In this document: in pieces, positions 1 to 64,000 of the stretch
How positions within the stretch are numbered: position 1 is the stretch's first letter
How the letters are laid out: every line of letters begins with the position of its first letter
Position numbers and translations under genes: made by a program
The notes under the pieces: model-generated
Seen by the model: the letters and a program-made list of their open reading frames with translations, nothing else
Database searches by the model: none
Told to the model about the DNA's origin: nothing
NCBI GenBank assembly: GCA_964348725.1
Contig: CAYGDG010000001.1
Span: 65,898-129,897, forward strand
Origin: an uncultured Candidatus Saccharibacteria bacterium
GTDB lineage: Bacteria > Patescibacteriota > Minisyncoccia > Phycocordibacterales > UBA9973
DNA: 64,000 nucleotides
Reading direction: 5' to 3'

Positions 1-185
1 CTTTTTCTACAGAGGCAGCCGCGTCGGCAAAATCGCTCACATAGCCGTGGCGGAAGCCGCGCGCTTCGCATTCGCCGATGCCGATGATCTTAGGATTTTT
101 TTCTCCCTTTAAGAATTCTCCCACCACGACGCGCGTCGTCTGAGAGCCCGCGTCTATCCCGATTGAAATATTTCGTATCATATTT
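1..185 (-). CDS. ftsA: Cell division protein FtsA, N-terminal fragment running off the window
   Basis: Minus-strand translation from the ATG at 183-185 gives MIRNISIGIDAGSQTTRVVVGEFLKGEKNPKIIGIGECEARGFRHGYVSDFADAAASVEK. This has the actin-like phosphate-1 motif and FtsA-like N-terminal layout. It is absent from the ORF track because it is truncated by the window edge. Confidence 0.55.
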
Positions 186-542
186 TTGTTCAGCTTTCTC
201 CATTATAGCGCTATGTTCCATTCCTTTCAAATGAAGCATTCCGTGGATAACTAAAAAGCCCAAAAATTCTTTGAAATTTTTATCAAAATTTGGCGCTTCT
301 CTTTTGACGACGGCCGGGCAGAGGATGAGCTCACCTGATTTTTTGGATAGTGGGAAAGAGAGTACATTCGTGGATTTGTCCTTGCCGCGATAGGTGCGGT
401 TCAGCTCGCGGGATTTTGCTTCGCCCACGAAGGCGACGGACAGCTCATATGCCTTGCCGAGGATATCGTCCTTGAGCTCAGCAAAAGGCAAGCGGGGAAG
501 CTTGCCTTTTGTGGTATTCAGTATGGAAACTTTTTCGGTCAT
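90..542 (-). CDS. ybeY: Endoribonuclease YbeY (rRNA maturation factor)
   Basis: 150 aa with the HGMLHLKGMEH zinc-binding motif (HGxLHLxGxxH), typical of YbeY. Confidence 0.8.
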   Translation of the reverse strand: MTEKVSILNTTKGKLPRLPFAELKDDILGKAYELSVAFVGEAKSRELNRTYRGKDKSTNVLSFPLSKKSGELILCPAVVKREAPNFDKNFKEFLGFLVIHGMLHLKGMEHSAIMEKAEQKYDTKYFNRDRRGLSDDARRGGRILKGRKKS

Positions 543-545
543 TAT

Positions 546-791
546 TTAGCGAGATGGGCGTCCGGAAGAAATCTTGCCGAGTTTTTTGAGCTTTTCGATT
601 TCCTTGCGGCGAGCCATTCTCTTGAGTGCTCCTGCCTTTACCTTCAGTTTGCTTTCCTTGCGCTCGTTGTAGCGTGCGCCCTTTACCTTGTGGATGATAC
701 CGGACTCCTGGATGCGGCGGGAAAAACGGCGCAATACGCTTGCGTTGTTCTCGTTCGGGTTCTTCTTTACTTCTACTACTGTTTTTGCCAT
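546..791 (-). CDS. rpsU: 30S ribosomal protein S21
   Basis: 81-aa highly basic protein. VLRRFSRRIQESGIIHKVKGARYNERKESKLKVK matches the S21 pattern. Confidence 0.75.
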   Translation of the reverse strand: MAKTVVEVKKNPNENNASVLRRFSRRIQESGIIHKVKGARYNERKESKLKVKAGALKRMARRKEIEKLKKLGKISSGRPSR

Positions 792-871
792 ATGACATAT
801 AGACTATCATATAAAAAAAATATTGCAATACCGCTTTGACTTTCGCATTCAAAAAAGCTACTATAGACGCA

Positions 872-1339
872 ATGAATAAAGAAGCCGATTACATAACAGA
901 AGAGAAGCGCAAGGAGCTGGAAGCCGAGCTCGTTGATTTGAAGGGGCCAAAAAGGAAAATAATTTTGGACAGTTTGGAATATGCGAAGTCGCTCGGCGAC
1001 CTGTCTGAAAATGCGGAATACCACCAAGCTCGCGAAGAACAAGGCAAGCTGGAAGAGCGCATTCAGAAAGTGGAAGGCATATTGCAGTCTTCACAAGTCG
1101 TGAGCGGCGGCGGCGGAGATGTCATCGAGATCGGTTCGAAAGTCATCGTGCAGAAAGAAGGCAGCAAGGATGAAAAGACATATATGATAGTAGGCAGCGA
1201 AGAAGCGGATATGGCTGCAGGTAAGATCTCGAATCACTCGCCGATCGGCGAAGCGCTTTTCGGCAAGAAGAAAGGCGACACCGTTTCCTTCAATACTCCG
1301 AACGGTAAGGTGAATTACAAAATAATCAAAGTTTCTTAA
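872..1339 (+). CDS. greA: Transcription elongation factor GreA
   Basis: N-terminal coiled coil (ITEEKRKELEAELVDL) and C-terminal FKBP-like domain with SPIGEALFGKKKGD. The start is moved to the internal ATG at 872, which sits 7 nt after a TACTAT -10 box. Confidence 0.85.
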   Translation: MNKEADYITEEKRKELEAELVDLKGPKRKIILDSLEYAKSLGDLSENAEYHQAREEQGKLEERIQKVEGILQSSQVVSGGGGDVIEIGSKVIVQKEGSKDEKTYMIVGSEEADMAAGKISNHSPIGEALFGKKKGDTVSFNTPNGKVNYKIIKVS

Positions 1340-1341
1340 TA

Positions 1342-2802
1342 ATGTCTTCAATAGAAGAAATCAGGGACGCTCGTCTTAAAAAACTGGAACTCCTCAAAGA
1401 GAAAGGCATAAATCCGTACCCGGCGGAATCTTTGCGCGAGTTATCGCTCGCCGAAGCGATAGAGAAATTCGAAGTGCTTGAAAAGAGCGCCGAAGAAAAA
1501 TGGGTTTCCGGCCGTGTGATGTCTATCCGCGGACAGGGAGCGATTATCTTTCTCACGCTGTATGACGGCACGGCCTCTTTTCAAGCGCTTCTTAAAAAAG
1601 ATTCGATGGGGGATGAAAAATTTGATCTGTTCGCGAATGTTGCCGATATGGGTGACTTCGTGGAAGTGCGTGGCTTTTTCTTTACTACCAAGCGCGGCGA
1701 AAAAACCGTCGAAGCCAAAGATTGGCGGATGCTCACGAAGACGCTCCAGCCTTTGCCGGAAAAGTGGCACGGCCTGCAGGACATAGAAGAGCGCTTCCGC
1801 AAGCGCTATTTGGACATATTGATGGACCCGGAAATAAAAGACCTCTTTGAAAAAAAGACAAAATTCTGGGAGACGGCGCGCAATTTCATGAAAGAGCGCG
1901 GATTTTTGGAAGTGGAGACGCCTTCCTTAGAAGTTACCACCGGCGGTGCTGAAGCGACACCTTTTAAAACATACAATGAATCATTCAACTTGCCGCTCTA
2001 TATGCGCATCTCTATTGGCGAGCTGTGGCAGAAGCGCCTCATGGCTGCCGGCTTTCCAAAGACATTTGAAATCGGCCGCGCATACAGGAATGAAGGCACG
2101 GACATGAACCATATCAATGAATTCACCAACCTTGAATTCTACTGGGCATATGCGAATTACAAAGACGGTATGGAACTCGTAGAAGCTTTGTATAAAAAAA
2201 TAGCGCTTGATGTATTCGGCAAGACCGAATTTGAAACTCGCGGACACAAGTTTGATTTGGGCGGGAAGTGGGAGCGCATCGATTATCGCGAACATGTGAA
2301 GAAAGAAACTGGTATCGATGTGCTCGACACCACATATGAAGAAGTAAAAAAGAAATTGGAACAGCTCGAAGTGAAATATGACGGAGATACCATGGAGCGC
2401 ATGATAGACACGCTCTGGAAATACTGCCGCCGGAAAATTTCCGGTCCGGTATTTTTGATCGGGCATCCGAAGCTCGTCTCTCCGCTGTCAAAATCAATGC
2501 CGGGAAATTCTGAACTTACCGAGCGCTTTCAGATAATTCTCGCTGGCTCGGAAGTGGGTAACGGCTTCTCAGAATTGAACGATCCGATAGACCAGGCAAA
2601 ACGGTTTGAAGTCCAGCAAGAGCTCACCAAAGCGGGGGACAAGGAAGCCATGATGCCTGATATGGAATTCGTGGAAATGCTGGAGCACGGCATGCCGCCC
2701 ACCTGCGGCTTTGGTTTCGGTGAAATGCTTTTTGCCTTCCTTGCCGACAAGCCTATCCGCGAAACGCAGCTCTTCCCGCTTATGCGGCCGAAACAGGAAT
2801 AA
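1342..2802 (+). CDS. lysS: Lysyl-tRNA synthetase, class II
   Basis: 486 aa. N-terminal OB anticodon-binding region and class II core motifs (FEIGRAYRNEG, GFGFGEMLFAFL). Confidence 0.95.
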   Translation: MSSIEEIRDARLKKLELLKEKGINPYPAESLRELSLAEAIEKFEVLEKSAEEKWVSGRVMSIRGQGAIIFLTLYDGTASFQALLKKDSMGDEKFDLFANVADMGDFVEVRGFFFTTKRGEKTVEAKDWRMLTKTLQPLPEKWHGLQDIEERFRKRYLDILMDPEIKDLFEKKTKFWETARNFMKERGFLEVETPSLEVTTGGAEATPFKTYNESFNLPLYMRISIGELWQKRLMAAGFPKTFEIGRAYRNEGTDMNHINEFTNLEFYWAYANYKDGMELVEALYKKIALDVFGKTEFETRGHKFDLGGKWERIDYREHVKKETGIDVLDTTYEEVKKKLEQLEVKYDGDTMERMIDTLWKYCRRKISGPVFLIGHPKLVSPLSKSMPGNSELTERFQIILAGSEVGNGFSELNDPIDQAKRFEVQQELTKAGDKEAMMPDMEFVEMLEHGMPPTCGFGFGEMLFAFLADKPIRETQLFPLMRPKQE

Positions 2803-2820
2803 AATTTTGCAAATAAAAAA

Positions 2821-2846
2821 CCCACGCATTGTGTGTGGATTTTTGA
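2821..2846 (+). terminator. Rho-independent terminator after lysS
   Basis: Hairpin CCCACGCA-TTG-TGTGTGG followed by ATTTTTG. Confidence 0.6.
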
Positions 2847-3232
2847 GTTATAAAAATTCTTTTCACGTCTAGGTCAACACAAGTGTCGTGTCGCAGCTTT
2901 TTGCGCTGAACGAGCCTGCTTCCTCCTTGATTCGTCATTTTTTGGTTTAACCTTGGCATATATACTAGATGCCAAGGCCCTGTCTTCTTTTTTAGAAGGG
3001 AAGACAATTTTAATTCCTTCCTTAACTCTCAGTTTATTTAAAAACTCAAAGTTCGTATCGGGAATTATCTGATCATTTGATTTATCCATGATGTTTAATT
3101 TTTTATGATTTAGAGGAACTTTAGCACACTTACAGAAAATGACAATAATTCGCAAGAATCGTTCTTTCCATGCATTGACTTCCGCACAGGGAAAAGTAGA
3201 ATCAAGATAAACATTTCAAAAACATATAACTT

Positions 3233-3673
3233 ATGGATATTCTTACTTTCCGCTTTCCCATACATGTATGGACGAGCTTCCGATCGACTTCTCATTCTCT
3301 GACGCTCCGCGGGTTCTGCAGCATCCTCGCGCGTAACGGCTTTCCTTTGCCCGCCTGGATACTTGACCTCTGCGCTGCGCTCTTGAATATCCCCGCGTGG
3401 ATTTTCGGACACAGGTTTCCGCTTTCCACCGATAAGGACATCGACCTTGCCGAGTGGTATGTTCGGAAGTATCTCCGAGCACAGAGGCGCAAAGAGAAGA
3501 TCGATGGACGCCTACTGACATATTTCACCGGCATCGTCGCTCGCATCAATCATGAAAACGGGCGCGAAAATTACCTGGATCTTTCGTTCTTTGGGCTTAC
3601 CGGAAATCTGAAAGAAGAAGCCGAATATGAATACCCGTTTGCGTATTCGATGTGGTGCAGAAAAAGATACTGA
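3233..3673 (+). CDS. Hypothetical protein (weak call)
   Basis: 146-aa ORF in a GC-elevated region. The N-terminal half has odd composition and no recognisable domain. It ends at a strong bidirectional terminator. Confidence 0.25.
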   Translation: MDILTFRFPIHVWTSFRSTSHSLTLRGFCSILARNGFPLPAWILDLCAALLNIPAWIFGHRFPLSTDKDIDLAEWYVRKYLRAQRRKEKIDGRLLTYFTGIVARINHENGRENYLDLSFFGLTGNLKEEAEYEYPFAYSMWCRKRY

Positions 3674-3683
3674 AGAAAATAAA

Positions 3684-3712
3684 AATCCCCGACTGAAAAG
3701 CGGGGATTTGTT
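3684..3712. terminator. Bidirectional rho-independent terminator
   Basis: AATCCCCG-ACTGAAAAG-CGGGGATT, a perfect 8-bp stem flanked by an A-run upstream and a T-run downstream. The ORFs 3233-3673 (+) and 3714-4022 (-) converge on it. Confidence 0.75.
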
Positions 3713-3713
3713 T

Positions 3714-4022
3714 TTAGGCTGAAGCTGGCACTTGTTCGAATATCGGCATCTTGTATGTGGGATATCTCTTCAAAGTCAAACCTTTCTCTTCTTCCGTGAT
3801 TGTTTCAGGACGCACAGGTTGTTTTGCTTGGATATCTTTTTCGATCTGTGCTAATTCTGCGGCATCGAAATTTTTAAATTCAATTTGACCGCCATCTTTT
3901 ATTCGAGAAAGCAAAACAGATTCTGCCTTCTTTTTTCCTTTTTTGAACAAAAAAGTCAGTACCCAATCTCTGTTGGGTTGCGAGGACATTATTGTCCCCA
4001 TTTTTTGTAGAGTTTCTCCCAT
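3714..4022 (-). CDS. Hypothetical protein
   Basis: 102-aa ORF ending at the bidirectional terminator. No recognisable domain. Confidence 0.4.
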   Translation of the reverse strand: MGETLQKMGTIMSSQPNRDWVLTFLFKKGKKKAESVLLSRIKDGGQIEFKNFDAAELAQIEKDIQAKQPVRPETITEEEKGLTLKRYPTYKMPIFEQVPASA

Positions 4023-4123
4023 TGGTTTATTTGATTAAGTACGGTTAAGATTTCTAAAGATAATATACAACATAAAAGTTTTTATTTCAAGTAGTAAAAG
4101 CTTAGTTATCCACACTAATTCTT

Positions 4124-4176
4124 TTGCACAGTGGGACAAGGTGGTTTATAATATACATTAAGTGGGAGAAAGTGGG
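4124..4176 (+). promoter_or_regulatory. mraZ promoter with four MraZ-box direct repeats
   Basis: TTGCAC (4124-4129), a 17-nt spacer, then TATAAT (4147-4152). GTGGG/GTGGT repeats lie at 4131, 4141, 4162 and 4172, spaced 10, 21 and 10 nt. This matches the MraZ operator architecture of direct GTGG repeats with 10-bp periodicity. Confidence 0.6.
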
Positions 4177-4208
4177 ATAGAGAAAAAGAAGGGTAATGTA
4201 GAAAAAAT

Positions 4209-4655
4209 ATGCTTATCGGAGAATACACGCACACCATAGACGAAAAAGGCCGCATCTCGTTGCCGGCGAAATTCCGGAAAGAGATGGGCCGGAAGGTTGT
4301 GATGACGCGCGGGCTCGATAAGTGCCTGTTCATTTTCACAAGTCGCGAGTGGGCCAAGGTCAGCGCTGAACTTTCAGCCAGGCCGTGGCTCAAGTCCGAC
4401 ACCCGCGCTTTCAATCGCCGCATCTTCGGAGGCGCGATGGAAATAGATGTGGACACCGTGGGCAGGATGCTGATTCCTGAATTCTTGAAGGCCGAATCCG
4501 GTCTGGCAGGAGCGGAAAAAGCGGTATTGGTCGGCGTCGACAATCGCGTGGAAGTTTGGAATGCAAAGTCTTGGGCTTCATATCGCGACAGTGCCGAGAA
4601 AAAGGCGGACGAGATAGCCGAAAGCCTGGGCGATAAGGGAAGAAGCGATGAATAG
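4209..4655 (+). CDS. mraZ: Transcriptional regulator MraZ
   Basis: 148 aa with tandem SpoVT/AbrB-like halves (IDEKGRISLPAKFR and DTVGRMLIPEFLK). Confidence 0.9.
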   Translation: MLIGEYTHTIDEKGRISLPAKFRKEMGRKVVMTRGLDKCLFIFTSREWAKVSAELSARPWLKSDTRAFNRRIFGGAMEIDVDTVGRMLIPEFLKAESGLAGAEKAVLVGVDNRVEVWNAKSWASYRDSAEKKADEIAESLGDKGRSDE

Positions 4656-5544
4656 CGTTCACACGACAGTTCTTTTAAATGAAACGGTAGAGGGACTCAA
4701 TCTTCGCAAAGGCGGGGTGGTGATAGACGGCACATTTGGCGGCGGAGGGCACAGCGCTCTGGCATGCGAAAAAGGCGCGAAAGTCATCGCCATAGATCAG
4801 GATGCCGGAGCATTTGAAAAGGCGAAGCATAAGTTTGCGGAAGCAGGGAAGAATTGCAAAATAACTTTCCATAATGACAACTTTCGCAACTTGGATAAAG
4901 TGCTCACAAGCGAAGGAGTAGAAAAAGTAGATGGTATTATGCTGGACCTCGGATTATCTTCCGACCAGCTCGAAAATTCCGGACGAGGATTTTCTTTTAT
5001 CAAGGATGAACCCATCCTGATGACGATGAAAGAAAATCCGCGGCCAGAAGACCTGACCGCCCGCGAGGCGCTGAACTCTTGGAGTGAAAAAAATCTCGCG
5101 GATGTGATATACGGCTACGGCGAAGAAAGATATTCGCGCCGGATAGCTAGTGCCATAGTGGACGCGCGGCAAAAAGGAGATATACAGACGACCAAAGAGC
5201 TCGTCGATATCATTTCCAAAGCTGTGCCGAGCCTGTATCGCCGAGGACGCTTGCATTTTGCCACCCGCACATTCCAAGCTCTGCGTATCGCCGTGAATGA
5301 CGAGCTTGGCGCGTTATCCGAAGGCTTGGCAAAAGGGTTCGAAGCCCTAGCGCCAAACGGCAGAATGGCTGTGATCAGCTTTCACAGCCTTGAAGATAGA
5401 GTAGTGAAGAAATTTTTCAAAGAGAAAGCGGATGAGAAGAAAGGAATTTTAATAAACAAGAAGCCGATAATCGCGGGAGAGACAGAAATGAAAGAGAATC
5501 CTCGAGCACGCAGCGCCAAACTTCGAATCATACAAAAAGCATAA
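4648..5544 (+). CDS. rsmH: 16S rRNA m4C1402 methyltransferase RsmH (MraW)
   Basis: SAM-binding region DGTFGGGGHS. It overlaps mraZ by 8 nt in the conserved dcw order. Confidence 0.95.
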   Translation: MNSVHTTVLLNETVEGLNLRKGGVVIDGTFGGGGHSALACEKGAKVIAIDQDAGAFEKAKHKFAEAGKNCKITFHNDNFRNLDKVLTSEGVEKVDGIMLDLGLSSDQLENSGRGFSFIKDEPILMTMKENPRPEDLTAREALNSWSEKNLADVIYGYGEERYSRRIASAIVDARQKGDIQTTKELVDIISKAVPSLYRRGRLHFATRTFQALRIAVNDELGALSEGLAKGFEALAPNGRMAVISFHSLEDRVVKKFFKEKADEKKGILINKKPIIAGETEMKENPRARSAKLRIIQKA

Positions 5545-5560
5545 AAATAATTTAAACAAA

Positions 5561-5911
5561 ATGAGAACAGCCATATTACAAATTAAGAGAGCGGGAAATA
5601 TGCAGATTGTGAACAATAGCGATCTGTCGCACAAGCTGCTGCGCTTTTTATTGACTTCTCTTGGAGCGTTGGCTCTCTGCTATGCGTTTCTCATCGCTAC
5701 GATGGTATTCAATATCGTCGAGCGCCGCTCTCTGGAAGCTGATGCTCGCGATCTCGGCAATGAAGTCGGCGAGCTCGAGCTCGAATATTTGGCTGCATCA
5801 AATAAAATAGACTTGAATCTCGCGGCATCCATGGGCTTTACTGAAGGCAAGAAGCAGTTCGCCACCCGCACATCACTTGGCAGCTTAAAAGTGGCTACAA
5901 ATGAATTATAG
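5561..5911 (+). CDS. ftsL: Cell division protein FtsL-like
   Basis: Small bitopic protein with one TM helix (LLTSLGALALCYAFLIATMVF) followed by a coiled coil. It sits between rsmH and ftsI. The exact start is uncertain. Confidence 0.55.
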   Translation: MRTAILQIKRAGNMQIVNNSDLSHKLLRFLLTSLGALALCYAFLIATMVFNIVERRSLEADARDLGNEVGELELEYLAASNKIDLNLAASMGFTEGKKQFATRTSLGSLKVATNEL

Positions 5912-7610
5912 TTTTCCGAACCGCACCAAGGTTCTTTCTTTTTTTATACTCCTCTTCGCCCTCACGCTCTCGGCGAAGCTTTTTTTAGTTCAGGTAGTGC
6001 ATTCGAATTCATATTCTGATCGGGCGGATAGGCAATACGCCACGCCGGCATCCGATATTTTTGAACGCGGCACCATTTATTTTACGGATAAAGTCGGCAG
6101 CTTGGTTTCCGCCGCTTCGCAGACGACCGGTTTTAAGGTGGCGCTCGATACGGCAAAGCTGAAAGATAAAGAAAATACATATAAGACATTGTCTGCTAAG
6201 ATACCGCTCAGCCGCGAGGATTTTTTTGCAAAAGCGAATAAAACAAATGACCCATATGAAGAAGTAGCGACGCATATCACTCGTATCCAAGCGGATGCCA
6301 TTTCCGCTGAAAAAATTCCGGGCGTTTCCATCTATAAAGAAAAATGGCGCTTCTATCCAGGCGGCAATTTGGCTTCGCATGCGCTCGGCTTCGTGGGTTA
6401 CAAGGGCGATGAACTCGGCGGCCGCTACGGCCTCGAGCGGCAGTATGATGCCGTGCTTTCCCGTGATGACGAAGGCGCATATGTGAACTTCTTTGCCGAA
6501 GTATTTTCGAATATAAACGATACGATTTTCAAGGGAAGCGAACGCAGCGGCGATGTCGTGACGAGCATTGAGCCCCAGGTGCAAGGCTTTCTCGAGACAA
6601 AACTTTCAGAAGTGCGCACCAAGTATACTGTGGATTCCATCGGAGGCATCATCATGGATCCGATGACGGGAGAAATTTACGCGCTCTCGGCCAAACCGGA
6701 TTATGACCCGAATAATTTTTCGAAGATAAAAAATCCTTCGATCTTTACCGATCCGCTGGTGGAAAATGTCTTTGAATTCGGTTCAGTGGTGAAGCCGCTC
6801 GTCATGGCTGCCGGCCTCGACACTGGTGCGGTGAAAGCAGACACAAAATATACTGACCGCGGCTCTGTCATCGTGGAGAAAAAAGAAATATTCAACTTCG
6901 ACAAGAAAGCGCGCGGCGTGGTGACGATGCAAGATGTCCTCAATCAGTCGCTGAACACCGGCATGGTCTATGTATACCAGCACCTTGGCAAAGAAAAGAT
7001 GCGCGACTATATGCTCTCCTACGGTATCAAAGAAAAGACAGGTATCGATCTACCGAATGAAACCAGTGGCCTCGTGGCGAACTTGAACAGCCCTCGTGAA
7101 CTGGAATACGCGAACGCTTCTTTCGGCCAAGGTATCGCACTCACGCCCATGGAGATGGTCCGCGCGCTGGCATCGCTCGCGAACGGGGGCAATCTCGTTA
7201 CACCGCATATCGTAAAAGAAATAAAATACCCAGATGGCACATCCAAGAAATTTACTTACCCGACGGCACCCACAAAGATCAGCAAGCAGACTTCCGAAGA
7301 GATCACTCGGATGCTGGTAACGGTGATGGATAAGTCGCTCAAAGGCGGCTTGGCCAAGATGGAACATTATTCCATCGGCGTGAAGACCGGTACGGCGCAA
7401 GTTGCCAAGGAAGGCGGCGGAGGATATTATGAAGATAGGCATACGCATTCATTCTTTGGCTATTTGCCCGCGTATGAGCCGCGCTTTATCGTATTCCTGT
7501 ACGCGGTGAATCCGAAGGGCGTACCGTACGCATCACAGACATGGGCCGATCCATTTCTCGATATAGCTAAATTTTTACTTAATTATTACGAAGTCCCTCC
7601 GGACCGATGA
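5901..7610 (+). CDS. ftsI: Penicillin-binding protein 2/3 transpeptidase (FtsI)
   Basis: N-terminal TM helix, SVVK (SxxK), SLN (SxN) and KTGT motifs. Confidence 0.9.
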   Translation: MNYSFPNRTKVLSFFILLFALTLSAKLFLVQVVHSNSYSDRADRQYATPASDIFERGTIYFTDKVGSLVSAASQTTGFKVALDTAKLKDKENTYKTLSAKIPLSREDFFAKANKTNDPYEEVATHITRIQADAISAEKIPGVSIYKEKWRFYPGGNLASHALGFVGYKGDELGGRYGLERQYDAVLSRDDEGAYVNFFAEVFSNINDTIFKGSERSGDVVTSIEPQVQGFLETKLSEVRTKYTVDSIGGIIMDPMTGEIYALSAKPDYDPNNFSKIKNPSIFTDPLVENVFEFGSVVKPLVMAAGLDTGAVKADTKYTDRGSVIVEKKEIFNFDKKARGVVTMQDVLNQSLNTGMVYVYQHLGKEKMRDYMLSYGIKEKTGIDLPNETSGLVANLNSPRELEYANASFGQGIALTPMEMVRALASLANGGNLVTPHIVKEIKYPDGTSKKFTYPTAPTKISKQTSEEITRMLVTVMDKSLKGGLAKMEHYSIGVKTGTAQVAKEGGGGYYEDRHTHSFFGYLPAYEPRFIVFLYAVNPKGVPYASQTWADPFLDIAKFLLNYYEVPPDR

Positions 7611-7643
7611 TGTAGCAACATCATGCCTTGGGCATAAAATAAT

Positions 7644-8948
7644 ATGAAAGAAATATTTAAAAAAACAATCACACATATATTGCGCTGGGAATCCCAGCTC
7701 GTGCTCAAGAAATACAAGCCCAAAGTAGTGGCCATTACCGGCTCGGTAGGCAAGACTTCCACCAAGGATGCCGTCTTTGCTGTGCTTTCCAAGATGGCAT
7801 ATGTCCGAAAGAGCGAAAAGAGCTACAACAGCCAGATCGGCTTGCCGCTTACTATCTTGGGCATTCCGAATGCCTGGAGTGATCCGCTCGGCTGGCTAAA
7901 AAATATCGTCATAGGGTTTTGGCTCATCGTGTGGCCGCACAAGTACCCGGAATGGCTTGTACTCGAAGTCGGCGTCGGTAAGCCGGGCGACATGAAAGAG
8001 ACCGCTTCATGGCTCAAAACGGATGCGGTGATAGAGACGGCTATCGGAGACACACCAGTGCATATAGAATTCTTTCCGTCACGCGAGCATCTCATCGAAG
8101 AAAAAGCCGGACTCATTAAAACCTTAAAAAAAGATGGCACACTTATTTTGAATGGTGATGACGGCGCCATTCTCGGAATGAAAACAAAAAGCGCAAATCG
8201 CGCCGTCACTTACGGTTTCACAGAAGGCACTGATCTTTTTGCTTCCGGCGATACTATCGAATGCGGCAGCGACGGCGAGCCTCTCGGCGCAATATTCCGC
8301 GTGGATGCCGAAGGCAAGAGCCTGCCGGTCATCATCGAAGGCGCATTCGGCAGGAATCATATCTATGCCGCCCTTGCTGCTCTGGCCTTCGCCTACGGAC
8401 AAAAACTCAATATGCTGACCGCAGCCGAGGCTCTCAAGAATTACGAAATGCCGCCGGGCCGGATGCGCTTGCTGACCAGTATCAAGGAAACGCGCATCAT
8501 CGATGATACGTACAATTCTTCTCCGTTTGCCGCGCAGGCTGCGCTTGATACTTTGCAAAGTGTAAAATCAGATGGCCGAAAAAATAGGAAGATTGCCGTT
8601 CTCGGCGACATGCTCGAGCTCGGCAAGCACACGGAAGAAGCACACCGTACTATCGGCGCATTAGCAGCGGAGAGCGCCAAAATACTCATCACCGTCGGTC
8701 CGCGTGCGCAAGGCATCAAGCAAGGCGCATTGGATGCCGGCATGGATGCGAAGAATATTTTTGATTTTGCTGACTCAGTGCAAGCAGGAGTATTCCTCAA
8801 AGACTTTATAAAAAAAGGGGACATCATCCTCATCAAAGGCTCGCAAGGCGTGCGCATGGAGCGTATTTCTGCGGCACTCTTGCAAGATCAGGAAAATCGC
8901 AAAAAATTGCTTGTCCGCCAGGAAGACGAATGGATGGCGAAAGAATAG
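7644..8948 (+). CDS. murF: UDP-MurNAc-tripeptide--D-Ala-D-Ala ligase MurF
   Basis: Mur ligase P-loop VVAITGSVGKTSTKD, MurF-like SYNSQIGLPLTIL, and central and C-terminal Mur ligase domains. Confidence 0.85.
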   Translation: MKEIFKKTITHILRWESQLVLKKYKPKVVAITGSVGKTSTKDAVFAVLSKMAYVRKSEKSYNSQIGLPLTILGIPNAWSDPLGWLKNIVIGFWLIVWPHKYPEWLVLEVGVGKPGDMKETASWLKTDAVIETAIGDTPVHIEFFPSREHLIEEKAGLIKTLKKDGTLILNGDDGAILGMKTKSANRAVTYGFTEGTDLFASGDTIECGSDGEPLGAIFRVDAEGKSLPVIIEGAFGRNHIYAALAALAFAYGQKLNMLTAAEALKNYEMPPGRMRLLTSIKETRIIDDTYNSSPFAAQAALDTLQSVKSDGRKNRKIAVLGDMLELGKHTEEAHRTIGALAAESAKILITVGPRAQGIKQGALDAGMDAKNIFDFADSVQAGVFLKDFIKKGDIILIKGSQGVRMERISAALLQDQENRKKLLVRQEDEWMAKE

Positions 8949-9119
8949 TGTATGTTGCCGATGTGATGTAATTGTATCATTTGCGCTTTCTGCCGAGGCA
9001 GTTTCGAAATGTGAGCGTTCAGCAGATAGAACTAATCTATTCGTTGCCTGGCAAGGTGGAGTATTACTCTCCTAGTATACCAGACCGATCCATCTCGTGC
9101 GTCTCTTAATTCCTCGCAA

Positions 9120-9980
9120 TCATTTTGCTTTGTGCTTATTTAGTAGATAAAGAATATTATTAAGCTCTAGCCATAGGTACACATATTCCTTTTCAGTAAA
9201 ATTTTTTGGCTGACCTCCATTCTCGTGGTGAACATTTTTAATTACATAATCTAGAAAATTCTCAAAGTCAGAATTACTATCGTTAAATAGTATGTTTGAT
9301 AACTGCTTTTTCTCATGGATCCGCGGAAAGGTTCCGTCTGATCTTTTATAGCCATTCTGTAATGTATTTTCCACAACCTTTTTGAGATTATCGAGTGACT
9401 TATTATAAAAAAGTTTATCACTTTTAATTACATCTTTTTTATACAAAAGAAAATCTGAGACACATTCTTGATAGCGAATTTTATTATCACCTTCTAAGTC
9501 CGAATCGTTAGAATTGATTAATCTCGTATTTATCTCGTCAATCTTCCTTCGAAAATCATGATTTTTCTTATCGTAGTAGAAATCAAGATTAAAAACACTA
9601 GGGTTATTTGAACTAGCTATCAAATCAAAAAATTTATAAGTAATCACTGTAAAATCAGATCTTCGTTCATTGGGTATTTTTTGATACTGCCATTCTTCTT
9701 TTCCGAGGTATTGTAAGATGTTTGGTAATATTTCATTAAAAAATGATAAGAAAATTTCTTGCTCACCGTTCAAGTAAGTTTCTGCCAAAAAACTCATTAC
9801 AGGGTACCCATTTCTTTTTTTCTCACTATATTTATATTGAGAATTAATATCATCCGTTAGAATATACCTAATAATATTTTTATTCTCTGCTTCATTAAAT
9901 AAATTACAGGCTGATGCGTAAAAAGATTGATAATCATGAGCAAACTTTTCAAGATTAAGTTTTTGAAATTCATCATTCAT
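9120..9980 (-). CDS. Uncharacterised 286-aa protein, operon partner of the Shedu-like nuclease
   Basis: AT-rich ORF whose start overlaps the stop of the upstream gene by 8 nt (co-operonic). Asn/Lys/Tyr-rich composition and no recognisable motif. Confidence 0.6.
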   Translation of the reverse strand: MNDEFQKLNLEKFAHDYQSFYASACNLFNEAENKNIIRYILTDDINSQYKYSEKKRNGYPVMSFLAETYLNGEQEIFLSFFNEILPNILQYLGKEEWQYQKIPNERRSDFTVITYKFFDLIASSNNPSVFNLDFYYDKKNHDFRRKIDEINTRLINSNDSDLEGDNKIRYQECVSDFLLYKKDVIKSDKLFYNKSLDNLKKVVENTLQNGYKRSDGTFPRIHEKKQLSNILFNDSNSDFENFLDYVIKNVHHENGGQPKNFTEKEYVYLWLELNNILYLLNKHKAK

Positions 9981-11040
9981 ATAATGATTTTAAAAGTTTT
10001 AACTTTGAAATGACTTCATCAAAGGTCAGTATTTGATTCTTGCCTAATGATTTTCGAAATAGATCAAAAGACTTTTTTTGAGTTTCAGAAAGCGAATCGT
10101 ATGTTCCAGCTATTAAGACTCCGCAAGGGTTTAAATGTGTGAGTCCATCAAAATCAGCACCAATTTGAGTATTAAAATATTCTGTAGCAATATGAATTTG
10201 ATTTTCCATTTGAACAACTCCACCCGATAGATCTCCATGAATGCTGTACACTTCATTTTTTTCTCCGGAATCTTTTTCTCCTCGGTAACATGAACCGACA
10301 AGCGAGCAATTTGGCTCTTTAATCTCGACAACCGCAAAACTTCCATTTGAACCATTTTTAAATAAAAAATCAGTTGCAGATCCGCCTGACCCTTGGCGGC
10401 CTTTCGAATTTTTTCCACCTAAATATGTTTCTCCATTTAAGTATATAACGGGATATAAGAAAACTTGTTGCAATACCCACGGACGTTCTTCAAAAAAGGT
10501 TTGCCAAAAAGATTCTTCGTGATTTGAAAGACTAGACTCCATGTCAGCGATAGCTTTTTCAAGTCGAGCACGTCCAATTGCAAGACCTAGATTTTCAAAA
10601 TTGTTATCTTCAAGAGATCGTAACTGTTCAATGACCCATTCTCGATTAGAGATGTCTCCAATTTGTAAAAAAATACCAGGTGCACTTTCTTTCGTTAATG
10701 GAACTACTGTCGTTCCATAGGAATGACCATACTTTGTAAGAGTACTATTAATTTCAGATAACCTACTAAGTAATAAAGATACTTCTTCACCTTTGAGGGA
10801 AAGCTCGTAGCCTTCGTCTGACTTTAACGAGCTGAGTGTTTCATGTTCAATTGTCTCCCAAGTTCCTAAACGGGATTTTCTTTCAAATCTGAATAGGCCT
10901 CTTAACGAGTTGTCTGATTCGCTTACCCAAACAGGTGCAAAGATAAGACGAGATGTACTTGTCTCACGTAGCACAATAGGACTTATGTCCATTGTGGCAT
11001 TTGATGTTGATTTGGTAATTATTCTAGCAAGCATATTCAT
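9973..11040 (-). CDS. Shedu (SduA)/DUF4263-like PD-(D/E)xK nuclease
   Basis: 355 aa. The central segment ESFWQTFFEERPWVLQQVF resembles the DUF4263 N-terminal signature. Putative catalytic residues lie in TDFLF...FAVVEIKEP (D...ExK), and the tail ILTFDEVISKL is typical of the family. AT-rich composition; the gene sits directly downstream of a tRNA. Confidence 0.5.
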   Translation of the reverse strand: MNMLARIITKSTSNATMDISPIVLRETSTSRLIFAPVWVSESDNSLRGLFRFERKSRLGTWETIEHETLSSLKSDEGYELSLKGEEVSLLLSRLSEINSTLTKYGHSYGTTVVPLTKESAPGIFLQIGDISNREWVIEQLRSLEDNNFENLGLAIGRARLEKAIADMESSLSNHEESFWQTFFEERPWVLQQVFLYPVIYLNGETYLGGKNSKGRQGSGGSATDFLFKNGSNGSFAVVEIKEPNCSLVGSCYRGEKDSGEKNEVYSIHGDLSGGVVQMENQIHIATEYFNTQIGADFDGLTHLNPCGVLIAGTYDSLSETQKKSFDLFRKSLGKNQILTFDEVISKLKLLKSLYE

Positions 11041-11067
11041 AATAAAACTTCTCGTGCTAGCACGATA

Positions 11068-11141
11068 CGGTGACCCTACCGGGAATCGAACCCGGATTTA
11101 AGGCTTGAGAAGCCTCCGTCCTAACCGTTAGACGATAGGGC
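11068..11141 (-). tRNA. tRNA-Glu (anticodon CTC)
   Basis: Minus-strand read GGCCCTATCGTCTAACGGTTAGGACGGAGGCTTCTCAAGCCTTAAATCCGGGTTCGATTCCCGGTAGGGTCACC folds as a cloverleaf with anticodon loop TTCTCAA. D arm TCGTCTA..GGTTAGGAC is Glu-like. Confidence 0.85.
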
Positions 11142-11198
11142 CATCGACAGGTGCCTATCATAAACGATAGGCCCAAGTGGAAACATCATATCATTTAC

Positions 11199-11244
11199 AT
11201 AAAAAAAATCAAAAAAAAGAGAGCGTGCCTGGTGGGGCACGCTC
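11199..11244 (-). terminator. Rho-independent terminator (minus strand) after the Gre-like gene
   Basis: Perfect 10-bp stem GAGCGTGCC-TGGT-GGGCACGCTC followed by a T-run on the minus strand. Confidence 0.7.
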
Positions 11245-11275
11245 CTAAAATTAAAACTAATAAAACACATAAAAT

Positions 11276-11809
11276 TTACGCTACCGCTGCACCGGATTCT
11301 TCCGTCTGAAGAGCTAGATCTGCAGTATCTTCTTTCATGATCATCGGCAGTTCTTTTTCTGCGGTCGAATCTGTCAAAAAAGATTTTCCCTTGAACATCT
11401 TCTTTGCTTCAATAGGACCAACGATTTTTGAAATAATTAGGGTGATTTTTTTTCCTGTACCTTCGTGAGTAAAGGATTTCGTTTGTCCTTTACGTCCTCC
11501 AATAAGTGCTTTACCTATGGGGGAACTCTCTGAGGAAACAGAATGATTCTTTGGGAGGCCGTCTCCGTTCAGGGGATAGCCATCGATGATAGTGAAGTAA
11601 TTTTCTGCACCGATCATGAATGCTATCCCGCTTCCGAATTTGGCCACCTTTGTTTGTTCATTTTTCGGGTAAAATTCCGGTGCTGCGACGAGCTTCGAAT
11701 ACAGCCTTTTCTGCTGTTCCGTTGAGTTTGGGTCTTTTAAAAGTTTGCGTGCGTGTTTTTTGGACCAAGGAAGAATCCGTAGGTGTCCAGGAGTTTCATG
11801 ACTGACCAT
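11276..11809 (-). CDS. GreA/GreB-family (Rnk-like) protein with the Gre C-terminal FKBP-like domain only
   Basis: SPIGKALIGGRKGQTKSF...KITLIISKI matches the Gre-factor C-terminal domain. It lacks the N-terminal coiled coil. An upstream TTGACT-N17-TATACT promoter lies on the minus strand. Confidence 0.7.
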   Translation of the reverse strand: MVSHETPGHLRILPWSKKHARKLLKDPNSTEQQKRLYSKLVAAPEFYPKNEQTKVAKFGSGIAFMIGAENYFTIIDGYPLNGDGLPKNHSVSSESSPIGKALIGGRKGQTKSFTHEGTGKKITLIISKIVGPIEAKKMFKGKSFLTDSTAEKELPMIMKEDTADLALQTEESGAAVA

Positions 11810-11892
11810 AAATTTTAGTTTTTTTTTAGTTAAACAAAGATCGTTAGTTAGCTTTTAGTATATAAAATCTATAATCTAAAGTCAAAGTGTGG

Positions 11893-11926
11893 GATTATAA
11901 AAAAGCACGATCTTACGGGATCGTGC
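11893..11926 (-). terminator. Rho-independent terminator (minus strand)
   Basis: AAGCACGATC-TTACGG-GATCGTGCTT, a 10-bp perfect stem with a T-run on the minus strand. Confidence 0.65.
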
Positions 11927-11954
11927 TTTAAATTAATAACAAAAAAACTGTTTT

Positions 11955-11981
11955 AGGCTATGCTATTTTATAGCATAGCCT
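11955..11981 (-). terminator. Hairpin/terminator overlapping the stop of the 11963-12178 ORF
   Basis: AGGCTATGCTAT-TTTA-TAGCATAGCCT, a perfect 11-12 bp stem followed by a T-rich tract on the minus strand. Confidence 0.5.
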
Positions 11982-12178
11982 TTGTAGCGTCCCCGTTCGT
12001 CTTTGGTCGGGGTGATCGAATGTGTTCTCGCCAATATCTTGCCATTGCCTCCCTGAATAGGGGTGGAACTGAGGCCTGGATTATTATCCAGTGTTCTTTT
12101 GGCTTCTTTTAAGCCTGTTTGAAAAGTACCTACTGTTTCTGCGGTAGGATAGAATTGGGGAGAGTGTTTTGTCTTCAT
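11963..12178 (-). CDS. Small hypothetical protein (71 aa)
   Basis: ORF whose last codons are encoded by the terminator stem. No homology recognised. Possibly co-transcribed with rmuC. Confidence 0.3.
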   Translation of the reverse strand: MKTKHSPQFYPTAETVGTFQTGLKEAKRTLDNNPGLSSTPIQGGNGKILARTHSITPTKDERGRYKGYAIK

Positions 12179-12267
12179 ACACTTAGGTTTTTAAATTTTT
12201 AATGAAATATTGGTTAGCCTTCATTATAAGGAATGTGGGTATTTTAGTCAACTATTTCGGTGGATAT

Positions 12268-13317
12268 CTATTCTTCAAATTTTGGCTTCTCGATCTCGAG
12301 GCTCGTGAGCTCAGGCGAGGAGCCGGTGATTCGCATGACGTCTTTATCTATTTGTTTCAGTGCTTTATTGGATGCGGTGTAATGGTTTACTACTGTGCCG
12401 AGCGCGTTGCCGAGCTTGAGGTGGTATTCTTCGTAGCCTTTCAAATGCTTACCGAGGTCTTCCACGCGCTTGATGATGTCTTTAGCACTTTCTTCTATCT
12501 GCATCGCTTTTAAGCCCTGGAGGACTGTCTGCAAATATGCCAGGAATGAAGTGGGCGAAGTGATGATGACTTTGTATTTGCCCGCCGCGCGCTGGATGAG
12601 GTTTTCGTTGTCTTCGTCTTTCAGTCCGCCGATCTTGTTCACCAGCAAGTCATAATAGATAGCTTCGTGGGGGATGAACATGAAAGCAAAGTCGGTGGTG
12701 CCTTGGCTCGGCTGTACGTATTTTGCTGTTTCTACTATTCTGTTTTTTAGGTCGTTCACGAATATCTTTTCATATCTTTCTTTTTCGCCCGCGTCTATCG
12801 CTTCTGCCATACGATTGTAATTTTCCAACGAGAATTTTGAATCTATCGGAATTATTTTATCTTTCACGAATACCACTGCGTCCACTATCGTGCTGTCGGG
12901 GAATGGGTACTGCATCTGGTAACTGCCGGGCGGGAGGACATTTTTCAAAACCGTCTCCAAATAATATTCGCCGAGTATTCCGCGCTGTTTTGGATTCTTT
13001 AATATATTTTGCAAGTCCTGCAATTGGTCTGCAAAGCCCACGACTTGCTTTTGCCCTTCGCCCACGCGCACGAGCTCTTCAGTAATCTCGCGGATTATTT
13101 TATTTGATTCAGTGGAGTGAAATTTAAGAGACTCATTCATTTGCTTGTGCGTGTCGCCGAGTTTCGCGTCCACTGTCTTCTGTAATTCGTTCATCTGCTG
13201 GAGCAGGAGAGAAAAGCCCGTATCGTTCTGCGTATTTTCTTTTTTTCTGCCAAAGACGAAATAAACGACCACGCCGCCTGCGATGAGCCCGATAAGTATC
13301 CAAAATCCTGTTTGCAT
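12268..13317 (-). CDS. rmuC: DNA recombination protein RmuC
   Basis: N-terminal TM helix, a long coiled coil and the conserved LGEYYLETVL, FMFIPHEAIYYD region of the RmuC family. Confidence 0.85.
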   Translation of the reverse strand: MQTGFWILIGLIAGGVVVYFVFGRKKENTQNDTGFSLLLQQMNELQKTVDAKLGDTHKQMNESLKFHSTESNKIIREITEELVRVGEGQKQVVGFADQLQDLQNILKNPKQRGILGEYYLETVLKNVLPPGSYQMQYPFPDSTIVDAVVFVKDKIIPIDSKFSLENYNRMAEAIDAGEKERYEKIFVNDLKNRIVETAKYVQPSQGTTDFAFMFIPHEAIYYDLLVNKIGGLKDEDNENLIQRAAGKYKVIITSPTSFLAYLQTVLQGLKAMQIEESAKDIIKRVEDLGKHLKGYEEYHLKLGNALGTVVNHYTASNKALKQIDKDVMRITGSSPELTSLEIEKPKFEE

Positions 13318-13624
13318 AGGTCTATTTTAGCAGGATTTATAAGAATAGAATAGCACTTGACAAAATATCTTTAATTTGCTATGCTCACTAGTAAGAATAT
13401 CTTTGCAAGTAAATACAGCCACGGGAGTGTAGCCCATTACTCGTGCTGAACATAATCAGTAGAATGAGCTTCTTGAGTCAAATTACAACAGACGATCTTT
13501 AATCTGTTGAGATGAGCCTAGTTTTTGTTTTTGGTGCACGAAAACATGACTAGTGAGATAAGTTCTATACACGTAAGCGCAGTTAGCAACTTGGATCAGC
13601 GAATGTGTTTATTGCAAAATTTTC

Positions 13625-13667
13625 AAAACCGCCCTCAAAAAATAATTGAGGCGGTTTTTTTATTTTC
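13625..13667. terminator. Bidirectional rho-independent terminator
   Basis: CCGCCCTCAA-AAAATAA-TTGAGGCGG followed by TTTTTTTATTTT, with an A-run on the other side. It lies 50 nt downstream of the exoX-like gene stop. Confidence 0.7.
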
Positions 13668-13711
13668 TGTATTTGTTAGAAATTCTGCTATGGCTGAAAA
13701 CCTAACAAAGA

Positions 13712-14425
13712 TTATTTCCCCAAAAAGTGCTCCAGCGTATAAATCCAATCTTCTTCATTTGATTCACTTTGTTTTTTCTGGGCGAGTAACCACTGCAGAT
13801 ATCCCGGGTCTATGCGCGCGACGTCTTCTACCTTTTGCCCGTTGTATTTACCGAAAGGGAATGTCCGCATCAGGGACGGCTTGGCGGAAATTTCTATCAT
13901 TTTTTCTATAGCCTCGTCTTCACTCATACCGCTGTCGGTCAATTTTTTCTGTAATCTTTCAAAAAGCTTTTCTAATACTTTCACATCACCCATGGCATCG
14001 TGCGCTTGCGCGTCTATTTCTATTTCCAAGAGGTAGCGCAAGTATTGCAGATTATATTTTTCAATTTTCCCTTCGGCGTCCAGGTCGCGCGCCACGCGCA
14101 AAGTGCAGATGAAATTTGCCGGCACTATGCCTTCATTTTTCAGCATGCCCAAATCAAAAGCCGCATTGTGCGCGACGCAGATGGTTTCAGCATCTTCAAA
14201 AAGTTCTTTTATTTTTTGCTTGCCTTCATGCTCGGCGAAAGATGCTTTGCTTTCCACCATCTTATTTGAAATGTGATGCACTGCGCTGGCTTCTGGTGGA
14301 ATTTTTACCGGCGGCTTGTAGAGGCAGTTGAATTCTTCAGCACCATACTTGTATGCCAGCTGGCAGATGTAATCAGTAGTTGTATTACCAGTAGTCTCCG
14401 TATCAAAAAATATTATTTTCTTCAT
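13712..14425 (-). CDS. DEDDh 3'-5' exonuclease (exonuclease X-like) with C-terminal DUF3820-like domain
   Basis: Exo I/II/III motifs FFDTETTG, HNAAFDLGML, HDAMGDV. The C-terminal FGKYNGQKVEDV...DPGYLQWLL resembles the ExoX C-terminal domain. Confidence 0.8.
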   Translation of the reverse strand: MKKIIFFDTETTGNTTTDYICQLAYKYGAEEFNCLYKPPVKIPPEASAVHHISNKMVESKASFAEHEGKQKIKELFEDAETICVAHNAAFDLGMLKNEGIVPANFICTLRVARDLDAEGKIEKYNLQYLRYLLEIEIDAQAHDAMGDVKVLEKLFERLQKKLTDSGMSEDEAIEKMIEISAKPSLMRTFPFGKYNGQKVEDVARIDPGYLQWLLAQKKQSESNEEDWIYTLEHFLGK

Positions 14426-14511
14426 ACTGATATTCTAGCATAATAAAAAAAGTATAAAAAATAGCCATATCAGTTTCCCAATATGGCTATTTAAATTCAA
14501 TCACTCACACA

Positions 14512-16074
14512 TTACTTTGCATACGGCTTGCAGACTTTCGCCTTCAAGGTCCAGAAGCTCACAGTGAATTTCTGCACGATATTACCGGTCACGCTTGCAG
14601 CTTTCGGAATATGAGTCAAATCAATTTTCTCTGGTGTTTGCTTAATATTATATGCATTATCCAGGTATGATCTGTACTCAATTCTTTTCCTTTCAACTTT
14701 ATTCGGCTTACCAGAAATTCTTTCTTTTTCCAGTCGTAATTTTCTTTGCTCCTCGAGTTTATCCGAAATATAATCCGCGCCGGAGCTGAGAAAAGTTTCT
14801 GTGTTTTTCCAAACTTTCTTCCTAAACTTTACAAGAAGCAAGAGAACGATAAGCCCTGCAAGTATTTTGAGTGTACTTGCAGATGTCGCACTGTTTGATA
14901 GGTGCGTCGCTACTTCAGGTTTTACCCAATTAACGGCTAAATTATATCCAAGCCAGGGAAGGAAAAAAAGAGCAAAGGCGAAGGCGGAAATCAATCCTGC
15001 CGTACCCCCACTGATTTCCTTGGGATCATCTGCCGGACGCCACGTAGCGAGAACAGGCCATAAATTTACACAAATACCAAACAGTGAAGCGGCACTTACC
15101 CAATTACTGGGTTCTTTGAATACGGAAGTCCAGAAAATTATTTGCAAAGTCACCTGGATAGTGAATGCGAGAGGTGACATCCAAACATGAATCTCCTTTT
15201 TGCCGAAAGTGTACGTCTTATAATCATCCCAATCAAGATCCTTTCCTGGGTTCGGACATTCGTCAACGTCTGCTTCCTTTTTAAAGATGTACGATGACCA
15301 AAGTTTTCCAAACCACTTCCATCTCCCGAATGAATTTGCCTGAAATCCGATAAAGAAACCACCGAGTTCAACGAATCCTTTTACTATGATCGTAACGAAT
15401 AGGGCGATTATTATGCGAACGATGAAGAAAACAATCCACCAAAGCATAAGAAGAAAATACCAAATCGGTAACGCAATCAATTTTGGGATAAACGTAAGCA
15501 AGATTCGCCTGCGCAGATCGCATTGGTCTTCCGGTTTGTGCTTGAACCACAGATTTCCAAACCAGTAGATGGCTTTGGAAACTTTTGTTTGAGGTCTCCG
15601 CGCAAAGAACGCTTCCGGAATTTCAACAAATTTTTCCGCATATGCTACCTGTCCCTCAAATGTGTCGCGCTCGCCGTTCAGATCCGAATACCAAAGCATA
15701 TGCTGATAATAGGATCCATCACGTTTGAGGAATTTTTTCTCATCTTTTTCATAAAGTTCTTTCAAGAAAATAAAGATGAGATGGTGCACTCCAGGAGAAA
15801 TAAACTGAACGAATTGGATCGGCTGATTCAATTTGAAGATCATTCTTTTGCCGCGCCTCGTGGTGTGGTTTGACTCATTACGGTCGTATTTTACGTCGTC
15901 TTCACTGCGGTCAATGATTAAGACATGTGTCGGCATTTTATCACGAACTTCTTCGTTGAAGCCATAAGTTACCGGTACTGTAGCTGAATCAAGTTGCGGT
16001 TTTCCGCCATTTAATACGACCTTCACGGAACTCTGTTCCGGGAGGAAATTTGTGTGAGGTTTTTCTGGTTCCAT
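14512..16074 (-). CDS. Large polytopic membrane protein of unknown function
   Basis: 520 aa. A soluble N-terminal domain of about 190 aa is followed by at least 8 predicted TM helices and a C-terminal charged coiled-coil tail. No family recognised. Confidence 0.7.
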   Translation of the reverse strand: MEPEKPHTNFLPEQSSVKVVLNGGKPQLDSATVPVTYGFNEEVRDKMPTHVLIIDRSEDDVKYDRNESNHTTRRGKRMIFKLNQPIQFVQFISPGVHHLIFIFLKELYEKDEKKFLKRDGSYYQHMLWYSDLNGERDTFEGQVAYAEKFVEIPEAFFARRPQTKVSKAIYWFGNLWFKHKPEDQCDLRRRILLTFIPKLIALPIWYFLLMLWWIVFFIVRIIIALFVTIIVKGFVELGGFFIGFQANSFGRWKWFGKLWSSYIFKKEADVDECPNPGKDLDWDDYKTYTFGKKEIHVWMSPLAFTIQVTLQIIFWTSVFKEPSNWVSAASLFGICVNLWPVLATWRPADDPKEISGGTAGLISAFAFALFFLPWLGYNLAVNWVKPEVATHLSNSATSASTLKILAGLIVLLLLVKFRKKVWKNTETFLSSGADYISDKLEEQRKLRLEKERISGKPNKVERKRIEYRSYLDNAYNIKQTPEKIDLTHIPKAASVTGNIVQKFTVSFWTLKAKVCKPYAK

Positions 16075-16185
16075 TTTTATGTAGGTTTAAGTTTTCAAAA
16101 AATTTATTTGTTGCTAATTTAGCATAATAAGATCAATAAAGTCAATAGCTTCTAAGAGAGAATGGATGCATTGGCCGCGTCTTTT

Positions 16186-16201
16186 TGTTATAATATTTCC
16201 C
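16186..16201 (+). promoter_or_regulatory. Extended -10 promoter driving a leaderless yqeY mRNA
   Basis: TGTTATAAT at 16186-16194, then a 7-nt spacer, then ATG at 16202. Confidence 0.5.
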
Positions 16202-16651
16202 ATGTTACACGAACAGATAAAAAGCCAAATAAAAGAAGCCATGATGGCAAAGGATAGCGTACGGCTCGAAGTACTTCGTGGCATGAGTGCCGCTTGTACG
16301 AATGAAGCCGTAGCGAAAGGCAAGACCCCGCAGGATATGCTGACGGACGAGGAAACGCTCGCAGTCATCACGCGCCTCGCGAAGCAGAGAAAAGATTCCA
16401 TAGAGCAATTCACAAAAGGCGGCAGGGAAGACTTGGTGGCCGAAGAATCTGCCCAGCTCGCGATCTTGGAAACATACTTGCCGGCGATGATGCCGCGCGA
16501 AGAAGTAGAAAAAATCGCCCGCGCAAAAAAAGAAGAACTTGCTATAACCGATCCGACCAAAAAAGGCATGCTCATGTCCGCGCTGATGAAAGACCTGAAA
16601 GGCAAAGCTGACGGCAATGACGTGAAAGCGGCGGTGGATTCTCTGTTCTAA
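16202..16651 (+). CDS. yqeY: GatB/YqeY domain protein
   Basis: MLHEQIKSQIKEAMMAKDSVRLEVLRG... is the characteristic YqeY helical domain. The ORF-track start at 16166 is replaced by the ATG placed for a leaderless transcript. Confidence 0.8.
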   Translation: MLHEQIKSQIKEAMMAKDSVRLEVLRGMSAACTNEAVAKGKTPQDMLTDEETLAVITRLAKQRKDSIEQFTKGGREDLVAEESAQLAILETYLPAMMPREEVEKIARAKKEELAITDPTKKGMLMSALMKDLKGKADGNDVKAAVDSLF

Positions 16652-16662
16652 AGAATACCGTC

Positions 16663-17280
16663 ATGCACACCGTTAATTTCCTGACTCATCTCGTAGAAAA
16701 TCACCAAGCATTGGCGTATCTTTTTATTTTCATAGGGCTCATATTTGAAGGCGAAATCATCGTCATCTCTGCGGGCATCCTGGCGCACCTCGGCGCGCTA
16801 GATATCTTTACCGCGCTTCTTTTCATCTGGGGCGGCGGCGTGGTAAAGATGCTGGCCGGCTATCACCTCGGCTATCTTCTGCAGAAAAAGTACAATCACA
16901 ATCGCTTTTTTCGTTATTTAGAGCACAAAGTGTCGCACATCATGCCACACTTCCGTGAAAAACCCTTCTGGTCAATTTTCATTTCAAAGTTTATAATGGG
17001 AGCGAACTGCATTGTGATAATTTTTTCCGGGTATGAGCGCATACCATTCCGCACATATTTGAAAGCTGAGCTCATTTCCACCGCCATCTGGGCGCCGGTC
17101 ATGCTCTGCCTCGGATATTTCTTCAGCCACACCGCTCTTTCCATCACGCGCGAGATAGGCAAGTTCACGCTGATTGTCGCGGGTCTCACGATCGGATTCT
17201 TTATTATAGATCGCCTCATCGCCATGCTGTATGAATATCTGGAAACTATAAAAAATCAAAAAAATGGACAAGAAAAATAA
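16663..17280 (+). CDS. dedA: DedA/SNARE-associated (VTT domain) membrane protein
   Basis: LFIFIGLIFEGEIIVISAGIL matches the DedA signature [F/Y]xxxGxxxEGE. Multiple TM helices. Confidence 0.8.
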   Translation: MHTVNFLTHLVENHQALAYLFIFIGLIFEGEIIVISAGILAHLGALDIFTALLFIWGGGVVKMLAGYHLGYLLQKKYNHNRFFRYLEHKVSHIMPHFREKPFWSIFISKFIMGANCIVIIFSGYERIPFRTYLKAELISTAIWAPVMLCLGYFFSHTALSITREIGKFTLIVAGLTIGFFIIDRLIAMLYEYLETIKNQKNGQEK

Positions 17281-18154
17281 ATTTATTACGCATAGCGGTT
17301 CTTTTCACGCAGACGATGTGTTTGCCTGTGCCACTTTGATGATCCTGCTCGATAAGCGCGGCGAAGGATATGAAGTCACTCGTACGCGCGAGCCGGAAAT
17401 CATAGCCGCCGGTGATTTTGTCTTTGATGTCGGCGGCATACATGATGAATCCATAAATCGTTTTGATCATCACCAGCCGGGCGGTGCAGGTAAGCGCGAC
17501 AATGGTATCGAATACGCATCGTTCGGACTTGTCTGGAAAAAATACGGCACGGAAGTGGCCGGCTCACACGAGGCGGCAAAAAAGATAGATCAAAAGCTCG
17601 CACAAGTGATAGACGCGGGGGATAATGGCATCAGTATTTCTAAAAATCTCTTTGAAGATGCTTCGCCGTATGAATTTCATAACATCATTCACGCATTCTT
17701 ACCGACCTGGCGTGAGGATACGGACAAGGACGCTCTCTTTTTAGAACTCGTTACATTCGGCAAAAAAATTCTTGAGCGCGAAATAGTAAAAGCCAAGAGC
17801 GCCGAGGACGACAGAAAGAAAGTACTCGAAGCATATGATGCCGCGGAAGATAAAAGGATCATAATTCTAGATGAAAGATATTCTTGGGGGGATACATTGT
17901 CCGAATTCCCCGAGCCGTTGTTTGTCATCCAGCCGCGCGAAGATGGTGCATGGAATATTGCGGCTATCCGTAAGGAAAAGGATTCATTTAAGAACCGCAA
18001 AGACTTGCCGGCCGCATGGGGTGGACTGACTGGCTCACAATTAGCGCAAGCTACCGGCGTATCGGATGCCGTGTTCTGCCACCGTGCTCTTTTTCTGGCT
18101 GGTGCCAAAAGCCGCGAAGGCGCTTTGAAAATGGTGCAAACTGTGGTAGAATGA
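17264..18154 (+). CDS. MYG1/UPF0160 family metal-dependent hydrolase
   Basis: N-terminal THSGSFHADDVFACA and DHHQPGG motifs typical of the MYG1 family. Confidence 0.8.
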   Translation: MDKKNKFITHSGSFHADDVFACATLMILLDKRGEGYEVTRTREPEIIAAGDFVFDVGGIHDESINRFDHHQPGGAGKRDNGIEYASFGLVWKKYGTEVAGSHEAAKKIDQKLAQVIDAGDNGISISKNLFEDASPYEFHNIIHAFLPTWREDTDKDALFLELVTFGKKILEREIVKAKSAEDDRKKVLEAYDAAEDKRIIILDERYSWGDTLSEFPEPLFVIQPREDGAWNIAAIRKEKDSFKNRKDLPAAWGGLTGSQLAQATGVSDAVFCHRALFLAGAKSREGALKMVQTVVE

Positions 18155-18158
18155 GAAT

Positions 18159-18542
18159 ATGGAACGCCCAAAGAATTTAAACCAGATAAAAATAGATTTT
18201 GATGCGGCAGAAACCGAGCATGCAAAAGATATAGAAAAAAAGATACAGATTTTGGCTTTGCGGAACAAGTACTTCAAGGAATATGTGGACCAAAAATTCC
18301 GTTTTGAAGATTACAATATGGCAGAAATAAAAAAGGATGCTATCAATGCCGATCTGAAAAAATTGGATTTGGAAAAAATGGCAACGACCGTGCTTGCCAC
18401 GGATAAAAATGGCTCTTTTAATCAATGGCGAGTGAATCTGGATTTCCAAAAACTGACCGAGCTATTTCGCGATATTACGGCGGATGTACTGGATGAAAAT
18501 GGCTTGATACAGGTGAAATCAGAGTTGAAAAATGCGGCATAA
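18159..18542 (+). CDS. Hypothetical protein
   Basis: 127-aa ORF with compact operon spacing. No domain recognised. Confidence 0.5.
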   Translation: MERPKNLNQIKIDFDAAETEHAKDIEKKIQILALRNKYFKEYVDQKFRFEDYNMAEIKKDAINADLKKLDLEKMATTVLATDKNGSFNQWRVNLDFQKLTELFRDITADVLDENGLIQVKSELKNAA

Positions 18543-18548
18543 AAATAA

Positions 18549-19544
18549 ATGGCATTCATAGATGAAATAAAAATATACGCGGAGGCTGGGCGCGGAGGCG
18601 ACGGCGTGGTGCGTTGGCGCCAGGAAAAATTTATTGAGCGTGGCGGCCCGGCTGGCGGCGACGGCGGCAAAGGTGGGGATGTGTATGCCCTCGCAGTGCG
18701 CGATGTGCATATCCTCGCGAAATACAAAGCGAAGAAAGAATTTCTCGCTGAGCGCGGCGAGGATGGCGGCAGCAAGCAGATGCACGGTGCGAATGGTAAA
18801 GATCTTTTTATAGAGCTTCCCATCGGCTCGGTCATCACGAATCTTGAAACCGAAGAAAAATTTTTACTCACGGAAGAGGGACAGAAAGAACTGCTCCTCA
18901 AAGGCGGCTGGGGAGGTTTTGGTAATGAACATTTCAAGAGCTCCACGAATGTTACCCCACAAGAAAATACCGCCGGCCAGCTCGGCGGTGCTTCACATTT
19001 TTCTATAGAACTTGAACTCTTCGCTGACATTGGGCTCGTGGGCTTGCCGAATGCCGGAAAATCTTCGCTCTTAAATTCCATCACCAATGCCGACGCAAAA
19101 GTGGGTGACTATGCTTTCACCACGCTGGACCCGAACCTTGGCGCTTTTTACGGCTACATCATCGCGGACATCCCGGGAATTATCGAAGGCGCATCCGAAG
19201 GCAAAGGCCTCGGCGTAAAATTTTTAAAACATGTAAAGCGCACGAAAATGCTCGCGCATCTTATCTCTTTTGAAAACCCGAATATGATGAAGACATATAA
19301 AGAAATCCGCGCCGAGCTGGAAGCCTATGATACAAAAGCAGGTATTACCGAAGGCGGGCTTTCCACAAAAGAAGAAATCATCGTCCTTACAAAGACCGAT
19401 GTACTACAGGATGAGCCGAAGATGATAGAAAAGAAAAAGAAAGAATTCGAAAAGCTCGGCAAGCCTGTTTTCACCCTATCGCTCTATGAAGATGACTCAG
19501 TAAAGAACTTCCGTGACGAGCTTATAAAAATTTTGAAAAAGTAG
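18549..19544 (+). CDS. obg: GTPase Obg/CgtA
   Basis: Obg fold with glycine-rich repeats (GGDGGKGGDV, GGWGGFGN), followed by G1-G4 GTPase motifs (GLPNAGKSSL, DIPG, TKTD). Confidence 0.95.
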   Translation: MAFIDEIKIYAEAGRGGDGVVRWRQEKFIERGGPAGGDGGKGGDVYALAVRDVHILAKYKAKKEFLAERGEDGGSKQMHGANGKDLFIELPIGSVITNLETEEKFLLTEEGQKELLLKGGWGGFGNEHFKSSTNVTPQENTAGQLGGASHFSIELELFADIGLVGLPNAGKSSLLNSITNADAKVGDYAFTTLDPNLGAFYGYIIADIPGIIEGASEGKGLGVKFLKHVKRTKMLAHLISFENPNMMKTYKEIRAELEAYDTKAGITEGGLSTKEEIIVLTKTDVLQDEPKMIEKKKKEFEKLGKPVFTLSLYEDDSVKNFRDELIKILKK

Positions 19545-19556
19545 TATACTATCTGG

Positions 19557-20990
19557 ATGGAAAAGAAGTATTATCCGACCATCGGACTTGAAATTCACGC
19601 GGAATTGGCGACGAAGACCAAGATGTTCTGCGCTTGCCTGAATGATCCGGACGAAGAAATTCCGAATAAAAATATCTGTCCCGTCTGCATGGCGCATCCG
19701 GGCACTTTGCCTGTGCCGAATAAGCAGGCCATTGAAAATGTGATAAAAATCGGCCTGGCGATAGGCGCGAATATCGCCGACTTTTCCGAATTTGACCGCA
19801 AGAATTATTTTTATCCCGACATACCAAAGGGTTACCAAATTTCACAATTCAAATACCCGATAGTTTCCGGCGGCAAGCTGGCTGATTTCGACATCACCCG
19901 TATCCATCTCGAAGAAGACACCGCGAACAATAAGCACGACCGCGGCGATTTTTCACTTATCGACTTCAACCGCGCCGGCGTACCGCTCTCCGAGCTCGTC
20001 ACTGAAGCGATGACATTCGATACTGCCGAAGATGCAGCCCACGCCGCTTCGAATTTTGCCAAAGAATACCAGCTATTGCTCCAGTATCTCGGCGTATGCG
20101 AAGCGAATATGGAAAAAGGCGAAATGCGCGTCGAAGCGAATGTATCCGTCTCGCCTGACCGCGAGAAAAAATGGAGCGCGTATGTGGAAGTAAAAAATCT
20201 GAACTCGTTCAAAACAGTAGAGAAAGCCATCAAGTATGAAGTCGAGCGGATGATAGAGCTTTTTGAAGCAGGCAGGGAAGCGGAAATCGTGAAGGAGACG
20301 CGCGGCTTCGACGACGGCAAGCAAGCCACTTTTTCCCAGCGCAAAAAAGAATCCAGCCAGGATTATCGTTATTTCCCGGATCCCGACCTGCCAAAGATGA
20401 AATTGCACGAAGCTTTTAATATCGAGAAATTAAGAAATGAATTGCCTGAGCTGCCGGTCGCCAAGCGCGCCCGTTATCAGAATGATTTCGGCATCAAGGA
20501 TGAAGACATCGAGACGTTCATCAATGAACATGAATTGGCGGCGTGGTTCGAAGGCACGGCTAAAATTTTAAATGACAAGGAAAAATCTCGCACTGCGGCG
20601 AACTTCATCACTTCTGACTTCATTGGTCTGCGAAAAGCTGACTTGGAGGCAAGACCTCCAAGCGCGGAGAGCTTTGCCGAATTGGTGAATATGTTCGCCG
20701 ATGCGAAGATATCTTCCCGCGCGGCCAAGGATATTTTGGCGATGATTTCCAAAAATGATGAAAGCCCGATGAAGATAGCCGAAGAGAAGAAATTGCTCCA
20801 GCAGAATGATGAAGGCGCATTGAAAGAAATCGTACAGAAAACGATAGACGCGAATCCCGAAGTCGTTGCTACATATAAGGGCGGAAAAGAAAATGCTATA
20901 ATGTCGCTAGTCGGAAAGGTGATAAAGGAGACGGCGGGCAGCGCCAATCCGCAAGTCGTTATAAAATTATTAAAAGAACTTTTAGCATAA
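19557..20990 (+). CDS. gatB: Asp-tRNA(Asn)/Glu-tRNA(Gln) amidotransferase subunit B
   Basis: YYPTIGLEIHAELATKTKMFCAC, the GatB N-terminal signature, plus a C-terminal YqeY-like domain. Confidence 0.95.
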   Translation: MEKKYYPTIGLEIHAELATKTKMFCACLNDPDEEIPNKNICPVCMAHPGTLPVPNKQAIENVIKIGLAIGANIADFSEFDRKNYFYPDIPKGYQISQFKYPIVSGGKLADFDITRIHLEEDTANNKHDRGDFSLIDFNRAGVPLSELVTEAMTFDTAEDAAHAASNFAKEYQLLLQYLGVCEANMEKGEMRVEANVSVSPDREKKWSAYVEVKNLNSFKTVEKAIKYEVERMIELFEAGREAEIVKETRGFDDGKQATFSQRKKESSQDYRYFPDPDLPKMKLHEAFNIEKLRNELPELPVAKRARYQNDFGIKDEDIETFINEHELAAWFEGTAKILNDKEKSRTAANFITSDFIGLRKADLEARPPSAESFAELVNMFADAKISSRAAKDILAMISKNDESPMKIAEEKKLLQQNDEGALKEIVQKTIDANPEVVATYKGGKENAIMSLVGKVIKETAGSANPQVVIKLLKELLA

Positions 20991-20999
20991 TCAAAATCA

Positions 21000-21866
21000 A
21001 TGAAAAGTTTGCGCGAATACATCACAGAAGCCGAAGAAAAAAAAGTAGCGATAGGACATTTTAATATTTCAAATCTGGAAGCTCTGCACGGCATTTATAA
21101 TGCTGCAAAGAAATTAAATCTGCCAGTCATCATTGGCCTTTCCGAAGGTGAAGAAAAATTCGTCGGGCGGGAAGAAGCCGTCGCCCTTATAAAAACAATC
21201 CGCGAGCGGGATAATTTTCCCATATTCCTGAATGCCGACCATCACGCTTCCTTTGAATCCGTCAAAGCGTGCATTGATGACGGCTTTGATATGGAAATCA
21301 TCGACGGCGCGAAGCTTTCTTTTGAAGAAAATATAAAACTCACCAAGCAGTGCGTCGATTACGCGCGCGAAATCAGCCAGAAAACCGGACGCGACATCCT
21401 CATAGAAGCTGAGCTCGGTTACATCGGCTCCGGATCGGACATCAAGGAAAAAATTCCTGAAGGTGCGGGTGTGCTCACCACTCCGGAAGACGCGAAAAGA
21501 TTCGTGGATGAGACCGGTGTAGACCTTTTCGCCCCATCCGTCGGCAGCATTCATGGCCTCATCAAGAGCGGCAAGCCACATATCGATGCCGAGCTCGTAA
21601 AAAAGATCCGTGAAGCCACAGGCAAGCCGCTTGTCCTCCACGGTGGCTCGGGTCTTCGCGATGAAGACTTTACGAACGCCATCGCTGCCGGCATTTCCAT
21701 CGTGCATATAAATTCCGAACTCCGCCTCGCATTCCGCGACGCAGTGCAAAAAACAATTATGGAAAATCCCGAAGAGATCACTCCAGCAAAACTCTTGAAG
21801 CCGGCTGTGAGTGCGATTGAAGCTGTGGTGGAATCACGATTAAAACTTTTTAATAATATAAAGTAA
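21000..21866 (+). CDS. fba: Class II fructose/ketose-bisphosphate aldolase
   Basis: VAIGHFNISNLE, LNADHHASFE and VLHGGSGL match the class II aldolase metal-binding motifs. Confidence 0.85.
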   Translation: MKSLREYITEAEEKKVAIGHFNISNLEALHGIYNAAKKLNLPVIIGLSEGEEKFVGREEAVALIKTIRERDNFPIFLNADHHASFESVKACIDDGFDMEIIDGAKLSFEENIKLTKQCVDYAREISQKTGRDILIEAELGYIGSGSDIKEKIPEGAGVLTTPEDAKRFVDETGVDLFAPSVGSIHGLIKSGKPHIDAELVKKIREATGKPLVLHGGSGLRDEDFTNAIAAGISIVHINSELRLAFRDAVQKTIMENPEEITPAKLLKPAVSAIEAVVESRLKLFNNIK

Positions 21867-21870
21867 TTTT

Positions 21871-22599
21871 ATGAAAAAAATACAATTTCTTTTACTCATA
21901 CTTTTCATCGGACTTTCTTTTCTTTATTTTAAATATAATTTCGGCGCCGAAAATACGGATAAGATTTTCATCACCATCACTACATTCTTCTTTTCTATTT
22001 TTACCGGATTCTTTATTACCAGGCAGGGAACTCGCTACACAAAAATCCGCGAGATAATTAGTTCCTTTGACGGCAAGATGTCCTCCACATATCGCGTGGC
22101 GGGAAATATTTCTGCGTCCGTACAGCAAAGAATCGGCGCAATCATCGCCGAGCACTATAAAAAAATATTAGATTCACAATCTTGGGATTATCATTTCACC
22201 CATAAATCAAATACTATTTCCACTGTCCATAATATTTTGGAAGAAGAAATCGGCGGCGCAAAACAGGAAAGCCTACGCAATCAATCCGTCGGTCGCGTAC
22301 TCGCAAATATGGGCGACTGCCAAGTGCTTCGCAAGAATATGGTGATGATCTATCAAGAGCGCATACCGAGCTTCCAGTGGTTTCTCATCTGTTTCTTTAT
22401 GCTTATTCTTCTCTCTGCTGTCACCGTCATCCCGTCTGCCGGTTTTCTGCTCGGCTCCATTCTCAAATCCGCTTTCGTCGTTTCCATTCTGTCTGTCATT
22501 GTCATCCTCCACAATCTGGACAATCTGCACTTATTTGAGCGTTTCATTGGCGAAAACTCCGCCCGTGATGTGGTAGGAATAATTGAGGGGCATAAATAA
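21871..22599 (+). CDS. Membrane protein of unknown function
   Basis: Two N-terminal and two C-terminal TM helices flank a soluble loop. It resembles the DUF4239-type layout. Confidence 0.55.
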   Translation: MKKIQFLLLILFIGLSFLYFKYNFGAENTDKIFITITTFFFSIFTGFFITRQGTRYTKIREIISSFDGKMSSTYRVAGNISASVQQRIGAIIAEHYKKILDSQSWDYHFTHKSNTISTVHNILEEEIGGAKQESLRNQSVGRVLANMGDCQVLRKNMVMIYQERIPSFQWFLICFFMLILLSAVTVIPSAGFLLGSILKSAFVVSILSVIVILHNLDNLHLFERFIGENSARDVVGIIEGHK

Positions 22600-22838
22600 T
22601 GAAACATAAACTTCTAGAAATGTATGGCTGGTACGGGGCGGTAGCCATTCTTACGAGCTTTTTTCTCATCAGTTTCAATTATGTAGATTCTCATTCCCTG
22701 ATTTATCAAATACTAAATTTCACCGGTGCGCTCGGGATTGCCCTTAATGCAATAGTTAAAAAAGATTATCCGGCGAGTGCCTTAAATATTATTTATTCTA
22801 TTATCGCTCTTGTCGTCTTGGCGCAGATAATTTTCTAG
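22599..22838 (+). CDS. Small membrane protein (79 aa)
   Basis: Three hydrophobic helices. Its start overlaps the upstream stop. Confidence 0.5.
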   Translation: MKHKLLEMYGWYGAVAILTSFFLISFNYVDSHSLIYQILNFTGALGIALNAIVKKDYPASALNIIYSIIALVVLAQIIF

Positions 22839-23759
22839 ATGATTTATCTAACCGCAGGTGAAGAGTATAACGATATAGATGCTTTTGCCTGTGCAGTTGC
22901 GTATGGGTACTTTCTTACACAAAAAGGAATTGAGAATAAGATTTATTTACCTGGGCCGCTCAATGCGAGCATTACGGAGAACATTAAGTCGTGGAAAATA
23001 AATTTTGAAACGAAAATTACTGTAGAAAAAGAGGATAAATTTGTGGTTGTTGATGTTTCAGAACCGAAACATATTGCTAGAGCCGCTACAGAGCAATCAA
23101 TCATAGAAATTTTTGACCATAGATACGGCTTTCAGGAATATTGGCAGAAATTACTTGGCGAAAAAGCAAAAATAGAATTTGTCGGCTCTTGCGCCACTCT
23201 CATATGGGAAGAGTATAAGAAGTCCGGCGTCAGTATTGATGCGCTCAATGCGAATTTGCTTGCTATTGCCATCGTCTCCAATACTTTGGATTTTAAATCA
23301 TCGGTCAATACAGAACGAGATATAATTGCGTATAAAGAATTGGAATCCTTTATGGATTTGCCGAAAAATTGGAAAGAAAAGTATTTTAATGACCAGGTGT
23401 CTTTTGTTCAAAATAATCCAGAAAAAGCTATAAAAGAAGATACTAAAATAATTTTAGACAAGATAGCTTTCGGTCAGGTAGAAATCTGGAACGGGAAGCA
23501 ATTCGTGCAAGACAATTTGCCCATCGCTAAAAAAGTCCTACAAAGTTTCGGTTATCCGGATTGGATGCTCAGTGTACCGAGCATCAGTGAGGGAATTAAT
23601 TATATTTATACAGAAAGCCCTGGATTGAAAGATTTACTTAATCAAACAATAGGAGTAAAATTTGAAGGGGATATCGGAAAAACCGATAAGCTCTGGTTGC
23701 GGAAAGAAATCCGCGCAAAGTTGTTGAAATTACAAGAAACGAGTACCGCGAGTATCTAA
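22839..23759 (+). CDS. DHH-family phosphoesterase-like protein (catalytic DHH degenerated to DHR)
   Basis: DHH motifs I (NDIDAFACAVA), II (FVVVDVSEP) and IV (GSCATL) are present. Motif III reads IFDHRYG rather than DHH. Confidence 0.5.
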   Translation: MIYLTAGEEYNDIDAFACAVAYGYFLTQKGIENKIYLPGPLNASITENIKSWKINFETKITVEKEDKFVVVDVSEPKHIARAATEQSIIEIFDHRYGFQEYWQKLLGEKAKIEFVGSCATLIWEEYKKSGVSIDALNANLLAIAIVSNTLDFKSSVNTERDIIAYKELESFMDLPKNWKEKYFNDQVSFVQNNPEKAIKEDTKIILDKIAFGQVEIWNGKQFVQDNLPIAKKVLQSFGYPDWMLSVPSISEGINYIYTESPGLKDLLNQTIGVKFEGDIGKTDKLWLRKEIRAKLLKLQETSTASI

Positions 23760-23796
23760 TTACATTCTAATATTCTATAGAATTATAGAATAGATT

Positions 23797-24075
23797 ATGA
23801 ACAAAAAATTAGAGTACAGAAAGCTGGAGAGAATAGTCAAAGGTTTTGCGAATCATCGGCGATTACAAGTTTTGGAACTTCTTGAAAAAGAGTCTGAGTT
23901 GTCGGTGGGCGATATAGCAGAAAAAGTAAAATCAGATATAAAAAATATCTCTGCGCACATACATAAGATGGCTATTGCCGGTTTAATTATGAAAAGGAAC
24001 GAGGGAAACATCGTGCGCCATAAACTAACTAATCGTGGTAAAAGTATTCTACAATTCGTTAGAATTATAGAATAG
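23797..24075 (+). CDS. ArsR/SmtB-family transcriptional regulator
   Basis: 92 aa with a winged HTH: RRLQVLELL...LSVGDIAEKV...ISAHIHKMAIAGLIMKR. Confidence 0.75.
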   Translation: MNKKLEYRKLERIVKGFANHRRLQVLELLEKESELSVGDIAEKVKSDIKNISAHIHKMAIAGLIMKRNEGNIVRHKLTNRGKSILQFVRIIE

Positions 24076-24082
24076 ATAAATT

Positions 24083-24550
24083 ATGAAAAAAACCGAAGCG
24101 GCATTTAAGTGGATAGTAAATATTTTAAATGAGCATCAGATTCCTTTCCAAATTGCCGGAGGATTTGCCGCTCGGCTGTATGGGTCTACAAGAGAACTTG
24201 CTGATATCGATATAGATATCCCCGCAGGAAGAATCGAAGACATACAAGAGGATGTGAAAGAATATATAATCTTTGGCCCTGAGATGTATAAAGATGAAAA
24301 TTGGGATTTATTATTGATGACCTTGCGATATGAAGGCCAGGATATAGATATTTCTAGTATTGATACGGTCAAAATTTTTAATCAAAATACCCAGAATTGG
24401 GAAGATGGTGCTTTAGATTTTCAAGATACAAGAATCCATACTGTCTTTGGTCTGGATGTTCCAGTCATTTCTAGGGAAAATCTGATAAAATATAAGAGCA
24501 AGCTCTTGAGAGAAGTAGATAAGCTAGATATTGAAGAAATTTCAAAATGA
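24083..24550 (+). CDS. ANT(2'')/Lnu(A)-family nucleotidyltransferase-like protein
   Basis: IPFQIAGGFAARLYGSTRELADIDIDIP parallels the WIGGGWAIDARLGRVTRKHDDIDLTFP core of aminoglycoside-2''-adenylyltransferase and lincosamide nucleotidyltransferase. About 155 aa. Confidence 0.65.
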   Translation: MKKTEAAFKWIVNILNEHQIPFQIAGGFAARLYGSTRELADIDIDIPAGRIEDIQEDVKEYIIFGPEMYKDENWDLLLMTLRYEGQDIDISSIDTVKIFNQNTQNWEDGALDFQDTRIHTVFGLDVPVISRENLIKYKSKLLREVDKLDIEEISK

Positions 24551-26274
24551 AATCCGAAATCAAAAAATTCTTTAAGGGGGAAGTGGAGGATGATGTGGAA
24601 ACACTCGGCAAGTACAGCCACGATGCGAGCATTTTTGAAGTGCGGCCGCAGGTGGTGTGCTATCCGAAGGATTCGTACGATGTACAGCACCTCGTCGCCT
24701 GGGTGGCGGATAATAAAAAACATCATCCGCATCTTTCCATCACCGCCCGCTGTGCTGGCACGGACATGTCCGGTGCGGCCATTGGTGAATCCATTATTTT
24801 GGATTTCACCCGGCATATGAATAAATTGATTGCATTCTCACCCTCTCCTTTACAAGGAGAGGGCCGGGGTGAGGTGAATTCCACTTCCATCACCGTCCAG
24901 CCCGGTATGTTCTACCGCGATTTTGAAAAAATTACTTTGGAGAAGGGAATGATTCTGCCGTGTTATACCGCTTCAAAGAGCATCAATGCAGTGGGCGGGA
25001 TGTACGGTAATAATTCTGCCGGCGAGCGCACGCTGAAATACGGCAAGACGGAGAATTATATCGTGTCGGCGAAAGTGGTTTTTGCGGATGGTGTTGAAAG
25101 GGAAGTGAAATCTTTTCCGGTAGGTATGATGGAAAAACAGCCAGAGATGTACAGGAAATTGTACGAGCTCGTAAAAAATAATGAAGACGATATTACTCAT
25201 GCAAAGCCGCAGGTAAGCAAGAATTCCGCCGGATATTATTTGTGGAATCTAATCCGGCGGGACTCTGCTAATTTTGCCGCTTTACCCGCAAGCGGGCTCC
25301 GACAGGGCCAAAATTCCCAGAGTCCCGCCTACTTTGATCTGAACAAAGTACTTGTCGGCTCGCAAGGCACGCTCGGCATTGCTACGGAAATCACTTTTCG
25401 CCTCGTGCCAGAGCAGAAATATTCAAAATTAGTGGCGATATTCATGAATGACCTTTCGCCGCTCGGGCGCCTTGTGCCGGAGATATTATCGCAAGAGCCG
25501 GAAACGCTAGAGAGCTATGACGACAAGACTATGAAGCTTGCCGTGCGATTTTTCCCCGATTTTTTAAAAAATAAAGGACTCATCGGAATGATAAAATTCA
25601 TGTGGAGCTTTGTACCGGAATTAAAAATGATGCTCGGTATTCATGGGGGTGGTTTCCCGAAACTCATTTTACTTGCGGAATTTGCCGGCGAAAATGAGGA
25701 AGAAGCGCACAAGAAATGCGAGCGATTGGTGGAACGCATCAAAGAATTTAAATTAAAGACACACATCACAAAGAGCAAAGCTGAGGCGGATAAGTATTGG
25801 GACATCCGTCGGCAGAGCTTCGCACTCCTGCGCAAGCACGTGGCGGGAAAAAAAACCGCGCCGTTCATAGATGACATCATCGTGCGTCCGGAATTCTTGC
25901 CGAAATTTATTCCGGAGCTGAACGCCATACTTTCAAAATATGATTTGACCTATACCATAGCCGGCCACGCAGGCGACGGGAATTTCCACATCATCCCGCT
26001 GATGGATTTCAAACGCGAAGACACGGGGAAGATAATCATGGAGCTGTCAGACAAAGTGTATGACCTGGTGGCGCGCTATCGCGGCTCCATCACCGCCGAG
26101 CACAATGACGGTCTCGTGCGCACGCCGTATCTCGGCAAAATGTACAGTGAAAAGATGCTCCGCCTCTTTGCTGAAACCAAGAAGATTTTTGATCCGCAAT
26201 ACATTCTCAATCCAGGTAAAAAAGTGGGCACCACTAAGCAGTATTTAGCAGAGCATATCTCGAAAAACATCTAG
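24547..26274 (+). CDS. FAD-linked oxidase (GlcD/D-lactate dehydrogenase family)
   Basis: PCMH-type FAD-binding domain (ITARCAGTDMSGAA...TVQPGM) and a C-terminal FAD-oxidase domain. It contains two in-frame repeat insertions. Confidence 0.85.
   Translation: MKSEIKKFFKGEVEDDVETLGKYSHDASIFEVRPQVVCYPKDSYDVQHLVAWVADNKKHHPHLSITARCAGTDMSGAAIGESIILDFTRHMNKLIAFSPSPLQGEGRGEVNSTSITVQPGMFYRDFEKITLEKGMILPCYTASKSINAVGGMYGNNSAGERTLKYGKTENYIVSAKVVFADGVEREVKSFPVGMMEKQPEMYRKLYELVKNNEDDITHAKPQVSKNSAGYYLWNLIRRDSANFAALPASGLRQGQNSQSPAYFDLNKVLVGSQGTLGIATEITFRLVPEQKYSKLVAIFMNDLSPLGRLVPEILSQEPETLESYDDKTMKLAVRFFPDFLKNKGLIGMIKFMWSFVPELKMMLGIHGGGFPKLILLAEFAGENEEEAHKKCERLVERIKEFKLKTHITKSKAEADKYWDIRRQSFALLRKHVAGKKTAPFIDDIIVRPEFLPKFIPELNAILSKYDLTYTIAGHAGDGNFHIIPLMDFKREDTGKIIMELSDKVYDLVARYRGSITAEHNDGLVRTPYLGKMYSEKMLRLFAETKKIFDPQYILNPGKKVGTTKQYLAEHISKNI
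24841..24876. repeat. Family-A GC-rich palindromic repeat inserted in frame in the FAD oxidase gene
   Basis: CCCTCTCC-TTTACAA-GGAGAGGG-CCGGGGTGAGGTG, translated PLQGEGRGEV. About 29/36 nt identical to the copy at 35231-35263. Confidence 0.7.
25279..25330. repeat. Family-B-like palindromic repeat (TTTACCCGC-AA-GCGGG...) in frame in the FAD oxidase gene
   Basis: TTTACCCGCAAGCGGGCTCCGACAGGGCCAAAATTCC, translated LPASGLRQGQNSQSP. It shares TTTACCCGC...GCGGG with the atpG copy at 35561. Confidence 0.5.
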
Positions 26275-26324
26275 TCGCTTCCTCAGCTCTTGCATTTTTT
26301 AATTTTTCATATATACTCAGGACT

Positions 26325-26975
26325 ATGTTAGTTTTAAAGGCAAAAAGCAGGAATATCAGCGAAAATAACGAAACCTTGAGAAAAGGCGGCTCTTTGCCGG
26401 CAGTATTCTACGGCGCAGGAAAGAACTCGACTCCTATTTCCATCTCCATGATCGAATTCAAGAAGATCTGGCACAAGGCCGGTGAATCTACGACCGTAAA
26501 GATCGAGTCCGATGCGGGAGCAGTAGACACGCTCATTCACGAAGTGCAGACCGATCCGGTGACTGATGAGCCGATACACGCGGACTTTCTCGTCATCGAT
26601 ATGAACAAGAAGATCAAGGTGAACGTAGCCCTCGAATTCGAAGGCGTATCCGGTGCGGTAAAAGGCAATCTCGGAAACTTGGTCAAAGTGCTTCACGAAG
26701 TTGAAATCGAAGCGCTCCCGAAAGATCTGCCGCACAATCTCGTTGTCGATATCTCTCATTTGAACGCAGTCGGCGATCAGATCCTCGTATCCGACATCAA
26801 AGTACCGACCGGAGTAGAGATCATCTCTGGTCCTGAAGAAGTAGTAGCTTCCATCGCTGAACAGAAAGAAGAAGTTGAAGAAACCGCACCAGTAGACCTC
26901 TCCAGCATCGAAGTGGAAAAGAAAGGCAAGAAAGAAGAAGAGGGAGCTGAAGGCGCTGCTGAAGAGAAAAAATAG
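26325..26975 (+). CDS. rplY: 50S ribosomal protein L25/general stress protein Ctc
   Basis: Ctc-form L25 with the N-terminal L25 domain and a C-terminal acidic extension. The ATG follows a TATACT -10 box by 7 nt. Confidence 0.9.
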   Translation: MLVLKAKSRNISENNETLRKGGSLPAVFYGAGKNSTPISISMIEFKKIWHKAGESTTVKIESDAGAVDTLIHEVQTDPVTDEPIHADFLVIDMNKKIKVNVALEFEGVSGAVKGNLGNLVKVLHEVEIEALPKDLPHNLVVDISHLNAVGDQILVSDIKVPTGVEIISGPEEVVASIAEQKEEVEETAPVDLSSIEVEKKGKKEEEGAEGAAEEKK

Positions 26976-27013
26976 CCCTGAAATAAAACAAAATATATGG
27001 TACAATAAAAACT

Positions 27014-28372
27014 ATGGTGAAGAAAACCATAGTTTTTATATTCTTATTCGCACTCCTGGCACAAGCTACGCCTATTTTGAAGGTTCATGCCCAATCCACT
27101 GAGCTTACAGCAGCGCAGGCTGATAGGGCCAAGCTCGAAGCTGAACTCATCGCACTCGAAGCCGAGATCAAAAAAAAGGAAGCGGAGCTTTCCGGTCAGA
27201 AAGGACAATCAGCTTCGCTGAATCGCGATATCGCCGTATTGAAGACAAAAATATCAAAATCCCAGCTCGACATCAAAGCGAAGAACCTCACTATCCAGAA
27301 GCTCAGCGGGGAAATAAAGCAGAAGAGCAGCGCCATTCAGAACCTGACAGAAAAGATCGAAGTGGAAAAAGATTCTTTGGCACAGCTCATCCGCAAGAAT
27401 CAGCAGATAGATAATCAGACACTGCTTGCCCTCCTCATCTCAAATAATTCACTCTATGACATGTATGGCGATGTGGACGCCTTCAACGCTCTCAAGCAAG
27501 CAATCAGCGCGTCCGTGCAGGAAATAAAAGGCGATCGGGCTGAGACTGAGATGGAAAAGAAATCTTTGGAAGAGAAACAAGATGCGGAATCAGATGCCAA
27601 GGCGGCGCTCGAAAAAGACAAGAAGCAGGTGGAAAATAACGAAAAGGAAAAACAAAAGCTGCTCTCTATCAGCAAAGACAAAGAAAAAGAATATCAGAAA
27701 ATTATAGCTGAACAGCAAAAGAAAGTGGCCGATATCAGGGCGCGTCTTTTCAATCTTGCCGGAGGCTCACAAGCTATTCGCTTTGATGTAGCGCTGGGAT
27801 ATGCGGAAGAAGCTTCAACCCGCACTGGTGTAGAGCCGGCATTCATTTTGGCCATCATTACACAAGAGAGCAAGCTTGGCGCAAACGTAGGCAAATGTTA
27901 CCTGACTGACACTACTACCGGGGCGGGTGTATCGACCACCGGCAAGGCTTGGTCAAACTTAATGAAACCCTCCCGCGATGTGGGGCCGTTTTTGGAAATT
28001 ACTTCCGCTCTGGCCCTCAACGCATTCAAGACTGTCGTGTCCTGTCCGATTGCCGGAGTGGCCGGTTATGGAGGTGCGATGGGTCCGGCGCAATTTATCC
28101 CGAGCACATGGAAAATCTTTGAATCACGCGTAAAGAAAATTACCGGTTCGGCAAATCCATGGGCACCGCGTGATGCTTTCACTGCTTCAGCCCTTTATTT
28201 GGCAGATCTCGGCGGCACCGGTTCCAGCCAGGCAGCCCAGAAGAAAGCAGCCTGCAAATATTACGGTTCGGGAGGCACTTCTTGCTCATATGGCAATAGC
28301 GTCATAAAGCTCAAAGACAGCATCCAGGACGACATCGATTACTTGAAAGAATACGGCGTTTCTAAACGATAA
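27014..28372 (+). CDS. Secreted coiled-coil protein with C-terminal lytic transglycosylase (SLT)-like domain
   Basis: Signal peptide (MVKKTIVFIFLFALLAQA), a coiled coil of about 200 aa, then an SLT-like C-terminus with ITQESKLG (catalytic Glu-Ser), GAMGPAQFIPSTW and ALYLADLGG. Confidence 0.65.
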   Translation: MVKKTIVFIFLFALLAQATPILKVHAQSTELTAAQADRAKLEAELIALEAEIKKKEAELSGQKGQSASLNRDIAVLKTKISKSQLDIKAKNLTIQKLSGEIKQKSSAIQNLTEKIEVEKDSLAQLIRKNQQIDNQTLLALLISNNSLYDMYGDVDAFNALKQAISASVQEIKGDRAETEMEKKSLEEKQDAESDAKAALEKDKKQVENNEKEKQKLLSISKDKEKEYQKIIAEQQKKVADIRARLFNLAGGSQAIRFDVALGYAEEASTRTGVEPAFILAIITQESKLGANVGKCYLTDTTTGAGVSTTGKAWSNLMKPSRDVGPFLEITSALALNAFKTVVSCPIAGVAGYGGAMGPAQFIPSTWKIFESRVKKITGSANPWAPRDAFTASALYLADLGGTGSSQAAQKKAACKYYGSGGTSCSYGNSVIKLKDSIQDDIDYLKEYGVSKR

Positions 28373-28395
28373 ATAGCTCGCTCGCCTTTGGCGAG

Positions 28396-28665
28396 TTGCC
28401 AAAAACCATGTCTTGTGATAACATCATTCCTATGCAAAAGAAGATACATCCAAAATACGATATGAAGACCAAAGCCACTTGCGCATGCGGAGCGGTATTT
28501 GAAGTTGGTTCCACTCTCCCTGAAATCAACGTAGAAATCTGCAGTTCGTGCCACCCGTTCTACTCTGGCAAGGAAAACCTTCTCGATATGGCCGGCCGCG
28601 TAGACCGCTTCAAGAAGCGTGCTGCCGCCTCTGCCGCAGTCAAGACTACTAAAGCGAAGAAATAA
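28396..28665 (+). CDS. rpmE: 50S ribosomal protein L31
   Basis: KKIHPKYD...CACG...CSSCHPFYSGKENLLDMAGRVDRFKKR is the L31 zinc-ribbon signature. The true start may be the internal ATG at about 28432. Confidence 0.8.
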   Translation: MPKTMSCDNIIPMQKKIHPKYDMKTKATCACGAVFEVGSTLPEINVEICSSCHPFYSGKENLLDMAGRVDRFKKRAAASAAVKTTKAKK

Positions 28666-28677
28666 ACCTCTACAAAT

Positions 28678-28707
28678 AAAAGCCCGCTTTGTCGGGTTTT
28701 TATTTTT
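28678..28707 (+). terminator. Rho-independent terminator after rpmE
   Basis: AAAGCCCG-CTTTGT-CGGGTTT followed by TTATTTTT. Confidence 0.6.
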
Positions 28708-28721
28708 GCTATACTATACAC

Positions 28722-29690
28722 ATGGAATTAGATATCGACGAACTGAAGAAGAATCACAAGACCGCATACCTTGCGGAGATTTTGGAGCGCTTGAACCAAC
28801 AAGAAGCCGAAGTACGAGAGATGCTCGAAGGAGATGAGACGCTTCGCGAGATGGCTTCGGCCGAACTTGCAGGCATCGAAGAACAGCAGGCAAATACAAA
28901 AAAGCAGATCCAAGATATTCTCGATAAAGACAAAGAGGAAGAAGAATCTCCGAATGAGATCGTGCTCGAAGTACGTGCCGGCGCAGGGGGAGATGAAGCC
29001 TCTCTTTTTGCCTGGCAGCTCGCGCATGCATATGAAAAATTCGCTGAAATACAAGGCTGGAGCTGGAAAGTGAACTATGAGAGCAAGAGCGACTTGGACG
29101 GCTACAAAGAAGCCAGCTTTGAAATAAAAGGAAAAGATTCATATAAAAAAATGCGTTACGAGACAGGCGTGCATCGCGTTCAGCGCGTGCCGGCCACTGA
29201 AAAGAACGGTCGCGTGCACACTAGTACCGCGTCGGTGGCGATTTTGCCTATCAGGAAGAAAGTGACTTTTGAGATAAATCCGGCGGATTTTGATATGGAA
29301 TACTCACGCTCCGGCGGCAAAGGCGGACAGAATGTGAACAAGGTGGAGACTGCAGTGCGCATCATTCACAAGCCGACAGGCCTCGATGTTCGCTCCACGA
29401 ATGAACGCTCCCAGCTCGCGAATCGCGAAAAAGCAATGATGATTTTGACTAATAAGCTCCAGCAATTGAAAGAAGAAGAAGAAGCAAAAAAATATGCCGG
29501 CGTGCGCAAAGACCAGATCGGCTCCGGCGACCGCTCGGAAAAAATCCGCACCTACAATTTTCCGCAGGACCGCATCACGGACCACCGCATCAAGAAATCT
29601 TGGCACAATCTGCCGAAGATATTGGAAGGGGAACTCACCCCTATCATTTCAGCTCTGGAGTCAGGAGAGACGGGGAATGAGGAGGAATAA
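28722..29690 (+). CDS. prfA: Peptide chain release factor 1
   Basis: GGQ motif (SRSGGKGGQNVNKVETAVR) and PxT-type decoding region. The start is set at the ATG at 28722, 6 nt after TGCTATACT (leaderless), rather than the ORF-track 28689. Confidence 0.9.
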   Translation: MELDIDELKKNHKTAYLAEILERLNQQEAEVREMLEGDETLREMASAELAGIEEQQANTKKQIQDILDKDKEEEESPNEIVLEVRAGAGGDEASLFAWQLAHAYEKFAEIQGWSWKVNYESKSDLDGYKEASFEIKGKDSYKKMRYETGVHRVQRVPATEKNGRVHTSTASVAILPIRKKVTFEINPADFDMEYSRSGGKGGQNVNKVETAVRIIHKPTGLDVRSTNERSQLANREKAMMILTNKLQQLKEEEEAKKYAGVRKDQIGSGDRSEKIRTYNFPQDRITDHRIKKSWHNLPKILEGELTPIISALESGETGNEEE

Positions 29691-29736
29691 GGCTTGTATG
29701 GGTTTTACACAGGTCATTGCTTTTTAGTTCTGTTTA

Positions 29737-29839
29737 TGCTATACTGTTGTCTAGTAGTTTCTCCCATAGCTTTCGGGCGTAAGAGGGCTGCATTTATAAG
29801 TAGTTTTTGCCCGTTTAGGAAAATGGGAGAAAAAATAGT
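29737..29839 (+). promoter_or_regulatory. Promoter (TGCTATACT) plus a structured 5' UTR of about 90 nt for the RRM protein gene
   Basis: Extended -10 TGCTATACT at about 29737-29745. The leader has long-range complementarity between TCTCCCAT and ATGGGAGA, and an internal CGGGC...GCCCG stem. Confidence 0.45.
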
Positions 29840-30184
29840 ATGGCTACAAAGCTATATGTAGGGGGACTCCCTTACAGCACTCAAGAAGACGCTCTCAAAG
29901 AGCACTTCGCACAGGCAGGTAATGTTACCTCTGCTGTGATTATCATGGACAAGATGTCCGGTCGCTCTAAGGGTTTCGGATTCGTTGAAATGTCTACGGA
30001 CGAGGAAGCGCAAAACGCTGTCTCTATGTTCAACGGTCAGGAATTCGAAGGACGCAAGCTCACAGTCAACGAAGCTCGTCCGATGGAAGCTCGCCCGCCA
30101 AGAACTGGTGGTGCAGGTGGATACGGAGGAGGTAACGGTGGAAACGGCGGATACGGTGCAAACCGCGGTCGCCGAGAATACTAA
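29840..30184 (+). CDS. Glycine-rich RNA-binding protein (RRM domain)
   Basis: RNP2 KLYVGGL, RNP1 KGFGFVEM, and a C-terminal GGYGGGNGGNGGYG tail. Confidence 0.9.
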   Translation: MATKLYVGGLPYSTQEDALKEHFAQAGNVTSAVIIMDKMSGRSKGFGFVEMSTDEEAQNAVSMFNGQEFEGRKLTVNEARPMEARPPRTGGAGGYGGGNGGNGGYGANRGRREY

Positions 30185-30200
30185 TTTTCTCTGACTCTCA

Positions 30201-30227
30201 AAAAACCCGCTTCGGCGGGTTTTTTGT
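30201..30227 (+). terminator. Rho-independent terminator after the RRM gene
   Basis: AAAAACCCGC-TTCG-GCGGGTTTTTT. Confidence 0.8.
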
Positions 30228-30258
30228 TGCTTAAATTCGCTTTTTTTGTTATATTCCA

Positions 30259-30299
30259 AAGCGAGGCAAGACCTAACATGTTAGGTCTTGCCTCGCTTA
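30259..30299 (+). other. Perfect 19-bp hairpin in the 5' leader of the tRNA-Ile transcript
   Basis: AAGCGAGGCAAGACCTAAC-ATG-GTTAGGTCTTGCCTCGCTT, directly after a TGTTATATT -10 box at 30247-30255, with tRNA-Ile 11 nt downstream. Confidence 0.6.
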
Positions 30300-30310
30300 A
30301 GCCGACTTAT

Positions 30311-30382
30311 GAGTGTGTAGTTCAGTGGTAGAACGCTGTCCTGATAAGACAGAGGTCGATGGTCCGATTCCATCCACACTCA
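30311..30382 (+). tRNA. tRNA-Ile (anticodon GAT)
   Basis: GAGTGTGTAGTTCAGTGGTAGAACGCTGTCCTGATAAGACAGAGGTCGATGGTCCGATTCCATCCACACTCA, 72 nt. Anticodon loop CTGATAA; clean cloverleaf. Confidence 0.9.
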
Positions 30383-30489
30383 CAAGATGAACAAAAATGT
30401 CATTACGATCGTATTTGTCATCGCGATGCTGATTTTTCAGGTTTTATACTGGTTGCGCATCATTAATTTTTAGCCTATAATTCTGGCGT

Positions 30490-30717
30490 ATGCATGAAAA
30501 ATTATGGCAGCCTGTGTTGTTATTTTACGCGAAAGCCACCGGCTGGATAGCTTTGCCGATAGTGCTGGCATCCGTCTTCAGCAAGAATTTGCCTGACGCG
30601 GGCCGTATCGCGGCATTCGTCGTAGCGTTCCTCATTTCAATCTGGGGAATTTACCGCGAGATAAAAAAGTACCAGAAAGATATAAACAATACGGAAAACA
30701 AAAATGGCGACAAATAA
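30490..30717 (+). CDS. Small two-TM membrane protein, ATP synthase protein I (AtpI/AtpZ)-like
   Basis: 75 aa with two hydrophobic helices, immediately upstream of and overlapping atpB. The ATG follows TATAAT (30476-30481) by 8 nt. Confidence 0.5.
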   Translation: MHEKLWQPVLLFYAKATGWIALPIVLASVFSKNLPDAGRIAAFVVAFLISIWGIYREIKKYQKDINNTENKNGDK

Positions 30718-31642
30718 TACTGCAAATCAAATAGAGCATACAGAAGAAATTCCGCACGAGGCCGGAGCCGAGCAGGTACAGGGCGGCGCGCATACCCCGC
30801 CGATATACGCCGAGCCACTTTTTCATATTGGAAAATTCCAGGTTACCAATGCACTCCTCACATCATGGCTCGCTGTCATCGTCATCGCCGCGCTCGCATT
30901 TTGGATGCGGAGCAAGATGAAAAAGATTCCCGGCAAGGCCCAGCACATTTTTGAAATCATGCTGGAAGGCGCGATGTCGCTCGTAGACCAGATCACGAAT
31001 GACCGCAAGATCACGCTCAAAATTTTTCCGCTTGTGTTCACGCTATTCGTCTTTATCCTTATCAACAACTGGATAGGCATCATGCCATTTGTCGGCTCCA
31101 TCGGCTATTATGCCTTGCATGACGGGCACAATGTATTCGTGCCTTTCTTCCGCGGGGGAATGGCGGATATCAACACTACGCTCGCCCTTTCCATCGCCAC
31201 TGTCGTCGGCTCAAATGTCTTCGGCGTCCTCGCTATCGGCCTCTGGAAAACTTTCAATAAATATGTTAATCTAAGTGCGCTCGCGTCCATGTTTACAAAA
31301 GTGAGAAAAGACCCGAGCGTGCTCATCGTCTCGCCTATCACATTCTTTGTGGGCCTTATGGAACTCATCGGAGAGATGGCAAAAATAGCCTCGCTGTCAT
31401 TTCGTCTCTTCGGAAACGTCTTCGCCGGCGAAGTGCTCCTCGCATCCATGGCGGCGATATTCGCTTTTGTCGTCCCCGGACCATTTCTTTTTTTGGAAGT
31501 GTTCGTGGGACTCATCCAGGCGCTCATCTTCTCTTTGCTTGCGACCGTGTACTTCACCATAGGGGCGCAAGATCATGGCGAGCATGAAGAACATGATGAG
31601 CAGCACGAGCACAAAGAAGCGCACCAAGTGGCTCGCGCATAA
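30704..31642 (+). CDS. atpB: F0F1 ATP synthase subunit a
   Basis: Five TM helices and the conserved LSFRLFGNVFAGE essential-Arg helix. C-terminal His/Glu-rich tail. Confidence 0.9.
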   Translation: MATNNTANQIEHTEEIPHEAGAEQVQGGAHTPPIYAEPLFHIGKFQVTNALLTSWLAVIVIAALAFWMRSKMKKIPGKAQHIFEIMLEGAMSLVDQITNDRKITLKIFPLVFTLFVFILINNWIGIMPFVGSIGYYALHDGHNVFVPFFRGGMADINTTLALSIATVVGSNVFGVLAIGLWKTFNKYVNLSALASMFTKVRKDPSVLIVSPITFFVGLMELIGEMAKIASLSFRLFGNVFAGEVLLASMAAIFAFVVPGPFLFLEVFVGLIQALIFSLLATVYFTIGAQDHGEHEEHDEQHEHKEAHQVARA

Positions 31643-31693
31643 ATTATTATAAAGTCGAAACTCCGCCACGGCGGATAAAATTATCAATTATAA

Positions 31694-31945
<252 letters not shown>

Positions 31946-32028
31946 TGATTGGAACCTCAGTGCTCGCCGTGCAAACGGAAAGAGCATTGTGTTTCGCTCA
32001 GTATTAACAGCGAATAATAAAAAACAAA

Positions 32029-32478
32029 ATGCAAGAACTTATCGCCACATTTCATATAGACTGGAAACTGATGCTCGCACAGATTTTTAACTTCGCGCTC
32101 GTCTTCGCCGCGCTCTACCTCATCGCCGCCAAGCCGCTCCGCAAATTGATGGCTGAGCGCACGGAAGAAATCACTAAAGGCCTTGAAGACGCGAAGCAGA
32201 ATGCCGAGAAACTGAAAGCCACCACGGCGGACTACGAAGCCACGCTTTCCAAAGCCCGCACCGAAGCGAATGCCATTTTTGATAAGACGAAGAAAGACGC
32301 CGAAGCAAAGCGCGCTGAAATCCTCGCCCAGGCGCAAGCTGAAATGACGGCCACCCTGGAAAATGGCAGAAAGATTTTGGAAGCCGACAAGGCAAAAGTG
32401 CTCGCTGATGCCAAGAATGAAATCGCTTCACTCGTAATTTCGGCGACTGAAAAGGTCTTGGGAGAAAAGCAGAAATAA
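32029..32478 (+). CDS. atpF: F0F1 ATP synthase subunit b
   Basis: N-terminal TM helix plus a long Ala/Lys/Glu-rich helix. Confidence 0.85.
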   Translation: MQELIATFHIDWKLMLAQIFNFALVFAALYLIAAKPLRKLMAERTEEITKGLEDAKQNAEKLKATTADYEATLSKARTEANAIFDKTKKDAEAKRAEILAQAQAEMTATLENGRKILEADKAKVLADAKNEIASLVISATEKVLGEKQK

Positions 32479-32482
32479 TAAT

Positions 32483-32833
32483 ATGGAAACAAAAAAAGTA
32501 GCATTTAATAAAGACTTTAAAACCCTCATAGCTCCGTGGCTTATGTTAGCTGTAATTTGGGCTTTGGCTATAATCAAATCTAAATATCAGCTTATGTATA
32601 CAAATACGGATATAGGAGAGGGGGATATGTGGGGATTTGTTGTTATGATGAGAGGTATTTTATTTGAATACTCTATTCCCTTATTTTCAATTCCTGTTTC
32701 TATTCTTTTGTCTCTCATTGCCACTGTGTCCAAAACTGAGACAACATTCAGAAAGATAAATAGGATAATTTTCTGGATTATGATTTTAAATATAGCTTTA
32801 TTTATTCCTGTTCTGTTGAGTAAGTTAATTTAA
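32483..32833 (+). CDS. AT-rich membrane protein of unknown function inserted between atpF and atpH
   Basis: 116 aa with 3-4 TM helices and an AT-rich codon bias unlike the flanking atp genes. Confidence 0.5.
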   Translation: METKKVAFNKDFKTLIAPWLMLAVIWALAIIKSKYQLMYTNTDIGEGDMWGFVVMMRGILFEYSIPLFSIPVSILLSLIATVSKTETTFRKINRIIFWIMILNIALFIPVLLSKLI

Positions 32834-32840
32834 TTATTTT

Positions 32841-33224
32841 ATGTCCAAAATTTCTATTAAAAACATAGCTCACGCGATATACGAATCAAAAGCACAGGCA
32901 AAGGATGTCGTGAAGTTTTTGAATAGGAATAAATTGCTCGGAAAGTCGGAAGAAATACTGCAAGAACTTGAAAAGATAGAAAATAAAGAAAAGGGGATTA
33001 TGAAGATGAAAGTGCACAGTGCCGCGAAAGTCCCCGCTGAAAAGAGAAAAGAGCTGGAGACGAAGATAAAGGAAAAATATAAGGCGAAAGAAATAGTGAG
33101 TGAATATTTTGAAGATAAATACTTGCTCGGCGGAATGAAAATACAGGTAGGGGAGGAAGTAATGGATATGACACACAGGAACAAATTAAACCAATTATCA
33201 AAGCATTTACTTACTAGCAACTAG
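32841..33224 (+). CDS. atpH: F0F1 ATP synthase subunit delta (OSCP), shortened
   Basis: The C-terminus LLGGMKIQVGEEVMDMTHRNKLNQL matches the delta-subunit signature. At 127 aa it is only about 70% of the usual length. Confidence 0.65.
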   Translation: MSKISIKNIAHAIYESKAQAKDVVKFLNRNKLLGKSEEILQELEKIENKEKGIMKMKVHSAAKVPAEKRKELETKIKEKYKAKEIVSEYFEDKYLLGGMKIQVGEEVMDMTHRNKLNQLSKHLLTSN

Positions 33225-33247
33225 AACCTATAACCTAAAACCTAATT

Positions 33248-34744
33248 ATGAACCACATCGTAGAAAATTTAAGAAAAGAAATAGAAGGCTTCAAGGCGGA
33301 AATGAAGACCGAAAAAATCGGCCATGTCGTGGAAGTCTTTGACGGCATCGCCAAGATTTCCGGCCTTTCGGACATCAAGGCATCCGAAATGGTCACTTTC
33401 CCAAATGGCGAGACGGGCGTGACGCTGAACCTTGAAGACGATTCCGTGGGTGTCATCATTCTCGGCGACTTCTCTAAAATCCGCGAAGGCGATGAAGTGA
33501 AAGCTACGGGAAAAATTTTGGAAGTGCCTGTAGGCGATGCGATGGTAGGCAGAGTAGTAAACGCACTCGGCGCGGCGATAGACGGTAAGGGTACTATTAA
33601 AACTTCTGAAAATAATCCGATAGAAAAAGTCGCTTCCGGCGTGATGAGCCGCCAGTCCGTAGACCAGCCCGTGCAGACCGGTATCAAAGCCATTGACGCG
33701 CTCATCCCTATCGGCCGCGGACAGCGCGAGCTCATCATCGGCGACCGCCAGACCGGAAAGACCGCTATCGCCATCGACGCTATCTTGAACCAAAAGGGGC
33801 AGAATATGATTTGCGTCTATGTCTCTATCGGCCAGAAAGATTCTAAACTCCGCAAACTCCAGACCCGTCTTGAAGAAGGCGGCGCGATGGCGTACACCGT
33901 CATCGTCTCCGCAGGTTCTTCCGAGCCGGCCGCGATGTCTTACATCGCTCCGTACACCGGCGTCTCCATCGCTGAATACTTTATGGACAAAGGGCAGGAT
34001 GTCCTCATCATTTACGATGACCTTTCCAAGCACGCCGTCGCCTACCGCGAAATTTCCCTCCTCCTCCGCCGTCCGCCGGGTCGCGAAGCGTATCCGGGCG
34101 ATGTCTTCTACCTGCACTCCCGCTTGCTTGAAAGAGCGTGCCGCAAAAATAAAGAATACGGCGGCGGCTCTATCACCGCGCTACCGATTATTGAAACCCA
34201 AGCCGGTGATGTGTCCGCCTACATTCCGACGAATGTCATCTCTATTACTGATGGACAAATATTCCTTGAAACAGATTTATTTTACAAAGGTATTCGTCCT
34301 GCAGTAAACGTGGGTCTTTCCGTGTCCCGCGTGGGTTCTTCCGCGCAGATAAAAGCGATGAAAAAAGTCGCCGGCACTTTGAAACTTGACCTCGCGCAGT
34401 TCCGCGAGCTTGAAGCGTTCGCGCAGTTCGGCTCTGACCTTGATGAAGCTACCAAGCGCCAGTTGGAACGCGGAAAGCGCGCCGTGGAAGTGCTGAAACA
34501 GCCGCAATATTCTCCGGTCATCGTGGAAAACCAGGTCGTCACCCTCTATGCGCTCGTGAAAGGGCATATGGATGATGTGCCTGTGGCGAAGATAAAAGAG
34601 TTTGAAATCGGCCTCGTAGAATATGCCGAAAATAATGCAAAAAAGTTCTTCTCCCAAATCCGCGAGAAAAAGATGTGGGAAGACGACGGCGAAGCGGAAC
34701 TTAAACAGGCGATAGGGGATTTTAAGGCAGGTTTTTTGAAGTAA
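33248..34744 (+). CDS. atpA: F0F1 ATP synthase subunit alpha
   Basis: P-loop [13 protein letters not shown] and the alpha-subunit signature throughout. Confidence 0.97.
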
Positions 34745-34747
34745 TTT

Positions 34748-34912
34748 ATGGAAGAAAAGAAAGACATTGAAATAAAAAAAGCTAAATTCGCAATAAAAAT
34801 TTCCACCACAGTTTTTGTTGGAATATTTATTGTTTTAGTAATACCACTAGTAAGTTTTATTGTTTTTTCTATAAACCCGGTAGCGTGGATTATTAAATCC
34901 TTGAATAATTAA
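34748..34912 (+). CDS. Small single-pass membrane protein (54 aa) between atpA and atpG
   Basis: MEEKKDIEIKKAKFAIKISTTVFVGIFIVLVIPLVSFIVFSINPVAWIIKSLNN. It exactly fills the atpA-atpG gap and is not in the ORF track because it is under 60 aa. Confidence 0.4.
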   Translation: MEEKKDIEIKKAKFAIKISTTVFVGIFIVLVIPLVSFIVFSINPVAWIIKSLNN

Positions 34913-34916
34913 TTTT

Positions 34917-35855
34917 ATGGCCTCAACGAAAGAAATCAAAAGACGAATAAAGTCGGTGAAGAACACCAAGAAGATAACCAAAGCGATGGAACTCGTGGCG
35001 GCTTCAAAGATGCGCCGCGCGGTGGCGCAGGCGCTTTCTTCGCGCGTGTATGCCGGATATTCGTGGGAGCTTTTGACTTCTCTTTCGGCGCGGTTGGACG
35101 AGATCACGCACCCATTTTTCAATGAAGCCAAAGACGGAAAGACCTTGCTTGTCCTCATCACCTCAAACGGCTCATTGTGCGGAGGATATAACGCGCAAGC
35201 AATCAAAAAGGCTATTTCTCTTCTGCGCGACCCTCTCATTGCCAGGAGAGGGCAGGGTGAGGTAGACATAGTTTCAATAGGAAAGAAAGGCGATGCCGCG
35301 ATGCGCCGGACGGGGCAAAATGTCATCGCCGCATTTACGGACTTGCCCGCCGGGCTCTCGCTTTCCGATGTCTCGCCCATCTCCGCCCTCCTCCTTTCCG
35401 AATACAAAAAGAAAAATTATAAGGAAATATTTGTCGTCTATACGGACTTCGTATCCGCCCTCACGCAGAAGCCGAATATCAGGAAGCTCCTGCCGATTTC
35501 AAAACAAGAAATAAAAGATTTGATAGAGATAGAAAAGAAAGAGGCGAGAGTGGAGAGAGGTTTACCCGCCGTGGCGGGAGTCGGGGCGAATTCAGAAATT
35601 CCTTACCTCATAGAAGGCGACGCCAACAAACTGATAGAAATGCTCGCGGAGAAATTGGTCAGAATGCAGATTTATCAGATGCTCCTGGAGTCCGGAGCGA
35701 GCGAGCAGTCAGCCAGGATGGTCGCGATGAAAAATGCCTCCGAAGCCGCCGGCGAAATGATAGAAGACCTCACCCTCGTCTTCAACAAAGCCCGCCAAGC
35801 CGGCATCACGCAGGAAATATCGGAGATAAGCGCGGGTATGGCATCGGTTAGCTAA
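34917..35855 (+). CDS. atpG: F0F1 ATP synthase subunit gamma
   Basis: MASTKEIKRRIKSVKNTKKITKAMELVAASKMRRA and the C-terminal ARQAGITQEISEISAG are gamma-subunit signatures. It carries two in-frame palindromic repeats. Confidence 0.9.
   Translation: MASTKEIKRRIKSVKNTKKITKAMELVAASKMRRAVAQALSSRVYAGYSWELLTSLSARLDEITHPFFNEAKDGKTLLVLITSNGSLCGGYNAQAIKKAISLLRDPLIARRGQGEVDIVSIGKKGDAAMRRTGQNVIAAFTDLPAGLSLSDVSPISALLLSEYKKKNYKEIFVVYTDFVSALTQKPNIRKLLPISKQEIKDLIEIEKKEARVERGLPAVAGVGANSEIPYLIEGDANKLIEMLAEKLVRMQIYQMLLESGASEQSARMVAMKNASEAAGEMIEDLTLVFNKARQAGITQEISEISAGMASVS
35231..35263. repeat. Family-A GC-rich palindromic repeat in frame in atpG
   Basis: CCCTCTCA-TTGCCAG-GAGAGGG-CAGGGTGAGGT, translated PLIARRGQGEV. 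Paralogous to 24841-24876. Confidence 0.7.
35561..35590. repeat. Family-B palindromic repeat (CCCGCCGTGGCGGG core) in frame in atpG
   Basis: TTTACCCGCCGTGGCGGGAGTCGGGGCGAA, translated LPAVAGVGA. The identical 14-mer CCCGCCGTGGCGGG recurs at 45660. Confidence 0.65.
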
Positions 35856-35877
35856 ATTATAAGTAATATATAAATAT

Positions 35878-37713
<1,836 letters not shown>

Positions 37714-37733
<20 letters not shown>

Positions 37734-37959
37734 CGGATGAGTTGTTCTTTGGTAAATTTTTTATCTTTATTACTGCTATAATTGCGGAAATGAAACCGAG
37801 TATTGCCATTGAAACAAGTAACCAGTGTGAGATTGGTTCATTGTTTCTGTCAAAAAATGGTTCAGTGAACATTCCGCAAAATCCAGTAATCAAAGATGCC
37901 AAAACCCATCTTGTGAGAAAGGACTCTCTTTTTGTAAGAACTGATTGATTAGTTTTCAT
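37714..37959 (-). CDS. Small two-TM membrane protein between atpD and atpC, opposite strand
   Basis: 81 aa with two hydrophobic helices. It has its own TGTTATAAT promoter and a terminator whose stem encodes the last codons. Confidence 0.4.
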
Positions 37960-38011
37960 AAGAACAAAATTTAAGGTTAATACTAAATAAAGTATACAAA
38001 ATTATAACAAA

Positions 38012-38461
38012 ATGTCAAGTAAACAATTAAAACTAAAAATAGTCACCCCTGAAAAGCTCATCTTGGAAGAGCTAGTAGAAAGCGTCGCTTTGCCGACCAC
38101 CGAAGGGGAGATAACCATATTGCCTGACCATGTGCCGATAGTCGCAGGATTAAAATCCGGCGATATCGTGGCATTAAAAGATGGCGAGTATATACCGATG
38201 GCATTAGTCGGCGGATTCGTTGAGGTGAAGAAGGGCGAAAGCGGAATGACCGAAGTCGCCATCCTCGCCGACTTCGTAGAACACATCGGCGACATCACCG
38301 AAGAAGCCGTCACCAAAGCCAAAGCCCGTGCCGAAGAACTGCGCAAGCAGGCCGAAAACAAAGAAGTCGTAGACTTCGAACACTTCGCCACCGAGCTGGA
38401 GCGCTCCCTCACCCGCGTCAAAATCGCGGATAAGTGGAAGACGAGGAAGTATAGGAAATAA
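38012..38461 (+). CDS. atpC: F0F1 ATP synthase subunit epsilon
   Basis: N-terminal beta-sandwich (LKLKIVTPEKLILEELVESVALPTTEGEITILPDHVPIV) and a C-terminal helical hairpin. Confidence 0.9.
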   Translation: MSSKQLKLKIVTPEKLILEELVESVALPTTEGEITILPDHVPIVAGLKSGDIVALKDGEYIPMALVGGFVEVKKGESGMTEVAILADFVEHIGDITEEAVTKAKARAEELRKQAENKEVVDFEHFATELERSLTRVKIADKWKTRKYRK

Positions 38462-38511
38462 TTAAAATTTCTTTATCTAAATTTTATCTCCGTATAGTAT
38501 CTTTCATATAC

Positions 38512-38533
38512 CCCTAATTCGCACGAATAAGGG
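38512..38533 (+). promoter_or_regulatory. ArsR-type operator palindrome overlapping the arsR promoter
   Basis: CCCTAATTCG-CA-CGAATAAGGG, an inverted repeat with one mismatch, 10 nt upstream of the ATG. Confidence 0.55.
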
Positions 38534-38543
38534 ATGTATAAAT

Positions 38544-38804
38544 ATGAAAGAGCATGAAAAAATTTTAAAGGCATTGGCGAATCGCCGACGACTCACGCTG
38601 ATTAAATTTTTGAAAGAAAAGAAGACGGCGAATGTTACCACACTTGCCGAGCATCTAGAGCTTTCCTTCAAGGCCACTTCCAGGCATCTCGCCGTCCTGC
38701 GCGGAGCAGGGATAGTAGATAGGGAACAGAAGAGCTTGGAGATGTATTATTCTATTTCAAATTCGTTGCCAAAGCTCGCGAGTCAGGTGATTGACTTAAT
38801 TTAA
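38544..38804 (+). CDS. ArsR/SmtB-family transcriptional regulator
   Basis: RRRLTLIKFL...ANVTTLAEHLELSFKATSRHLAVLRGAGIV is a winged HTH. Confidence 0.8.
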   Translation: MKEHEKILKALANRRRLTLIKFLKEKKTANVTTLAEHLELSFKATSRHLAVLRGAGIVDREQKSLEMYYSISNSLPKLASQVIDLI

Positions 38805-38819
38805 TTTTTGTATTTCTCT

Positions 38820-38847
38820 ATAGGCTAATTCGTGCGAATTAGCCTAT
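38820..38847 (+). promoter_or_regulatory. Second ArsR-type operator palindrome in the promoter of the downstream membrane-protein gene
   Basis: ATAGGCTAATTCG-TG-CGAATTAGCCTAT, perfect 13-bp arms. It lies about 25 nt upstream of a TGTTAGAAT -10 box; the ATG is at 38890. Confidence 0.6.
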
Positions 38848-38889
38848 TAATCTATTTGTCTGATAACATCTATGTGTTAGAATATCCCT

Positions 38890-39360
38890 ATGCCTGATTT
38901 CAAGCAAAACATAGACACTATAGACGCGGGGATAATCCACACGATGCGAAAGTGGGCTTTGCCATTTGGTAGGTTTGCTATTTTCGTCGTGTACTTTTGG
39001 TTCGGAATTTTAAAATTATTTTCTCTCTCGCCAGCAAATCCGCTCGTGGCGGCACTCTTGATAAAAATTTTGCCCGGTGTTTCTTTTGATACTTTTATCG
39101 TGGCTCTTGGTGCTTTTGAAATAATGCTCGGCGTGATATTTCTGATCCCGACGCTTTCCCGCCTGGCCATATTTTTCCTTTTCTTGCATATGATTATGGT
39201 AGTGATGCCGCTGATCCTCGTGCCGGCGGCTACGTGGCAAAGCTTCCTCGTGCCGACACTCGAAGGGCAATACATCATCAAAAACATTCTCATCGTAGGC
39301 CTGGCCATAGTCATCGCCGCGCATTTGCATCCGTTCAAGCATACAAAGAGCAATGCCTAA
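38890..39360 (+). CDS. Four-TM membrane protein of unknown function (DoxX/DUF417-like topology)
   Basis: 156 aa with four hydrophobic helices. Likely target of the adjacent ArsR regulator. Confidence 0.55.
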   Translation: MPDFKQNIDTIDAGIIHTMRKWALPFGRFAIFVVYFWFGILKLFSLSPANPLVAALLIKILPGVSFDTFIVALGAFEIMLGVIFLIPTLSRLAIFFLFLHMIMVVMPLILVPAATWQSFLVPTLEGQYIIKNILIVGLAIVIAAHLHPFKHTKSNA

Positions 39361-40024
39361 ATTTTATGTAGTCGCCACGCCGATAGGCAATATGGAAGAC
39401 ATCACGCATCGCGCGGTGCGTATTTTGGGCGAGGTGGATATGATACTCTGCGAAGACACGCGGATGACAGCAAAAATTTTAAATAAATACGGCATCAAAA
39501 AGCCAACGATGAGCTATCACGCGCAGAGTAAGCTTTCGAAGACTGAAAAGATTTTTGAACTTTTGGAAGAGGGGAAAGATTTAGCGCTGGTTTCAGATGC
39601 CGGTACGCCTGGTATATCTGACCCAGGTGCTTTACTTGTTTCTCAAATAAAAGAAAAACTGCCTGAAGTACAGGTGATTCCTGTACCCGGCCCATCCGCC
39701 CTCATCGCCGCGCTTTCAGCTTCGGGACTACCGACGCATGAATTTACATTCTTGGGATTTCTGCCACACAAGAAGGGAAGAGAAACTTTATTTAAAGAAA
39801 TAGCCGCCGCCGAACGCACGATGGCCTTTTATGAAAGCCCGCACAGAATTTTAAAAACTTTAGAATCTTTACAGAAATTTTGCCCGAATAAGAAAGTCTG
39901 TATTGCTCGCGAAATCACCAAAATATACGAAGAATTTAAAACCGGTACAGCTGCCGAGTTGTCAGCTTACTTTGCCGAAAATCCGGACAAAGTGCGCGGC
40001 GAGTTCGTAGTACTGGTGGCCTAA
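39353..40024 (+). CDS. rsmI: 16S rRNA 2'-O-ribose C1402 methyltransferase RsmI
   Basis: Tetrapyrrole-methylase fold: YVVATPIGNMEDITHRAVRIL...ILCEDTR. Confidence 0.9.
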   Translation: MPKFYVVATPIGNMEDITHRAVRILGEVDMILCEDTRMTAKILNKYGIKKPTMSYHAQSKLSKTEKIFELLEEGKDLALVSDAGTPGISDPGALLVSQIKEKLPEVQVIPVPGPSALIAALSASGLPTHEFTFLGFLPHKKGRETLFKEIAAAERTMAFYESPHRILKTLESLQKFCPNKKVCIAREITKIYEEFKTGTAAELSAYFAENPDKVRGEFVVLVA

Positions 40025-41982
40025 AGTATATCCTCAGGATCTGCATGTACAGAAAATTCCGGTGGTAGGGAAAGGATTTTTACAGCGAGGCGCTCGTCTG
40101 GCATTTTTCCGGCGGGAATTTTGATCAGCATATTTGTGATATATGCGCCTGCCTGCCGTCCGGTAAATGCGGCATAGATGTGCGGCTCGTATTCGCGGAA
40201 TACTTCGGCGAGGGCGTGCTTTATTTCAGCCGCTTGTTCGCGCGTGCCCTGGTGGGTGATTTTAAGAAAGCGCACATACGGCGGATAGCCGAGCTTTTCC
40301 CGGTCCGCTAATTCTTCGCGCACATATGGCAGGATGTTGCCTTCGGTGATGGCGCGCAGGGCCGGTTCATTCGGATTTTTTGTGCGGATGAGCAGGCGAT
40401 TGCTCTTTGCGATGATGGCAAGCAAGAGCTGGAGCGCTCGTTCGCCGATGCGGAAATTCGGTATGGAAAAAAGGGAATCAAGCGAAGCGATGACTGAGAG
40501 CGGCACGCGCTCGGGCAGATACGGAAATGCGAGCTCTGTGCCCACGAGGATGGCGCCGCGGCTCTCGGCGAATTGCGCGGCTATTTTTTTTGCCTGCGGG
40601 GCGGTCTTTACGGATTCTTTGTCCAGCTGGAATATTTCTGTTTTCGGAAAATTTTCGCGGCATGCTTCAGCCACGGCATCCGTACCCACGCCGAGCGGCA
40701 TGAGGTTCCAGCCGCCGCATGTTGCGCACTTGGTATTGGAATCTTTTTCGCTGTGGCAACGGTTGCAGGCGTAGCGGCGTTTTGATTTGTCACGCGAGAA
40801 ATACAGCACTACCGGTGCGGAGCATTTATCGCAGAATACTGGCGTGCCGCAATCGCGGCATACGGTGAGCGTGCCGAGCCCTTTGCGCAGGGAAAAGATA
40901 AAAACATTCTCGCCTTTTTGCAAAGTGCTTTGTATCTCCTCCCGTGCGGCTTCGGGCAGGATATTGAACCCGCCCGGGCGGGCAGGCTTCTCTTCTTTTT
41001 CCAGTATTTTGATTTCGCAGTCTGAATCGGTGCGGAAAGAAAATCGCACTTCGCCGAAGTGTTCGTTCTCGCGGCGGGCGATGGTGTCAAAGCGGAGCAA
41101 CGTGTCCGCAAAGATGAGCCGGGCGCCCATTTTCGCCGCGAAAAATTCGGCAAAGATGCGCAAGTCCAGATATGGGCGTGCGATGAGCTTATACGCGCCG
41201 GAGCTTTCATGCTCTATGATTACTGTGCCGATGTCGGCCCGCGGTATGGATACGTATGGCGCGGTGGCGAGGATGAGCACGGGGTGAGGGCACGCTATAG
41301 TAGCGAGCCAGGTACTCGTCTGCTTTTTTGTGGTCATGCCGCCATGGACGGAGAAAGTAAAATTCTCTATGCCTTTTTGTAATAACTCGGAAAATATTTC
41401 TATGTCGCGCTCGGTGGGCAATACGATAAAGACGGATTTTTTCTCGGCGAATGACGAGCGGATGAGCGTTTTGTAATGCGAGACGCGTTCGGCGAGTGGA
41501 GATTGGAAAAGAAGTTTTTCGGGCACGCTTCGCGCAGAATGTGAATCCTGGGGTCGCATAATTTCCTGCTGGAAATTTGCTCCTGCTCGGCCCGACGGCC
41601 TGTGCAAGACCCCAGGATTCACATTCTGCGCTTTACTGATGAGATCATAATTCTCCCGGAATGCCGCGGGGATGAGCGAAGCGATAGTGTCATTTTTTCT
41701 GGCGGCGGAATATTTTGCCAGCTCCAGCGCGCTTTCTAAAAATTCCGGGCGAAATACGGAGTTGCCTTTTACCTCGGTCACCTTGCGCAGATTGAAATCC
41801 ATATTCTTAATGTCGCTCTTTGCGCCCTCGGCATCTTCAGTGGAAGCCACCAGCCCGAGGATATTTTTTTTACGCACCGGTATTTCCACGATGGCGCCTA
41901 CAGGCGCGTCCTTTGCCGTAAAATACGTCAGGTCCTCGCGGAAAGCGCCTTTTTGGAGGGGAATTACGGTCAGGATTTTCAT
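40021..41982 (-). CDS. priA: Primosomal protein N' (PriA) with degenerate helicase motifs
   Basis: N-terminal 3' DNA-binding domain, Cys-rich zinc-binding insert (CRDCGTPVFCDKCSAPV...CNRCHS...CATCGG) and a C-terminal domain. Walker A is replaced by SPLAERVSHY and DEEH by IEHE. Confidence 0.8.
   Translation of the reverse strand: MKILTVIPLQKGAFREDLTYFTAKDAPVGAIVEIPVRKKNILGLVASTEDAEGAKSDIKNMDFNLRKVTEVKGNSVFRPEFLESALELAKYSAARKNDTIASLIPAAFRENYDLISKAQNVNPGVLHRPSGRAGANFQQEIMRPQDSHSARSVPEKLLFQSPLAERVSHYKTLIRSSFAEKKSVFIVLPTERDIEIFSELLQKGIENFTFSVHGGMTTKKQTSTWLATIACPHPVLILATAPYVSIPRADIGTVIIEHESSGAYKLIARPYLDLRIFAEFFAAKMGARLIFADTLLRFDTIARRENEHFGEVRFSFRTDSDCEIKILEKEEKPARPGGFNILPEAAREEIQSTLQKGENVFIFSLRKGLGTLTVCRDCGTPVFCDKCSAPVVLYFSRDKSKRRYACNRCHSEKDSNTKCATCGGWNLMPLGVGTDAVAEACRENFPKTEIFQLDKESVKTAPQAKKIAAQFAESRGAILVGTELAFPYLPERVPLSVIASLDSLFSIPNFRIGERALQLLLAIIAKSNRLLIRTKNPNEPALRAITEGNILPYVREELADREKLGYPPYVRFLKITHQGTREQAAEIKHALAEVFREYEPHIYAAFTGRQAGAYITNMLIKIPAGKMPDERLAVKILSLPPEFSVHADPEDIL
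40969..40982. repeat. Family-B palindrome CCCGCCCGGGCGGG inside priA
   Basis: 14-nt perfect palindrome of the CCCGCC-NN-GGCGGG type, encoding KPARPGGF on the minus strand. Confidence 0.5.
41532..41631. repeat. ~100-nt compound inverted-repeat (MITE-like) element in frame inside priA
   Basis: Perfect 24-bp arms GCGCAGAATGTGAATCCTGGGGTC and GACCCCAGGATTCACATTCTGCGC flank a 52-nt core that has its own small IRs (TTTCCTGCTGGAAA, GGCCCGACGGCC). Confidence 0.7.
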
Positions 41983-42020
41983 GGCTTTATTTTATCACAA
42001 GATGTGCTAATATTGGCTCT

Positions 42021-43034
42021 ATGGGATTGTTTTCAAGGAAACTCGGCATAGACCTCGGCACGGCGAATACGCTGGTGTTTTTGCCGGGCAAGGGCATCGT
42101 CTTGAACGAGCCTTCGGTGGTGGCCGTGTCCGAACAAGACAATAAAATTCTCGCTATCGGCTTTGAAGCAAAAAATATGATAGGAAAAACTCCGGACTCC
42201 ATCATCGCCTATCGTCCGATGAAGGACGGCGTCATCGCGGACTACCGTGTCACCGAAGCGATGCTCCGCTATTTCATAAATAAAGCGATGGGCAAGTGGA
42301 ACCTCTGGAAGCCAGATGTCATGGTATCCGTGCCTGCGGGCGTCACCAGCACCGAGCGCCGCGCCGTGGTGGAAGCCGCCATCCGTGCAGGCGCGCGCAA
42401 TGCATACGTCGTCAAAGAGCCGATTCTTGCGGCTATCGGCGCAGGTATTCCGATCTACGAATCAAAAGGATACATGGTGGTGGACATCGGTGGCGGTACG
42501 ACGGACGTGGCGGTGATTTCTCTCGGCGGCATCGTGGCTTCTACTTCGGTAAAATGCGCCGGAAATAAAATTGACCAAGCGATAGCGGATTACATCAAAA
42601 AAACTTTCAACCTCGCCATTGGAGACCGGACTGCCGAAGAAGTAAAAATAAAAATCGGCGCGGCTGTGCCTTTGGAAGAAGAGCTTCGGGTCACCATCAA
42701 AGGCCGCGACTTTATCCAGGGCCTGCCCCGCTCGGCTCAGGTCAGTACGAATGAAATAGTAAAAGCCATAGACGGCGAGCTAAAGATGATGATAAAAGCG
42801 ATCAAGGATGTACTGCAGGAAACTCCGCCTGAATTAGCATCGGATATCATAGACCACGGTATTATTATGACCGGCGGCTCTTCCCAGCTCCGGAATTTGA
42901 CCGACCTCGTGTATAGAAAGACTGGCGTAAAAGCGACCCTGGCTGAAGATGCGCTGTACTGCGTGGCAAAAGGCACGGGCATCGCGCTGGAGCACTTGGA
43001 TGTGTACAAAAAAGCAATTTTGAGTAAGAAATAA
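42021..43034 (+). CDS. mreB: Rod shape-determining protein MreB
   Basis: Actin-like ATPase with IGIDLGTANTLV and DIGGGTTD. A leaderless TGCTAATAT promoter lies 7 nt upstream. Confidence 0.95.
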   Translation: MGLFSRKLGIDLGTANTLVFLPGKGIVLNEPSVVAVSEQDNKILAIGFEAKNMIGKTPDSIIAYRPMKDGVIADYRVTEAMLRYFINKAMGKWNLWKPDVMVSVPAGVTSTERRAVVEAAIRAGARNAYVVKEPILAAIGAGIPIYESKGYMVVDIGGGTTDVAVISLGGIVASTSVKCAGNKIDQAIADYIKKTFNLAIGDRTAEEVKIKIGAAVPLEEELRVTIKGRDFIQGLPRSAQVSTNEIVKAIDGELKMMIKAIKDVLQETPPELASDIIDHGIIMTGGSSQLRNLTDLVYRKTGVKATLAEDALYCVAKGTGIALEHLDVYKKAILSKK

Positions 43035-43036
43035 AT

Positions 43037-43708
43037 ATGCTTGCCGAACATTTTCACCACGCATATCTGATAGAAGGAAATGAAATTCCGGAGGATATGC
43101 GGGAATTTTGCCAGAATTCTGATCTGTGCGAGATAGTCCTGGATACTTTTAAAATAGATGATGCGAAGCACGTGCGGGCGCTGGCGGGGGAGAAAAGCAG
43201 TAAGCGGAAAATCTTTGCCGTCCGCGCGAACAGCCTGACTTTAGATGCGCAGAACGCGCTCCTGAAGATATTTGAAGAGCCTGCGCCGGACACGCATTTT
43301 CTTCTGATTGTGCCGGAGAAAGCATCGCTTTTGCCCACGCTCCTTTCGCGCTTTTATCATGTGCCGAGCGAACAGAACGTAGACACGAGGGACGCGGAAA
43401 AATTTATACGCATGCCGCGCGCGGCGAGGGTAGAGTTTTTAAAAGAACTGCTTACTGAGGAAGATTTTGAAGATGTATCAGCCGAGCTTCGCGCCGACTC
43501 GCCGCGCTCCAAAGCGCTAAAATTCTTAAATGCCCTAGAGCGCGCCCTGCATGACCAGATTTTTGCAAAGGACGGTCCTTTGCAATCCAAAGGACCGTCC
43601 TTTGCAACTTTTGACCAGATATTCACTGCCCGCGAATTTATCCGCATGCCAGGCTCTTCGGCGAAATCCCTCATGGAATCGGTCGCGCTGGCGATTCCAA
43701 ATTTTTAG
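43037..43708 (+). CDS. holB: DNA polymerase III delta' subunit (HolB), short form
   Basis: AAA+ clamp-loader layout with HAYLIEG, FEEPAPDTHFLLIV and sensor TLLSRFY. It contains an in-frame repeat insertion. Confidence 0.75.
   Translation: MLAEHFHHAYLIEGNEIPEDMREFCQNSDLCEIVLDTFKIDDAKHVRALAGEKSSKRKIFAVRANSLTLDAQNALLKIFEEPAPDTHFLLIVPEKASLLPTLLSRFYHVPSEQNVDTRDAEKFIRMPRAARVEFLKELLTEEDFEDVSAELRADSPRSKALKFLNALERALHDQIFAKDGPLQSKGPSFATFDQIFTAREFIRMPGSSAKSLMESVALAIPNF
43552..43620. mobile_element. 51-nt palindromic insertion flanked by a 9-bp target-site duplication, in frame in holB
   Basis: TGACCAGAT [TTTTGCAAAGGACGGTCCTTTGCAATCCAAAGGACCGTCCTTTGCAACTTT] TGACCAGAT. The insert is two copies of the self-complementary 20-mer CAAAGGAC(G/C)GTCCTTTGCAA. 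Insert plus duplication is 60 nt, so the frame is kept, with DQIF duplicated at protein level. Confidence 0.7.
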
Positions 43709-43730
43709 TTTTTCTGCTACAATTAAGGCT

Positions 43731-44282
43731 ATGCAATACAATTTTTCAAACTTTAAGAACGAATTAAAAAAGGTAGAGGAATTTTTGGCTAAGGAATACA
43801 GCCAGCTTTCCGCCGGCCGGGCTAGCCCGATGGTGCTGGACAGTGTGTCTGTAGAAGTATACGGCGCATTTCAGCCAGTGAAAAACGTGGCTTCCATCTC
43901 CATTGAAGACCCGAAGACGCTCCGCATTGCGCCGTGGGACAAGAGTCAGATAAAGGCAATTGAAAAAGCCATCACGGTCGCGAACTTGGGCCTATCCACC
44001 GCTGTAGACGAATCAGGCATCCGCCTCATTTTCCCCCAGCTCACCACCGAGACCCGCCAGAAATTGGCGAAAGTGCTGAAAGAAAAATTGGAAGAATCAC
44101 GCATCACCGTGCGCCGCGAGCGCGAGCGCGTGTGGGAAGAAATACAGGAGATGGAAAAAAATGCGAAGATGACCGAAGATGAAAAATTCCGCGCCAAGGA
44201 TGACTTGCAGAAAGTGATAGACGAGGCGAACGGGAACTTGGAAAAAGTTTTTGAGAAAAAAGAAACGGAAATAATGGGATAA
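43731..44282 (+). CDS. frr: Ribosome recycling factor
   Basis: 183 aa from the ATG at 43731, which sits 7 nt after TGCTACAAT. MVLDSVSVEVYG...LGLSTAVDESGIRLIFPQLTTETR matches RRF. The ORF-track start at 43551 is an out-of-frame extension overlapping holB. Confidence 0.9.
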   Translation: MQYNFSNFKNELKKVEEFLAKEYSQLSAGRASPMVLDSVSVEVYGAFQPVKNVASISIEDPKTLRIAPWDKSQIKAIEKAITVANLGLSTAVDESGIRLIFPQLTTETRQKLAKVLKEKLEESRITVRRERERVWEEIQEMEKNAKMTEDEKFRAKDDLQKVIDEANGNLEKVFEKKETEIMG

Positions 44283-44286
44283 CATC

Positions 44287-45384
44287 ATGAATATACTCAT
44301 CTTTATCGTAATTTTATTGGTGCTGGTGCTCGCTCATGAATGGGGGCATTTTTTCGCCGCGAAGAAATTTGGCATCCGTGTGGATGAATTCGGCTTCGGT
44401 TTTCCACCGCGCGCGCTAAAACTTTTTAAAAGAGGCGAGACGCTTTTTACTTTAAACTGGCTTCCGATCGGCGGCTTCGTGAAAATATTCGGCGAAAATC
44501 CTGATGAAGAAAATACTTCCGGACCTGATGCGGCCCGCAGCTTTGTAAACAAACCGAAATGGCAGCAGGCCATCGTGCTTTTTGCCGGTATCTTTATGAA
44601 CTTCGTTCTTGCGTGGGTATTGTTCTCTATTGGTTTTATGTCCGGACTTCCTACATCCGTCGGTAATGCACCCAAGGGTTACGAATTGCAAGACCAGCAC
44701 CTCGTCGTCGTGTCTGTACTGAAAGATTCTCCAGCCGAAATGGCGGGACTAAAATCCGGCGATAAGATAATTTCTGCCACTTCAGTTGACGGAATTCTTT
44801 CTGAAATAAATCCCGACACCTTGAAAGCATTCGTGGTAGCTCATCCGTCTACGGAAATTTCCATCGGCTACTTACGCGGCGAAGAAAAAGGCGAAATCAA
44901 GATCGTCCCAGCTTCTACTGCTTCAGATAAAAGCCCGAGCATCGGCATCGCAATGGATGAGATAGGCGTGGCAAAATTGCCCTTCTTTGCGGCCTTTTGG
45001 GAGGGTCTTCGCCTGGACTGGCAAGTCACGAAAGGCACTGTCGTAGGACTGTATAACCTCATCGCAGGGGGTATTATGGGCACAGGCAGCTTTGATTCAG
45101 TCACCGGGCCTGTGGGTATGGTGGGCATCGTCGGAGACGCATACAAATTCGGCTTCGCATATCTTTTATCTTTCGCGGCGCTCATTTCCGTAAACCTCGC
45201 AATTATAAACTTGATTCCATTTCCGGCGCTGGACGGCGGCCGCTTGCTCTTCCTTCTGATAGAAAAAATCAAAGGCTCGCGCATCACGCCGAAAATAGCA
45301 AATACTATGAATATGATCGGCTTTGCTATTTTGATGATAGTCATGTTGCTCGTGACGTACCATGACATCGTAAAATTGCTGTAA
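44287..45384 (+). CDS. rseP: RIP metalloprotease RseP (site-2 protease, M50)
   Basis: HEWGHFFAAKKFG (HExxH) in TM1, a PDZ domain, and a C-terminal LDGG motif. Confidence 0.9.
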   Translation: MNILIFIVILLVLVLAHEWGHFFAAKKFGIRVDEFGFGFPPRALKLFKRGETLFTLNWLPIGGFVKIFGENPDEENTSGPDAARSFVNKPKWQQAIVLFAGIFMNFVLAWVLFSIGFMSGLPTSVGNAPKGYELQDQHLVVVSVLKDSPAEMAGLKSGDKIISATSVDGILSEINPDTLKAFVVAHPSTEISIGYLRGEEKGEIKIVPASTASDKSPSIGIAMDEIGVAKLPFFAAFWEGLRLDWQVTKGTVVGLYNLIAGGIMGTGSFDSVTGPVGMVGIVGDAYKFGFAYLLSFAALISVNLAIINLIPFPALDGGRLLFLLIEKIKGSRITPKIANTMNMIGFAILMIVMLLVTYHDIVKLL

Positions 45385-45385
45385 T

Positions 45386-46132
45386 ATGAAAAATAAGCTC
45401 ATACACGAAATCAGAGCAGTAAAAAATAAAACAGAGCTGGCGAATATTGTGAAAGCGCAGAGAATTGCCGAGCGGGTTTTGGTTGATGTTTTAAAAAAAC
45501 TCCGCACCGGAATTACTGAACTGGAAGTACAGGATTTTATCTGTGCATCATTTACGAAATACGGTGCGCCGGTGCTTTCTTTTCCGCCTATCGTAGCTTT
45601 CGGAAAAAATACGGCGAATATTCATCACGAGCCAGGGAAAAGTAAATTAAAAAGGCCTGCCCGCCGTGGCGGGGCGGATACAGTGATGTTGGATTTTGGG
45701 TGCACTGTGAATCATTATTGCTCGGACATGACACGCACATATTTCTGGGGCGAGCCGAGTGCGAAGCAGAAGAAAATTTATTTGGCAGTATTGGAAGCGC
45801 AGGAGCGCGCTTTGGCAAAGCTTGCGAAAGGAGAAAAAAATTGCAAAAAGATTGATAGCAGTGCTCGTGATTTTTTGAATAAAAAATTCCCTAAAAATTT
45901 CCAGCATGGCCTGGGGCACGGCGTAGGCACCGTCATCCACGAATGGCCAAATTTTAAGCCGAAAAGCACGGATATTTTGCCCGCCGGATGCGTGATGACT
46001 ATTGAGCCCGGGCTGTATTTCCCAGGCTTTGCTGGTGTGCGCATTGAAGATATGGCGCTCATCACGAAGAGCGGATGCGTGAATCTAACCCATGTGCCGA
46101 AATCGTTCGAAAGTGCTATACTTTCCGCATGA
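45386..46132 (+). CDS. M24-family metallopeptidase (Xaa-Pro aminopeptidase-like catalytic domain)
   Basis: HGLGHGVGTVIHEWP, IEPGLY and RIEDMALIT metal-binding motifs. It lacks the usual N-terminal domain. Confidence 0.8.
   Translation: MKNKLIHEIRAVKNKTELANIVKAQRIAERVLVDVLKKLRTGITELEVQDFICASFTKYGAPVLSFPPIVAFGKNTANIHHEPGKSKLKRPARRGGADTVMLDFGCTVNHYCSDMTRTYFWGEPSAKQKKIYLAVLEAQERALAKLAKGEKNCKKIDSSARDFLNKKFPKNFQHGLGHGVGTVIHEWPNFKPKSTDILPAGCVMTIEPGLYFPGFAGVRIEDMALITKSGCVNLTHVPKSFESAILSA
45660..45673. repeat. Family-B palindrome CCCGCCGTGGCGGG in frame in the M24 peptidase gene
   Basis: 14-mer identical to the atpG copy. It encodes PARRGG within the apparent insert KRPARRGGAD. Confidence 0.65.
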
Positions 46133-47253
46133 GGAATTCTCCGCTCGCATATATAGAGCTCTCTGCCGCAAACTTGGTTCACAATTTCCAGGCGCTCAAG
46201 AATGTGGCAAAAAAAGGCGTAAAAATGGCCGCGGTGGTCAAGGCGAATGCATACGGGCACGGACAGAATGAAGTGGCAAAAATTCTGGATGCCCACACGG
46301 ATTATTTTGCGGTCAACAGCATTTCGGAACTGGAATCATTGCGTAAAACAAGCAAGAAAAAAACTTTCGTACTCGGCTACACTCAGGAATCAGATCTTAA
46401 AAAAGCATTTCGTCTGGGCGCCGTAGTTTCCGTATTCTCTACTGAGCACCTACTTCACATACAAAAAAATGCCGACAAAACCGTCGAGGTTAATATCGCC
46501 ATCGATGCTCTGCTCGGCAGGGAAGGATTGATGGAGCGCGACTTGCCTCTGTTCTTTGACGAATTAAAAAAATGTAAGAAAATAAAAGTGCTTGGCATAT
46601 ACGCTCACTTTGCAAATATAGAAGACACGACCAATTTTACGCACGCTAAAAAACAGATATTGAAATTTAATAAAGTACTTGAAATTGTGAAAAAAGCCGG
46701 ATTAAAAAATATACAGACTCATATTTCGGCGACATCGGGACTTTTGGTATATGAAAAAAACAAAGGCGTGCATTCTGTCGTGCGAATGGGTGTAGGGCTG
46801 TACGGGATGTGGCCTTCAGAGCATATTCATTTTTTGTACCAGAAAAAAATGGAATTGAAATCGATATTATCCTGGAAAACAAAAATAGCCCAGATCAAGA
46901 CTATTCCTGCCGGGCGCACTATCGGCTACGGTCTTTCACATATGACCTATAAGGCTACGAATATAGCTGTCATCCCCCAAGGCTATTCCGACGGCTATGA
47001 CCGCAAGCTTTCAAATAAGGGCGAAGTGCTGATAGCAGGCCGCAGATGCCCCATTTTGGGCCGTGTGGCGATGAATATGTTTGTAGTGGATGTGTCTCAC
47101 TTACCGGGGGTACAAGCTGAAGATGAGGTCGTATTGCTTGGAAAACAGGGTGGAGAAGAAATCACAGCCGAGGAGTTGGCGGACAAGGTGGGTACGATAA
47201 ATTATGAAATTACCACCCGTTTGAGCCCCCTTTTGCCGAGAAAAGTTATTTAG
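46129..47253 (+). CDS. alr: Alanine racemase
   Basis: PLP-lysine motif AVVKANAYGHG and a C-terminal beta domain. The start overlaps the M24 stop (ATGA). Confidence 0.9.
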   Translation: MRNSPLAYIELSAANLVHNFQALKNVAKKGVKMAAVVKANAYGHGQNEVAKILDAHTDYFAVNSISELESLRKTSKKKTFVLGYTQESDLKKAFRLGAVVSVFSTEHLLHIQKNADKTVEVNIAIDALLGREGLMERDLPLFFDELKKCKKIKVLGIYAHFANIEDTTNFTHAKKQILKFNKVLEIVKKAGLKNIQTHISATSGLLVYEKNKGVHSVVRMGVGLYGMWPSEHIHFLYQKKMELKSILSWKTKIAQIKTIPAGRTIGYGLSHMTYKATNIAVIPQGYSDGYDRKLSNKGEVLIAGRRCPILGRVAMNMFVVDVSHLPGVQAEDEVVLLGKQGGEEITAEELADKVGTINYEITTRLSPLLPRKVI

Positions 47254-47336
47254 CTTCCTATTGACTTTTAAGAAATTCTACAATATTATTGTGGGCAAAC
47301 CGAACCTTGTAAAAGGTCACCTAAACCCCACTACAG

Positions 47337-48077
47337 ATGAAAACTGCATATGCCACCTCCATACTAGAAGCTAAGGCTTCTGTTAAGCTACTCGTCAACA
47401 AAAGGAAAGAATACAAAGTCGAAAGGGTTTTTGAAACCTTGCACGATCTCGGAGTGTCACTGACTTCGGAAGAACAAGAGATTGTTATTCACTTCGTCTT
47501 AGCTCTGGACTTTGTCGACCAGATCGATGATTCGGGATATGTTCCAGATATATATGAACGATCCCTGAATTATATTTCCAGTGAGAGTGATTTCTTGCCT
47601 TTATGTTTGCCTCCAAATGTCATAGAAACTTTTGATATTTTAAAAAAAGGAATAAACAAAAGGGGGCTTAAGGAAGATCTCATAAGGCATTCAAGATCGC
47701 TTTTTTCAAAACGTTCCCAGCGGAATAATACCCTGAGTTCCTATGAATATGTCCGCTTCTCTTTGGAAGAAGGTGGACTGTATGCACAAGTGGCTTTTCT
47801 TTTTCTGCCGCGAGAAAAAATGAGCCAGAGCAGTTTAGAGCTGATTCGCGTGGGAAACTTTATCGTCCGTATTTACGATAATCTTGTCGACCTGAAGGAG
47901 GATTATCAAAAAGGACAAATAGCTTTTAGGCCAAACCTTAAAGTGCAGTTAGGTTTGAGACTAGCATTGATTATTCTAACTTTTCGCGCTTTCAGGCTAT
48001 ATCCAAAAAAGAAAGGGGCATTTGCTTTAGCGAAGAAATACCTTAAACGCTCATTACAAAGACAGGCTAATACATGA
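47337..48077 (+). CDS. Hypothetical protein
   Basis: 246-aa ORF. No domain recognised. Confidence 0.5.
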   Translation: MKTAYATSILEAKASVKLLVNKRKEYKVERVFETLHDLGVSLTSEEQEIVIHFVLALDFVDQIDDSGYVPDIYERSLNYISSESDFLPLCLPPNVIETFDILKKGINKRGLKEDLIRHSRSLFSKRSQRNNTLSSYEYVRFSLEEGGLYAQVAFLFLPREKMSQSSLELIRVGNFIVRIYDNLVDLKEDYQKGQIAFRPNLKVQLGLRLALIILTFRAFRLYPKKKGAFALAKKYLKRSLQRQANT

Positions 48078-48134
48078 TATTAGCCTGCTTTTTATTTACT
48101 TGCCTTTTCAGCCCTTTTATACTAAGATGTAGCC

Positions 48135-48293
48135 ATGTCTCAAGACCGACTTATAAAACTCGCCTGCGGAACTTGCAAGAGGATCAATTACTGGTCCAGC
48201 AAGAATAAGAAGCTCGTCACTAAAAAGATTGAGTTGAATAAATACTGCAAGTGGTGCAAGAAGAAGACCAAGCACAAAGAAATCAAGAAATAA
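48135..48293 (+). CDS. rpmG: 50S ribosomal protein L33
   Basis: MSQDRLIKLACGTCKRINYWSSKNKKLVTKKIELNKYCKWCKKKTKHKEIKK, a 52-aa zinc ribbon of the L33 type. It is missing from the ORF track because it is under 60 aa, and lies in the conserved position before tRNA-Trp. Confidence 0.8.
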   Translation: MSQDRLIKLACGTCKRINYWSSKNKKLVTKKIELNKYCKWCKKKTKHKEIKK

Positions 48294-48456
48294 TCAAGAA
48301 AATTTTGATTTTTTCTAATCTCTGATATAATCAAAGCGCAACAAAAGTTTGTTGCTTGTTCTTTCCTTGAATGGACGCGTTTTTTTAAGCGCTTCATTTC
48401 ATAGGATGCGCCGATTATTATTATCTGCGTATTCGCGTTCCGGCTCTGCCGGAATG

Positions 48457-48527
48457 TGGGCGATTAGTTAAGTGGCATAACTGCGGTCTCCAAAACCGCT
48501 GTCGTAGGTTCGATTCCTACATCGCCC
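48457..48527 (+). tRNA. tRNA-Trp (anticodon CCA)
   Basis: GGGCGATTAGTTAAGTGGCATAACTGCGGTCTCCAAAACCGCTGTCGTAGGTTCGATTCCTACATCGCCCG. Anticodon loop CTCCAAA; clean cloverleaf. Confidence 0.85.
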
Positions 48528-48600
48528 GCAAATTCACGATAGGTTATCAGGTACTAGATGCATCGTACAAATAGTTGAAGTATTAAACAAAATTTATTCT

Positions 48601-49413
48601 ATGACGGATCCTTCTACTTTAGAGCCACAAAAAATTAGGTTAGGGATAGAAATCTTGCTAGGAGGAGGATTTTTGGCATATATTTCTCTGCGAGCATTAA
48701 ATATTTACAGAGCAAAGAGAATTTTACCTGTTTCTAAAATTAGATCTCTGGCTGTTGGTCCTGTACATCTTTTAGGTAATTTAATTTCTGATTCTAAATT
48801 GACTGCTTCTATTACCGGAGAAAAAGGGGTTTTAATAGTTTCAGAAATTGAAGTCCTTAAATCAAGAAGATTATGGACACCTATTTTTAGTACTGGGCTA
48901 TGGGATAAACTTTTTATTAAAGATGAAACTGGTACTATTGAAGTTGACCCTCCACTTTTTCAGTATTTTCTCAATCCAGTTTTTAAATATCAAAGTTTTT
49001 CTAAAGTAAAAAAATCTAATACTCTGGATGCTTTTCTAAAAAAAGCTGATTTTTGCCCTCATGTTAGCTTTTTGGGTATAAGAATTCCTAAAATTTATAG
49101 AGTAAGAGAATATGTCATAAAAAATGGCTATCCAATTGAAATATTTGGATATGCTTCAATTCAATCAAAAAAGGATGGATTGACTGTAACGAGTACAGAA
49201 AAAAAGACGCTCATTTTTCAAGAAGTAGGACATAAAGATTTTCCTTATAAATCTTTGTTCTTACTGATTACGGGAGGTGCGTTGGTAGGGGTAGGTATTT
49301 CTACAATAGTATTCGCCACACAAAGTGTTTCTTCTTCTGTTCACGGTTTGCTTATATGGGTAATTGTAGTATTATTAACCCTGTTCGTTTCACTGCATTA
49401 TATATTAAAATAA
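48601..49413 (+). CDS. AT-rich membrane protein (N-terminal TM helix, C-terminal TM helices) upstream of lemA
   Basis: 270 aa with an N-terminal anchor, a soluble middle region and 2 C-terminal TM helices. Confidence 0.55.
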   Translation: MTDPSTLEPQKIRLGIEILLGGGFLAYISLRALNIYRAKRILPVSKIRSLAVGPVHLLGNLISDSKLTASITGEKGVLIVSEIEVLKSRRLWTPIFSTGLWDKLFIKDETGTIEVDPPLFQYFLNPVFKYQSFSKVKKSNTLDAFLKKADFCPHVSFLGIRIPKIYRVREYVIKNGYPIEIFGYASIQSKKDGLTVTSTEKKTLIFQEVGHKDFPYKSLFLLITGGALVGVGISTIVFATQSVSSSVHGLLIWVIVVLLTLFVSLHYILK

Positions 49414-49423
49414 ATATAAATTT

Positions 49424-49999
49424 ATGTTCACACAAATCATTATAACTAGCGTTGTTTTTCTAATCTTAGCTTTTTTATTGTATATGATTACTGTCTTTAA
49501 CAGTTTAAAAGCGGTAAAGAATAATGTGATTAAAGCCGAGGCAAATATAAAAGTTTTATTGAAACAGCGTTTTGATGAGATTCCCCAATTAGTAGAAGTT
49601 TGTAAAAAATACATGGATTATGAGACAAGTGTGTTAAAAGATCTTACTAATCTGAGAAGTGATTTTGAAGAAAAGATTAATAAAAAAGAAGAATTACAAG
49701 TTGAAGAAATAGAGAGTTTTGATGAAGAATTGAGTAATCAAATAGGTAATCTGAAAGCCACCGCTGAAAACTATCCCAACCTGAAGACTTCTGAACAATT
49801 CCTTAACCTACAAATAAGAATTTCTTCTATAGAGGAACAGATAGCAGACAGACGGGAGTTTTTCAACGAAAGTGTGAATGCCTACAATATTAATATAGAA
49901 TCATTTCCAGACATGATTATCTCTTCTATTTTGGGTTATAGAAAGAAAGATATGTTAGATATTTCTGAAAAAGAAAAGGAAATACCAAAGAATTTTTAG
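49424..49999 (+). CDS. lemA: LemA-family protein
   Basis: N-terminal TM helix followed by FNSLKAVKNNVIKAEANIKVLLKQRFDEIPQLVEVCKKYMDYE, the LemA signature. Confidence 0.8.
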   Translation: MFTQIIITSVVFLILAFLLYMITVFNSLKAVKNNVIKAEANIKVLLKQRFDEIPQLVEVCKKYMDYETSVLKDLTNLRSDFEEKINKKEELQVEEIESFDEELSNQIGNLKATAENYPNLKTSEQFLNLQIRISSIEEQIADRREFFNESVNAYNINIESFPDMIISSILGYRKKDMLDISEKEKEIPKNF

Positions 50000-50092
50000 T
50001 GTGTAAAGGACCATGTTCTGTAAAGAAAAAAAAGTTCTTTCAAAAGAATTCGGAGAAAAATACCTCAAATACAGACAACGTACTTGGTTCTA

Positions 50093-50123
50093 AGGAATAG
50101 AATGACGTTCTATTCCTTTATTT
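50093..50123. terminator. Bidirectional terminator shared by lemA (+) and the UPF0391 gene (-)
   Basis: AGGAATAGAA-TGAC-GTTCTATTCCT flanked by T/A runs. Confidence 0.7.
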
Positions 50124-50297
50124 CTCCGTAAAGCTCTTTATGAGCGCTCCGCCGAAAAGGATAGAGAGCACGAAGAGAACAAGGAAAATAAAGAATAGGA
50201 TTTTAGCTATTCCTATTGCGGCTCCGGCGACATTCGTGAAGCCGAGCAAAGCGGCGATAAGGGCTATGACGAGAAACGTGATTGACCATCTAAGCAT
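50118..50297 (-). CDS. UPF0391/DUF1328 small membrane protein
   Basis: [59 protein letters not shown] matches the DUF1328 consensus. 59 aa, absent from the ORF track. Confidence 0.65.
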
Positions 50298-50345
50298 AAA
50301 ATTAATAGGTTAAAAATAGTAATAGACCTTTATCTACTTATTATA

Positions 50346-51230
50346 CTACTTTTTTATTTTAGACGCATCTCGCCATTTTATTTCTTTATCTCTTTTGAAC
50401 CACGTCATCTGCCGCTTGGCGTATTTGTGAATCTCAGAATCCAGTTTTGCCAGCATCTCTGGCTTAGTCATTTTTTTCTGCAAATATAAAGCGAGATAGC
50501 GATACTCCAAGCCGAGCTCAGCCATGCGTTTCCAGGAAAGGCCTTTTTTGTGTAAATTCTGCGCTTCCCTCAGCATGCCTGTTTTCATTCTCTTCAAAAG
50601 GCGAGCATGAATTTTTACTTTCAATTTTTCTTCAGGCAGATACAGCCCGATTTTTTCAAATTGGTATTTTGGAGAAGACTTTTTTATTTTTGGCACTTTG
50701 CCGAGGGCCGTGGCTATTTCAATCGCACGGATTATGCGGACGTTGTTATCTTTATCTATGGTTTTTGCGCGAGCCGGGTCTAGCTTCTGCAATGTAACAA
50801 AATTTGCGATAGCAGACTTTGTTACAAGTTTCTTGCGGAGCGCGGCATCAGGCGGAACTTCGGGTAATACGATACCGTTCACTACCGCATCTATATAAAA
50901 GCCCGTGCCACCGCAGAGGATAGGCGTGTGGCTGCGAGCGATGATTTCTTTTATTTTTACATCAGCCAATTTTTTAAAATCAGCGACAGAAAAAACCCCG
51001 CCACGGCGGGCAAGTTTCTTTGGATTCGCGACATCTAGCAGATGATGCGGCACGCCCCGCATTTCTTTTTTTGTTATTTTACCGGAACCGATATCAAGGC
51101 CTGTGTACACTTGCCGCGAATCAGCGGAGATAATTTCGCCGTTTACTTTTTTAGCAAGCTTTACAGCTAAGTCGCTCTTGCCAGTGGCCGTCTGCCCCAA
51201 TATGACGATGACTTTTGGTTTTTTTTGCAT
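50346..51230 (-). CDS. miaA: tRNA dimethylallyltransferase MiaA
   Basis: P-loop GQTATGKS and the MiaA core DIGSGKIT. Confidence 0.9.
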   Translation of the reverse strand: MQKKPKVIVILGQTATGKSDLAVKLAKKVNGEIISADSRQVYTGLDIGSGKITKKEMRGVPHHLLDVANPKKLARRGGVFSVADFKKLADVKIKEIIARSHTPILCGGTGFYIDAVVNGIVLPEVPPDAALRKKLVTKSAIANFVTLQKLDPARAKTIDKDNNVRIIRAIEIATALGKVPKIKKSSPKYQFEKIGLYLPEEKLKVKIHARLLKRMKTGMLREAQNLHKKGLSWKRMAELGLEYRYLALYLQKKMTKPEMLAKLDSEIHKYAKRQMTWFKRDKEIKWRDASKIKK

Positions 51231-51240
51231 TGGTATTTTT

Positions 51241-51262
51241 CTCCCCCTGCGAAGGGGGAGTG
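51241..51262. other. GC-rich hairpin in the murA-miaA intergenic region
   Basis: CTCCCCCT-GCGA-AGGGGGAG, followed by CAGAGGCGAGGGGGTC. On the minus strand it sits 8-10 nt upstream of the miaA ATG. Confidence 0.5.
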
Positions 51263-51286
51263 CCTCAGCAGAGGCGAGGGGGTCTT

Positions 51287-52623
51287 TTAATCCTGCACTG
51301 CCTGTATCTTTGCGCCGACAGAAGCGAGACGCTTTACGATATCTTCATAGCCGCGGTTTATCATGTATACACTACGGAGTGTGGATTTACCTTTGGCGGC
51401 GAGCATGGCGAGCATGATGACTACGGACGGGCGGAGCGCCGGCGGGCACACGACTTGAGCAGGCTTCCATACGGTAGGGCCTTCTATGTACACGCGATGC
51501 GGATCAGCGAGGAGTACAGTGGCGCCGAGGCGATTTAATTCGGTCAGATATATGGCGCGATTCTCATATACCCAGTCATGGATAAGCGTTTGCCCTTTTG
51601 CGCAAGCGGCGATGAGTCCAAAGAAGGGAAGATTGTCTATATTCAGCCCCGGATACGGGCGAGCTTCTATTTTATCTTCCAGCGCTTTCAACTTAGAAGG
51701 CAGGATAATTATGTCAGCAAGGCGGGTGCGGCCATTTCCGGAGAAATATTTTTTTAATACTTTATATTTGAGGCCCATCTTTTTGAGCTTATAGAGTTCC
51801 AGCTCCAAAAATTCAATCGGGCAGCGCTTCACGGTGAGCTCCGAATCAGTGGCGATAGCGGCCGTAATCCACATCATGGATTCTATCGGGTCTTCGCTGT
51901 TCGTGTATTCAATATTCTGATTTATTTCTTTCACGCCGTGGATGGTGAGCGTGGTGGTGCCGATGCCTTCTATTTTTACGCCGAGCTTTTCTAGGAAGAA
52001 GCACACTTCCTGTACCATATAATTTGCAGCAGCATATTTTATGACAGTCTTGCCCGGAATAAGCGCCGCGGCAGTGACGAGGTTCTCACAAGCAGTGTCG
52101 CCGCTCTCATACATGACGATTTCCGCAGGCTTTAATTTTTTGGCGGAAATTTCATAATTTTGATTCGTTACTTTTATTTTTACTCCCATTTCTTCCAGAC
52201 CGTAGATGTGCGCGGATACGGTGCGCTTGCCGAGCTTGCATCCTTGCGCGTGCGGCAGGGAAAATTTTTCCATGCGGTGGATGAGCGGGCCCGCGAACAT
52301 GATGATGCTTCGCGTCTTTATCGCCGAGTCAGCATCCAACCCTCCCATTTTAAAATTCTTCGGCGGAAGCACTTCCAAAGTGTGTTCGCCTTTCCAAGTA
52401 ATTTTTACGCCGATGCTCTCCAGCACTTCAATGATGCGGTATACTTCTTCAATGCGGGAAATGCCGTGGAGCGTAGTCTTGCCTTTATTCAGCAGCGCAG
52501 CGCAGAGCAAGCCCACTGAGCCGTTTTTTGATGTGTTCGTGGAAATAACACCGGAAAGTTTCCGTCCGCCTTCTATTTCAAAATTTTCTATTTTTTGTTC
52601 TTTCATAAAAATGTGTGCCGGGA
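51287..52623 (-). CDS. murA: UDP-N-acetylglucosamine 1-carboxyvinyltransferase MurA
   Basis: EPSP-synthase fold with the active-site Cys region. The true start is the ATG at 52623 (MKEQKIENFEIEGG). The ORF-track N-terminal extension reads through tRNA-Leu. Confidence 0.9.
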
Positions 52624-52632
52624 GAGAGACTT

Positions 52633-52716
52633 GAACTCTCATGGGGTTGCCCCCGAACGATTTTGAGTCGTTTGCGTCTACCAATTCCGCCATCCCGGCG
52701 ATTCTTCACAACTTAT
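52633..52716 (-). tRNA. tRNA-Leu (anticodon CAA)
   Basis: GCCGGGATGGCGGAATTGGTAGACGCAAACGACTCAAAATCGTTCGGGGGCAACCCCATGAGAGTTCAAGTCTCTCTCCCGGCA. Long variable arm, anticodon loop CTCAAAA. Confidence 0.85.
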
Positions 52717-52777
52717 CAACCCGCGACAGGCGGGCGAGCTCTTCCACTTTACTAAAGTTTTGTGCTAAAATCAACCA

Positions 52778-53785
52778 ATGTCCAACCTGTATTCCAACTC
52801 AATATTCTGGATTGAAACTGGCAAGATCAAGCCGAACCCGTACCAGCCGCGCCGGGAATTTGAAGAGGCGAAGCTGCGTGACTTAGCAGACTCTATAAAG
52901 CAGTACGGTGTGCTTCAGCCGCTCACCGTTTCTCGTGTGGAAGTGGAAAAGGAAGAAGGCGGCTTGGTGACTGAATATGAGCTCATTGCCGGAGAGCGCC
53001 GCCTGCGCGCGGCAAAGCTCGCCGGAGTGGCGCAGGTGCCGGCTATTATCCGCGTGGGGGATACATCCATGATGAAATTGGAGCTCGCTATCATTGAAAA
53101 CCTCCAGCGCGAAGACTTGAACGTCGTGGATCGCGCTCGCGCTTTCTTCAAGCTGGCAAGCGAATTCAAATTCACGCATGCCGAGATAGCAAAAAAAATG
53201 GGCCGGAGTCGTGAATATGTTTCAAACTCCCTCCGTATTCTTTCTTTGCCGGAAGAAGTGCTGAATGCTCTTTCTGAAGGCAAGATCACCGAAGGTCACA
53301 CCCGTCCGATACTCATGCTTGCTGACCATCCGGAAGAGCAGATCGTATTGTTCAAGGAAATACTCTATAAGAAAATTACTGTGCGTGAAGCAGAACGTCT
53401 GGCACGCAAAATCGCGTATGACCGAGTGCGTAAGAAAGAATTTATGCCGGACCCGGAAATAGTGGAGCTAGAAGAAGAATTTCAGGAGAAGCTCGGTACG
53501 CGCGTGCATATAGACCGGAAGGAGCTTGGCGGCCAGATCAAGATAGATTATTTTTCTACTGATGACCTGCGCATGATCTTGGAACTCATCCAGAAATCCG
53601 GCACGGAAAAGAAGCCGGCGGAAATGTTAGAGAATCATATAGCGAAAATCGAACCAACAAAGGATCCACTAGCGGCCGAACTAGCCTCAGTAAATCCGAA
53701 CGAAGCTCCGATGGACGATCGCACCGGCGATGAAATACAGGAAGACGATGCAGAGCTGTACGATATCTCTAAATTTAGCGTCTAA
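52778..53785 (+). CDS. parB: Chromosome partitioning protein ParB/Spo0J
   Basis: ParB box GERRLRAAKLAG and HTH. Leaderless TGTGCTAAAAT promoter. Confidence 0.9.
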   Translation: MSNLYSNSIFWIETGKIKPNPYQPRREFEEAKLRDLADSIKQYGVLQPLTVSRVEVEKEEGGLVTEYELIAGERRLRAAKLAGVAQVPAIIRVGDTSMMKLELAIIENLQREDLNVVDRARAFFKLASEFKFTHAEIAKKMGRSREYVSNSLRILSLPEEVLNALSEGKITEGHTRPILMLADHPEEQIVLFKEILYKKITVREAERLARKIAYDRVRKKEFMPDPEIVELEEEFQEKLGTRVHIDRKELGGQIKIDYFSTDDLRMILELIQKSGTEKKPAEMLENHIAKIEPTKDPLAAELASVNPNEAPMDDRTGDEIQEDDAELYDISKFSV

Positions 53786-55254
53786 GACTGACCAAAAGAT
53801 TTGAGGCGGTTCAAGAGGCTGTTCTTTTCACTATAAGCACGGATGTGTTTTTTAGCCACGGTAGTCTTCGCATGTTCGAGCCATTTACTGGATGGGTGGG
53901 CGTCTTGGCGGGTCATGATCTCGACGATGTCGCCGTTCTTGAGCTTGGTGTTTATTGGAGTCATTTTTTTATTTACTTTAGTGCTAGCTAAATGATCCCC
54001 GATATCGGAATGGATAGTATATGCGAAATCAATCGGCGTAGAGTTTTCCGGCAGATCCACTACATCGCCATCGGGAGTGAAGACGAAAATACGGTCATTG
54101 AAGAAATCCATCTTGAGGTGCTCGATAAACTTCTGCGGCTTACCGGCTATATCAGTCAGATCACGGAGCTGATCAATCCAATCAAATTTTGACTGATCTT
54201 TCTTGGCTTTCTTATCGCCATTTTCTTTATACGCGAAGTGTGCCGCGATACCGTATGCCGCTTCGGCGTGCATTTTTTGCGTACGTATTTGTACTTCGGC
54301 AATACCGCCAGAGCCGGTGAATATAGTAGTGTGAATACTTCGGTATCCTGTCGTCTTCGGCAAGGCGATGTAATCTTTGATGCGGCCAGGAAGGGGCTTC
54401 CAAAGGGAGTGCACGAGGCCAAGCACACGGTAGCATTCTTCCACACTTTCTACGATTACACGGAGCGCCACAATGTCGTGAATCTTATCTAAATCCATAT
54501 TATGCCGTTGCAGCTTTTTCCATAAGCTGTATTTGTGCTTCACTCGATAGTCTATTTCTAACACATTTACTTTATTTTTCTTCAGTTCTTTTTGCAGTGT
54601 CACGCGTACTTCTTCAAGGTATTTTTGATATGGTTCTTGTTGGTCGGCGATGATCTGTGACACTTGCGCGTATTCTTTTGGATAGGCGAAAGGGAAGGCG
54701 GCATCCTCTATTTCGCCCTTGAGCTTTCCCATGCCGAGGCGGTTTGCCAGCGGCGCGTATACTTCTATGGATTCTATCGCGATGCGCTTTTGCTTATCTT
54801 CGCGCACATACTGGAGGGTGTGCAGGTTGTGCAAGCGGTCGGCGAATTTGATCATGACCACGCGGAGATCATTTGCCATCGCCACGAAAAATTTACGTAA
54901 AGATTCCACATGCCGTTCATGTCCGCGATATTTTAATGTTCCTAATTTTGTAACGCCTTTGACGAGAAAGACGATATTCTCGCCGAATTCTTTTTTCATT
55001 TCTTCCTCTGACGTATCAGTATCTTCTAGCACGTCATGGAGCAATCCTGCCGCCAGAGTGTCTGCATCCATGCCGAGCTTTGCCAAAGTTTTCGCCGTCT
55101 CAAAAACGTGGAGAAAATATGGGTCGCCGCTTCGGCGTTCTTGTCCATCATGCGCACGCTTTGCAAAATCATATGCTTTGTGTACGAGTTCCTGATCCGC
55201 GGGCGTCAATTTTCCCGCCTGCTCAAATATCTCTTGTATATCCATTCTTTCCAT
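53782..55254 (-). CDS. rel: (p)ppGpp synthetase/hydrolase Rel (HD + synthetase + TGS, no ACT)
   Basis: HD motif HDVLEDT, synthetase domain (RVKHKYSLWKKL, IHDIVALRVIV) and TGS (VFTPDGDVVDLPENSTPIDFAYTIHSDIG). Confidence 0.9.
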   Translation of the reverse strand: MERMDIQEIFEQAGKLTPADQELVHKAYDFAKRAHDGQERRSGDPYFLHVFETAKTLAKLGMDADTLAAGLLHDVLEDTDTSEEEMKKEFGENIVFLVKGVTKLGTLKYRGHERHVESLRKFFVAMANDLRVVMIKFADRLHNLHTLQYVREDKQKRIAIESIEVYAPLANRLGMGKLKGEIEDAAFPFAYPKEYAQVSQIIADQQEPYQKYLEEVRVTLQKELKKNKVNVLEIDYRVKHKYSLWKKLQRHNMDLDKIHDIVALRVIVESVEECYRVLGLVHSLWKPLPGRIKDYIALPKTTGYRSIHTTIFTGSGGIAEVQIRTQKMHAEAAYGIAAHFAYKENGDKKAKKDQSKFDWIDQLRDLTDIAGKPQKFIEHLKMDFFNDRIFVFTPDGDVVDLPENSTPIDFAYTIHSDIGDHLASTKVNKKMTPINTKLKNGDIVEIMTRQDAHPSSKWLEHAKTTVAKKHIRAYSEKNSLLNRLKSFGQS

Positions 55255-55325
55255 AAGAGAATTATACTCCCAATTTACTTGGTTTCAAAGAAACCTTAGA
55301 AAATTGCAGTCCTTTAGGGCCATTT

Positions 55326-57551
55326 TTATGTTATCTGGTTTAACTTATGCGGATTATGATTTGGGCAGGATTTGCTGGAACATCTTTCAGGGATAGTTTT
55401 TGTGCCTTCCATCATCAAGCTACCGCACAGGTCGCAGGTGCGTCCGGTCGGTTTTGCTTTGATTGCATTCTTGCAGTCAGGATAATTTGAGCAGGAGTAA
55501 AAGATGCCGAAGCGGCCGCGGCGTTCCATCATCTCGCCTTTTTTACACGTAGGGCACTGTACGCCCGTCATTTTCTTTTTCTTTTCTTCCTCGTCTTCTT
55601 TTATAAATTTACATTTCGGATAACGCGAGCAGGAAACGAAGGCTCCAAATTTTCCTTCGCGTACTACGAGCTTTCCGCCGCCTGATTTGCCTTTTTTCTC
55701 GCCACAGAGAGGACACATCTCGCCGGTCTCTTTCGGGCCGGCCATTTCCGTACCGTCCAGTTTTAATGCACCTTCGCAGTCCGGATAATTGGCGCAGGAA
55801 TAGAATTTGCCGTTCTTGGAAAGCTTGATAATCATTTTTCCTCCGCACTTCGGACACTTGATATCATCCGGCGCGTCACCGAGATTGGTGGCTTTTTCTA
55901 ATTTATCTTTTTCTTTTACTTCTTTAGTGAATGGGCCGTAAAAATCTTTGAGCGTCTTTTCATATTCGCGGTCACCGGTGGAAATTTCGTCCAGCTTGTC
56001 TTCCATTTCCGCGGTAAAAGTATCTGAAATATAATTTGCGAAATTATTTTCCAAGAAATCAGAGACAACTTCGCCGGTATCAGTAGGGAACAATGTGCGG
56101 CCTTCTTTGCGTACATATTCGCGCTCTTCCAGTGTACGCATAATGCTCGCGTAAGTAGACGGGCGGCCGATGCCGCGGGCTTCAAGTTCTTTGACAAGGC
56201 CTGCTTCAGAATATCTGCCAGGAGGCTCGGTAAATTTTTCTTCTTTGATGAGGTCAAGCAATTTCAAAGCTTCACCCTGTTTCATTTCCGGCAATTCCAC
56301 ATCTTCGCCGCGGGCGTCCTGATCCACTGCCAGCCAGCCGGGGAAAAGCATGCGTGAGCCGTTTGCGGAAAAATCAGGCAAGTCCTCGCGACCTTCTATC
56401 ATAGCGGAAACTTTTGTTTTGAGAAGTTTTGCATCGGTCATTTGCGAAGAAACTGCGCGCTCCCAGATGAGGCGGTAGAGTTTGGATTGCTCATCCGTGC
56501 CGGCATAGCCGTGCTCGATATGCGTCGGGCGAATGGCTTCGTGCGCTTCCTGCGCGTTTTTGGATTTTGTCTTATATATGCGCGCTTCGGCGTATTGTAT
56601 GCCGTATTCTTTTTCCACCATTTTAACTATCTGCTCCTGCGCTACTTTGGAAAGATTCGTGCTGTCCGTACGCATATATGTAATGTGTCCGGCTTCGTAC
56701 AATTTTTGCGCTATCTGCATGGTGCGCGAAGGGGAATAGCCGAGGCGTGTGGATGCAGTCTGCTGTAAAGTGGAAGTAGTGAATGGCGCGCGAGGGCTTC
56801 GCTTCTGTTCGCTTTCCTTGATGCCGGAAATTTTCCAATTGCCTTTTTTGCCTTCGTGTAATATTTCATCTACCAGCTTTTCACCCGCCCCGGCGGGCAA
56901 GTCGCGCGGTTCTTCAGAACAATGCAAAGTTATTTTTGCTTTTTTCTGCGTTTCAAAATCCCCCCAGATGCGGAAGAATTTTTCCGGTACGAAAGCGCGT
57001 ATTTCGCGCTCGCGTTCCATGATGATGCGAAGGGCCGGGGATTGCACGCGGCCGGCGGAAAGGCCGTAGCGCACTTTTTTCCAAATCAAACCCGACAAAT
57101 CATAACCTACCAACCTGTCCAAAACTCTGCGTGCTTCCTGGGCACGGCGCAAAGCCGTATCGATATCCCGCGGATGTTTCAATGCTTCTTCCACTGCGAG
57201 CTTGGTGATTTCGTGAAATGCCACGCGCTGTATCGGCGCTTTTACTTTCTTATCTTCTTTTAAAAGTTCTTCAATATGCCAAGCGATCGCTTCTCCTTCG
57301 CGGTCCGGGTCCGTCGCCAGCATTATCTCGGTCGCTTTCTCAGCGAGGGAGCGCAGTTCGGAAACTACTTTTTCCTTGCCTTTGGAAATTTCATAATGCG
57401 GCACGAATCCCGCTTCCACATCTATCGCTTTCTTATTTGATTTCGGCAAATCCCTCACATGTCCCACGCTCGCGCGCACAGTAAAAGCGCCATCAAGATA
57501 CTTCTCAATGGTCTTTGCTTTGCTTGGCGACTCAACAATCAAAAGCTTCAT
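55326..57551 (-). CDS. topA: DNA topoisomerase I with C-terminal zinc-ribbon repeats
   Basis: TOPRIM KLLIVESPSKAKTI, active-site Tyr region, and at least four C4 zinc ribbons (CPKCGG, CPLCGE, CPTC..., CDLCGS). Confidence 0.9.
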   Translation of the reverse strand: MKLLIVESPSKAKTIEKYLDGAFTVRASVGHVRDLPKSNKKAIDVEAGFVPHYEISKGKEKVVSELRSLAEKATEIMLATDPDREGEAIAWHIEELLKEDKKVKAPIQRVAFHEITKLAVEEALKHPRDIDTALRRAQEARRVLDRLVGYDLSGLIWKKVRYGLSAGRVQSPALRIIMEREREIRAFVPEKFFRIWGDFETQKKAKITLHCSEEPRDLPAGAGEKLVDEILHEGKKGNWKISGIKESEQKRSPRAPFTTSTLQQTASTRLGYSPSRTMQIAQKLYEAGHITYMRTDSTNLSKVAQEQIVKMVEKEYGIQYAEARIYKTKSKNAQEAHEAIRPTHIEHGYAGTDEQSKLYRLIWERAVSSQMTDAKLLKTKVSAMIEGREDLPDFSANGSRMLFPGWLAVDQDARGEDVELPEMKQGEALKLLDLIKEEKFTEPPGRYSEAGLVKELEARGIGRPSTYASIMRTLEEREYVRKEGRTLFPTDTGEVVSDFLENNFANYISDTFTAEMEDKLDEISTGDREYEKTLKDFYGPFTKEVKEKDKLEKATNLGDAPDDIKCPKCGGKMIIKLSKNGKFYSCANYPDCEGALKLDGTEMAGPKETGEMCPLCGEKKGKSGGGKLVVREGKFGAFVSCSRYPKCKFIKEDEEEKKKKMTGVQCPTCKKGEMMERRGRFGIFYSCSNYPDCKNAIKAKPTGRTCDLCGSLMMEGTKTIPERCSSKSCPNHNPHKLNQIT

Positions 57552-57672
57552 ATCACCCAAGTATTACACAGAATCCAATTTTTTGGCAAATTATGCCGTT
57601 TGACTTTCGCTTTACACAAGCATATTATCAAGAAAAATATCTACATTTAAACTTATATAAAAAGGAGGCAAT

Positions 57673-57954
57673 ATGAAAGAATTTTGGAGTTGTTCTAAAG
57701 AGTTCGTGAAATCGCCCTGGCGGATAATTGCGACATTAATGATGCTTGGCTTCATTCATTCCGTACTTTCTCCTTTCGCTACATTTACCTTGATTAATTA
57801 TATCGGGAGTTATTTTAACGAGAGAGAATTTACTTTGATTTCTCTTTTCTGGGGCACTGTATTTTTAGTATTTTTCGGGGAAACAGTAGTAAGATTTTTT
57901 ATAGAAAGATATTATATTCCATCTGACATTAAATTAAAAAACACAGAGCAGTAA
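57673..57954 (+). CDS. Small membrane protein, hypothetical
   Basis: 93 aa with two TM helices. It has a strong AAAAGGAGG Shine-Dalgarno, which is rare in this window, and its own terminator. Confidence 0.45.
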   Translation: MKEFWSCSKEFVKSPWRIIATLMMLGFIHSVLSPFATFTLINYIGSYFNEREFTLISLFWGTVFLVFFGETVVRFFIERYYIPSDIKLKNTEQ

Positions 57955-57975
57955 ATTGTTCTGTGTTTTTTTTGT
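57939..57975 (+). terminator. Rho-independent terminator
   Basis: AACACAGAGCAG-TAAATT-GTTCTGTGTT followed by TTTTTTTG. Confidence 0.65.
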
Positions 57976-57977
57976 AA

Positions 57978-58051
57978 TAAAAAACAGTACCTTGTCGGTG
58001 CTGTAGGCAAATACGGGCTGCCTACCCAATTGACTTTCCCTTTGGGAAAGC
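57978..58051 (-). terminator. Tandem hairpins plus T-run terminating the 58054-58263 (-) gene
   Basis: CTTTCCC-TTT-GGGAAAG and GTAGGCA-AATACGGGC-TGCCTAC, followed on the minus strand by CTGTTTTTT. Confidence 0.55.
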
Positions 58052-58053
58052 AG

Positions 58054-58263
58054 TTACCTTAACAAAGGACTTCGCCTTTTTGATTTAGGCCCTTCTCGTG
58101 ATTCTTCTTCTAAATCCTCGAGAGTTTTATAAATCTCCTCAGCTGCTTTTCGGTTCACTTTTGGTTTTTCATACGTAATCTTACCTTTCTTGTTGAGCTC
58201 GCGCACCATTTTTTGAATGCGATCTTCGCTTCTTTGTACTTTTCTCTTATTTGCCATCGTCAT
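58054..58263 (-). CDS. Small basic hypothetical protein (69 aa)
   Basis: Lys/Arg/Glu-rich ORF with its own terminator. Confidence 0.4.
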   Translation of the reverse strand: MTMANKRKVQRSEDRIQKMVRELNKKGKITYEKPKVNRKAAEEIYKTLEDLEEESREGPKSKRRSPLLR

Positions 58264-58268
58264 AGTTT

Positions 58269-58610
58269 TTAGATTAAGGATTTCTGTTTTTGTACTCCTT
58301 TAAAAAGATAAGTGGTTGCTATGCCGGATAGTATTAGAATTATGAAGCCATAAATCCAAAGTCCATACGGCAAAGGAAGAAAATGATGTCCAATCTCGCC
58401 AAATGTGTAATCATAGCGGAACATTAGAGCAGGTGGAATAGTTAGTACAAAGAAAAGTGATGCTAGGACAAAAAATTTACTTTTTTGAGTTCGGCATTCT
58501 TTAGCTGTGACTAGAATTTCCCAAATAAGGGCAGAGTAGATGGGACCACCTACCGTGAATGCAATCACGGCTTCAGAGTCCCAATAAAGAAGGTCGCTTA
58601 GTTCTTTCAT
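58269..58610 (-). CDS. Small membrane protein, hypothetical
   Basis: 113 aa with 3-4 hydrophobic helices. Confidence 0.5.
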   Translation of the reverse strand: MKELSDLLYWDSEAVIAFTVGGPIYSALIWEILVTAKECRTQKSKFFVLASLFFVLTIPPALMFRYDYTFGEIGHHFLPLPYGLWIYGFIILILSGIATTYLFKGVQKQKSLI

Positions 58611-58680
58611 AAGATTGATATTTAAAGTTTGACAATAGTTCTATTTGAAATAATCATAACATAATAGAATAAAAAGTAAA

Positions 58681-59547
58681 TCAGAATGTAGCCCGGATTT
58701 CGCCAAGTTCTTCGCGGATAAGGCCTTTGATTTCCATCACCGAAAGCAGGGCATTCGCTTCGGCTGTGCCGAGCTTCATCGTACGAATGAGGTCATCCCG
58801 TTCCATCGGCTCAGTGAGGAGTTTTAGTACTTTCTTTTCTTCCGGCGTGGCGTCTTCAAATAGCGATGCCTGCTTTTTACTTTCATCCACTTCAAAGCCG
58901 AGCGCTTGCAAGATGTCTTCGCTGGAAGTGATGGCCGTCGCGCCTGCCCGGATAAGCTTGTTCGTGCCTTTGGAAAATGAAGAATTTATTTGTCCGGGCA
59001 AGGCCAGGACTTCGCGATTATAATCTAGGGCCATACGCGCAGTGATAAGCGTGCCGGATTTTTCTTCGGCTTCTATGATGAGTGCCGCTTTGGAAATTCC
59101 GGCTACCAATCTATTCCGCATCGGGAAAAAATAATATTCCGCTTTTGCTTCCGGTTCAAATTCAGAAATAAGGCAGCCGCCGGCATCCAGGATTTTTTCC
59201 GCGAGGCCGAGGTGATTGGACGGGAAGAATGCTTTTTCAGAAAGTCCCGAGCCGGGAAAACCTACGGGTATGAGCCCGGCATCAAGTGCCGCTTCGTGCG
59301 CGAGGGCGTCTATGCCGACAGCGAGACCGGACACGATGGCGATAGGGTAGCCACGCAATCCGGCAATAAGCTTTTTCACCGCATCTTTGCCATACGTAGT
59401 GCATTTACGCGAGCCGACCACGGCCAAATACACCGTGCCTTCGGGTGGCAGTTCACCGGCGATGTACAGCTTTTCCGGTGGCTGGGGAATTTCCCGCAGG
59501 ACTTCCGGAATGCCTTTATTTTTTAAAATTTTGAGTTTGAATTCCAC
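58681..59547 (-). CDS. dprA: DNA-processing protein DprA (Smf)
   Basis: Rossmann-like DprA core VVGSRKCTTYG...IVSGLAVGIDALAHEAAL and a C-terminal winged-helix region. Confidence 0.85.
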   Translation of the reverse strand: MEFKLKILKNKGIPEVLREIPQPPEKLYIAGELPPEGTVYLAVVGSRKCTTYGKDAVKKLIAGLRGYPIAIVSGLAVGIDALAHEAALDAGLIPVGFPGSGLSEKAFFPSNHLGLAEKILDAGGCLISEFEPEAKAEYYFFPMRNRLVAGISKAALIIEAEEKSGTLITARMALDYNREVLALPGQINSSFSKGTNKLIRAGATAITSSEDILQALGFEVDESKKQASLFEDATPEEKKVLKLLTEPMERDDLIRTMKLGTAEANALLSVMEIKGLIREELGEIRATF

Positions 59548-59608
59548 GGGCGTTACAGCCTCGCGGACCTGATTTGAAGATTATATCAACTTCATATATA
59601 ATAGTGCA

Positions 59609-60874
59609 ATGCTAGATATTAAATTCATCCGGGAAAACAAGGACATCGTGCAAGCGGGCGCCAAGAAAAAGCGCATCACTATAGACATTGACGCACTCAT
59701 TACTCTGGATGACGCTCGCCTTACCGTACTCAAAGAAGTGGAAGCGCTGCGCGGCGAAGTGAACCGCGTATCAAATGACATCGCCCGTGACCAAGACCCG
59801 GCGCTCAAAATTCAACTCATAGAAGAAATGCGCGCGGTAAAGGAAGATATCAAACAAAAAGAAGAACAGCTCAAGAAAACGACCGAAGAATGGCAGAAGC
59901 TCATGCTGGAAGTACCGAATGTACCGGACATGACCGTGCCGGATGGGAAAGATGATTCTGAAAATCAAGAAATAAAAACGTGGGGCGAAAAGCCAAACTT
60001 TGCTTTTGAACCGAAAGACCACATGGAAATTATGACTGCGCTCCGCATGTGTGACTTTGAGCGCGGACAGAAAGTGCATGGCTTCCGTGGTTATTTTCTG
60101 ACCGGTGAAGGCGCGCGATTGTGCTTTGCGATTTGGAGCTATGCACTGGACTTTTTCGGCTCGCGCGGATTCGTGCCGGTGATTCCTCCGGTAATAGACA
60201 GGAAAGAAAACTTTATGGGCACGGGATTTTTGCCGCAGGGTGAAGAGGACTTGTATAAGACACAGGATGGAGAATTTCTCGCAGGTACAGCTGAAGTGCC
60301 GATCATGGGCATGCATGCCGGCGAAATTTTAAATAAAGAAACTTTCCCGATAAAGTATCTCGGCTTCTCCCCGTGCTTCCGCCGCGAAGCAGGAAGCCAC
60401 GGCAAGGATGTGAAAGGCCTCATCCGCGTGCACGAATTTTACAAGATGGAGCAGGTCATGCTGTGCGAAGCTGATCATGAACTCTCTGTACGCATGCATG
60501 ATGAGCTGAACCGGAACACAGAAGAATTCATAGAGTCCCTCGGCATTCCGTATCACACGGTCATAAACTGCGGCGGCGACCTTGGCCTCGGCCAGGTGAA
60601 AAAATACGATATAGAATTGTGGGTGCCGAAAGAAGGCAAGTACCGCGAGATTTCTTCCGCTTCATATTTCCATGATTTCCAGACCCGCCGGCTTGGAATT
60701 CGCTACAAGGATGAAGAAGGCAAGACGCGCTTTGCTCACTCGTTGAATTCCACCGCCATTCCGACTCCGCGCATCCTCGTGTCCCTCATTGAAAATTTCC
60801 AGACGCCCGAAGGTGGCGTGATGATACCGGAAGTACTCCGAAAATACATGGGCGGTAAAGAATTTATCATCTAA
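59609..60874 (+). CDS. serS: Seryl-tRNA synthetase
   Basis: N-terminal coiled coil plus class II motifs (FRREAGSHGKDVKGLIRVHEF, GGDLGLGQVKKYDIELW). Confidence 0.95.
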   Translation: MLDIKFIRENKDIVQAGAKKKRITIDIDALITLDDARLTVLKEVEALRGEVNRVSNDIARDQDPALKIQLIEEMRAVKEDIKQKEEQLKKTTEEWQKLMLEVPNVPDMTVPDGKDDSENQEIKTWGEKPNFAFEPKDHMEIMTALRMCDFERGQKVHGFRGYFLTGEGARLCFAIWSYALDFFGSRGFVPVIPPVIDRKENFMGTGFLPQGEEDLYKTQDGEFLAGTAEVPIMGMHAGEILNKETFPIKYLGFSPCFRREAGSHGKDVKGLIRVHEFYKMEQVMLCEADHELSVRMHDELNRNTEEFIESLGIPYHTVINCGGDLGLGQVKKYDIELWVPKEGKYREISSASYFHDFQTRRLGIRYKDEEGKTRFAHSLNSTAIPTPRILVSLIENFQTPEGGVMIPEVLRKYMGGKEFII

Positions 60875-60875
60875 T

Positions 60876-61718
60876 ATGGAAAAGCGTAGCGTTTTAAATA
60901 CTCCGCGTGTCGCCGAGATGAAGCGCAAGAGGCACGAAGCGCTTCGCAATAAAATAATTTTAAGCTCGGTGGTTTTCGTGCTTTTTTTCATCGGGTTTGG
61001 ATTTTTGGCGAATTGGCAGAAAATAAATATCGAGCAAATAACTGTATCCGGAAATAAAATAATAGATTCGGATGTTATTATTACTGAAGTACAGGCGCAG
61101 ATATCCGGTAAATATCTTTTTGTTTTCCCAAAAAGTAATTTTGCGCTCTATCCGAAAGGCAAGATAAAAAAAGATCTGTCGGTAAAATTCCCGAGACTTG
61201 ATGACATATCTCTGAACGTACAGAATTTCAAAGAACTTCAAATAGAAGTATCTGAACGAGAAGGCAAATATACCTGGTGCGGAGATGCTTTACCAACTAT
61301 TGGTACTCGGCCAGAGGATACGAAATGTCATTTTATGGATTCGGCTGGTGTGGTCTTTGACGAGGCTCCGTATTTTTCCGGTGATGTATATTTTAGATTT
61401 TATGGAAAGTATAATGACACTCTCTATTTTAATAAGCTTATTAATCTCAAAGAAAACATTGAACGGATGGGGTTGAGACCTTCTTCACTCGTAGCTAAAG
61501 CCGACAATGATATGGAAATGTATCTTTCTTCCGGTAAGTTGCCGCCTGATGCGCCTAAAATTGTTTTCAAATCTGATAGTGACTTTGACAAATTAGCAGA
61601 AAATTTACAGGCGGCAATTTCTACCGAACCGCTTTTGTCTCAATTGAAGAATGAATACGCCGCTTTGGAATACATTGACCTGCGCTTCGGTAATAAGGTA
61701 TATTATCGATTCAAATGA
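60876..61718 (+). CDS. FtsQ/DivIB-like cell division protein (POTRA domain)
   Basis: Cytoplasmic N-terminus, one TM helix, then a POTRA-like IEQITVSGNKIIDSDVIITEV...LQIEVSEREGKYTWCG. Confidence 0.55.
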   Translation: MEKRSVLNTPRVAEMKRKRHEALRNKIILSSVVFVLFFIGFGFLANWQKINIEQITVSGNKIIDSDVIITEVQAQISGKYLFVFPKSNFALYPKGKIKKDLSVKFPRLDDISLNVQNFKELQIEVSEREGKYTWCGDALPTIGTRPEDTKCHFMDSAGVVFDEAPYFSGDVYFRFYGKYNDTLYFNKLINLKENIERMGLRPSSLVAKADNDMEMYLSSGKLPPDAPKIVFKSDSDFDKLAENLQAAISTEPLLSQLKNEYAALEYIDLRFGNKVYYRFK

Positions 61719-61719
61719 A

Positions 61720-61804
61720 TCCCGTTAGAGATTAAAATGTTAAAAGTAATTATTAAAAGCTATATAACTACAGGAATGCGAAGCATTCCTTATCTCTAAC
61801 GGGA
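61720..61804. repeat. Compound palindromic intergenic element spanning exactly from the ftsQ-like stop to the dus start codon
   Basis: 13-bp arms TCCCGTTAGAGAT and ATCTCTAACGGGA flank a 58-nt AT-rich core with an inner IR AGGAATGC-GA-AGCATTCCT. The right arm ends at the A of the dus ATG. Confidence 0.65.
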
Positions 61805-62766
61805 TGAACTTCTGGAATAAATTAAAAAAGCCTTTTTTTGTCCTCGCGCCGATGGCGGATGTGACGGACTGTGCTTTCAGGCAGATCATAAATAAATACG
61901 GTAAACCGGATGTTTTTTGGACGGAATTCGTATCAGCGGACGGCTTGGCGCATCCGGAGGCGCGGGAAAAACTTTTAATTGATTTTAAATTTACGCCGGG
62001 CGAGCACCCGATCGTGGCGCAGATATTCGGCTCGCGGCCGGAGAATATTGAAAAGGCCGCCGCACTGTGCGCTGAGCTTGGTTTTGACGGCGTGGATATC
62101 AATATGGGATGTCCGGATAAGAGTATAGAAAAGCAATGCGCCGGCGCGGCGATGATGAAAGACCCGGCTCTCGCTAGGGAAGTGATCCGTGCGGCAAAAC
62201 GCGGCGCCCGCCGCGGCGGGCAAGCGCCATTGCCGGTATCGGTGAAGACGCGCATCGGCTATAACAAAAATGAAATACAGACATGGCTAGCGGAAATTTT
62301 GAAAGAAGACGTGGCGGCGCTCACGGTGCATTTGCGAACTCGTAAAGAAATGTCCCTCGTGCCAGCGCATTGGGATGTGATGCCAGAAATCGTGGCGCTT
62401 CGGGATAAGCTCGCGCCGGGTACTTTGATAATAGGAAATGGTGATGCAGTAGATATCGCCGACGCAAAACAAAAAGTAAAAGAAACCGGATGCGATGGCG
62501 TGATGCTCGGCAGGGCAATCTTTGGCAACCCGTGGCTTTTTGCGGAAAAAATTCCAACGCTTGAAGAAAAATTGAAAGTGATGATAGAGCATACGAAGCT
62601 CTTTGAAGAACTACTCGGCCAGCACAAAAACTTCGCAATTATGAAAAAGCATTACAAAGCATATGTGAATGGCTTTGACGGCGCGAAAGAAATGCGAGTG
62701 GAACTAATGGAAGCGGAGAATGCAGACCAGATCGCGGCTATTGTTGACAATTTCATGAATAAGTGA
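61804..62766 (+). CDS. dus: tRNA-dihydrouridine synthase (DusB-like)
   Basis: TIM-barrel Dus signature LAPMADVTDCAFRQI and the FMN-binding Cys loop GVDINMGCP. Confidence 0.9.
   Translation: MNFWNKLKKPFFVLAPMADVTDCAFRQIINKYGKPDVFWTEFVSADGLAHPEAREKLLIDFKFTPGEHPIVAQIFGSRPENIEKAAALCAELGFDGVDINMGCPDKSIEKQCAGAAMMKDPALAREVIRAAKRGARRGGQAPLPVSVKTRIGYNKNEIQTWLAEILKEDVAALTVHLRTRKEMSLVPAHWDVMPEIVALRDKLAPGTLIIGNGDAVDIADAKQKVKETGCDGVMLGRAIFGNPWLFAEKIPTLEEKLKVMIEHTKLFEELLGQHKNFAIMKKHYKAYVNGFDGAKEMRVELMEAENADQIAAIVDNFMNK
62207..62220. repeat. Family-B palindrome CCCGCCGCGGCGGG in frame in dus
   Basis: 14-nt perfect palindrome encoding ARRGG within RGARRGGQAPL. Confidence 0.55.
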
Positions 62767-62792
62767 TAAATTAGCTTAAACTATAAATCACA

Positions 62793-63623
62793 TTGTCAAT
62801 GAAAAAACCATTAAAATTGTGGGTATATTTAACCCTCCTTGTTATACTTTCAGCAGTCAAAGTAACAGTTGTCTCAGCGCAGTCATCTTTGGTGTGGGAT
62901 TCAGCCGCTCAACAGGTGTATGATTATGTTGAGAAAATGGGCGATAAAGTTCCTGACGCAGAAAGTATGTTTATATTCCCATTTGTAAATCAGAATAATG
63001 AAATTGCTAGTATTCTTATTTTCCCTTCGGAACATGACAAGGCACTAGAAAAAATCATTATGCTTTTCGACAGCTCAAGCAATTTTGTTGCTTTATCTTC
63101 AAATCCAGATCCAGAAAGTAAAGGTTTTGGAGAACTTCAAGGAGAGGAGGTAACTCACTTTAAGAATTTTCTTAAATGGTTCAATCAAAATAAGCCCAAG
63201 AAACCAACTCCCTTGTGTGACTCAAAGGACTCAACCTCAGTAAAGTTAACTGCTTTGTCTAATAGAATAAAAGTAGAAGGAGAAAAATATGTATTTCCTA
63301 CTTTATTAGACTTCCCTGAAAAGTGGCAAAGCCCTGATTATTCAATTGGAACTGAGCTCACTTCTTTATCTTTACTAGGAGCAGGAGGTGATGTAACATT
63401 ATGTTACGAAGAATGGAGTTGCTGTAAACCAAAAATGAAAGAACAGACTAGTCTTCCACATTCTGCTTTACTTGAAAGCAGACAACAACATCTACATTTA
63501 GTATTTCCTAAAGAATACCCATGGGAGATGGGCGAGTATACTGATGAAATAACAGGCAAAAAGAGGAAAGTGGATGAGCAATTAATAAACCAGTTTTTAT
63601 TGATTGCTCAAACTATTCCTTAG
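62793..63623 (+). CDS. Secreted hypothetical protein
   Basis: Signal peptide MSMKKPLKLWVYLTLLVILSAVKVTVVSA. AT-rich, Cys-containing, no domain recognised. Confidence 0.55.
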   Translation: MSMKKPLKLWVYLTLLVILSAVKVTVVSAQSSLVWDSAAQQVYDYVEKMGDKVPDAESMFIFPFVNQNNEIASILIFPSEHDKALEKIIMLFDSSSNFVALSSNPDPESKGFGELQGEEVTHFKNFLKWFNQNKPKKPTPLCDSKDSTSVKLTALSNRIKVEGEKYVFPTLLDFPEKWQSPDYSIGTELTSLSLLGAGGDVTLCYEEWSCCKPKMKEQTSLPHSALLESRQQHLHLVFPKEYPWEMGEYTDEITGKKRKVDEQLINQFLLIAQTIP

Positions 63624-63644
63624 AAGTTTCTGTTAAGAAATTAA

Positions 63645-63686
63645 AGCTCTGTTTCCTCTCAAAGGGAAATAGAGCTTTTTTATTTT
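63645..63686 (+). terminator. Rho-independent terminator
   Basis: AGCTCTGTTTCC-TCTCAA-AGGGAAATAGAGCT followed by TTTTTTATTTT. Confidence 0.7.
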
Positions 63687-63710
63687 CCCTTTATTTTGTA
63701 TACTAGAGCC

Positions 63711-64000
63711 ATGCACGAACTGGCATTATATAGAAAATACCGCCCGCAGAAGTTTCCGGATGTGGTGGGGCAGGAGCATATCGTGGATGTGCTGGAAAAG
63801 TCCGTGCAGGACGGCACGGTGTCGCACGCATATCTTTTTGTGGGCGGCCGGGGCACAGGAAAGACTTCCGTGGCGCGTATTTTTGCCAGCGAGATAGGCG
63901 TATCGGCGAATGACATTTATGAAATCGATGCGGCTTCGAATAGGGGTGTGGACGAAATCCGTTCATTGCGCGACGGCGTGAGTGTCCTGCCTTTTGATTC
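63711..64000 (+). CDS. dnaX: DNA polymerase III subunit gamma/tau, N-terminal fragment running off the window
   Basis: YRKYRPQKFPDVVGQEHIV...GGRGTGKTSVARIFA, the AAA+ clamp-loader N-terminus. Leaderless TGTATACT promoter 6 nt upstream. Confidence 0.85.
   Translation, partial: MHELALYRKYRPQKFPDVVGQEHIVDVLEKSVQDGTVSHAYLFVGGRGTGKTSVARIFASEIGVSANDIYEIDAASNRGVDEIRSLRDGVSVLPFD

What the first reader, a model, noticed from the sequence alone, without database searches (positions are those of the whole stretch)
40021..41982. PriA with degenerate Walker A and DEEH motifs, possibly a helicase-dead primosome protein
GxTGSGKTEVY should sit ahead of the conserved LvLvPE strand, which is KKSVFIVLPTERDIEI here. 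At that position the sequence is LLFQSPLAERVSHYKTL, with no GKT. The expected DEEH box reads VIIEHESSGAYK.

The zinc-binding cysteine cluster and the C-terminal domain are intact. A PriA lacking ATPase motifs has precedent; it is reported in Deinococcus. That would imply replication restart here relies on PriA as a scaffold rather than a motor.
Basis: partly seen in the sequence, partly recalled or inferred. Interest (0 to 1): 0.55.

Follow-up and report, generated by a model that had tools for sequence, protein, structure and literature searches.

The report
Motor-dead PriA replication-restart protein, clade-wide
This gene encodes a replication-restart protein (PriA) whose ATP-driven helicase motifs have all been replaced, and the same dead but strongly conserved form occurs across a large group of tiny uncultured bacteria (Patescibacteria/Paceibacteria), widening a loss previously described only in the Deinococcus-Thermus group.

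Summary
The 653-aa ORF at 40021-41982 (-) is a full-length PriA homologue: hhalign to E. coli PriA gives 100% probability over 595 columns, and the best fold matches are the solved PriA structures (TM about 0.73).

**What is lost.** Walker A GVTGSGKT reads QSPLAERV, with K230 aligned to R166. DEEH reads EHES. Motifs III, V and VI are also lost, and the winged-helix domain is absent. No frame hides a GKT or DExH, and the window holds no second PriA.

**What is kept.** The 3' end-binding domain, both RecA-like lobes, the eight-cysteine zinc region and the C-terminal domain are all present.

**How widespread.** In 382 distinct relatives (about 31-57% identity; Nomurabacteria, Zambryskibacteria, Paceibacteria and related names) the arginine is invariant. 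The former P-loop is glycine-free and acidic, and the catalytic Glu is usually H, K or R. dN/dS is about 0.04-0.16, and the dead lobe is as constrained as the rest of the gene.

**Interpretation.** This is most likely a pseudohelicase PriA that recognises forks and recruits the replicative helicase without unwinding. It resembles Deinococcus radiodurans PriA and E. coli PriA K230R, but is more extreme. No biochemistry has been done, and I found no earlier report for this clade.

The parts
40021..41982 (-). Complete CDS of the PriA-like pseudohelicase (653 aa plus stop). It overlaps the end of the convergent rsmI-like gene by 4 nt, and its start lies 38 bp from the divergent mreB start.
   Evidence: ORF listing. 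An identical protein, P0001, is in public data. NCBIfam TIGR00595 gives E 2.9e-50, but 171 bits is below the 230 cutoff. hhalign to E. coli PriA gives 100% probability, E 2.3e-42. Foldseek best hits are the PriA structures 6dcr, 8fak, 4nl4 and 6dgd, at E 1e-38 to 1e-35 for the top four.
41668..41982 (-). 3' DNA-end-binding domain (3'BD), residues 1-105.
   Evidence: Pfam PriA_3primeBD scores 22.1 bits against a cutoff of 22.7 in this protein, and matches (E <= 0.01) in 47 of 51 diverse relatives. hhalign pairs invariant Y20 with E. coli Y18 and K/R66 with K61; E. coli D17 becomes T19 and G37 becomes R37. The pocket residues are named in PMC5778457.
41530..41613 (-). Variable, predicted-disordered linker (residues 124-151) in the position where canonical PriA has its winged-helix domain.
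   Evidence: AF2 pLDDT is below 50 over residues 124-151. hhalign leaves E. coli residues ~110-200 unmatched. Pfam PriA-like_WH matches E. coli PriA but 0 of 51 family members. The best structural match is the E. coli delta-WH construct 6dcr.
40978..41529 (-). RecA-like lobe 1 (residues 152-335), carrying the dead motifs I, Ia, II and III.
   Evidence: phmmer and hhalign alignments to E. coli PriA. pLDDT is mostly above 90. dN/dS of this lobe is 0.03-0.23 in the closest genome pairs, no higher than the rest of the gene.
41482..41505 (-). Pseudo-Walker A, QSPLAERV (residues 160-167), aligned with E. coli GVTGSGKT 224-231. R166 stands in the place of the catalytic K230.
   Evidence: Among 382 relatives: R166 in 382, Q160 in 374, D/E165 in 373, the 5-residue spacing kept in 377, no Gly in the loop in 348, and loop net charge <= -2 in 309.
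41203..41214 (-). Pseudo-motif II, EHES (residues 257-260), aligned with E. coli DEEH 320-323.
   Evidence: In the family, position 257 is E in 305 and D in 77. Position 258 (the catalytic Glu) is H 134, K 115, R 75, N 22 and E only 9. E259 is kept in 376 of 382. Relic DEEH or EEEH survives in P0235, P0205 and P0248.
41158..41193 (-). Remnant of the aromatic-rich loop region, YKLIARPYLDLR (residues 264-275), just after motif II.
   Evidence: It aligns with E. coli SSYKQQEGWRYHARD. Y264 is kept in 366, K/R265 in 357, P270 in 366, D273 in 378 and R275 in 372 of 382. A role in ssDNA binding is inferred from PMC5175346 (abstract).
41098..41109 (-). Motif III remnant, ADTL (residues 292-295), aligned with E. 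coli GSAT.
   Evidence: D293 is kept in 364 of 382.
40288..40965 (-). RecA-like lobe 2 with the inserted CRR (residues 340-565). Motif IV is partly kept (SLRKG against NRRG). Motif V has lost KGHHF. Motif VI reads ERALQLLLAIIAKSNR and has no GRAGR arginine finger.
   Evidence: Position 524 is Arg in only 187 of 382, so there is no conserved arginine finger.
40717..40860 (-). Cysteine-rich region, residues 375-422: four CxxC pairs, enough for two zinc sites.
   Evidence: Each of the eight Cys is conserved in 379-382 of 382 relatives. The region aligns with the E. coli CRR. Pfam Zn_ribbon_PriA matches 9 of 51 relatives.
40024..40275 (-). C-terminal domain, residues 570-653, with a beta-alpha-beta-beta-alpha-beta pattern and a terminal VDPE motif.
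   Evidence: AF2 secondary structure and pLDDT 70-92. hhalign aligns it with E. coli residues 633-729, including the final VDP. Pfam PriA_C is detectable in 2 of 51 relatives.

Best explanation
The gene encodes an orthologue of the replication-restart protein PriA that has become a pseudohelicase. It keeps the PriA architecture except for the winged-helix domain: the 3'BD, two RecA-like lobes, a two-zinc CRR and the C-terminal domain. It can no longer bind or hydrolyse ATP, because every nucleotide-handling motif (I, II, III, V, VI) has been replaced.

The former nucleotide pocket was rebuilt, not left to decay. A glycine-free, usually acidic five-residue loop leads to an invariant Arg at the Walker A lysine position, and this faces an E-[H/K/R]-E triad at the DExH position.

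Inferred mechanism:
1. The protein recognises abandoned forks or D-loops through the 3'BD and the lobe surfaces.
2. It threads or clamps lagging-strand template that is already single-stranded, using the CRR.
3. It then acts as a passive platform that recruits the replicative helicase, either directly as in D. radiodurans or through a loader.
4. Any duplex on the lagging arm would have to be cleared by another enzyme.

What is shown: homology, fold, motif loss, clade-wide fixation and purifying selection. What is inferred: lack of ATPase activity, retained fork binding, the scaffold role and the partner.
For: **Homology and fold.** TIGR00595 gives E 2.9e-50. Solved PriA structures match at E 1e-27. 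hhalign gives 100% probability over 595 columns, spanning E. coli residues 15-729. The AF2 model has pLDDT 82 and pTM 0.83. Its nine best PDB matches are all PriA (TM 0.66-0.73 normalised to the query, E 1e-38 to 1e-27); the next hits, Mfd and others, are only at 1e-8.

**Motif loss.** Pfam DEAD, ResIII and Helicase_C match E. coli PriA but not this protein, and DEAD and Helicase_C each match only 4 of 51 relatives. No alternative frame or site carries the motifs.

**Why the changes are inactivating.** K230R alone abolishes E. coli PriA ATPase and helicase activity while leaving primosome assembly and viability intact (PMC5778457; PMC4504706). D. radiodurans PriA, which has the same K-to-R change, has no ATPase or helicase activity but binds ssDNA, forks and DnaB.

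**Not a pseudogene.** 79 of 80 genomic copies are intact. dN/dS is 0.04-0.16 for the whole gene and 0.03-0.23 for the dead lobe. R166 is one of only 21 invariant residues across 51 sequences at 31-50% identity, and it is kept in 382 of 382.

**Orthology.** priA sits next to mreB-holB-frr-rseP in 79 of 80 related genomes. In divergent members priA-def-fmt is found, which is the Bacillus gene order from my own knowledge.

**A motor-free route is plausible.** On forks with an ssDNA lagging arm of at least 11 nt, E. coli PriA reaches the CRR-up, partner-binding state without unwinding (PMC13594977).
Against: - No biochemical measurement exists for any member of this family, so loss of ATPase activity is inferred from sequence alone.
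- The invariance of R166, E259 and their neighbours shows the pocket still matters. A non-canonical ligand or activity is therefore not strictly excluded.
- Only 64 kb of the genome was visible, so a second, canonical PriA or another restart helicase elsewhere in the genome cannot be ruled out.
- No partner (DnaB, DciA, DnaD, DnaI, PriB or SSB) was identified in the window.
- The protein scores below the curated cutoff of every NCBIfam PriA model.
- dS in the pairs used is 0.5-2, close to saturation, so the dN/dS values are approximate.
Confidence: 0.75

Rival explanations
1. The protein is still an NTPase or helicase that uses a non-canonical active site, with Arg166 replacing the Walker lysine, E257 coordinating the metal and E259 acting as the catalytic base.
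For: R166, E/D257 and E259 are almost invariant, and the spacing from Q160 to R166 equals that from G224 to K230. Strong constraint on lobe 1 shows the pocket is functional in some sense.
Against: - The loop has no glycines in 348 of 382 members and is net acidic in most. That is incompatible with a phosphate-binding P-loop.
- K230R alone kills the E. coli enzyme.
- The motif VI arginine finger, motif III and the motif V KGHHF are all gone, and no conserved Arg replaces the finger.
- The catalytic-Glu position is basic in 324 of 382 members.
- Generic helicase HMMs do not match the protein.
Confidence: 0.06
2. The protein has been neofunctionalised. It is derived from PriA but no longer works in replication restart. 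For example, it might be a zinc-ribbon DNA- or protein-binding factor tied to the cell-shape and division genes beside it.
For: Its position divergent from mreB, about 38 bp away in most genomes, is conserved in 79 of 80 related genomes. It falls below every curated PriA cutoff. The WH domain and the motor are both lost.
Against: The parts that define PriA's fork recognition and partner docking are exactly those retained and conserved: the 3'BD with the Y and K/R pocket residues, the CRR and the CTD. The neighbouring cluster also includes a holB-like clamp-loader subunit gene. More divergent members sit in the priA-def-fmt arrangement instead, so linkage to mreB is clade-specific. The Deinococcus and K230R precedents show that restart function survives loss of the motor.
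Confidence: 0.12
3. It is a decaying pseudogene, or an assembly or frameshift artefact that merely looks like a motif-less PriA.
For: None beyond the missing motifs and the sub-threshold HMM scores.
Against: - The ORF is an uninterrupted 653 codons, and an identical protein was recovered in independent data.
- More than 380 full-length relatives carry the same substitutions.
- 1,288 clusters at 50% identity score below E 1e-30.
- dN/dS is about 0.04-0.16.
- The fold is predicted with confidence.
- No motif is hidden in another frame.
Confidence: 0.01

Closest known systems
Deinococcus radiodurans / Deinococcus-Thermus PriA pseudohelicase (Lopper, Boone & Morrow 2015, PMC4504706)
   Same: Both are PriA orthologues with Lys-to-Arg at the Walker A lysine and a degenerate Walker B. 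Both are retained as intact genes, and the proposed role is fork binding and helicase recruitment without unwinding.
   Different: - Here the whole P-loop is replaced by a glycine-free acidic loop. The paper describes the Deinococcus-Thermus change as an Arg within the GKT sequence.
- The catalytic Glu is replaced by H, K or R.
- Motifs III, V and VI are also lost, and the WH domain is missing.
- The lineage is Patescibacteria/Minisyncoccota, not Deinococcus-Thermus.
- No biochemistry exists for this family.
- Whether the two losses are independent was not tested, because no Deinococcus sequence could be obtained.
E. coli PriA K230R (priA300)
   Same: It has Arg at the same position. It lacks ATPase, helicase and translocase activity yet still supports primosome assembly and near-wild-type growth through the PriA-PriB pathway (PMC5778457).
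   Different: It is an engineered single substitution in an otherwise canonical enzyme with a WH domain. It depends on PriB and DnaT, which were not found in the window here. It is defective in the PriA-PriC route.
E. coli PriA winged-helix deletion construct (PDB 6dcr)
   Same: It is the best structural match to the model (E 1.2e-38, TM 0.73/0.75) and has the same domain set: 3'BD, two lobes, CRR and CTD, without WH.
   Different: It is an artificial deletion that keeps an intact ATPase. Here WH loss is natural, is seen in all 51 relatives tested, and is combined with a dead motor.
Bacillus subtilis PriA (PriA-DnaD-DnaB-DnaI restart system)
   Same: Divergent family members share the priA-def-fmt gene order (the Bacillus order is from my own knowledge). 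[quoted passage not shown]
   Different: Bacillus PriA is an active 3'-5' helicase with canonical motifs. Its partners DnaD, DnaB and DnaI were not looked for genome-wide here.

Membership tests
PriA (primosomal protein N' / replication restart protein) | N-terminal 3' DNA-end-binding domain | tested here: met
   Pfam PF17764 scores 22.1 bits in this protein, just under the 22.7 cutoff, and matches (E <= 0.01) in 47 of 51 relatives. hhalign aligns the domain and pairs Y20 with Y18 and K/R66 with K61.
PriA (primosomal protein N' / replication restart protein) | Winged-helix DNA-binding domain between the 3'BD and the helicase core | tested here: not met
   PF21213 matches E. coli PriA but 0 of 51 relatives. 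Residues 124-151 are predicted disordered. E. coli residues ~110-200 are unmatched in hhalign. The best fold match is the delta-WH construct.
PriA (primosomal protein N' / replication restart protein) | Two RecA-like SF2 lobes with the PriA-specific overall fold | tested here: met
   The nine best Foldseek PDB hits are all PriA, at TM 0.66-0.73 normalised to the query. hhalign gives 100% probability.
PriA (primosomal protein N' / replication restart protein) | Cysteine-rich region with eight Cys (two zinc sites) inserted in lobe 2 | tested here: met
   C375, 378, 384, 387, 406, 409, 419 and 422 are each kept in 379-382 of 382 relatives and align with the E. coli CRR. Zinc binding itself was not measured.
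PriA (primosomal protein N' / replication restart protein) | C-terminal domain | tested here: met
   hhalign aligns residues ~570-649 with E. coli 633-729. AF2 gives a beta-alpha-beta-beta-alpha-beta pattern. PF18074 matches only 2 of 51 relatives.
PriA (primosomal protein N' / replication restart protein) | Helicase motifs I (GxxGxGKT), II (DEEH), III, V and VI, giving ATPase and 3'-5' helicase activity | tested here: not met
   The sequence reads QSPLAERV, EHES, ADTL, no KGHHF, and AIIAKSNR. The same holds in 382 relatives. Activity itself is not testable with these tools.
PriA (primosomal protein N' / replication restart protein) | Score above the curated family cutoffs (TIGR00595 and the NF0040xx / NF0114xx equivalogs) | tested here: not met
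   The best scores are 172 bits against a cutoff of 813 and 171 bits against 230. This fits NCBI naming many members 'hypothetical protein'.
PriA (primosomal protein N' / replication restart protein) | Function in replisome reloading at abandoned forks | not testable with these tools
   This needs genetics or biochemistry.
PriA pseudohelicase (Deinococcus-Thermus type, PMC4504706) | Walker A lysine replaced by arginine | tested here: met
   R166 aligns with K230 and is Arg in 382 of 382 relatives.
PriA pseudohelicase (Deinococcus-Thermus type, PMC4504706) | Poor match to the Walker B / DExH consensus | tested here: met
   The motif reads EHES. The catalytic Glu is kept in only 9 of 382 relatives.
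PriA pseudohelicase (Deinococcus-Thermus type, PMC4504706) | No ATP hydrolysis or duplex unwinding in vitro, while ssDNA, fork and DnaB binding are retained | not testable with these tools
   This is known only for D. radiodurans PriA.
PriA pseudohelicase (Deinococcus-Thermus type, PMC4504706) | Common descent with the Deinococcus-Thermus PriA clade, as opposed to an independent loss | not tested
The host phyla are different.

The most novel reading that the evidence does not exclude
The rebuilt pocket is a functional device and not a scar. The acidic, glycine-free loop, the invariant Arg166 and the E-[H/K/R]-E triad would form an internal charge network that mimics a bound nucleotide. This would lock the two RecA lobes in one conformation, so that PriA adopts the partner-competent state on forks constitutively, without an ATP cycle or a WH domain. 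That would make ATP-independent restart the norm for a whole bacterial radiation. A more exotic version is that the pocket binds a different anionic ligand or a partner peptide.
Probability: 0.2. Interest if true: 0.65.

Novelty: new variant of a known kind. Interest (0 to 1): 0.45.

Why it matters
[quoted passage not shown] This finding indicates a second and much larger exception. It covers on the order of a thousand clusters at 50% identity in the Paceibacteria ("Parcubacteria") part of the candidate phyla radiation. All of them carry a motor-dead, WH-less PriA under strong purifying selection.

- **PriA function.** It supports the idea that fork recognition and helicase recruitment are the core, indispensable job of PriA, and that unwinding is an accessory.
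- **A natural minimal PriA.** The family is a natural minimal version of the protein that could be used to dissect those steps.
- **An open question.** It raises the question of how ultra-small, host-dependent cells clear duplex lagging arms at stalled forks.
- **An annotation gap.** NCBI labels many members 'hypothetical protein' because they fall below the curated PriA cutoffs.

Tried and rejected
1. **Hidden motifs.** I searched all three frames of the gene, and the whole window in six frames, for GxxxxGK[ST], GKT/GKS, DExH and G.TGSGKT. There was nothing in frame, and tblastn with E. coli PriA hit only this gene.
2. **Apparent Walker A strings in relatives.** Both examples are single chance matches and were rejected.
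   - GEFARGKS in P0174 lies one helix downstream of the P-loop column.
   - GAGKT in P0363 lies in the variable linker, and that protein still has Arg at column 166.
3. **Reaching the boundary with canonical PriA.** I searched with P0235, which keeps DEEH. All 120 of its relatives are still degenerate at Walker A, so the boundary was not reached.
4. **Naming the divergent members.** The listing of cluster members returned no names. The look-up of encoding contigs gave assembly accessions and gene context only.
5. **Genome scan.** The diverse alignment A2 was too divergent for the search for related loci. A1 worked but returned only close relatives.
6. **Deinococcus-Thermus sequence.** I could not obtain one, so independent versus shared loss is unresolved.
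7. **Defence-system role.** PADLOC found no match for this protein.
8. **Salt-bridge hypothesis.** It could not be tested because model coordinates are not returned. Basic residues at position 258 are about three times more likely when the loop is acidic (odds ratio about 3 from the counts). This is not corrected for phylogeny and is weak.
9. **Literature.** Searches for PriA together with Patescibacteria, Parcubacteria, candidate phyla radiation or pseudohelicase found no earlier description.
Full report
**1. What is at the coordinates**

The window holds an uninterrupted 653-codon ORF on the minus strand at 40021-41982. A protein identical to it is already in public metagenome and genome data (P0001). 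The sequence composition, gene content and the source names of relatives (Candidatus Nomurabacteria, Paceibacterota, Minisyncoccia, Patescibacteria group) place the window in a Patescibacteria/CPR genome of the Paceibacteria type.

**2. It is a PriA homologue**

- NCBIfam PriA models match strongly (TIGR00595 E 2.9e-50, NF004066 E 1.5e-50), but every score is below its curated cutoff, for example 171 bits against 230.
- phmmer finds only PriA among solved structures, from K. pneumoniae and E. coli, at E 1e-27 to 2e-25.
- A profile of 51 diverse relatives aligns with E. coli PriA at 100% probability (E 2.3e-42) over 595 columns, covering E. coli residues 15-729.
- An AlphaFold2 model built on 67 sequences has pLDDT 82 and pTM 0.83.
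- The nine best PDB matches to that model are all PriA (E 1e-38 to 1e-27, TM about 0.66-0.73 normalised to the query). The next matches, Mfd and DEAD-box proteins, are only at 1e-8.

**3.

E. coli motifs and what stands in their place:

| Motif | E. coli PriA | This protein |
|---|---|---|
| I (Walker A) | GVTGSGKT (224-231) | QSPLAERV (160-167); K230 = R166 |
| Ia | VPE | LPT |
| II | DEEH (320-323) | EHES (257-260) |
| III | GSAT | ADTL |
| V | KGHHF present | lost |
| VI | QxxGRAGR | AIIAKSNR |

Pfam gives a useful control. E. coli PriA matches PriA_3primeBD, PriA-like_WH, DEAD, ResIII, Helicase_C, Zn_ribbon_PriA and PriA_C. This protein matches only PriA_3primeBD, and only at borderline score.

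No frame of the gene encodes a usable GKT or DExH, and tblastn with E. coli PriA finds no second PriA-like gene in the window.

**4. What is kept**

- **3'BD.** It is detectable in 47 of 51 relatives. hhalign pairs invariant Y20 with E. coli Y18 and K/R66 with K61, two of the four residues that form the 3'-end pocket.
- **CRR.** Each of the eight cysteines is present in 379-382 of 382 relatives.
- **C-terminal domain.** It aligns through to the terminal VDP.
- **Region after motif II.** The YK...P..D.R stretch, equivalent to the aromatic-rich loop region, is highly conserved.

**5. What else is missing**

The winged-helix domain is absent.
- Residues 124-151 form a variable, low-confidence linker.
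- The E. coli WH region has no counterpart in hhalign.
- PF21213 matches none of the 51 relatives.
- The single best structural match is the engineered E. coli delta-WH PriA, 6dcr.

**6. This is a clade-wide, fixed state**

The word-indexed search found more than 540 relatives, and the top 120 were full-length at about 50% identity. The exhaustive search of 1.84 billion cluster representatives found 11,767 hits at E <= 1e-3 and 1,288 at E <= 1e-30. The best 150 reach down to 33% identity. A further search seeded with a divergent member added 118 more.

Results from pooling 382 distinct full-length sequences:

| Feature | Count (of 382) |
|---|---|
| Arg at the K230 column | 382 |
| Five-residue spacing from Q160 to R166, as in G224 to K230 | 377 |
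| No glycine in that loop | 348 |
| Loop net charge <= -2 | 309 |
| Walker B Asp position | E 305, D 77 |
| Catalytic Glu position | H 134, K 115, R 75 (E only 9) |
| Following Glu (E259) kept | 376 |

A few members keep a relic DEEH or EEEH while already lacking Walker A. That fits descent from a canonical PriA with stepwise remodelling.

**7. Selection and orthology**

79 of 80 copies recovered from GTDB species-representative genomes are intact. Nei-Gojobori dN/dS for the twelve closest pairs is 0.04-0.16 for the whole gene and 0.03-0.23 for the former ATPase lobe, so that lobe is no less constrained than the rest. dS is high (0.5-2), so these values are approximate.

R166 is one of only 21 invariant positions among 51 sequences at 31-50% identity.

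Gene order also supports orthology. priA lies divergently beside mreB-holB-frr-rseP in 79 of 80 genomes. In more divergent members it is followed by def and fmt, which is the Bacillus order from my own knowledge.

**8. Mechanism**

Established knowledge:
- K230R alone abolishes E. coli PriA ATPase, helicase and translocase activity. Primosome assembly and growth through the PriA-PriB route remain intact (PMC5778457; PMC4504706).
- D. radiodurans PriA has the same K-to-R change. It has no measurable ATPase or helicase activity but binds ssDNA and forks with near-normal affinity and binds DnaB.
- In E. coli, a fork whose lagging arm is already single-stranded (at least 11 nt) lets the CRR swing up and expose partner sites without unwinding. 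A duplex lagging arm does not (PMC13594977).

My inference is as follows. This protein recognises forks through its 3'BD and lobe surfaces. It engages lagging-strand template that is already single-stranded, and it recruits the replicative helicase without using ATP. Duplex lagging arms would have to be cleared by another enzyme.

The new pocket has a striking charge pattern: an acidic loop, an invariant Arg and an E-basic-E triad. This suggests an internal salt-bridge network that fills the former nucleotide site.

**9. Rivals**

- **Non-canonical ATPase.** This is unlikely given the glycine-free acidic loop, the missing arginine finger and the basic residue at the catalytic position.
- **Pseudogene or artefact.** This is excluded by the conservation, the selection data and the independent recoveries.
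- **Neofunctionalisation away from restart.** This cannot be excluded, but it is not favoured, because the retained parts are exactly PriA's recognition and docking modules.

**10. Limits**

- No biochemistry exists for this family.
- Only 64 kb of the genome was seen. No helicase, loader or SSB gene was found in the window, and a canonical paralogue elsewhere in the genome cannot be excluded.
- The boundary with canonical PriA inside Patescibacteria was not reached.
- The relationship to Deinococcus-Thermus PriA was not tested.
- Literature searches in the held library found no earlier description of this state in CPR/Patescibacteria. The library does not cover all journals.

**11. Verdict**

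It is a second and far larger lineage of PriA pseudohelicases. It is more extreme than the Deinococcus case, with all ATP motifs replaced, the pocket rebuilt and the WH domain lost. I rate it a new variant of a known kind and of moderate interest.

Noticed in passing
window 9973-11040 (-), with neighbours 9120-9980 (-) and tRNA 11071-11142 (-): A Shedu anti-phage defence gene (SduA; PADLOC E 3.8e-67; Pfam SduA_N and SduA_C) lies in a lower-GC stretch (about 0.39-0.42, 8-16 kb), directly beside a tRNA gene. An ORF with no family match overlaps it by 8 nt. This may be a small defence island in a CPR genome.
   Followed up: partly
window 12268-16074 (-): An RmuC-family protein (12268-13317, with a weak PADLOC DRT-associated RmuC hit), an ExoX/RNase T-like exonuclease (13712-14425) and a 520-aa ORF with no Pfam or PADLOC match (14512-16074) follow the Shedu gene on the same strand.
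   Followed up: partly
window 43037-43708 (+): The DNA polymerase III delta'-like (holB) gene next to mreB encodes only 223 aa, and only residues 53-108 match the Pfam DNA_pol3_delta2 model. It looks like an unusually short clamp-loader subunit, and it is conserved beside priA and mreB in 75 of 80 related genomes.
   Followed up: no
window 47337-50000: This is the lowest-GC stretch in the window (0.33 at 48-50 kb). It holds a tRNA (48458-48528), two ORFs with no Pfam or PADLOC match (47337-48077 and 48601-49413) and a LemA-family gene. It may be an acquired segment.
   Followed up: no
window 52616-52699 (-) against ORF 51287-52693 (-): A tRNA gene overlaps the first ~78 nt of the mechanically listed EPSP-synthase-fold ORF, so the true start codon of that gene is probably further downstream.
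   Followed up: no
window 40021-40024 and 41983-42020; loci L002-L081: priA and the rsmI-like gene converge and overlap by 4 nt. The priA and mreB start codons are only 38 bp apart and divergent, and mreB lies divergently next to priA in 79 of 80 related genomes. The promoters must therefore lie inside the neighbouring coding regions.
   Followed up: partly
loci L013, L037, L039, L041 and others: Several GTDB representative records that carry this Paceibacteria-type gene at 47-51% identity are titled 'Burkholderiales bacterium' or 'uncultured Candidatus Saccharibacteria bacterium'. These are probably mislabelled or contaminated MAGs. In addition, NCBI names many family members 'hypothetical protein', which is an annotation gap caused by the sub-threshold PriA HMM scores.
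   Followed up: no
locus L083 4504-6771 (-): In one divergent relative, a 755-aa DEAH/HA2/OB-fold (HrpA-like) helicase gene lies about 2 kb downstream of priA-def-fmt. It is a candidate alternative motor in the neighbourhood, seen only once.
   Followed up: no

Follow-up and report, generated by a model that had tools for sequence, protein, structure and literature searches.

Results

A 100-nt palindrome within a PriA-like gene

The window, by which we mean the whole 64-kb stretch of DNA that was analyzed, encodes a 653-aa PriA-like protein on its minus strand (Table 1). A Pfam PriA_3primeBD match at aa 18–105 scores 22.1 bits against a cut-off of 22.7, while aa 211–584 match PriA of K. pneumoniae (4NL4, E = 1e-27) and include the CxxC motifs. 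Judging from these matches, the protein has the architecture of PriA, with a predicted N-terminal 3'-DNA-binding domain, a helicase core carrying a Cys-rich zinc insertion, and a C-terminal domain. Its closest non-self homologue is 55% identical and derives from the Patescibacteria (Nomurabacteria / Paceibacterota / Minisyncoccia). By its PriA homologues, the host is likewise placed among the Patescibacteria (Paceibacteria), within the candidate phyla radiation (CPR). By manual alignment, intact Walker A (GxGKT) and DExH helicase motifs are absent, and QSPLAERV and IIEHE are found in their place, opposite GVTGSGKT and DEEH in the E. coli protein. This degenerate helicase motif is conserved in all 24 of the aligned PriA homologues.

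Table 1. The PriA-like gene, the parts of its palindromic element, and further palindromes of the window
Feature	Position	Strand	Remarks
Host gene, 653-aa PriA-like ORF	40021..41982	-	Pfam PriA_3primeBD match at aa 18-105; PriA 4NL4 match
Linker, codons 118-154	41521..41631	-	between 3'-DNA-binding domain (helix 106-116) and helicase-like core (strand 155-159)
Left arm, perfect 24-nt inverted repeat	41532..41555	-	GCGCAGAATGTGAATCCTGGGGTC; 3' arm in mRNA sense, encodes (R)PQDSHSA(R)
Core sub-hairpin 1	41556..41580	-	GCA-T-AATTTCC / TGCT loop / GGAAATT-TGC; 7-bp perfect stem with 3-bp extension
Core sub-hairpin 2	41583..41607	-	CTGC..GGCC / CGAC loop / GGCC..GCAA; 4-bp GC stem with 4-bp closing helix
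Right arm, 24-nt inverted repeat	41608..41631	-	exact reverse complement of GCGCAGAATGTGAATCCTGGGGTC; 5' arm in mRNA sense, encodes AQNVNPGV
Hairpin with tag (family A)	24841..24876	+	CCCTCTCCTT-TAC-AAGGAGAGGG and tag GGGGTGAGGTG; in frame in FAD-oxidase-like ORF
Imperfect palindrome, 92 nt	25247..25338	+	12-bp perfect outer stem and inner hairpins; same ORF as family A hairpin, also in frame
Perfect palindrome, 40 nt (family E)	30259..30298	.	intergenic, just 5' of tRNA gene
Perfect palindrome, 45 nt (20+5+20)	43563..43607	+	in frame in holB (FAKDGPLQSKGPSFAT), gapped variable loop

Embedded in this gene is an element of 100 nt, whose two arms pair at 24 of 24 positions across a spacing of 52 nt. 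The bases flanking the inverted repeat are unpaired, which gives the element sharp ends, and each arm has a palindromic GCGC at its outer end. With up to 3 mismatches allowed, the 24-mer arm has only two matches in the window and none in 100 dinucleotide-preserving shuffles, and the longest perfect stem across 30 block shuffles of the window reached 15, compared to 24 in the element. The mRNA-sense strand folds at -71.3 kcal/mol as RNA (z = -11.1), the corresponding value for DNA is -43.6 kcal/mol (z = -12.1), and no other 100-nt fold of the window is as extreme (GC-corrected z = -7.4). When isolated, the 52-nt core forms two hairpins (AATTTCC/GGAAATT and GGCC/GGCC; -19.9 kcal/mol, z = -3.5; equalled by 1 of 200 shuffles), and these two sub-hairpins seated upon the 24-bp stem create a T- or Y-shaped palindrome. 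GC content is approximately 57% for the element (100-nt window 41531–41630) and approximately 58% for the core, as counted from the sequence, versus mostly 39–50% across the window.

The element begins at codon position 1 of A118, ends with the first base of R151, and is read through in frame as AQNVNPGVLHRPSGRAGANFQQEIMRPQDSHSA(R), aa 118–151. An earlier note on this DNA had described perfect 24-bp arms, small palindromes within the core, and translation of the whole without a break in the ORF. All of this holds, with the arms in frame and far beyond chance, but the residues it assigned (aa 117–150) were off by one. An intein, an intron, or a split gene can be rejected, as the element is just 100 nt, the ORF is continuous, and both halves of PriA lie in one frame. 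Programmed translational bypass, as in T4 gene 60 or the 'byp' elements, was similarly rejected as unnecessary, since the frame is open and no stop codon follows the would-be take-off codon. At permissive E-values, the Rfam matches of the element did not rise above noise (E = 0.28 for a snoRNA of trypanosomatids, E = 4.8 for a lncRNA), and a promoter and terminator scan found no signal on it.

Chimeric fragments can yield perfect inverted repeats, and a fold-back chimera written into the contig is thus conceivable. Several observations make such an assembly or library artefact very improbable, however. The sequence recurs without a difference over 14,527 nt, element included, in an independently produced Logan assembly of run ERR3094292, and the 174-kb NCBI/ENA contig and the 19-kb Logan contig agree base for base across 14.5 kb. 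The identical 653-aa protein is encoded by three contigs on record, and at least two runs, ERR3094292 and ERR3094302, contain the source organism. Furthermore, the element leaves the reading frame intact and introduces no stop codon, and many independently assembled genomes of relatives contain in-frame hairpins of a similar kind. A 24-nt repeat is also shorter than the k-mers usually employed by assemblers, so no assembly ambiguity is expected from it.

The element fills a hypervariable linker

Of the 37 codons that make up the linker, 34 are occupied by the element. In the homologue alignment, the linker is placed exactly between the conserved motifs YDxISK and EKLLFQ, and its length ranges from 15 to 41 aa in 91 homologues (median 20), the 37 aa found here being the second longest. 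AlphaFold2 assigns residues 121–152 a pLDDT below 50 and no secondary structure, and the linker residues are predicted to be disordered. The earlier proposal of an insertion would have been undermined by conservation of these residues in PriA of unrelated bacteria, and it withstands the comparison: the approximately 33 residues encoded by the element are not conserved, and the homologous linkers are hypervariable in both length and sequence. The 100 nt in priA are a DNA- or RNA-level element and not a protein feature.

Linker length and linker hairpins go together in the homologues examined. In the short-linker homologues P0003, P0010, and P0019, the linker DNA is AT-rich (very much so in two of the three) and unstructured; P0003, which has a short linker without a hairpin, is also the best non-self match. 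When checked at the DNA level, five homologues with longer linkers (P0002, P0009, P0087, P0024, and P0054) all proved to carry hairpins in the linker DNA (z = -5 to -7), usually with a GC content above that of the rest of their gene. Judging from peptide signatures alone, at least about 19 of 98 homologue linkers look hairpin-derived. The linker hairpins differ wholly from one another in sequence, stem length (10–24 bp), and loop (2–52 nt).

In-frame palindromes elsewhere and hairpin families shared among genomes

The priA element is accompanied by other palindromes in the window (Table 1), and the suggestion in the earlier note that palindromes are tolerated inside essential genes is not only borne out but widened, since holB and the FAD-oxidase-like gene, the latter with two, carry in-frame palindromes inserted in comparison with their orthologues or with solved homologues. 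The family A insert amounts to 10–11 extra aa relative to glycolate oxidase 9qgz, and the 92-nt palindrome lies inside a stretch of approximately 64 residues that is extra relative to a solved homologue. The holB palindrome comprises two copies of the motif AAGGACNGTCCTT, which we refer to as family B. The atpG gene has a small in-frame palindrome in a loop that is longer than in 2 of 4 orthologues, and its orthologues elsewhere bear other hairpins in the same loops. An inverted repeat in the LysRS gene (1471–1591) was set aside, because it falls in a conserved OB-fold coding region and is not an insertion. The priA element shares no sequence kinship with the other in-ORF palindromes of the window, which therefore do not represent copies of a single element: blastn-short found it unrelated to families A, B, and E, and kinship with the 92-nt palindrome was rejected, given that 32 of 500 shuffles did as well as the best local alignment (20 of 26 nt).

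Three families of hairpins are shared between genomes, in which they occupy different genes. Family A (consensus CCCTCYCCTT-N3-AAGGRGAGGG) is present in the FAD-oxidase-like gene of the window, in holB of L029, and in priA of L027, as well as in 34 IMG/VR stretches with the same one-sided tag in every case; a 7.3-kb Mu-like phage fragment contains five copies, three of them within ORFs. Family B is represented by the holB palindrome of the window and by hairpins in the priA linkers of L028 and L032, where it is read in two different frames (KGQSL versus KDGP), and the central bases of its paired copies are always complementary (G/C, A/T, G/C). The family E arm of the window is identical at 17 of 17 positions to an in-frame hairpin in the priA linker of L033. 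Each of the three families is limited to one locus in the window, and any low-copy family would thus be expected to show up just as the priA element does, once in 64 kb. In other Paceibacteria, the orthologues of PriA, holB, and atpG contain different hairpins in the same loops as those of the window; for holB and atpG, the hairpin-encoded residues sit in the same gapped loops.

Such recurrence raises the question of whether the hairpin in priA could be a selected, functional feature, such as a translation throttle or pause at a domain boundary, an RNase III site, or an autoregulatory ssDNA or RNA hairpin bound by PriA itself. The at least about 19 of 98 linkers that look hairpin-derived from their protein sequence, together with the five demonstrated at the DNA level, could be read in this manner, as could the extreme stability of what is the strongest fold in 64 kb. 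The family B hairpin also persists in the PriA linker despite a change of reading frame, with complementary central bases, which points to conservation at the nucleic-acid level. Even so, most homologues, including the best non-self match P0003, have short linkers without a hairpin, and the hairpin is consequently dispensable. In addition, the linker hairpins have neither sequence, stem length, nor loop in common, the same families are found in unrelated genes, intergenic DNA, and phage genes, and the element itself has no Rfam family, promoter, or terminator signal. We consequently view a dedicated function in priA as improbable.

Searches for further copies and for mobility genes

The window yielded neither a further copy of the arms or core nor a diverged relative of them (up to 3 mismatches; blastn-short). 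Across 185,579 species genomes, JGI metagenomes, and IMG/VR, an exact 18-mer of the arm gave only single chance matches with unrelated flanks, and blastn of the whole element had no match in plasmid, phage, and E. coli collections. These searches cover the window and collections that do not include the source genome itself, which makes them a weak test of copy number. If the CPR genome is presumed to be about 0.6–1 Mb in size, approximately 90% of it lies outside the search. At the peptide level, phmmer of the 34-aa peptide against 1.84 billion representatives returned only the tandem-repeat proteins P0121 and P0122, a weak result as well, since the library holds one member per 50%-identity cluster. 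Two six-frame peptide searches of a 5.8-billion-protein index had no return and are uninformative, as they also missed the source protein P0001, to which a local phmmer control assigns E = 2e-11. An ERIC-like origin was rejected after blastn against 5,426 E. coli genomes found nothing; ERIC is not known to share more than the 8-mers GTGAATCC and CCCCAGGA with the arm. A Pfam scan of 48 ORFs in the window revealed no transposase, integrase, or HUH/Y1 domain.

These results bear upon the label 'MITE-like' given to the element by the earlier note. A classical MITE would derive from an IS by deletion, carry terminal inverted repeats of 24 bp, depend on a transposase acting in trans, and have a target-site duplication on its flanks. 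Indeed, the element agrees with the structural description of prokaryotic MITEs (PMC10969869) in its length of 100 nt, its perfect 24-bp terminal inverted repeats, and its stable stem-loop transcript, and the arm ends could hide a 4-bp palindromic GCGC duplication. Nevertheless, other copies were not found in any data searched, the window ORFs scanned include no transposase, the sequence beyond the arms forms no direct repeat (TTC | ... | TTT), and the element differs from typical MITEs, which are AT-rich and lie between genes (PMC10969869), in its high GC content and its location within a gene. As a family label, 'MITE-like' finds no support, given that no second arm copy appeared in the data searched, that no target duplication is unambiguous, and that the window shows no transposase, and we consider an origin as a classical MITE to be quite unlikely.

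Discussion

Origin of the element

Our best reading, which we hold tentatively and with a little less than even confidence, is that the element is a selfish hairpin insert similar to the Rickettsia palindromic elements (RPEs) and that it survives in a permissive linker. A selfish, hairpin-forming repeat comparable to RPEs or to REPIN doublets (pairs of inverted REP sequences) would have inserted into priA, perhaps accompanied by a hidden 4-bp palindromic target duplication, GCGC. It would then persist because the linker presumably needs only to be a flexible tether, a site where an in-frame, stop-free insert should be nearly neutral. Given how little intergenic DNA a compact CPR genome contains, permissive loops of proteins may be among the few refuges for such elements. 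Likely side effects would be that priA mRNA forms a very stable hairpin approximately 350 nt into the gene and that a cruciform, or a hairpin in ssDNA, arises while the DNA is replicated. An inserted selfish element is supported by several features: the perfect 24-bp arms, sharp ends, and structured core, a variable linker, predicted to be disordered, that carries hairpins in homologues where it is longer and not in those where it is short, and the sharing of families A, B, and E between genes and genomes. The flanks of the inverted repeat (TTC|...|TTT) have no direct repeat outside the arms and no unambiguous target-site duplication, although the GCGC arm ends could conceal one of 4 bp; if it is counted, the net gain becomes 96 nt, or exactly 32 codons.

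Other aspects fit this reading less comfortably. No second copy of the arms or core appeared in any data searched, neither a transposase nor an HUH/Y1 gene was present among the window ORFs scanned, and no target-site duplication is unambiguous. Moreover, removal of the element leaves a linker of just 3–5 residues, compared to at least 15 in every homologue, so a simple insertion also requires that the original linker was lost. Perfect arms of exactly 8 codons are, in addition, the expectation for a recent local template switch, which brings us to the main rival, namely that the inverted repeat formed in place through replication template switching. The nascent strand would have copied the nearby linker in reverse complement, and the core plus one arm would represent the old linker. 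Here, the arm is the exact reverse complement of sequence located 52 nt away and no family was found elsewhere, as the element sequence is unique in all data searched. Arms matching at 24 of 24 positions imply a recent single event, and 8 codons of added arm keep the frame. No target duplication is clear, and the linker arithmetic is more favorable as well, since 37 − 8 = 29 aa falls within the homologue range of 15–41, as opposed to the 3–5 aa remaining after removal of the whole element. One-step creation of perfect stems is documented (PMC8794818) and has been proposed for the coding palindromes of nematomorph mitochondria (PMC6649704). More generally, perfect arms suggest either a one-step origin or active arm-to-arm correction (PMC8794818; PMC6649704).

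However, the supposed old-linker core is structured (z = -3.5) and has a GC content of approximately 58%, unlike the hairpin-free linkers of homologues, and by inspection no microhomology is seen at the arm/core junctions that could prime a simple fold-back. The other palindromes of this clade are also not local inventions, given that identical hairpins occur in different genes and genomes. As to the ancestral linker, the nearest recorded PriA shares 55% identity, and the two linkers cannot be aligned. Overall, we consider template switching a serious explanation, albeit one that is rather unlikely. The earlier note had itself named absence of the arms elsewhere, explained by a local duplication and inversion, as a finding that would count against a MITE-like element: the arms are indeed absent in all data searched, and half of it is thereby borne out, a local origin being no more than the rival reading given above.

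It is conceivable, though more doubtful still, that the inserted element is one member of something larger, with the Paceibacteria (CPR) serving as hosts of an undescribed population of hairpin repeats that colonize the same few disordered loops of essential proteins. Its families may hardly differ in nucleotide sequence between genomes whose PriA proteins share only about 50% identity, and they may occupy loops such as the PriA linker and those of HolB, AtpG, and the FAD oxidase in any open frame, with compensatory changes keeping the stem. In this case, the 100-nt priA element may be the largest and freshest example. Such a population may be a kind of 'coding REPIN' with hairpin-based copying or correction, or it may consist of functional nucleic-acid signals housed in protein linkers.

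In-frame palindromic 'selfish DNA' within essential genes has been known mainly from Rickettsia and some mitochondria, and a free-standing CPR lineage now shows the same outcome, involving several hairpin families of unrelated sequence and loops in which they land reproducibly. Should the elements be mobile, CPR genomes would support active hairpin-based mobility or correction even though no transposase was seen in the 64-kb window scanned. If they instead form in place, CPR replication would be unusually prone to template switching. With either origin, hairpins account for part of the odd G/P/R-rich insertions in CPR proteins. Hairpin inserts also call for caution in annotation, alignment trimming, and structure prediction, and they show which loops of PriA, HolB, and AtpG accept arbitrary peptide.

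Comparison with known systems

The REPIN concept reportedly goes back to Bertels & Rainey (2011). Like REP/REPIN sequences, the priA element is approximately 100 nt long and consists of two inverted units around a spacer, which together form one long hairpin; REP/REPIN sequences have no classical target duplication, and the element has no unambiguous one. REP/REPIN sequences are mobilized by RAYT transposases, with their spread presumed to run via ssDNA hairpins. REP units are short, imperfect palindromes with a conserved end tag (GTAG/CGTC) that are high-copy, extragenic, and associated with a RAYT gene (PMC3733652). In contrast, the priA arms are not self-palindromic and by inspection have no GTAG/CGTC tag, the element is single-copy and intragenic, and no Y1/HUH (RAYT) gene is found in the window.

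Hairpins that invade mitochondrial genes offer another parallel, among them the double-hairpin elements of Allomyces and the translationally bypassed 'byp' elements of Magnusiomyces. These are likewise GC-rich units in compact genomes, coding regions included, and the T/Y shape of the priA element resembles that of double-hairpin elements. Unlike the mitochondrial elements, which are multi-copy organellar families whose byps are skipped by the ribosome, the priA frame is open and does not need bypass. The byps are also mentioned in PMC6649704, and PMC2800124 deals with repetitive elements in sponge mtDNA that form hairpins.

Template-switch inverted repeats (PMC8794818) and the coding palindromes of nematomorph mitochondria (PMC6649704) share with the priA element a perfect inverted repeat within a translated ORF, and neither requires a family. 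In the Nematomorpha, both arms encode conserved protein under amino-acid selection (PMC6649704), whereas the priA arms encode an unconserved linker that is predicted to be disordered. With prokaryotic MITEs, the common ground comprises small size, perfect terminal inverted repeats, a non-coding origin, a stable stem-loop, and in-frame fusion to the host gene (PMC10969869); the differences are that no target duplication can be demonstrated, that only a single copy and no partner IS were found, and that the element is GC-rich and lies inside a gene.

The intrastrand triplex motifs are relevant to family A rather than to the priA element, which has neither a purine tag nor similarity to them. The family A insert, CCCTCTCCTT-TAC-AAGGAGAGGG-CC-GGGGTGAGGTG, matches the layout of the triplex repeat CCCTCTCCC-loop-GGGAGAGGG-NN-GGGGTGAGGG (TMECO and related; PMC4666352). 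The E. coli motifs are placed relative to neighboring ORFs and in intergenic regions (PMC4666352), whereas the family A motif lies in frame inside a gene.

A close parallel to an inserted selfish hairpin is provided by the RPEs, hairpin-forming sequences of 100–150 nt that sit in frame within housekeeping genes (Ogata et al. 2000, summarized in PMC10969869). According to the same source, R. conorii has 10 families and 44 insertions, each with a conserved peptide. The priA element differs in that it is known in one copy with no related sequence found, no repeated family with a conserved peptide appeared in the data searched, and its host belongs to the CPR and not to Rickettsia. RPE arms also decay with time (PMC6649704), whereas those of the priA element are perfect. 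In its other traits the element mirrors the RPEs, being a stable 100-nt hairpin that is inserted in frame, adds a peptide compatible with the protein fold, and resides in a small, reduced genome.

A perfect inverted repeat translated within priA

The priA element, a 100-nt inverted repeat within a PriA-like ORF, is the top-ranking structure of the 64 kb in a sliding 100-nt fold scan, folding at -71.3 kcal/mol as mRNA-sense RNA (z = -11.1) and at -43.6 kcal/mol as DNA (z = -12.1). The earlier note had judged the repeat to be beyond chance, and this is borne out: a repeat finder returned 24-nt arms with 100% complementarity and a spacing of 52 nt, a pattern search allowing up to 3 mismatches placed the arm solely at its two known sites in the window, 100 dinucleotide-preserving shuffles contained no match to it, and block-shuffling the window 30 times gave perfect stems of at most 15 nt. 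The real window contains 14 perfect inverted repeats that are 12 nt or longer, versus 0.6 expected from block shuffles. The core, which was also thought to carry small palindromes, does fold by itself into two hairpins (z = -3.5, equalled by 1 of 200 shuffles), and the entire element is thus a T- or Y-shaped palindrome. Translation in frame is likewise evident, although the span is not aa 117-150 as first read, but extends from the first base of codon 118 to the first base of codon 151. That all of this was created during assembly is very unlikely, as the Logan assembly of run ERR3094292 agrees with the window over 14,527 nt with no difference, an identical 653-aa protein is encoded by three recorded contigs, and the source organism is found in a second run (ERR3094302) as well.

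Positions of the palindromes and of other loci in the window (L027 and L031 are regions of other genomes)
Feature	Position	Context	Structure
priA element	41532-41631 (+ strand)	PriA-like ORF 40021..41982 (-)	GCGCAGAATGTGAATCCTGGGGTC, 52 nt, GACCCCAGGATTCACATTCTGCGC
holB palindrome (family B)	43563-43607	holB, in frame	perfect 20+5+20
FAD-oxidase hairpin (family A)	24841-24876	FAD-oxidase-like ORF 24547..26274, in frame	23-nt hairpin plus purine tag
FAD-oxidase second palindrome	25247-25338	same ORF, in frame	92 nt, imperfect
atpG palindrome	about 35560-35580	atpG 34917..35855, in frame	small
atpG loop	35532-35615	atpG	ARVERGLPAVAGVGAN, containing CCCGCC-GT-GGCGGG
Family E palindrome	30259-30298	intergenic, directly 5' of tRNA gene at 30311	perfect, 40 nt
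ATCCCGTTAGAG...CTCTAACGGGAT pair	61719-61805; L027 2858-2957, 7015-7138; L031 19323-19432	intergenic	14-15-nt inverted arms
LysRS inverted arms	1471-1591	LysRS 1342..2802	17-nt arms, 94% complementary, 87 nt apart
Strong folds	4941-5040, 20641-20740, 50761-50860	rsmH/MraW, gatB, miaA	z = -3.0 to -3.6 (fold scan)
Shedu (SduA) gene	9973-11040	stretch of about 39-41% GC
ORFs without Pfam match	9120-9980, 11276-11809	beside Shedu gene
tRNA	11071-11142	beside Shedu gene
RmuC	12268-13317	near Shedu gene
ExoX-like exonuclease	13712-14425	near Shedu gene

The host protein and its linker

The host ORF has a PriA 3'-DNA-binding-domain match at aa 18-105, slightly under the Pfam cut-off, and solved PriA structures align with it at E = 1e-27. 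Its homologues, 540 in number, come from Patescibacteria (Nomurabacteria, Paceibacterota, Minisyncoccia) and are likewise PriA-like, with the top non-self homologue at 55% identity. When 24 homologues are aligned, the element falls exactly between the conserved YDxISK and EKLLFQ blocks, a stretch of unequal lengths with zero alignable sequence. Linkers range from 15 to 41 aa (median 20) among 91 parsable homologues, and the 37-aa linker here is the second longest. AlphaFold2, run on the alignment, places residues 121-152 below a pLDDT of 50 without secondary structure, flanked by a helix (106-116) and a strand (155-159). Together, the alignment, the linker lengths, and the model mark the 33 element-encoded residues as an unconserved tether that is predicted to be disordered. 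The earlier note had reasoned that conservation of these ~33 residues in PriA elsewhere would contradict an insertion; the orthologue alignment reveals a hypervariable linker instead.

The short linker appears to stand in place of the winged-helix domain. In a manual alignment to E. coli PriA, the protein has neither a Walker A nor a DExH helicase motif (aa 159-175 and 254-259), with QSPLAERV and IIEHE occupying the positions of E. coli GVTGSGKT and DEEH, respectively. This degenerate motif sequence is kept in the 24 aligned homologues, which suggests that PriA of this clade may be ATPase-dead.

Other palindromes and loci in the window

The view that palindromes are tolerated inside essential genes is supported by further in-frame cases. 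Compared with orthologues or with the solved glycolate oxidase 9qgz, the holB palindrome and both of those in the FAD-oxidase-like ORF are inserted sequence, while the atpG palindrome occupies a variable loop whose length here exceeds that in 2 of 4 orthologues. The 92-nt FAD-oxidase palindrome combines a 12-bp perfect outer stem with inner hairpins (-41 kcal/mol) and lies within ~64 extra residues versus solved homologues. A weak resemblance between its core and that of the priA element (20/26 nt) was equalled by 32 of 500 shuffles and is non-significant.

Several additional loci were encountered. Strong folds occur inside rsmH/MraW, gatB, and miaA. The inverted arms in LysRS, unlike the other cases, lie in the conserved OB-fold anticodon-binding region and outside any variable loop, and are possibly chance or mRNA structure. 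The ATCCCGTTAGAG...CTCTAACGGGAT pair recurs in three distant genomes as conserved arms around unrelated AT-rich spacers of 59-96 nt. Its locations are upstream of dus, in the mreB-priA interval, and inside the atp operon; it has no Rfam match at the gathering threshold and may represent a pair of operators, a structured leader, or a true MITE. Lastly, the Shedu anti-phage defence gene resides in a lower-GC stretch, and its region may be a small defence island.

Hairpins at the same loops and dispersed hairpin families

The syntenic mreB-priA-holB region was compared from eight other Paceibacteria genomes. Three have short PriA linkers (15-20 aa) encoded by unstructured DNA, which in two cases is very rich in AT, whereas the five with longer linkers all carry a hairpin there, each of different sequence (z -5 to -7). 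In these genomes too, the hairpin-encoded residues of holB and atpG lie in the gapped loops seen for the window, with 18-21-bp hairpins in the variable atpG loop of L032 and L033. From protein sequence only, at least about 19 of 98 homologues have linkers with a hairpin-like peptide signature.

Three hairpin families, unrelated in sequence to the priA element, are shared across genomes and genes. Family A (CCCTCYCCTT-N3-AAGGRGAGGG) is found in the FAD-oxidase-like gene of the window (CCCTCTCCTT-TAC-AAGGAGAGGG, then CC-GGGGTGAGGTG, read as SPSPLQGEGRG), where it is a 10-11-aa insertion versus 9qgz. It also recurs in holB of genome region L029, where 10 aa are cleanly inserted, and within the L027 priA linker. 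IMG/VR contains 34 stretches of it, all with the one-sided tag GGGGTGAGGT, among them five copies in a 7.3-kb Mu-like phage fragment (L038), three of these within ORFs. It is this family, not the priA element, that corresponds to the "intrastrand triplex motif" repeats described from E. coli and other prokaryotes (PMC4666352). Family B, two copies of AAGGACNGTCCTT, lies within holB in the window and within the priA linker in L028 (3362-3401) and L032 (about 10373-10412). In the two linkers it is read in two frames (KGQSL..QGLSL versus KDGP..KDRP), and the central bases of paired copies are complementary in all cases (G/C, A/T, G/C), so it is the hairpin that is conserved, at the DNA or RNA level, and not the peptide. 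The family E arm, GCGAGGCAAGACCTAAC, forms an intergenic palindrome in the window. In L033 (10362-10397) it forms a hairpin, SEARPNTLGLAS, that is read in frame within the priA linker, with 17/17 arm identity between genomes whose PriA proteins are ~51% identical. Local invention cannot account for the three families, which behave as dispersed, low-copy hairpin repeats.

Origin of the priA element

The earlier note had termed the element MITE-like, which holds for the inverted repeat. A second copy was detected neither in the window (pattern search, blastn-short) nor in the collections, and none of 48 scanned ORFs of the window has a transposase or HUH domain. The recurrence of the arms that the earlier note sought did not materialize: an 18-mer from the arm middle matched 7 stretches in a 185,579-species genome collection, 17 in JGI metagenomes, and 2 in IMG/VR, each single and never as paired arms, with a few unrelated loci recurring and flanks unlike the priA element. 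Since the 18-mer had no self-match in either large collection, the source genome is absent from both, and the copy count covers its 64-kb window. The whole element had no blastn match in plasmids, phages, or 5,426 E. coli genomes. No direct repeat occurs beyond the arms at the locus. Each arm has at its outer end a palindromic GCGC in which a 4-bp duplication could be concealed; the net gain would then amount to 96 nt, or exactly 32 codons, which would explain how a 100-nt palindrome kept the frame. Inverted repeat aside, the defining MITE features are either not seen, in a search that covered a minor part of the source genome, or ambiguous. A classical transposase-driven MITE is improbable, as is a hairpin selected for a function in priA, and both, like an artefact, are less likely than the following two scenarios.

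On the best-supported reading, to which we give slightly under even chances, the priA element is an RPE/REPIN-like hairpin insert at the nucleic-acid level. Such an insert would have arrived in the PriA linker in frame and stop-free, and would have survived because this linker needs flexibility alone. Families A, B, and E each occupy one locus in the 64 kb, so a single copy is no evidence against a low-copy repeat. The main rival, in our estimation rather unlikely, is that template switching in replication made the inverted repeat in place, for which precedents exist (PMC8794818, PMC6649704). The sequence is unique in the data searched, its arms are perfect over 8 codons, and removal of the whole element leaves 3-5 linker residues versus at least 15 in every homologue, all of which suit template switching, whereas the structured, GC-rich core and the demonstrated supply of dispersed hairpins in the clade do not.

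Comparison with known systems

We found no description in the literature of in-frame hairpin repeats in Patescibacteria/CPR, and the clade-wide hairpin pattern is a lead of more value than the single priA element. The element resembles nematomorph coding palindromes in its perfection, but encodes no conserved residues. It shares a doublet-plus-spacer layout with REPINs, but is without their tagged, self-palindromic units and without a RAYT gene. Although their hosts and sequences are unrelated and the repetition that defines the latter is not seen for the former, the priA element is nearest in behavior to the Rickettsia palindromic elements, which are likewise carried in frame and translated at permissive sites of housekeeping genes (PMC10969869).

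What the first reader, a model, noticed from the sequence alone, without database searches (positions are those of the whole stretch)
43552..43620. Palindromic insertion with a 9-bp target-site duplication sitting in frame inside holB
A 51-nt element, TTTTGCAAAGGACGGTCCTTTGCAATCCAAAGGACCGTCCTTTGCAACTTT, is flanked by the direct repeat TGACCAGAT at 43552-43560 and 43612-43620. It consists of two tandem copies of the self-complementary 20-mer CAAAGGAC(G/C)GTCCTTTGCAA.

Insert plus duplication is 60 nt, or 20 codons, so the reading frame of the delta-prime subunit is preserved. The protein shows the matching duplication, HDQIF-AKDGPLQSKGPSFATF-DQIF.

A target-site duplication is direct evidence of transposition-type insertion. 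It is the strongest single case that these in-gene palindromes are or were mobile.
Basis: seen in the sequence. Interest (0 to 1): 0.75.

Follow-up and report, generated by a model that had tools for sequence, protein, structure and literature searches.

The report
REPIN-like palindrome pair inside holB
The palindrome pair inside this clamp-loader gene is real, but it is not a fresh transposon hit marked by a target duplication: it belongs to a hairpin-repeat family (REP/REPIN-like, with its own IS200-type 'RAYT' transposase in related genomes) that in these tiny bacteria sits in frame in surface loops of essential genes and has occupied this same loop of holB for a very long time.

Summary
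The sequence is exactly as described: 51 nt flanked by TGACCAGAT, in frame in holB. The two copies are better described as a perfect inverted doublet: 20-nt arms, 5-nt loop, centre G versus C.

The palindrome core CAAAGGAC-S-GTCCTTTG is a dispersed repeat in Patescibacteria, found in about 39 of 68 hit loci across 185,579 species genomes. About half the copies are in frame inside housekeeping genes. In seven loci, lineage-specific versions of it bracket an IS200-like Y1 (RAYT-type) transposase gene. So the family looks mobile, in the REP/REPIN manner.

The 9-bp repeat is not a transposition hallmark:
- 43 other copies have no flanking repeats beyond chance.
- Two recG gains, compared with empty sites in 77-83%-identical relatives, replace 6-15 nt and duplicate nothing.
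- IS200/RAYT chemistry makes no target duplication (established knowledge).

holB was not an empty target either. Every homologue has a linker here, and 27 of 76 orthologues hold a perfect hairpin with a stem of at least 8 nt in it, with strong synonymous-site constraint, compensated stem changes and inverted loops.

No RAYT gene and no second copy lie in this 64-kb window.

The parts
43037..43708 (+). holB (DNA polymerase III delta-prime), the host gene, 223 aa
   Evidence: ORF. Pfam PF13177, 49 bits. 383 homologues, the nearest 50% identical, all Patescibacteria/Paceibacteria.
43563..43607 (.). REPIN-like inverted doublet: two REP palindromes forming one hairpin with 20-bp arms (43563-43582 and 43588-43607) and a 5-nt loop CAATC (43583-43587)
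   Evidence: repeat I6, 100% complementary. Folding. The same design is seen in L001, L026, L061, L063, L070, L089 and L155.
43563..43585 (.). REP copy 1: 23-nt perfect palindrome TTGCAAAGGAC-G-GTCCTTTGCAA, centre G at 43574; encodes (F)AKDGPLQ
43588..43604 (.). REP copy 2: CAAAGGAC-C-GTCCTTTG, centre C at 43596 (the reverse complement of copy 1); encodes SKGPSF
43604..43611 (+). 3' tail GCAACTTT, shared with copies in other genomes; encodes A-T-F, including the nearly invariant F192
   Evidence: CAAAGGACCGTCCTTTGCAACTTT (24 nt) is identical to the REP 20 nt downstream of the RAYT gene in L029 and to the recG doublet tail in L063. F192 is nearly invariant in the alignment.
43552..43560 (+). 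Left copy of the 9-nt direct repeat TGACCAGAT (codons H172 third base, D173, Q174, first two bases of I175); end of helix 156-176
   Evidence: Corresponds to the native LH-x-[KQ]-[IVF]-F motif of relatives.
43612..43620 (+). Right copy of the 9-nt direct repeat TGACCAGAT (F192 third base, D193, Q194, first two bases of I195); start of helix 190-202
   Evidence: Corresponds to the native F-[DE]-[QH]-I-F motif of relatives.

Best explanation
The element is a REPIN-like doublet: two inverted copies of a REP-type palindrome (core CAAAGGAC-S-GTCCTTTG). It belongs to a repeat family that is specific to, and widespread in, Patescibacteria.

The family is paired with a RAYT-type (IS200-like, HUH/Y1) transposase. 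That gene is bracketed by lineage-specific versions of the same palindrome. By analogy with known REP/RAYT systems, it would recognise the hairpin on single-stranded DNA and copy or move it without making a target duplication (inferred, not shown).

The motif has no stop codon in any of the six frames and encodes Gly/Pro/Ser/Lys-rich peptides. Copies therefore survive in frame in surface loops of essential genes.

The loop between helices 156-176 and 190-202 of holB is such a permissive hot spot. It has carried a REP hairpin since before the Paceibacteria lineages sampled here diverged (shown). The window's doublet is the local, compensated variant of that resident hairpin, not a new hit on an empty gene.

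Perfect arm complementarity, loop and centre-base inversion, and outward growth of the palindromes are best explained by replication template switching between the arms (inferred from published behaviour).

The 9-nt direct repeat is most likely a by-product. It may reflect similarity between the two native helix ends, or a local slippage or template-switch event. It is not a transposase footprint.
For: Family and dispersal
- A scan of 185,579 species genomes for CAAAGGACSGTCCTTTG gave 68 loci, about 39 of them from Patescibacteria. Several genomes have 3-5 hit contigs, and doublets are frequent.
- About half the Patescibacteria copies are in frame in long ORFs. Hosts include PheT, Mur ligases, KsgA, UvrC, GlmS, CysS, AlaS and LigA, plus RecG and MiaA.

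Transposase
- In L018, L022, L023 and L029 the palindromes bracket a 224-233-aa ORF on both sides. Each ORF passes the Pfam Y1_Tnp threshold (24.9-33.3 bits, cutoff 23) and best matches NCBIfam REP-associated tyrosine transposase (E = 3e-12 to 3e-10). Each has the HUH motif (NHFH) and the YIHLNP motif.
- Three further clade members (L160-L162) are each bracketed by their own variant, of the form TGT-N-AAGGAC-S-GTCCTT-N-ACA.
- The clade has 2,589 members; named ones are from Paceibacterota, Nomurabacteria and Minisyncoccia.
- The window's 24-nt CAAAGGACCGTCCTTTGCAACTTT is identical to the REP next to the L029 RAYT.

No target duplication
-.

Recent gain elsewhere
- The doublet is present in 2 of 119 RecG relatives that are 77-81% identical. 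51 of them have the empty form RPNGQSFGNLQ.

Long residence in holB
- The same core sits at the same site in L001 and L002, and is the only copy in each region.
- 27 of 76 linkers have a perfect stem of 8 nt or more, against 4.7% and 2.7% in two controls.
- Synonymous sites are constrained: Asp GAC 28 of 30 (28% gene-wide), Ser TCA 29 of 31 (13%), Lys AAG 23 of 25 (18%). Pair 8-16 covaries 24 A-T to 6 G-C with one exception.
- The segment is a loop in the AlphaFold model, pLDDT 68-79.

Template-switch signatures
- Inverted loops and centre bases, and genome-specific but perfectly paired outer stems. These match PMC8604942 and PMC8794818.
- The REPIN concept is from PMC3116915.
Against: - No RAYT homologue and no second copy of the core lie in this 64-kb window. 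The organism's own genome was not among the species representatives scanned. So family membership rests on sequence identity with copies in other genomes.
- The RAYT-like proteins score below NCBIfam's equivalog cutoff (40-47 bits against 80).
- REPs are by definition extragenic, and many of these are intragenic.
- The canonical 5' GTAG of REPs was not seen.
- The 9-nt repeat remains statistically unusual (0.2% of controls; 2 of 76 orthologues), and I can only offer untested origins for it.
- In miaA (L014 against the window) the palindrome sits in a segment of unchanged length. That looks like replacement or conversion rather than insertion.
- Long conservation at one site with sequence-level constraint could instead reflect a cis-acting function.
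- No transposition assay or population polymorphism was available.
Confidence: 0.7

Rival explanations
1. A MITE-like element was inserted by a cut-and-paste (DDE-type) transposase that makes 9-bp staggered cuts. TGACCAGAT is its target-site duplication, and the pre-insertion gene had a single TGACCAGAT.
For: - An exact 9-nt direct repeat immediately flanks the palindromic unit. A repeat that long is found at only 0.2% of random control positions.
- Insert plus repeat is a multiple of 3.
- The family is dispersed.
Against: - None of 43 other copies has a flanking repeat of 9 nt or more, and their distribution matches the controls.
- The recG filled-versus-empty comparisons show replacement of 6-15 nt and no duplication.
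- The holB doublets in L001, L089 and L144 have no such repeat.
- The predicted empty site would lack the linker present in all 120 aligned homologues, and would lack the nearly invariant F192.
- The only transposase found associated with the family is a Y1/HUH type. By established knowledge that type makes no target duplication.
Confidence: 0.08
2. A purely mutational origin. The palindromes arise and grow in place by replication template switching (inverted copying of neighbouring sequence). No element or transposase is involved. The direct repeat is the re-copied stretch of a template switch that returned upstream of its departure point.
For: - Arms are perfect without G-T pairs, loops are inverted, and outer stems are genome-specific yet complementary. 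These are the published signatures of template switching (PMC8604942, PMC8794818).
- Other in-gene palindromes with unique sequences occur at shared variable sites, for example in priA and rseP.
- The window has 19 perfect inverted repeats against about 3 expected.
Against: This cannot explain how the same 17-27-nt sequence, and the same doublet with the same tail and frame, appear in unrelated genes of different genomes. Nor does it explain why the palindromes bracket RAYT genes and co-vary with them.
Confidence: 0.12
3. A conserved cis-acting signal. The holB hairpin is kept because it does something, either as an mRNA structure (for example a processing or stability site upstream of frr) or as a DNA site bound by a dimeric protein. 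Its resemblance to dispersed repeats is secondary.
For: - It is conserved at one position across orthologues only 45-50% identical, with strong synonymous-site constraint and a constant 5-nt spacer between GTCAA[AG]G and C[TC]TTGAC.
- It lies about 125-170 nt upstream of the frr start, in a conserved mreB-holB-frr-rseP gene order.
- The right arm of the consensus contains TTGACA.
Against: - Many orthologues have no hairpin, a different hairpin, or an unrelated 80-100-nt hairpin at this site, in either orientation.
- G-T and A-C mismatches are equally frequent, so there is no sense-strand RNA signature.
- There is no Rfam family; only generic miRNA-precursor hits far below threshold.
- The same motif occurs in many unrelated genes and in intergenic regions.
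- The window's variant has TTGCAA, not TTGACA.
Confidence: 0.08
4. An artefact or a non-translated segment. Either the palindrome is an assembly chimera, or ribosomes bypass it, using the direct repeat as take-off and landing sites.
For: - Inverted duplications can be amplification or assembly artefacts.
- Matched take-off and landing codons next to a hairpin recall programmed bypassing in T4 gene 60 and in mitochondrial 'byp' elements (my own knowledge, not tested here).
Against: - An independent assembly is identical over 13.8 kb.
- The same core is found in dozens of independent assemblies.
- All 76 distinct linkers keep the reading frame open whatever their length.
- Bypassing would produce a linker-less protein unlike any homologue.
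Confidence: 0.02

Closest known systems
REP / REPIN elements with RAYT transposases (Proteobacteria; PMC3116915, PMC3337134)
   Same: - Short palindromic repeats dispersed in many copies.
- Frequent inverted doublets that fold into one long hairpin.
- An IS200-like Y1/HUH transposase gene flanked by its cognate repeats, with the repeat sequence co-varying with the transposase lineage.
- No target duplication.
- Long vertical persistence (bioRxiv 10.1101/2021.07.10.451892).
   Different: - Found in Patescibacteria, not Proteobacteria.
- The repeats are shorter: 17-23-nt perfect palindromes and 45-51-nt doublets.
- About half the copies are inside protein-coding genes, in frame and apparently translated, whereas REPs are defined as extragenic.
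- No canonical GTAG head was seen.
- The transposases are about 225-235 aa and fall below NCBIfam's RAYT equivalog cutoff.
Rickettsia palindromic elements (RPEs; discussed in PMC1779305 and PMC10969869; details from my own knowledge)
   Same: Palindromic repeats inserted in frame into essential protein-coding genes. They are tolerated because they land in surface loops, and they add peptide segments.
   Different: - RPEs are 100-150 bp, occur in Alphaproteobacteria, and have no identified transposase.
- Here the elements are 17-51 nt and are linked to a RAYT-type gene.
- Here the same loop is occupied across very divergent orthologues.
Bacterial MITEs with terminal inverted repeats and fixed-length target-site duplications (review: PMC10969869)
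   Same: Small, non-autonomous, hairpin-forming and dispersed. This single copy has a flanking direct repeat.
   Different: - The family has no consistent duplication.
- The recG gains duplicate nothing.
- No DDE transposase is associated.
- The palindromes extend into locus-specific flanks.
Template-switch-generated and template-switch-maintained hairpins (PMC8794818, PMC8604942)
   Same: Perfect arms, compensated multi-nucleotide changes, spacer inversion and palindrome expansion inside coding sequence.
   Different: Template switching alone makes locus-specific sequences. Here one specific sequence recurs at many loci and next to a transposase.
Double-hairpin elements and 'byp' elements of fungal mitochondria (my own knowledge, not checked here)
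   Same: Tiny two-hairpin mobile elements that also land in protein-coding genes.
   Different: They are organellar, with unrelated sequences. The byp elements are skipped by ribosomes, whereas here the frame is always kept open.

Membership tests
REP/REPIN-RAYT system | A short palindromic repeat present in multiple dispersed copies per genome | tested here: met
   Met for the family: several Patescibacteria genomes have 3-5 hit contigs for the exact 17-mer, and partial copies lie nearby. Not shown for the window's own genome: only one locus in 64 kb.
REP/REPIN-RAYT system | Inverted doublets (REPINs) that fold as a single long hairpin | tested here: met
   The window doublet has 20-bp arms. 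Doublets also occur in L026, L061, L063, L065, L070, L089 and L155.
REP/REPIN-RAYT system | A Y1/HUH (IS200-like) RAYT gene flanked by the cognate repeats | tested here: met
   Seven loci (L018, L022, L023, L029, L160, L161, L162) have a PF01797 gene bracketed by the lineage's palindrome. The NCBIfam RAYT model is the best hit, but below its equivalog cutoff. None lies in the window.
REP/REPIN-RAYT system | Extragenic location | tested here: not met
   About 25 of 45 Patescibacteria copies lie in frame in open frames of 150 aa or more, in identified housekeeping genes. The window copy is inside holB.
REP/REPIN-RAYT system | Insertion without a target-site duplication | tested here: met
   The family shows no flanking repeats beyond control levels, and the recG gains have no duplication. 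The window copy, with its 9-nt repeat, is the exception.
REP/REPIN-RAYT system | A conserved cleavage tetranucleotide (GTAG) at the 5' foot of the hairpin; RAYT binding and cleavage of the single-stranded REP | not testable with these tools
   No GTAG was seen. The flanks are usually T(G/T)T...A(C/A)A or TTAC. Binding and cleavage need biochemistry.
MITE mobilised by a DDE transposase | Fixed-length target-site duplication at every copy | tested here: not met
   0 of 43 copies have a repeat of 9 nt or more. The mean longest repeat is 4.5 nt, against 4.3 nt in 2,337 controls.
MITE mobilised by a DDE transposase | Constant terminal inverted repeats abutting unrelated target sequence | tested here: not met
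   The palindromic symmetry continues into locus-specific flanks at many copies, for example L010, L015, L033, L043 and L047.
Rickettsia palindromic element-like in-frame insertion (resemblance in behaviour only) | In-frame, stop-free palindromic insert in a permissive surface loop of a conserved protein | tested here: met
   The 60 nt are in frame. The motif has no stop codon in any frame. The segment is a low-confidence loop between two helices. The position is variable in the alignment.
Rickettsia palindromic element-like in-frame insertion (resemblance in behaviour only) | Sequence homology to RPE families | not tested
   No RPE sequences were available for comparison. Size (17-51 nt against 100-150 bp) and phylum differ.

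The most novel reading that the evidence does not exclude
Paceibacteria carry a REP-RAYT system whose hairpins have colonised the coding sequence of essential genes (holB, recG, ligA, uvrC, aminoacyl-tRNA synthetases). The hairpins keep returning to, or persisting in, the same protein loops, possibly because they insert preferentially into pre-existing hairpins. On this reading a domesticated single-strand transposase, together with template switching, continuously rewrites surface loops of core proteins across a whole phylum. It would also account for the record inverted-repeat density reported for Kaiserbacteria and Campbellbacteria. A stronger version is that the holB hairpin has been co-opted as a cis-acting signal.
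Probability: 0.3. Interest if true: 0.8.

Novelty: new variant of a known kind. Interest (0 to 1): 0.6.

Why it matters
REP elements are textbook 'extragenic' repeats, and the enzyme behind the in-frame palindromes of Rickettsia has never been identified. Here a REP/REPIN-like family with an associated RAYT-type transposase is found in the ultra-small Patescibacteria. A large share of its copies are translated as loops of essential proteins, and one loop of holB has been occupied across very deep divergences.

This matters in three ways:
1. It offers a concrete, testable cause for the finding that Kaiserbacteria and Campbellbacteria have the highest perfect inverted-repeat density of any phylum (PMC13155455).
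2. It shows how selfish hairpins and template switching can diversify protein loops in reduced genomes.
3. It carries a methodological warning: a single flanking direct repeat is not enough to call a target-site duplication.

I found no paper in the searchable library that links RAYT/REP elements to Patescibacteria.

Tried and rejected
- Viral-contig scan of the 17-mer: three hits in unrelated contexts, at chance level.
- Rfam: only sub-threshold miRNA-precursor models, a generic response to any hairpin.
- Close empty-site holB orthologue: none exists; the nearest relative is 50% identical.
- Carriers of the exact core forming one holB clade: they are scattered on an NJ tree, but resolution is poor at 45-60% identity, so neither single nor multiple gain could be settled.
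- DNA-uptake-sequence idea: copy density is far too low, with only one locus in 64 kb. Half-sites without a full palindrome do occur (28 positions in the hit loci); one search shows partial copies beside full ones, though this was not tested for all 28. Rejected.
- parS, matS, operator or restriction-site resemblance: recalled from memory only, no match. An odd parS-like CACGTG repeat flanks the L016 copy; not followed up.
- Promoter idea (TTGACA in the right arm of the holB consensus): no convincing -10 box by eye, and the window variant lacks it. Not pursued.
- RNA versus DNA discrimination by G-T versus A-C mismatches: 5 against 5, uninformative.
- Programmed translational bypass using the repeat as take-off and landing sites: rejected, because it would give a linker-less protein unlike any homologue.
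- tblastn for a RAYT in the window and in all 160 other loci: found only in the four loci already identified.
- Exact origin of the 9-nt repeat: a tandem duplication of period 22 does not fit, since the repeats are 60 nt apart. A template-switch return-point model could not be tested.
Full report
OBSERVATION

The window sequence is exactly as reported. TGACCAGAT lies at 43552-43560 and 43612-43620, flanking 51 nt. The unit sits in frame in ORF 43037-43708 (223 aa), which is a DNA polymerase III delta-prime (holB) by Pfam PF13177. The 20-mer occurs nowhere else in the 64 kb (0.04 expected). The 9-mer occurs only at these two places.

The two copies form a perfect inverted repeat with 20-nt arms and a 5-nt spacer. 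The centre base is G in one copy and C in the other. The unit folds as one 20-bp hairpin (RNA -38.5 kcal/mol, z = -6.6; DNA z = -7.5). An independent assembly of run ERR3094302 is identical over 13,823 nt, so this is not an assembly artefact.

IS holB AN 'EMPTY SITE PLUS INSERT'?

The nearest holB homologue is only 50% identical, so no close empty allele exists. The alignment of homologues nevertheless argues against a simple insertion:
- Every homologue has a variable 9-35-residue linker between LH-x-K and F-x-Q-I-F.
- Removing the 20 codons would give LHDQIFTAREF, with no linker at all.
- It would also remove the nearly invariant F192, which is encoded by the last triplet of the 'insert'.
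- The first DQIF aligns with the native LH-[DQ]-[KQ]-[IVF]-F of relatives, and the second with their F-[DE]-[QH]-I-F.

In an AlphaFold model (pLDDT 85.8) these two motifs are the end of helix 156-176 and the start of helix 190-202. The palindrome-encoded residues 177-189 form a lower-confidence loop.

THE SAME CORE AT THE SAME SPOT IN DISTANT ORTHOLOGUES

P0005 (locus L001) carries TTGAAAAGGACCGTCCTTTACA-ggat-TGGAAAGGACGGTCCTTTTCAA in the same linker. P0039 (L002) carries the perfect 29-nt palindrome CCTATGTCAAGGAC-A-GTCCTTGACATAGG. Neither has the TGACCAGAT-type repeat. In the window, L001 and L002, the core AAGGAC-N-GTCCTT occurs only at this site.

I then fetched 80 orthologous holB loci from metagenomes:
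- 27 of 76 distinct linkers hold a perfect hairpin with a stem of 8 nt or more. Most fit (A)TGTCAAAG-N5-CTTTGACA(T).
- The control rates are 4.7% for same-length windows elsewhere in the same genes and 2.7% after resampling synonymous codons.
- Synonymous sites are strongly constrained: Asp GAC in 28 of 30 (28% gene-wide), Ser TCA in 29 of 31 (13%), Lys AAG in 23 of 25 (18%).
- The third position of a variable codon is C in 29 of 31, where it pairs with G9.
- Pair 8-16 switches A-T to G-C in concert (24 against 6, with one exception).
- G-T and A-C mismatches are equally common, so nothing points to a sense-strand RNA specifically.

L089 and L144 have inverted doublets like the window's; L089 has 21-nt arms with the loop sequence flipped.

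A second class of linkers (peptide KNFSGLTLPGVPGGTHTVQNSLQIC and its relatives) is an 80-100-nt hairpin. Its 18-24-bp basal stems are perfect; they differ between genomes yet stay complementary. Its conserved apical segment of about 66 nt occurs in either orientation in different genomes and is in frame both ways.

So a hairpin in this loop is ancestral and dynamic. It is not new.

IS THE PALINDROME A DISPERSED ELEMENT?

A scan of one genome per 185,579 species for CAAAGGACSGTCCTTTG returned 68 loci.
- By my own estimate, about 70 chance sites are expected in 596 Gb. The roughly 29 non-Patescibacteria hits fit that expectation.
- About 39 hits come from Patescibacteria (Paceibacterota, Kaiser-, Nomura-, Adler- and Lloydbacteria, Minisyncoccia, and MAGs labelled Saccharibacteria). 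These are a small part of the collection (my estimate, not measured).
- Several genomes have 3-5 hit contigs.
- The copies usually extend to TACAAAGG...CCTTTGTA or TTGCAAAGG...CCTTTGCAA. A second full or partial copy often lies 5-30 nt away, frequently with the centre base flipped.
- About half lie in frame in long open frames. The motif has no stop codon in any frame and reads KD[GR]PL, KG[PR]SF or QRTVL.
- Hosts identified by Pfam are PheT, two Mur ligases, RsmA/KsgA, UvrC, GlmS, CysS, AlaS and LigA, plus RecG and MiaA.

THE TARGET-SITE-DUPLICATION TEST

For 43 Patescibacteria copies, the longest direct repeat between the two 24-nt flanks averages 4.5 nt, against 4.3 nt at 2,337 random control positions. 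None reaches 9 nt; the control rate for 9 nt or more is 0.2%. At many loci the palindromic symmetry continues into locus-specific sequence (L010, L015, L033, L043, L047). An inserted element with fixed ends would not produce that. Between the two linker-flanking helices of holB itself, 2 of 76 orthologues reach 9 nt or more: the window, and L083 with 10 nt.

A CLEAN FILLED-VERSUS-EMPTY COMPARISON IN recG

L063 and L035 carry the palindrome at the same residue of orthologous RecG helicases. Among 119 RecG proteins 77-81% identical to L063's:
- 51 have the short form RP-NGQS-FGNLQ.
- Only two carry the doublet: P0121 (L063), RP-AKDGPSPDRKGPSFAT-FGNLQ, and P0123 (L155), RP-TKDGPLESKGPSFGTFATQS-FGNLQ.
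- Those two are not each other's nearest relatives.

At the DNA level, the doublet replaces about 15 nt of native sequence in P0121 and about 6 nt in P0123, with no exact duplication. These doublets share three things with the window's holB copy: the order (G-centred copy, then C-centred copy), the reading frame (KDGPL...KGPSF.TF), and the 3' tail G(C/G)A-AC(T/C)-TT(T/C). So the doublet as a unit has entered different genes.

In miaA, the L014 copy occupies a segment of the same length as the window's palindrome-free orthologue. That is again replacement rather than pure insertion.

THE COGNATE TRANSPOSASE

At four loci where copies cluster, they bracket a 224-233-aa ORF on both sides and also occur in frame inside it: L029 2681-3358, L018 217-915, L023 1408-2082 and L022 5871-6572.
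- All four pass Pfam's threshold for Y1_Tnp (IS200-like; 24.9-33.3 bits against a cutoff of 23).
- Their best NCBIfam hit is REP-associated tyrosine transposase (E = 3e-12 to 3e-10), though below the equivalog cutoff of 80 bits.
- They carry the HUH motif (CLMPNH-F-H) and the YIHLNP tyrosine motif.
- The clade has 2,589 members at E <= 1e-10. Those that carry a source name are from Paceibacterota, Nomurabacteria and Minisyncoccia, and one JGI record is called RayT.

Three further members are each bracketed by their own variant:
- L162: TGTAAAGGACgGTCCTTTACA.
- L161: TGTGGAAGACgGTCTTCCACA.
- L160: TGTGAAGGAcctTCCTTCACA.

These have the same form as the holB hairpins, for example L085 ATGTCAAAGACgGTCTTTGACAT.

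The REP 20 nt downstream of the L029 RAYT, TTGCAAAGGACCGTCCTTTGCAACTTTG, shares 24 consecutive nt with the window's second copy and tail. No RAYT homologue is present in the window or in the other fetched loci. RAYTs are normally single-copy (PMC5581495, abstract), so a 64-kb window would usually miss one.

MECHANISM, AND WHAT IS SHOWN VERSUS INFERRED

Shown:
- Family membership by sequence.
- Dispersal across loci and genomes.
- The doublet design.
- Association and co-variation with a Y1/HUH transposase.
- Absence of flanking duplications in the family.
- Recent gain in recG.
- Long residence of the hairpin in the holB loop, with constraint at the nucleic-acid level.

Inferred from established knowledge:
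- IS200/IS605 and RAYT enzymes act on single-stranded hairpins and make no target duplication.
- REPINs are the mobile unit (PMC3116915, PMC3337134).
- REPIN populations persist vertically (bioRxiv 10.1101/2021.07.10.451892).

Inferred from published behaviour:
- Template switching between inverted-repeat arms homogenises the arms and inverts the spacers (PMC8604942), and it can create and maintain perfect hairpins (PMC8794818). This fits the perfect arms, flipped loops and centre bases, and growing palindromes seen here.

The origin of the 9-nt repeat is unresolved. Three possibilities remain: partial native similarity of the two helix ends, a slippage event, or a template switch with an upstream return point. 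Given the family data, a transposase footprint is the least likely.

COMPARISON AND NOVELTY

The system works like REP/REPIN-RAYT and meets most of the defining features. It fails the 'extragenic' criterion, and its transposases are divergent. In its effect on proteins it behaves like the Rickettsia palindromic elements. A 2026 survey reported that Campbellbacteria and Kaiserbacteria have the highest perfect inverted-repeat density of any phylum, without giving a cause (PMC13155455). I found no paper linking RAYT/REP elements to Patescibacteria. I therefore class this as a new variant of a known kind.

VERDICT

- The 'target-site duplication proves a transposition-type insertion into holB' part is not supported.
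- Confidence in the REPIN-like explanation is about 0.7.

Noticed in passing
window 41532-41631 (inside priA, ORF 40021-41982, minus strand); L001 3537-3576: The window has a perfect 24-nt inverted repeat with a 52-nt loop inside PriA. L001's PriA has a different perfect 19+19-nt palindrome in the same variable segment, between FRENYD.ISK and EKLLFQ.PL. L002 has none there. This is another shared hot-spot loop holding unrelated palindromes.
   Followed up: partly
window 24843-24861 (inside the FAD-oxidase ORF 24547-26274); L001 5510-5528 (inside holB); L079 129; L087/L088 982; L114 1917; L162 2319 (next to the RAYT): A second dispersed palindrome family..CACCCC..CCCTCTCCTT-N3-AAGGAGAGGG..GGGGTGAGG. 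It is often in frame and encodes peptides such as SPSPLQGEGRGEV or PLSLxRRGVGGEV. None is expected by chance in the window.
   Followed up: partly
holB linkers of L075, L110, L130, L132, L141, L150 (+ orientation) and L079, L080, L097, L099, L117 (- orientation): A conserved element of about 66 nt (GAAAAATTCTGCCGGCTTAACCCTTCCCGGAGTACCGGGTGGGACYYACRCCGYTCAGAATTTTTC) sits in the holB linker in either orientation in different genomes. It is in frame both ways (NFSGLTLPGVPGGTHTVQNS or ENSERRKSHPVIREGSRRQNF) and is nested inside genome-specific perfect stems of 18-24 bp. It resembles an intragenic invertible segment.
   Followed up: partly
window 30259-30298: A perfect 40-nt palindrome with no spacer, AAGCGAGGCAAGACCTAACA|TGTTAGGTCTTGCCTCGCTT. 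It is intergenic, between a terminator-like hairpin (30199-30226) and what looks like a tRNA gene starting near 30318.
   Followed up: no
window, whole: The window has 19 perfect inverted repeats (arm 9 nt or more, loop 10 nt or less), against 1-5 in 20 shuffles. Some look like terminators, and others fall within long ORFs listed, for example 14856 and 24841. Imperfect in-ORF palindromes also occur at 25247-25338 (FAD oxidase) and 4977-5049 (RsmH).
   Followed up: partly
L029 2847, L018 737, L022 (about aa 55-60 and the C-terminus), L160 1673: The RAYT-like genes carry an in-frame copy of their own REP inside the coding sequence (peptide KG[RP]SF near residue 57). Another REP overlaps the 3' end.
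   Followed up: no
L013 and L023 (MAG labelled Bdellovibrionales, binchicken_co128_120): A non-Patescibacteria MAG carries the same RAYT clade and at least six copies of the same 17-mer on two contigs. This is either horizontal transfer or mis-binned contigs.
   Followed up: no
L016 5870-5935: The REP copy here is flanked by an imperfect 16-nt direct repeat containing a parS-like CACGTG core: TTACACGTGAACCGGT ... TTTCACGTGAAACGGT.
   Followed up: no
L002 6529-6572 (inside rseP): A double hairpin with an unrelated sequence but the same design: ACGAAGGC-ctt-GCCTTCGT, 6 nt, ACGAAGGC-aag-GCCTTCGT. The second copy is the reverse complement of the first, with its loop flipped.
   Followed up: no
RecG relatives P0122-P0240, region between GDVGSGKT and MAPTE: Besides the empty form and the doublet, this loop has several other recurrent insert types: RPEKDGQRQSFGN, RPQDKNGKTQTFGN, RPFDYAQGKPQTFGN, and 36-44-aa forms. 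The KDG-containing ones may be decayed REP remnants.
   Followed up: partly
L022 5768-5864; L072 4888-4982: Tandem triplets of the REP with units of about 34-38 nt. So the family also amplifies locally as tandem arrays.
   Followed up: no
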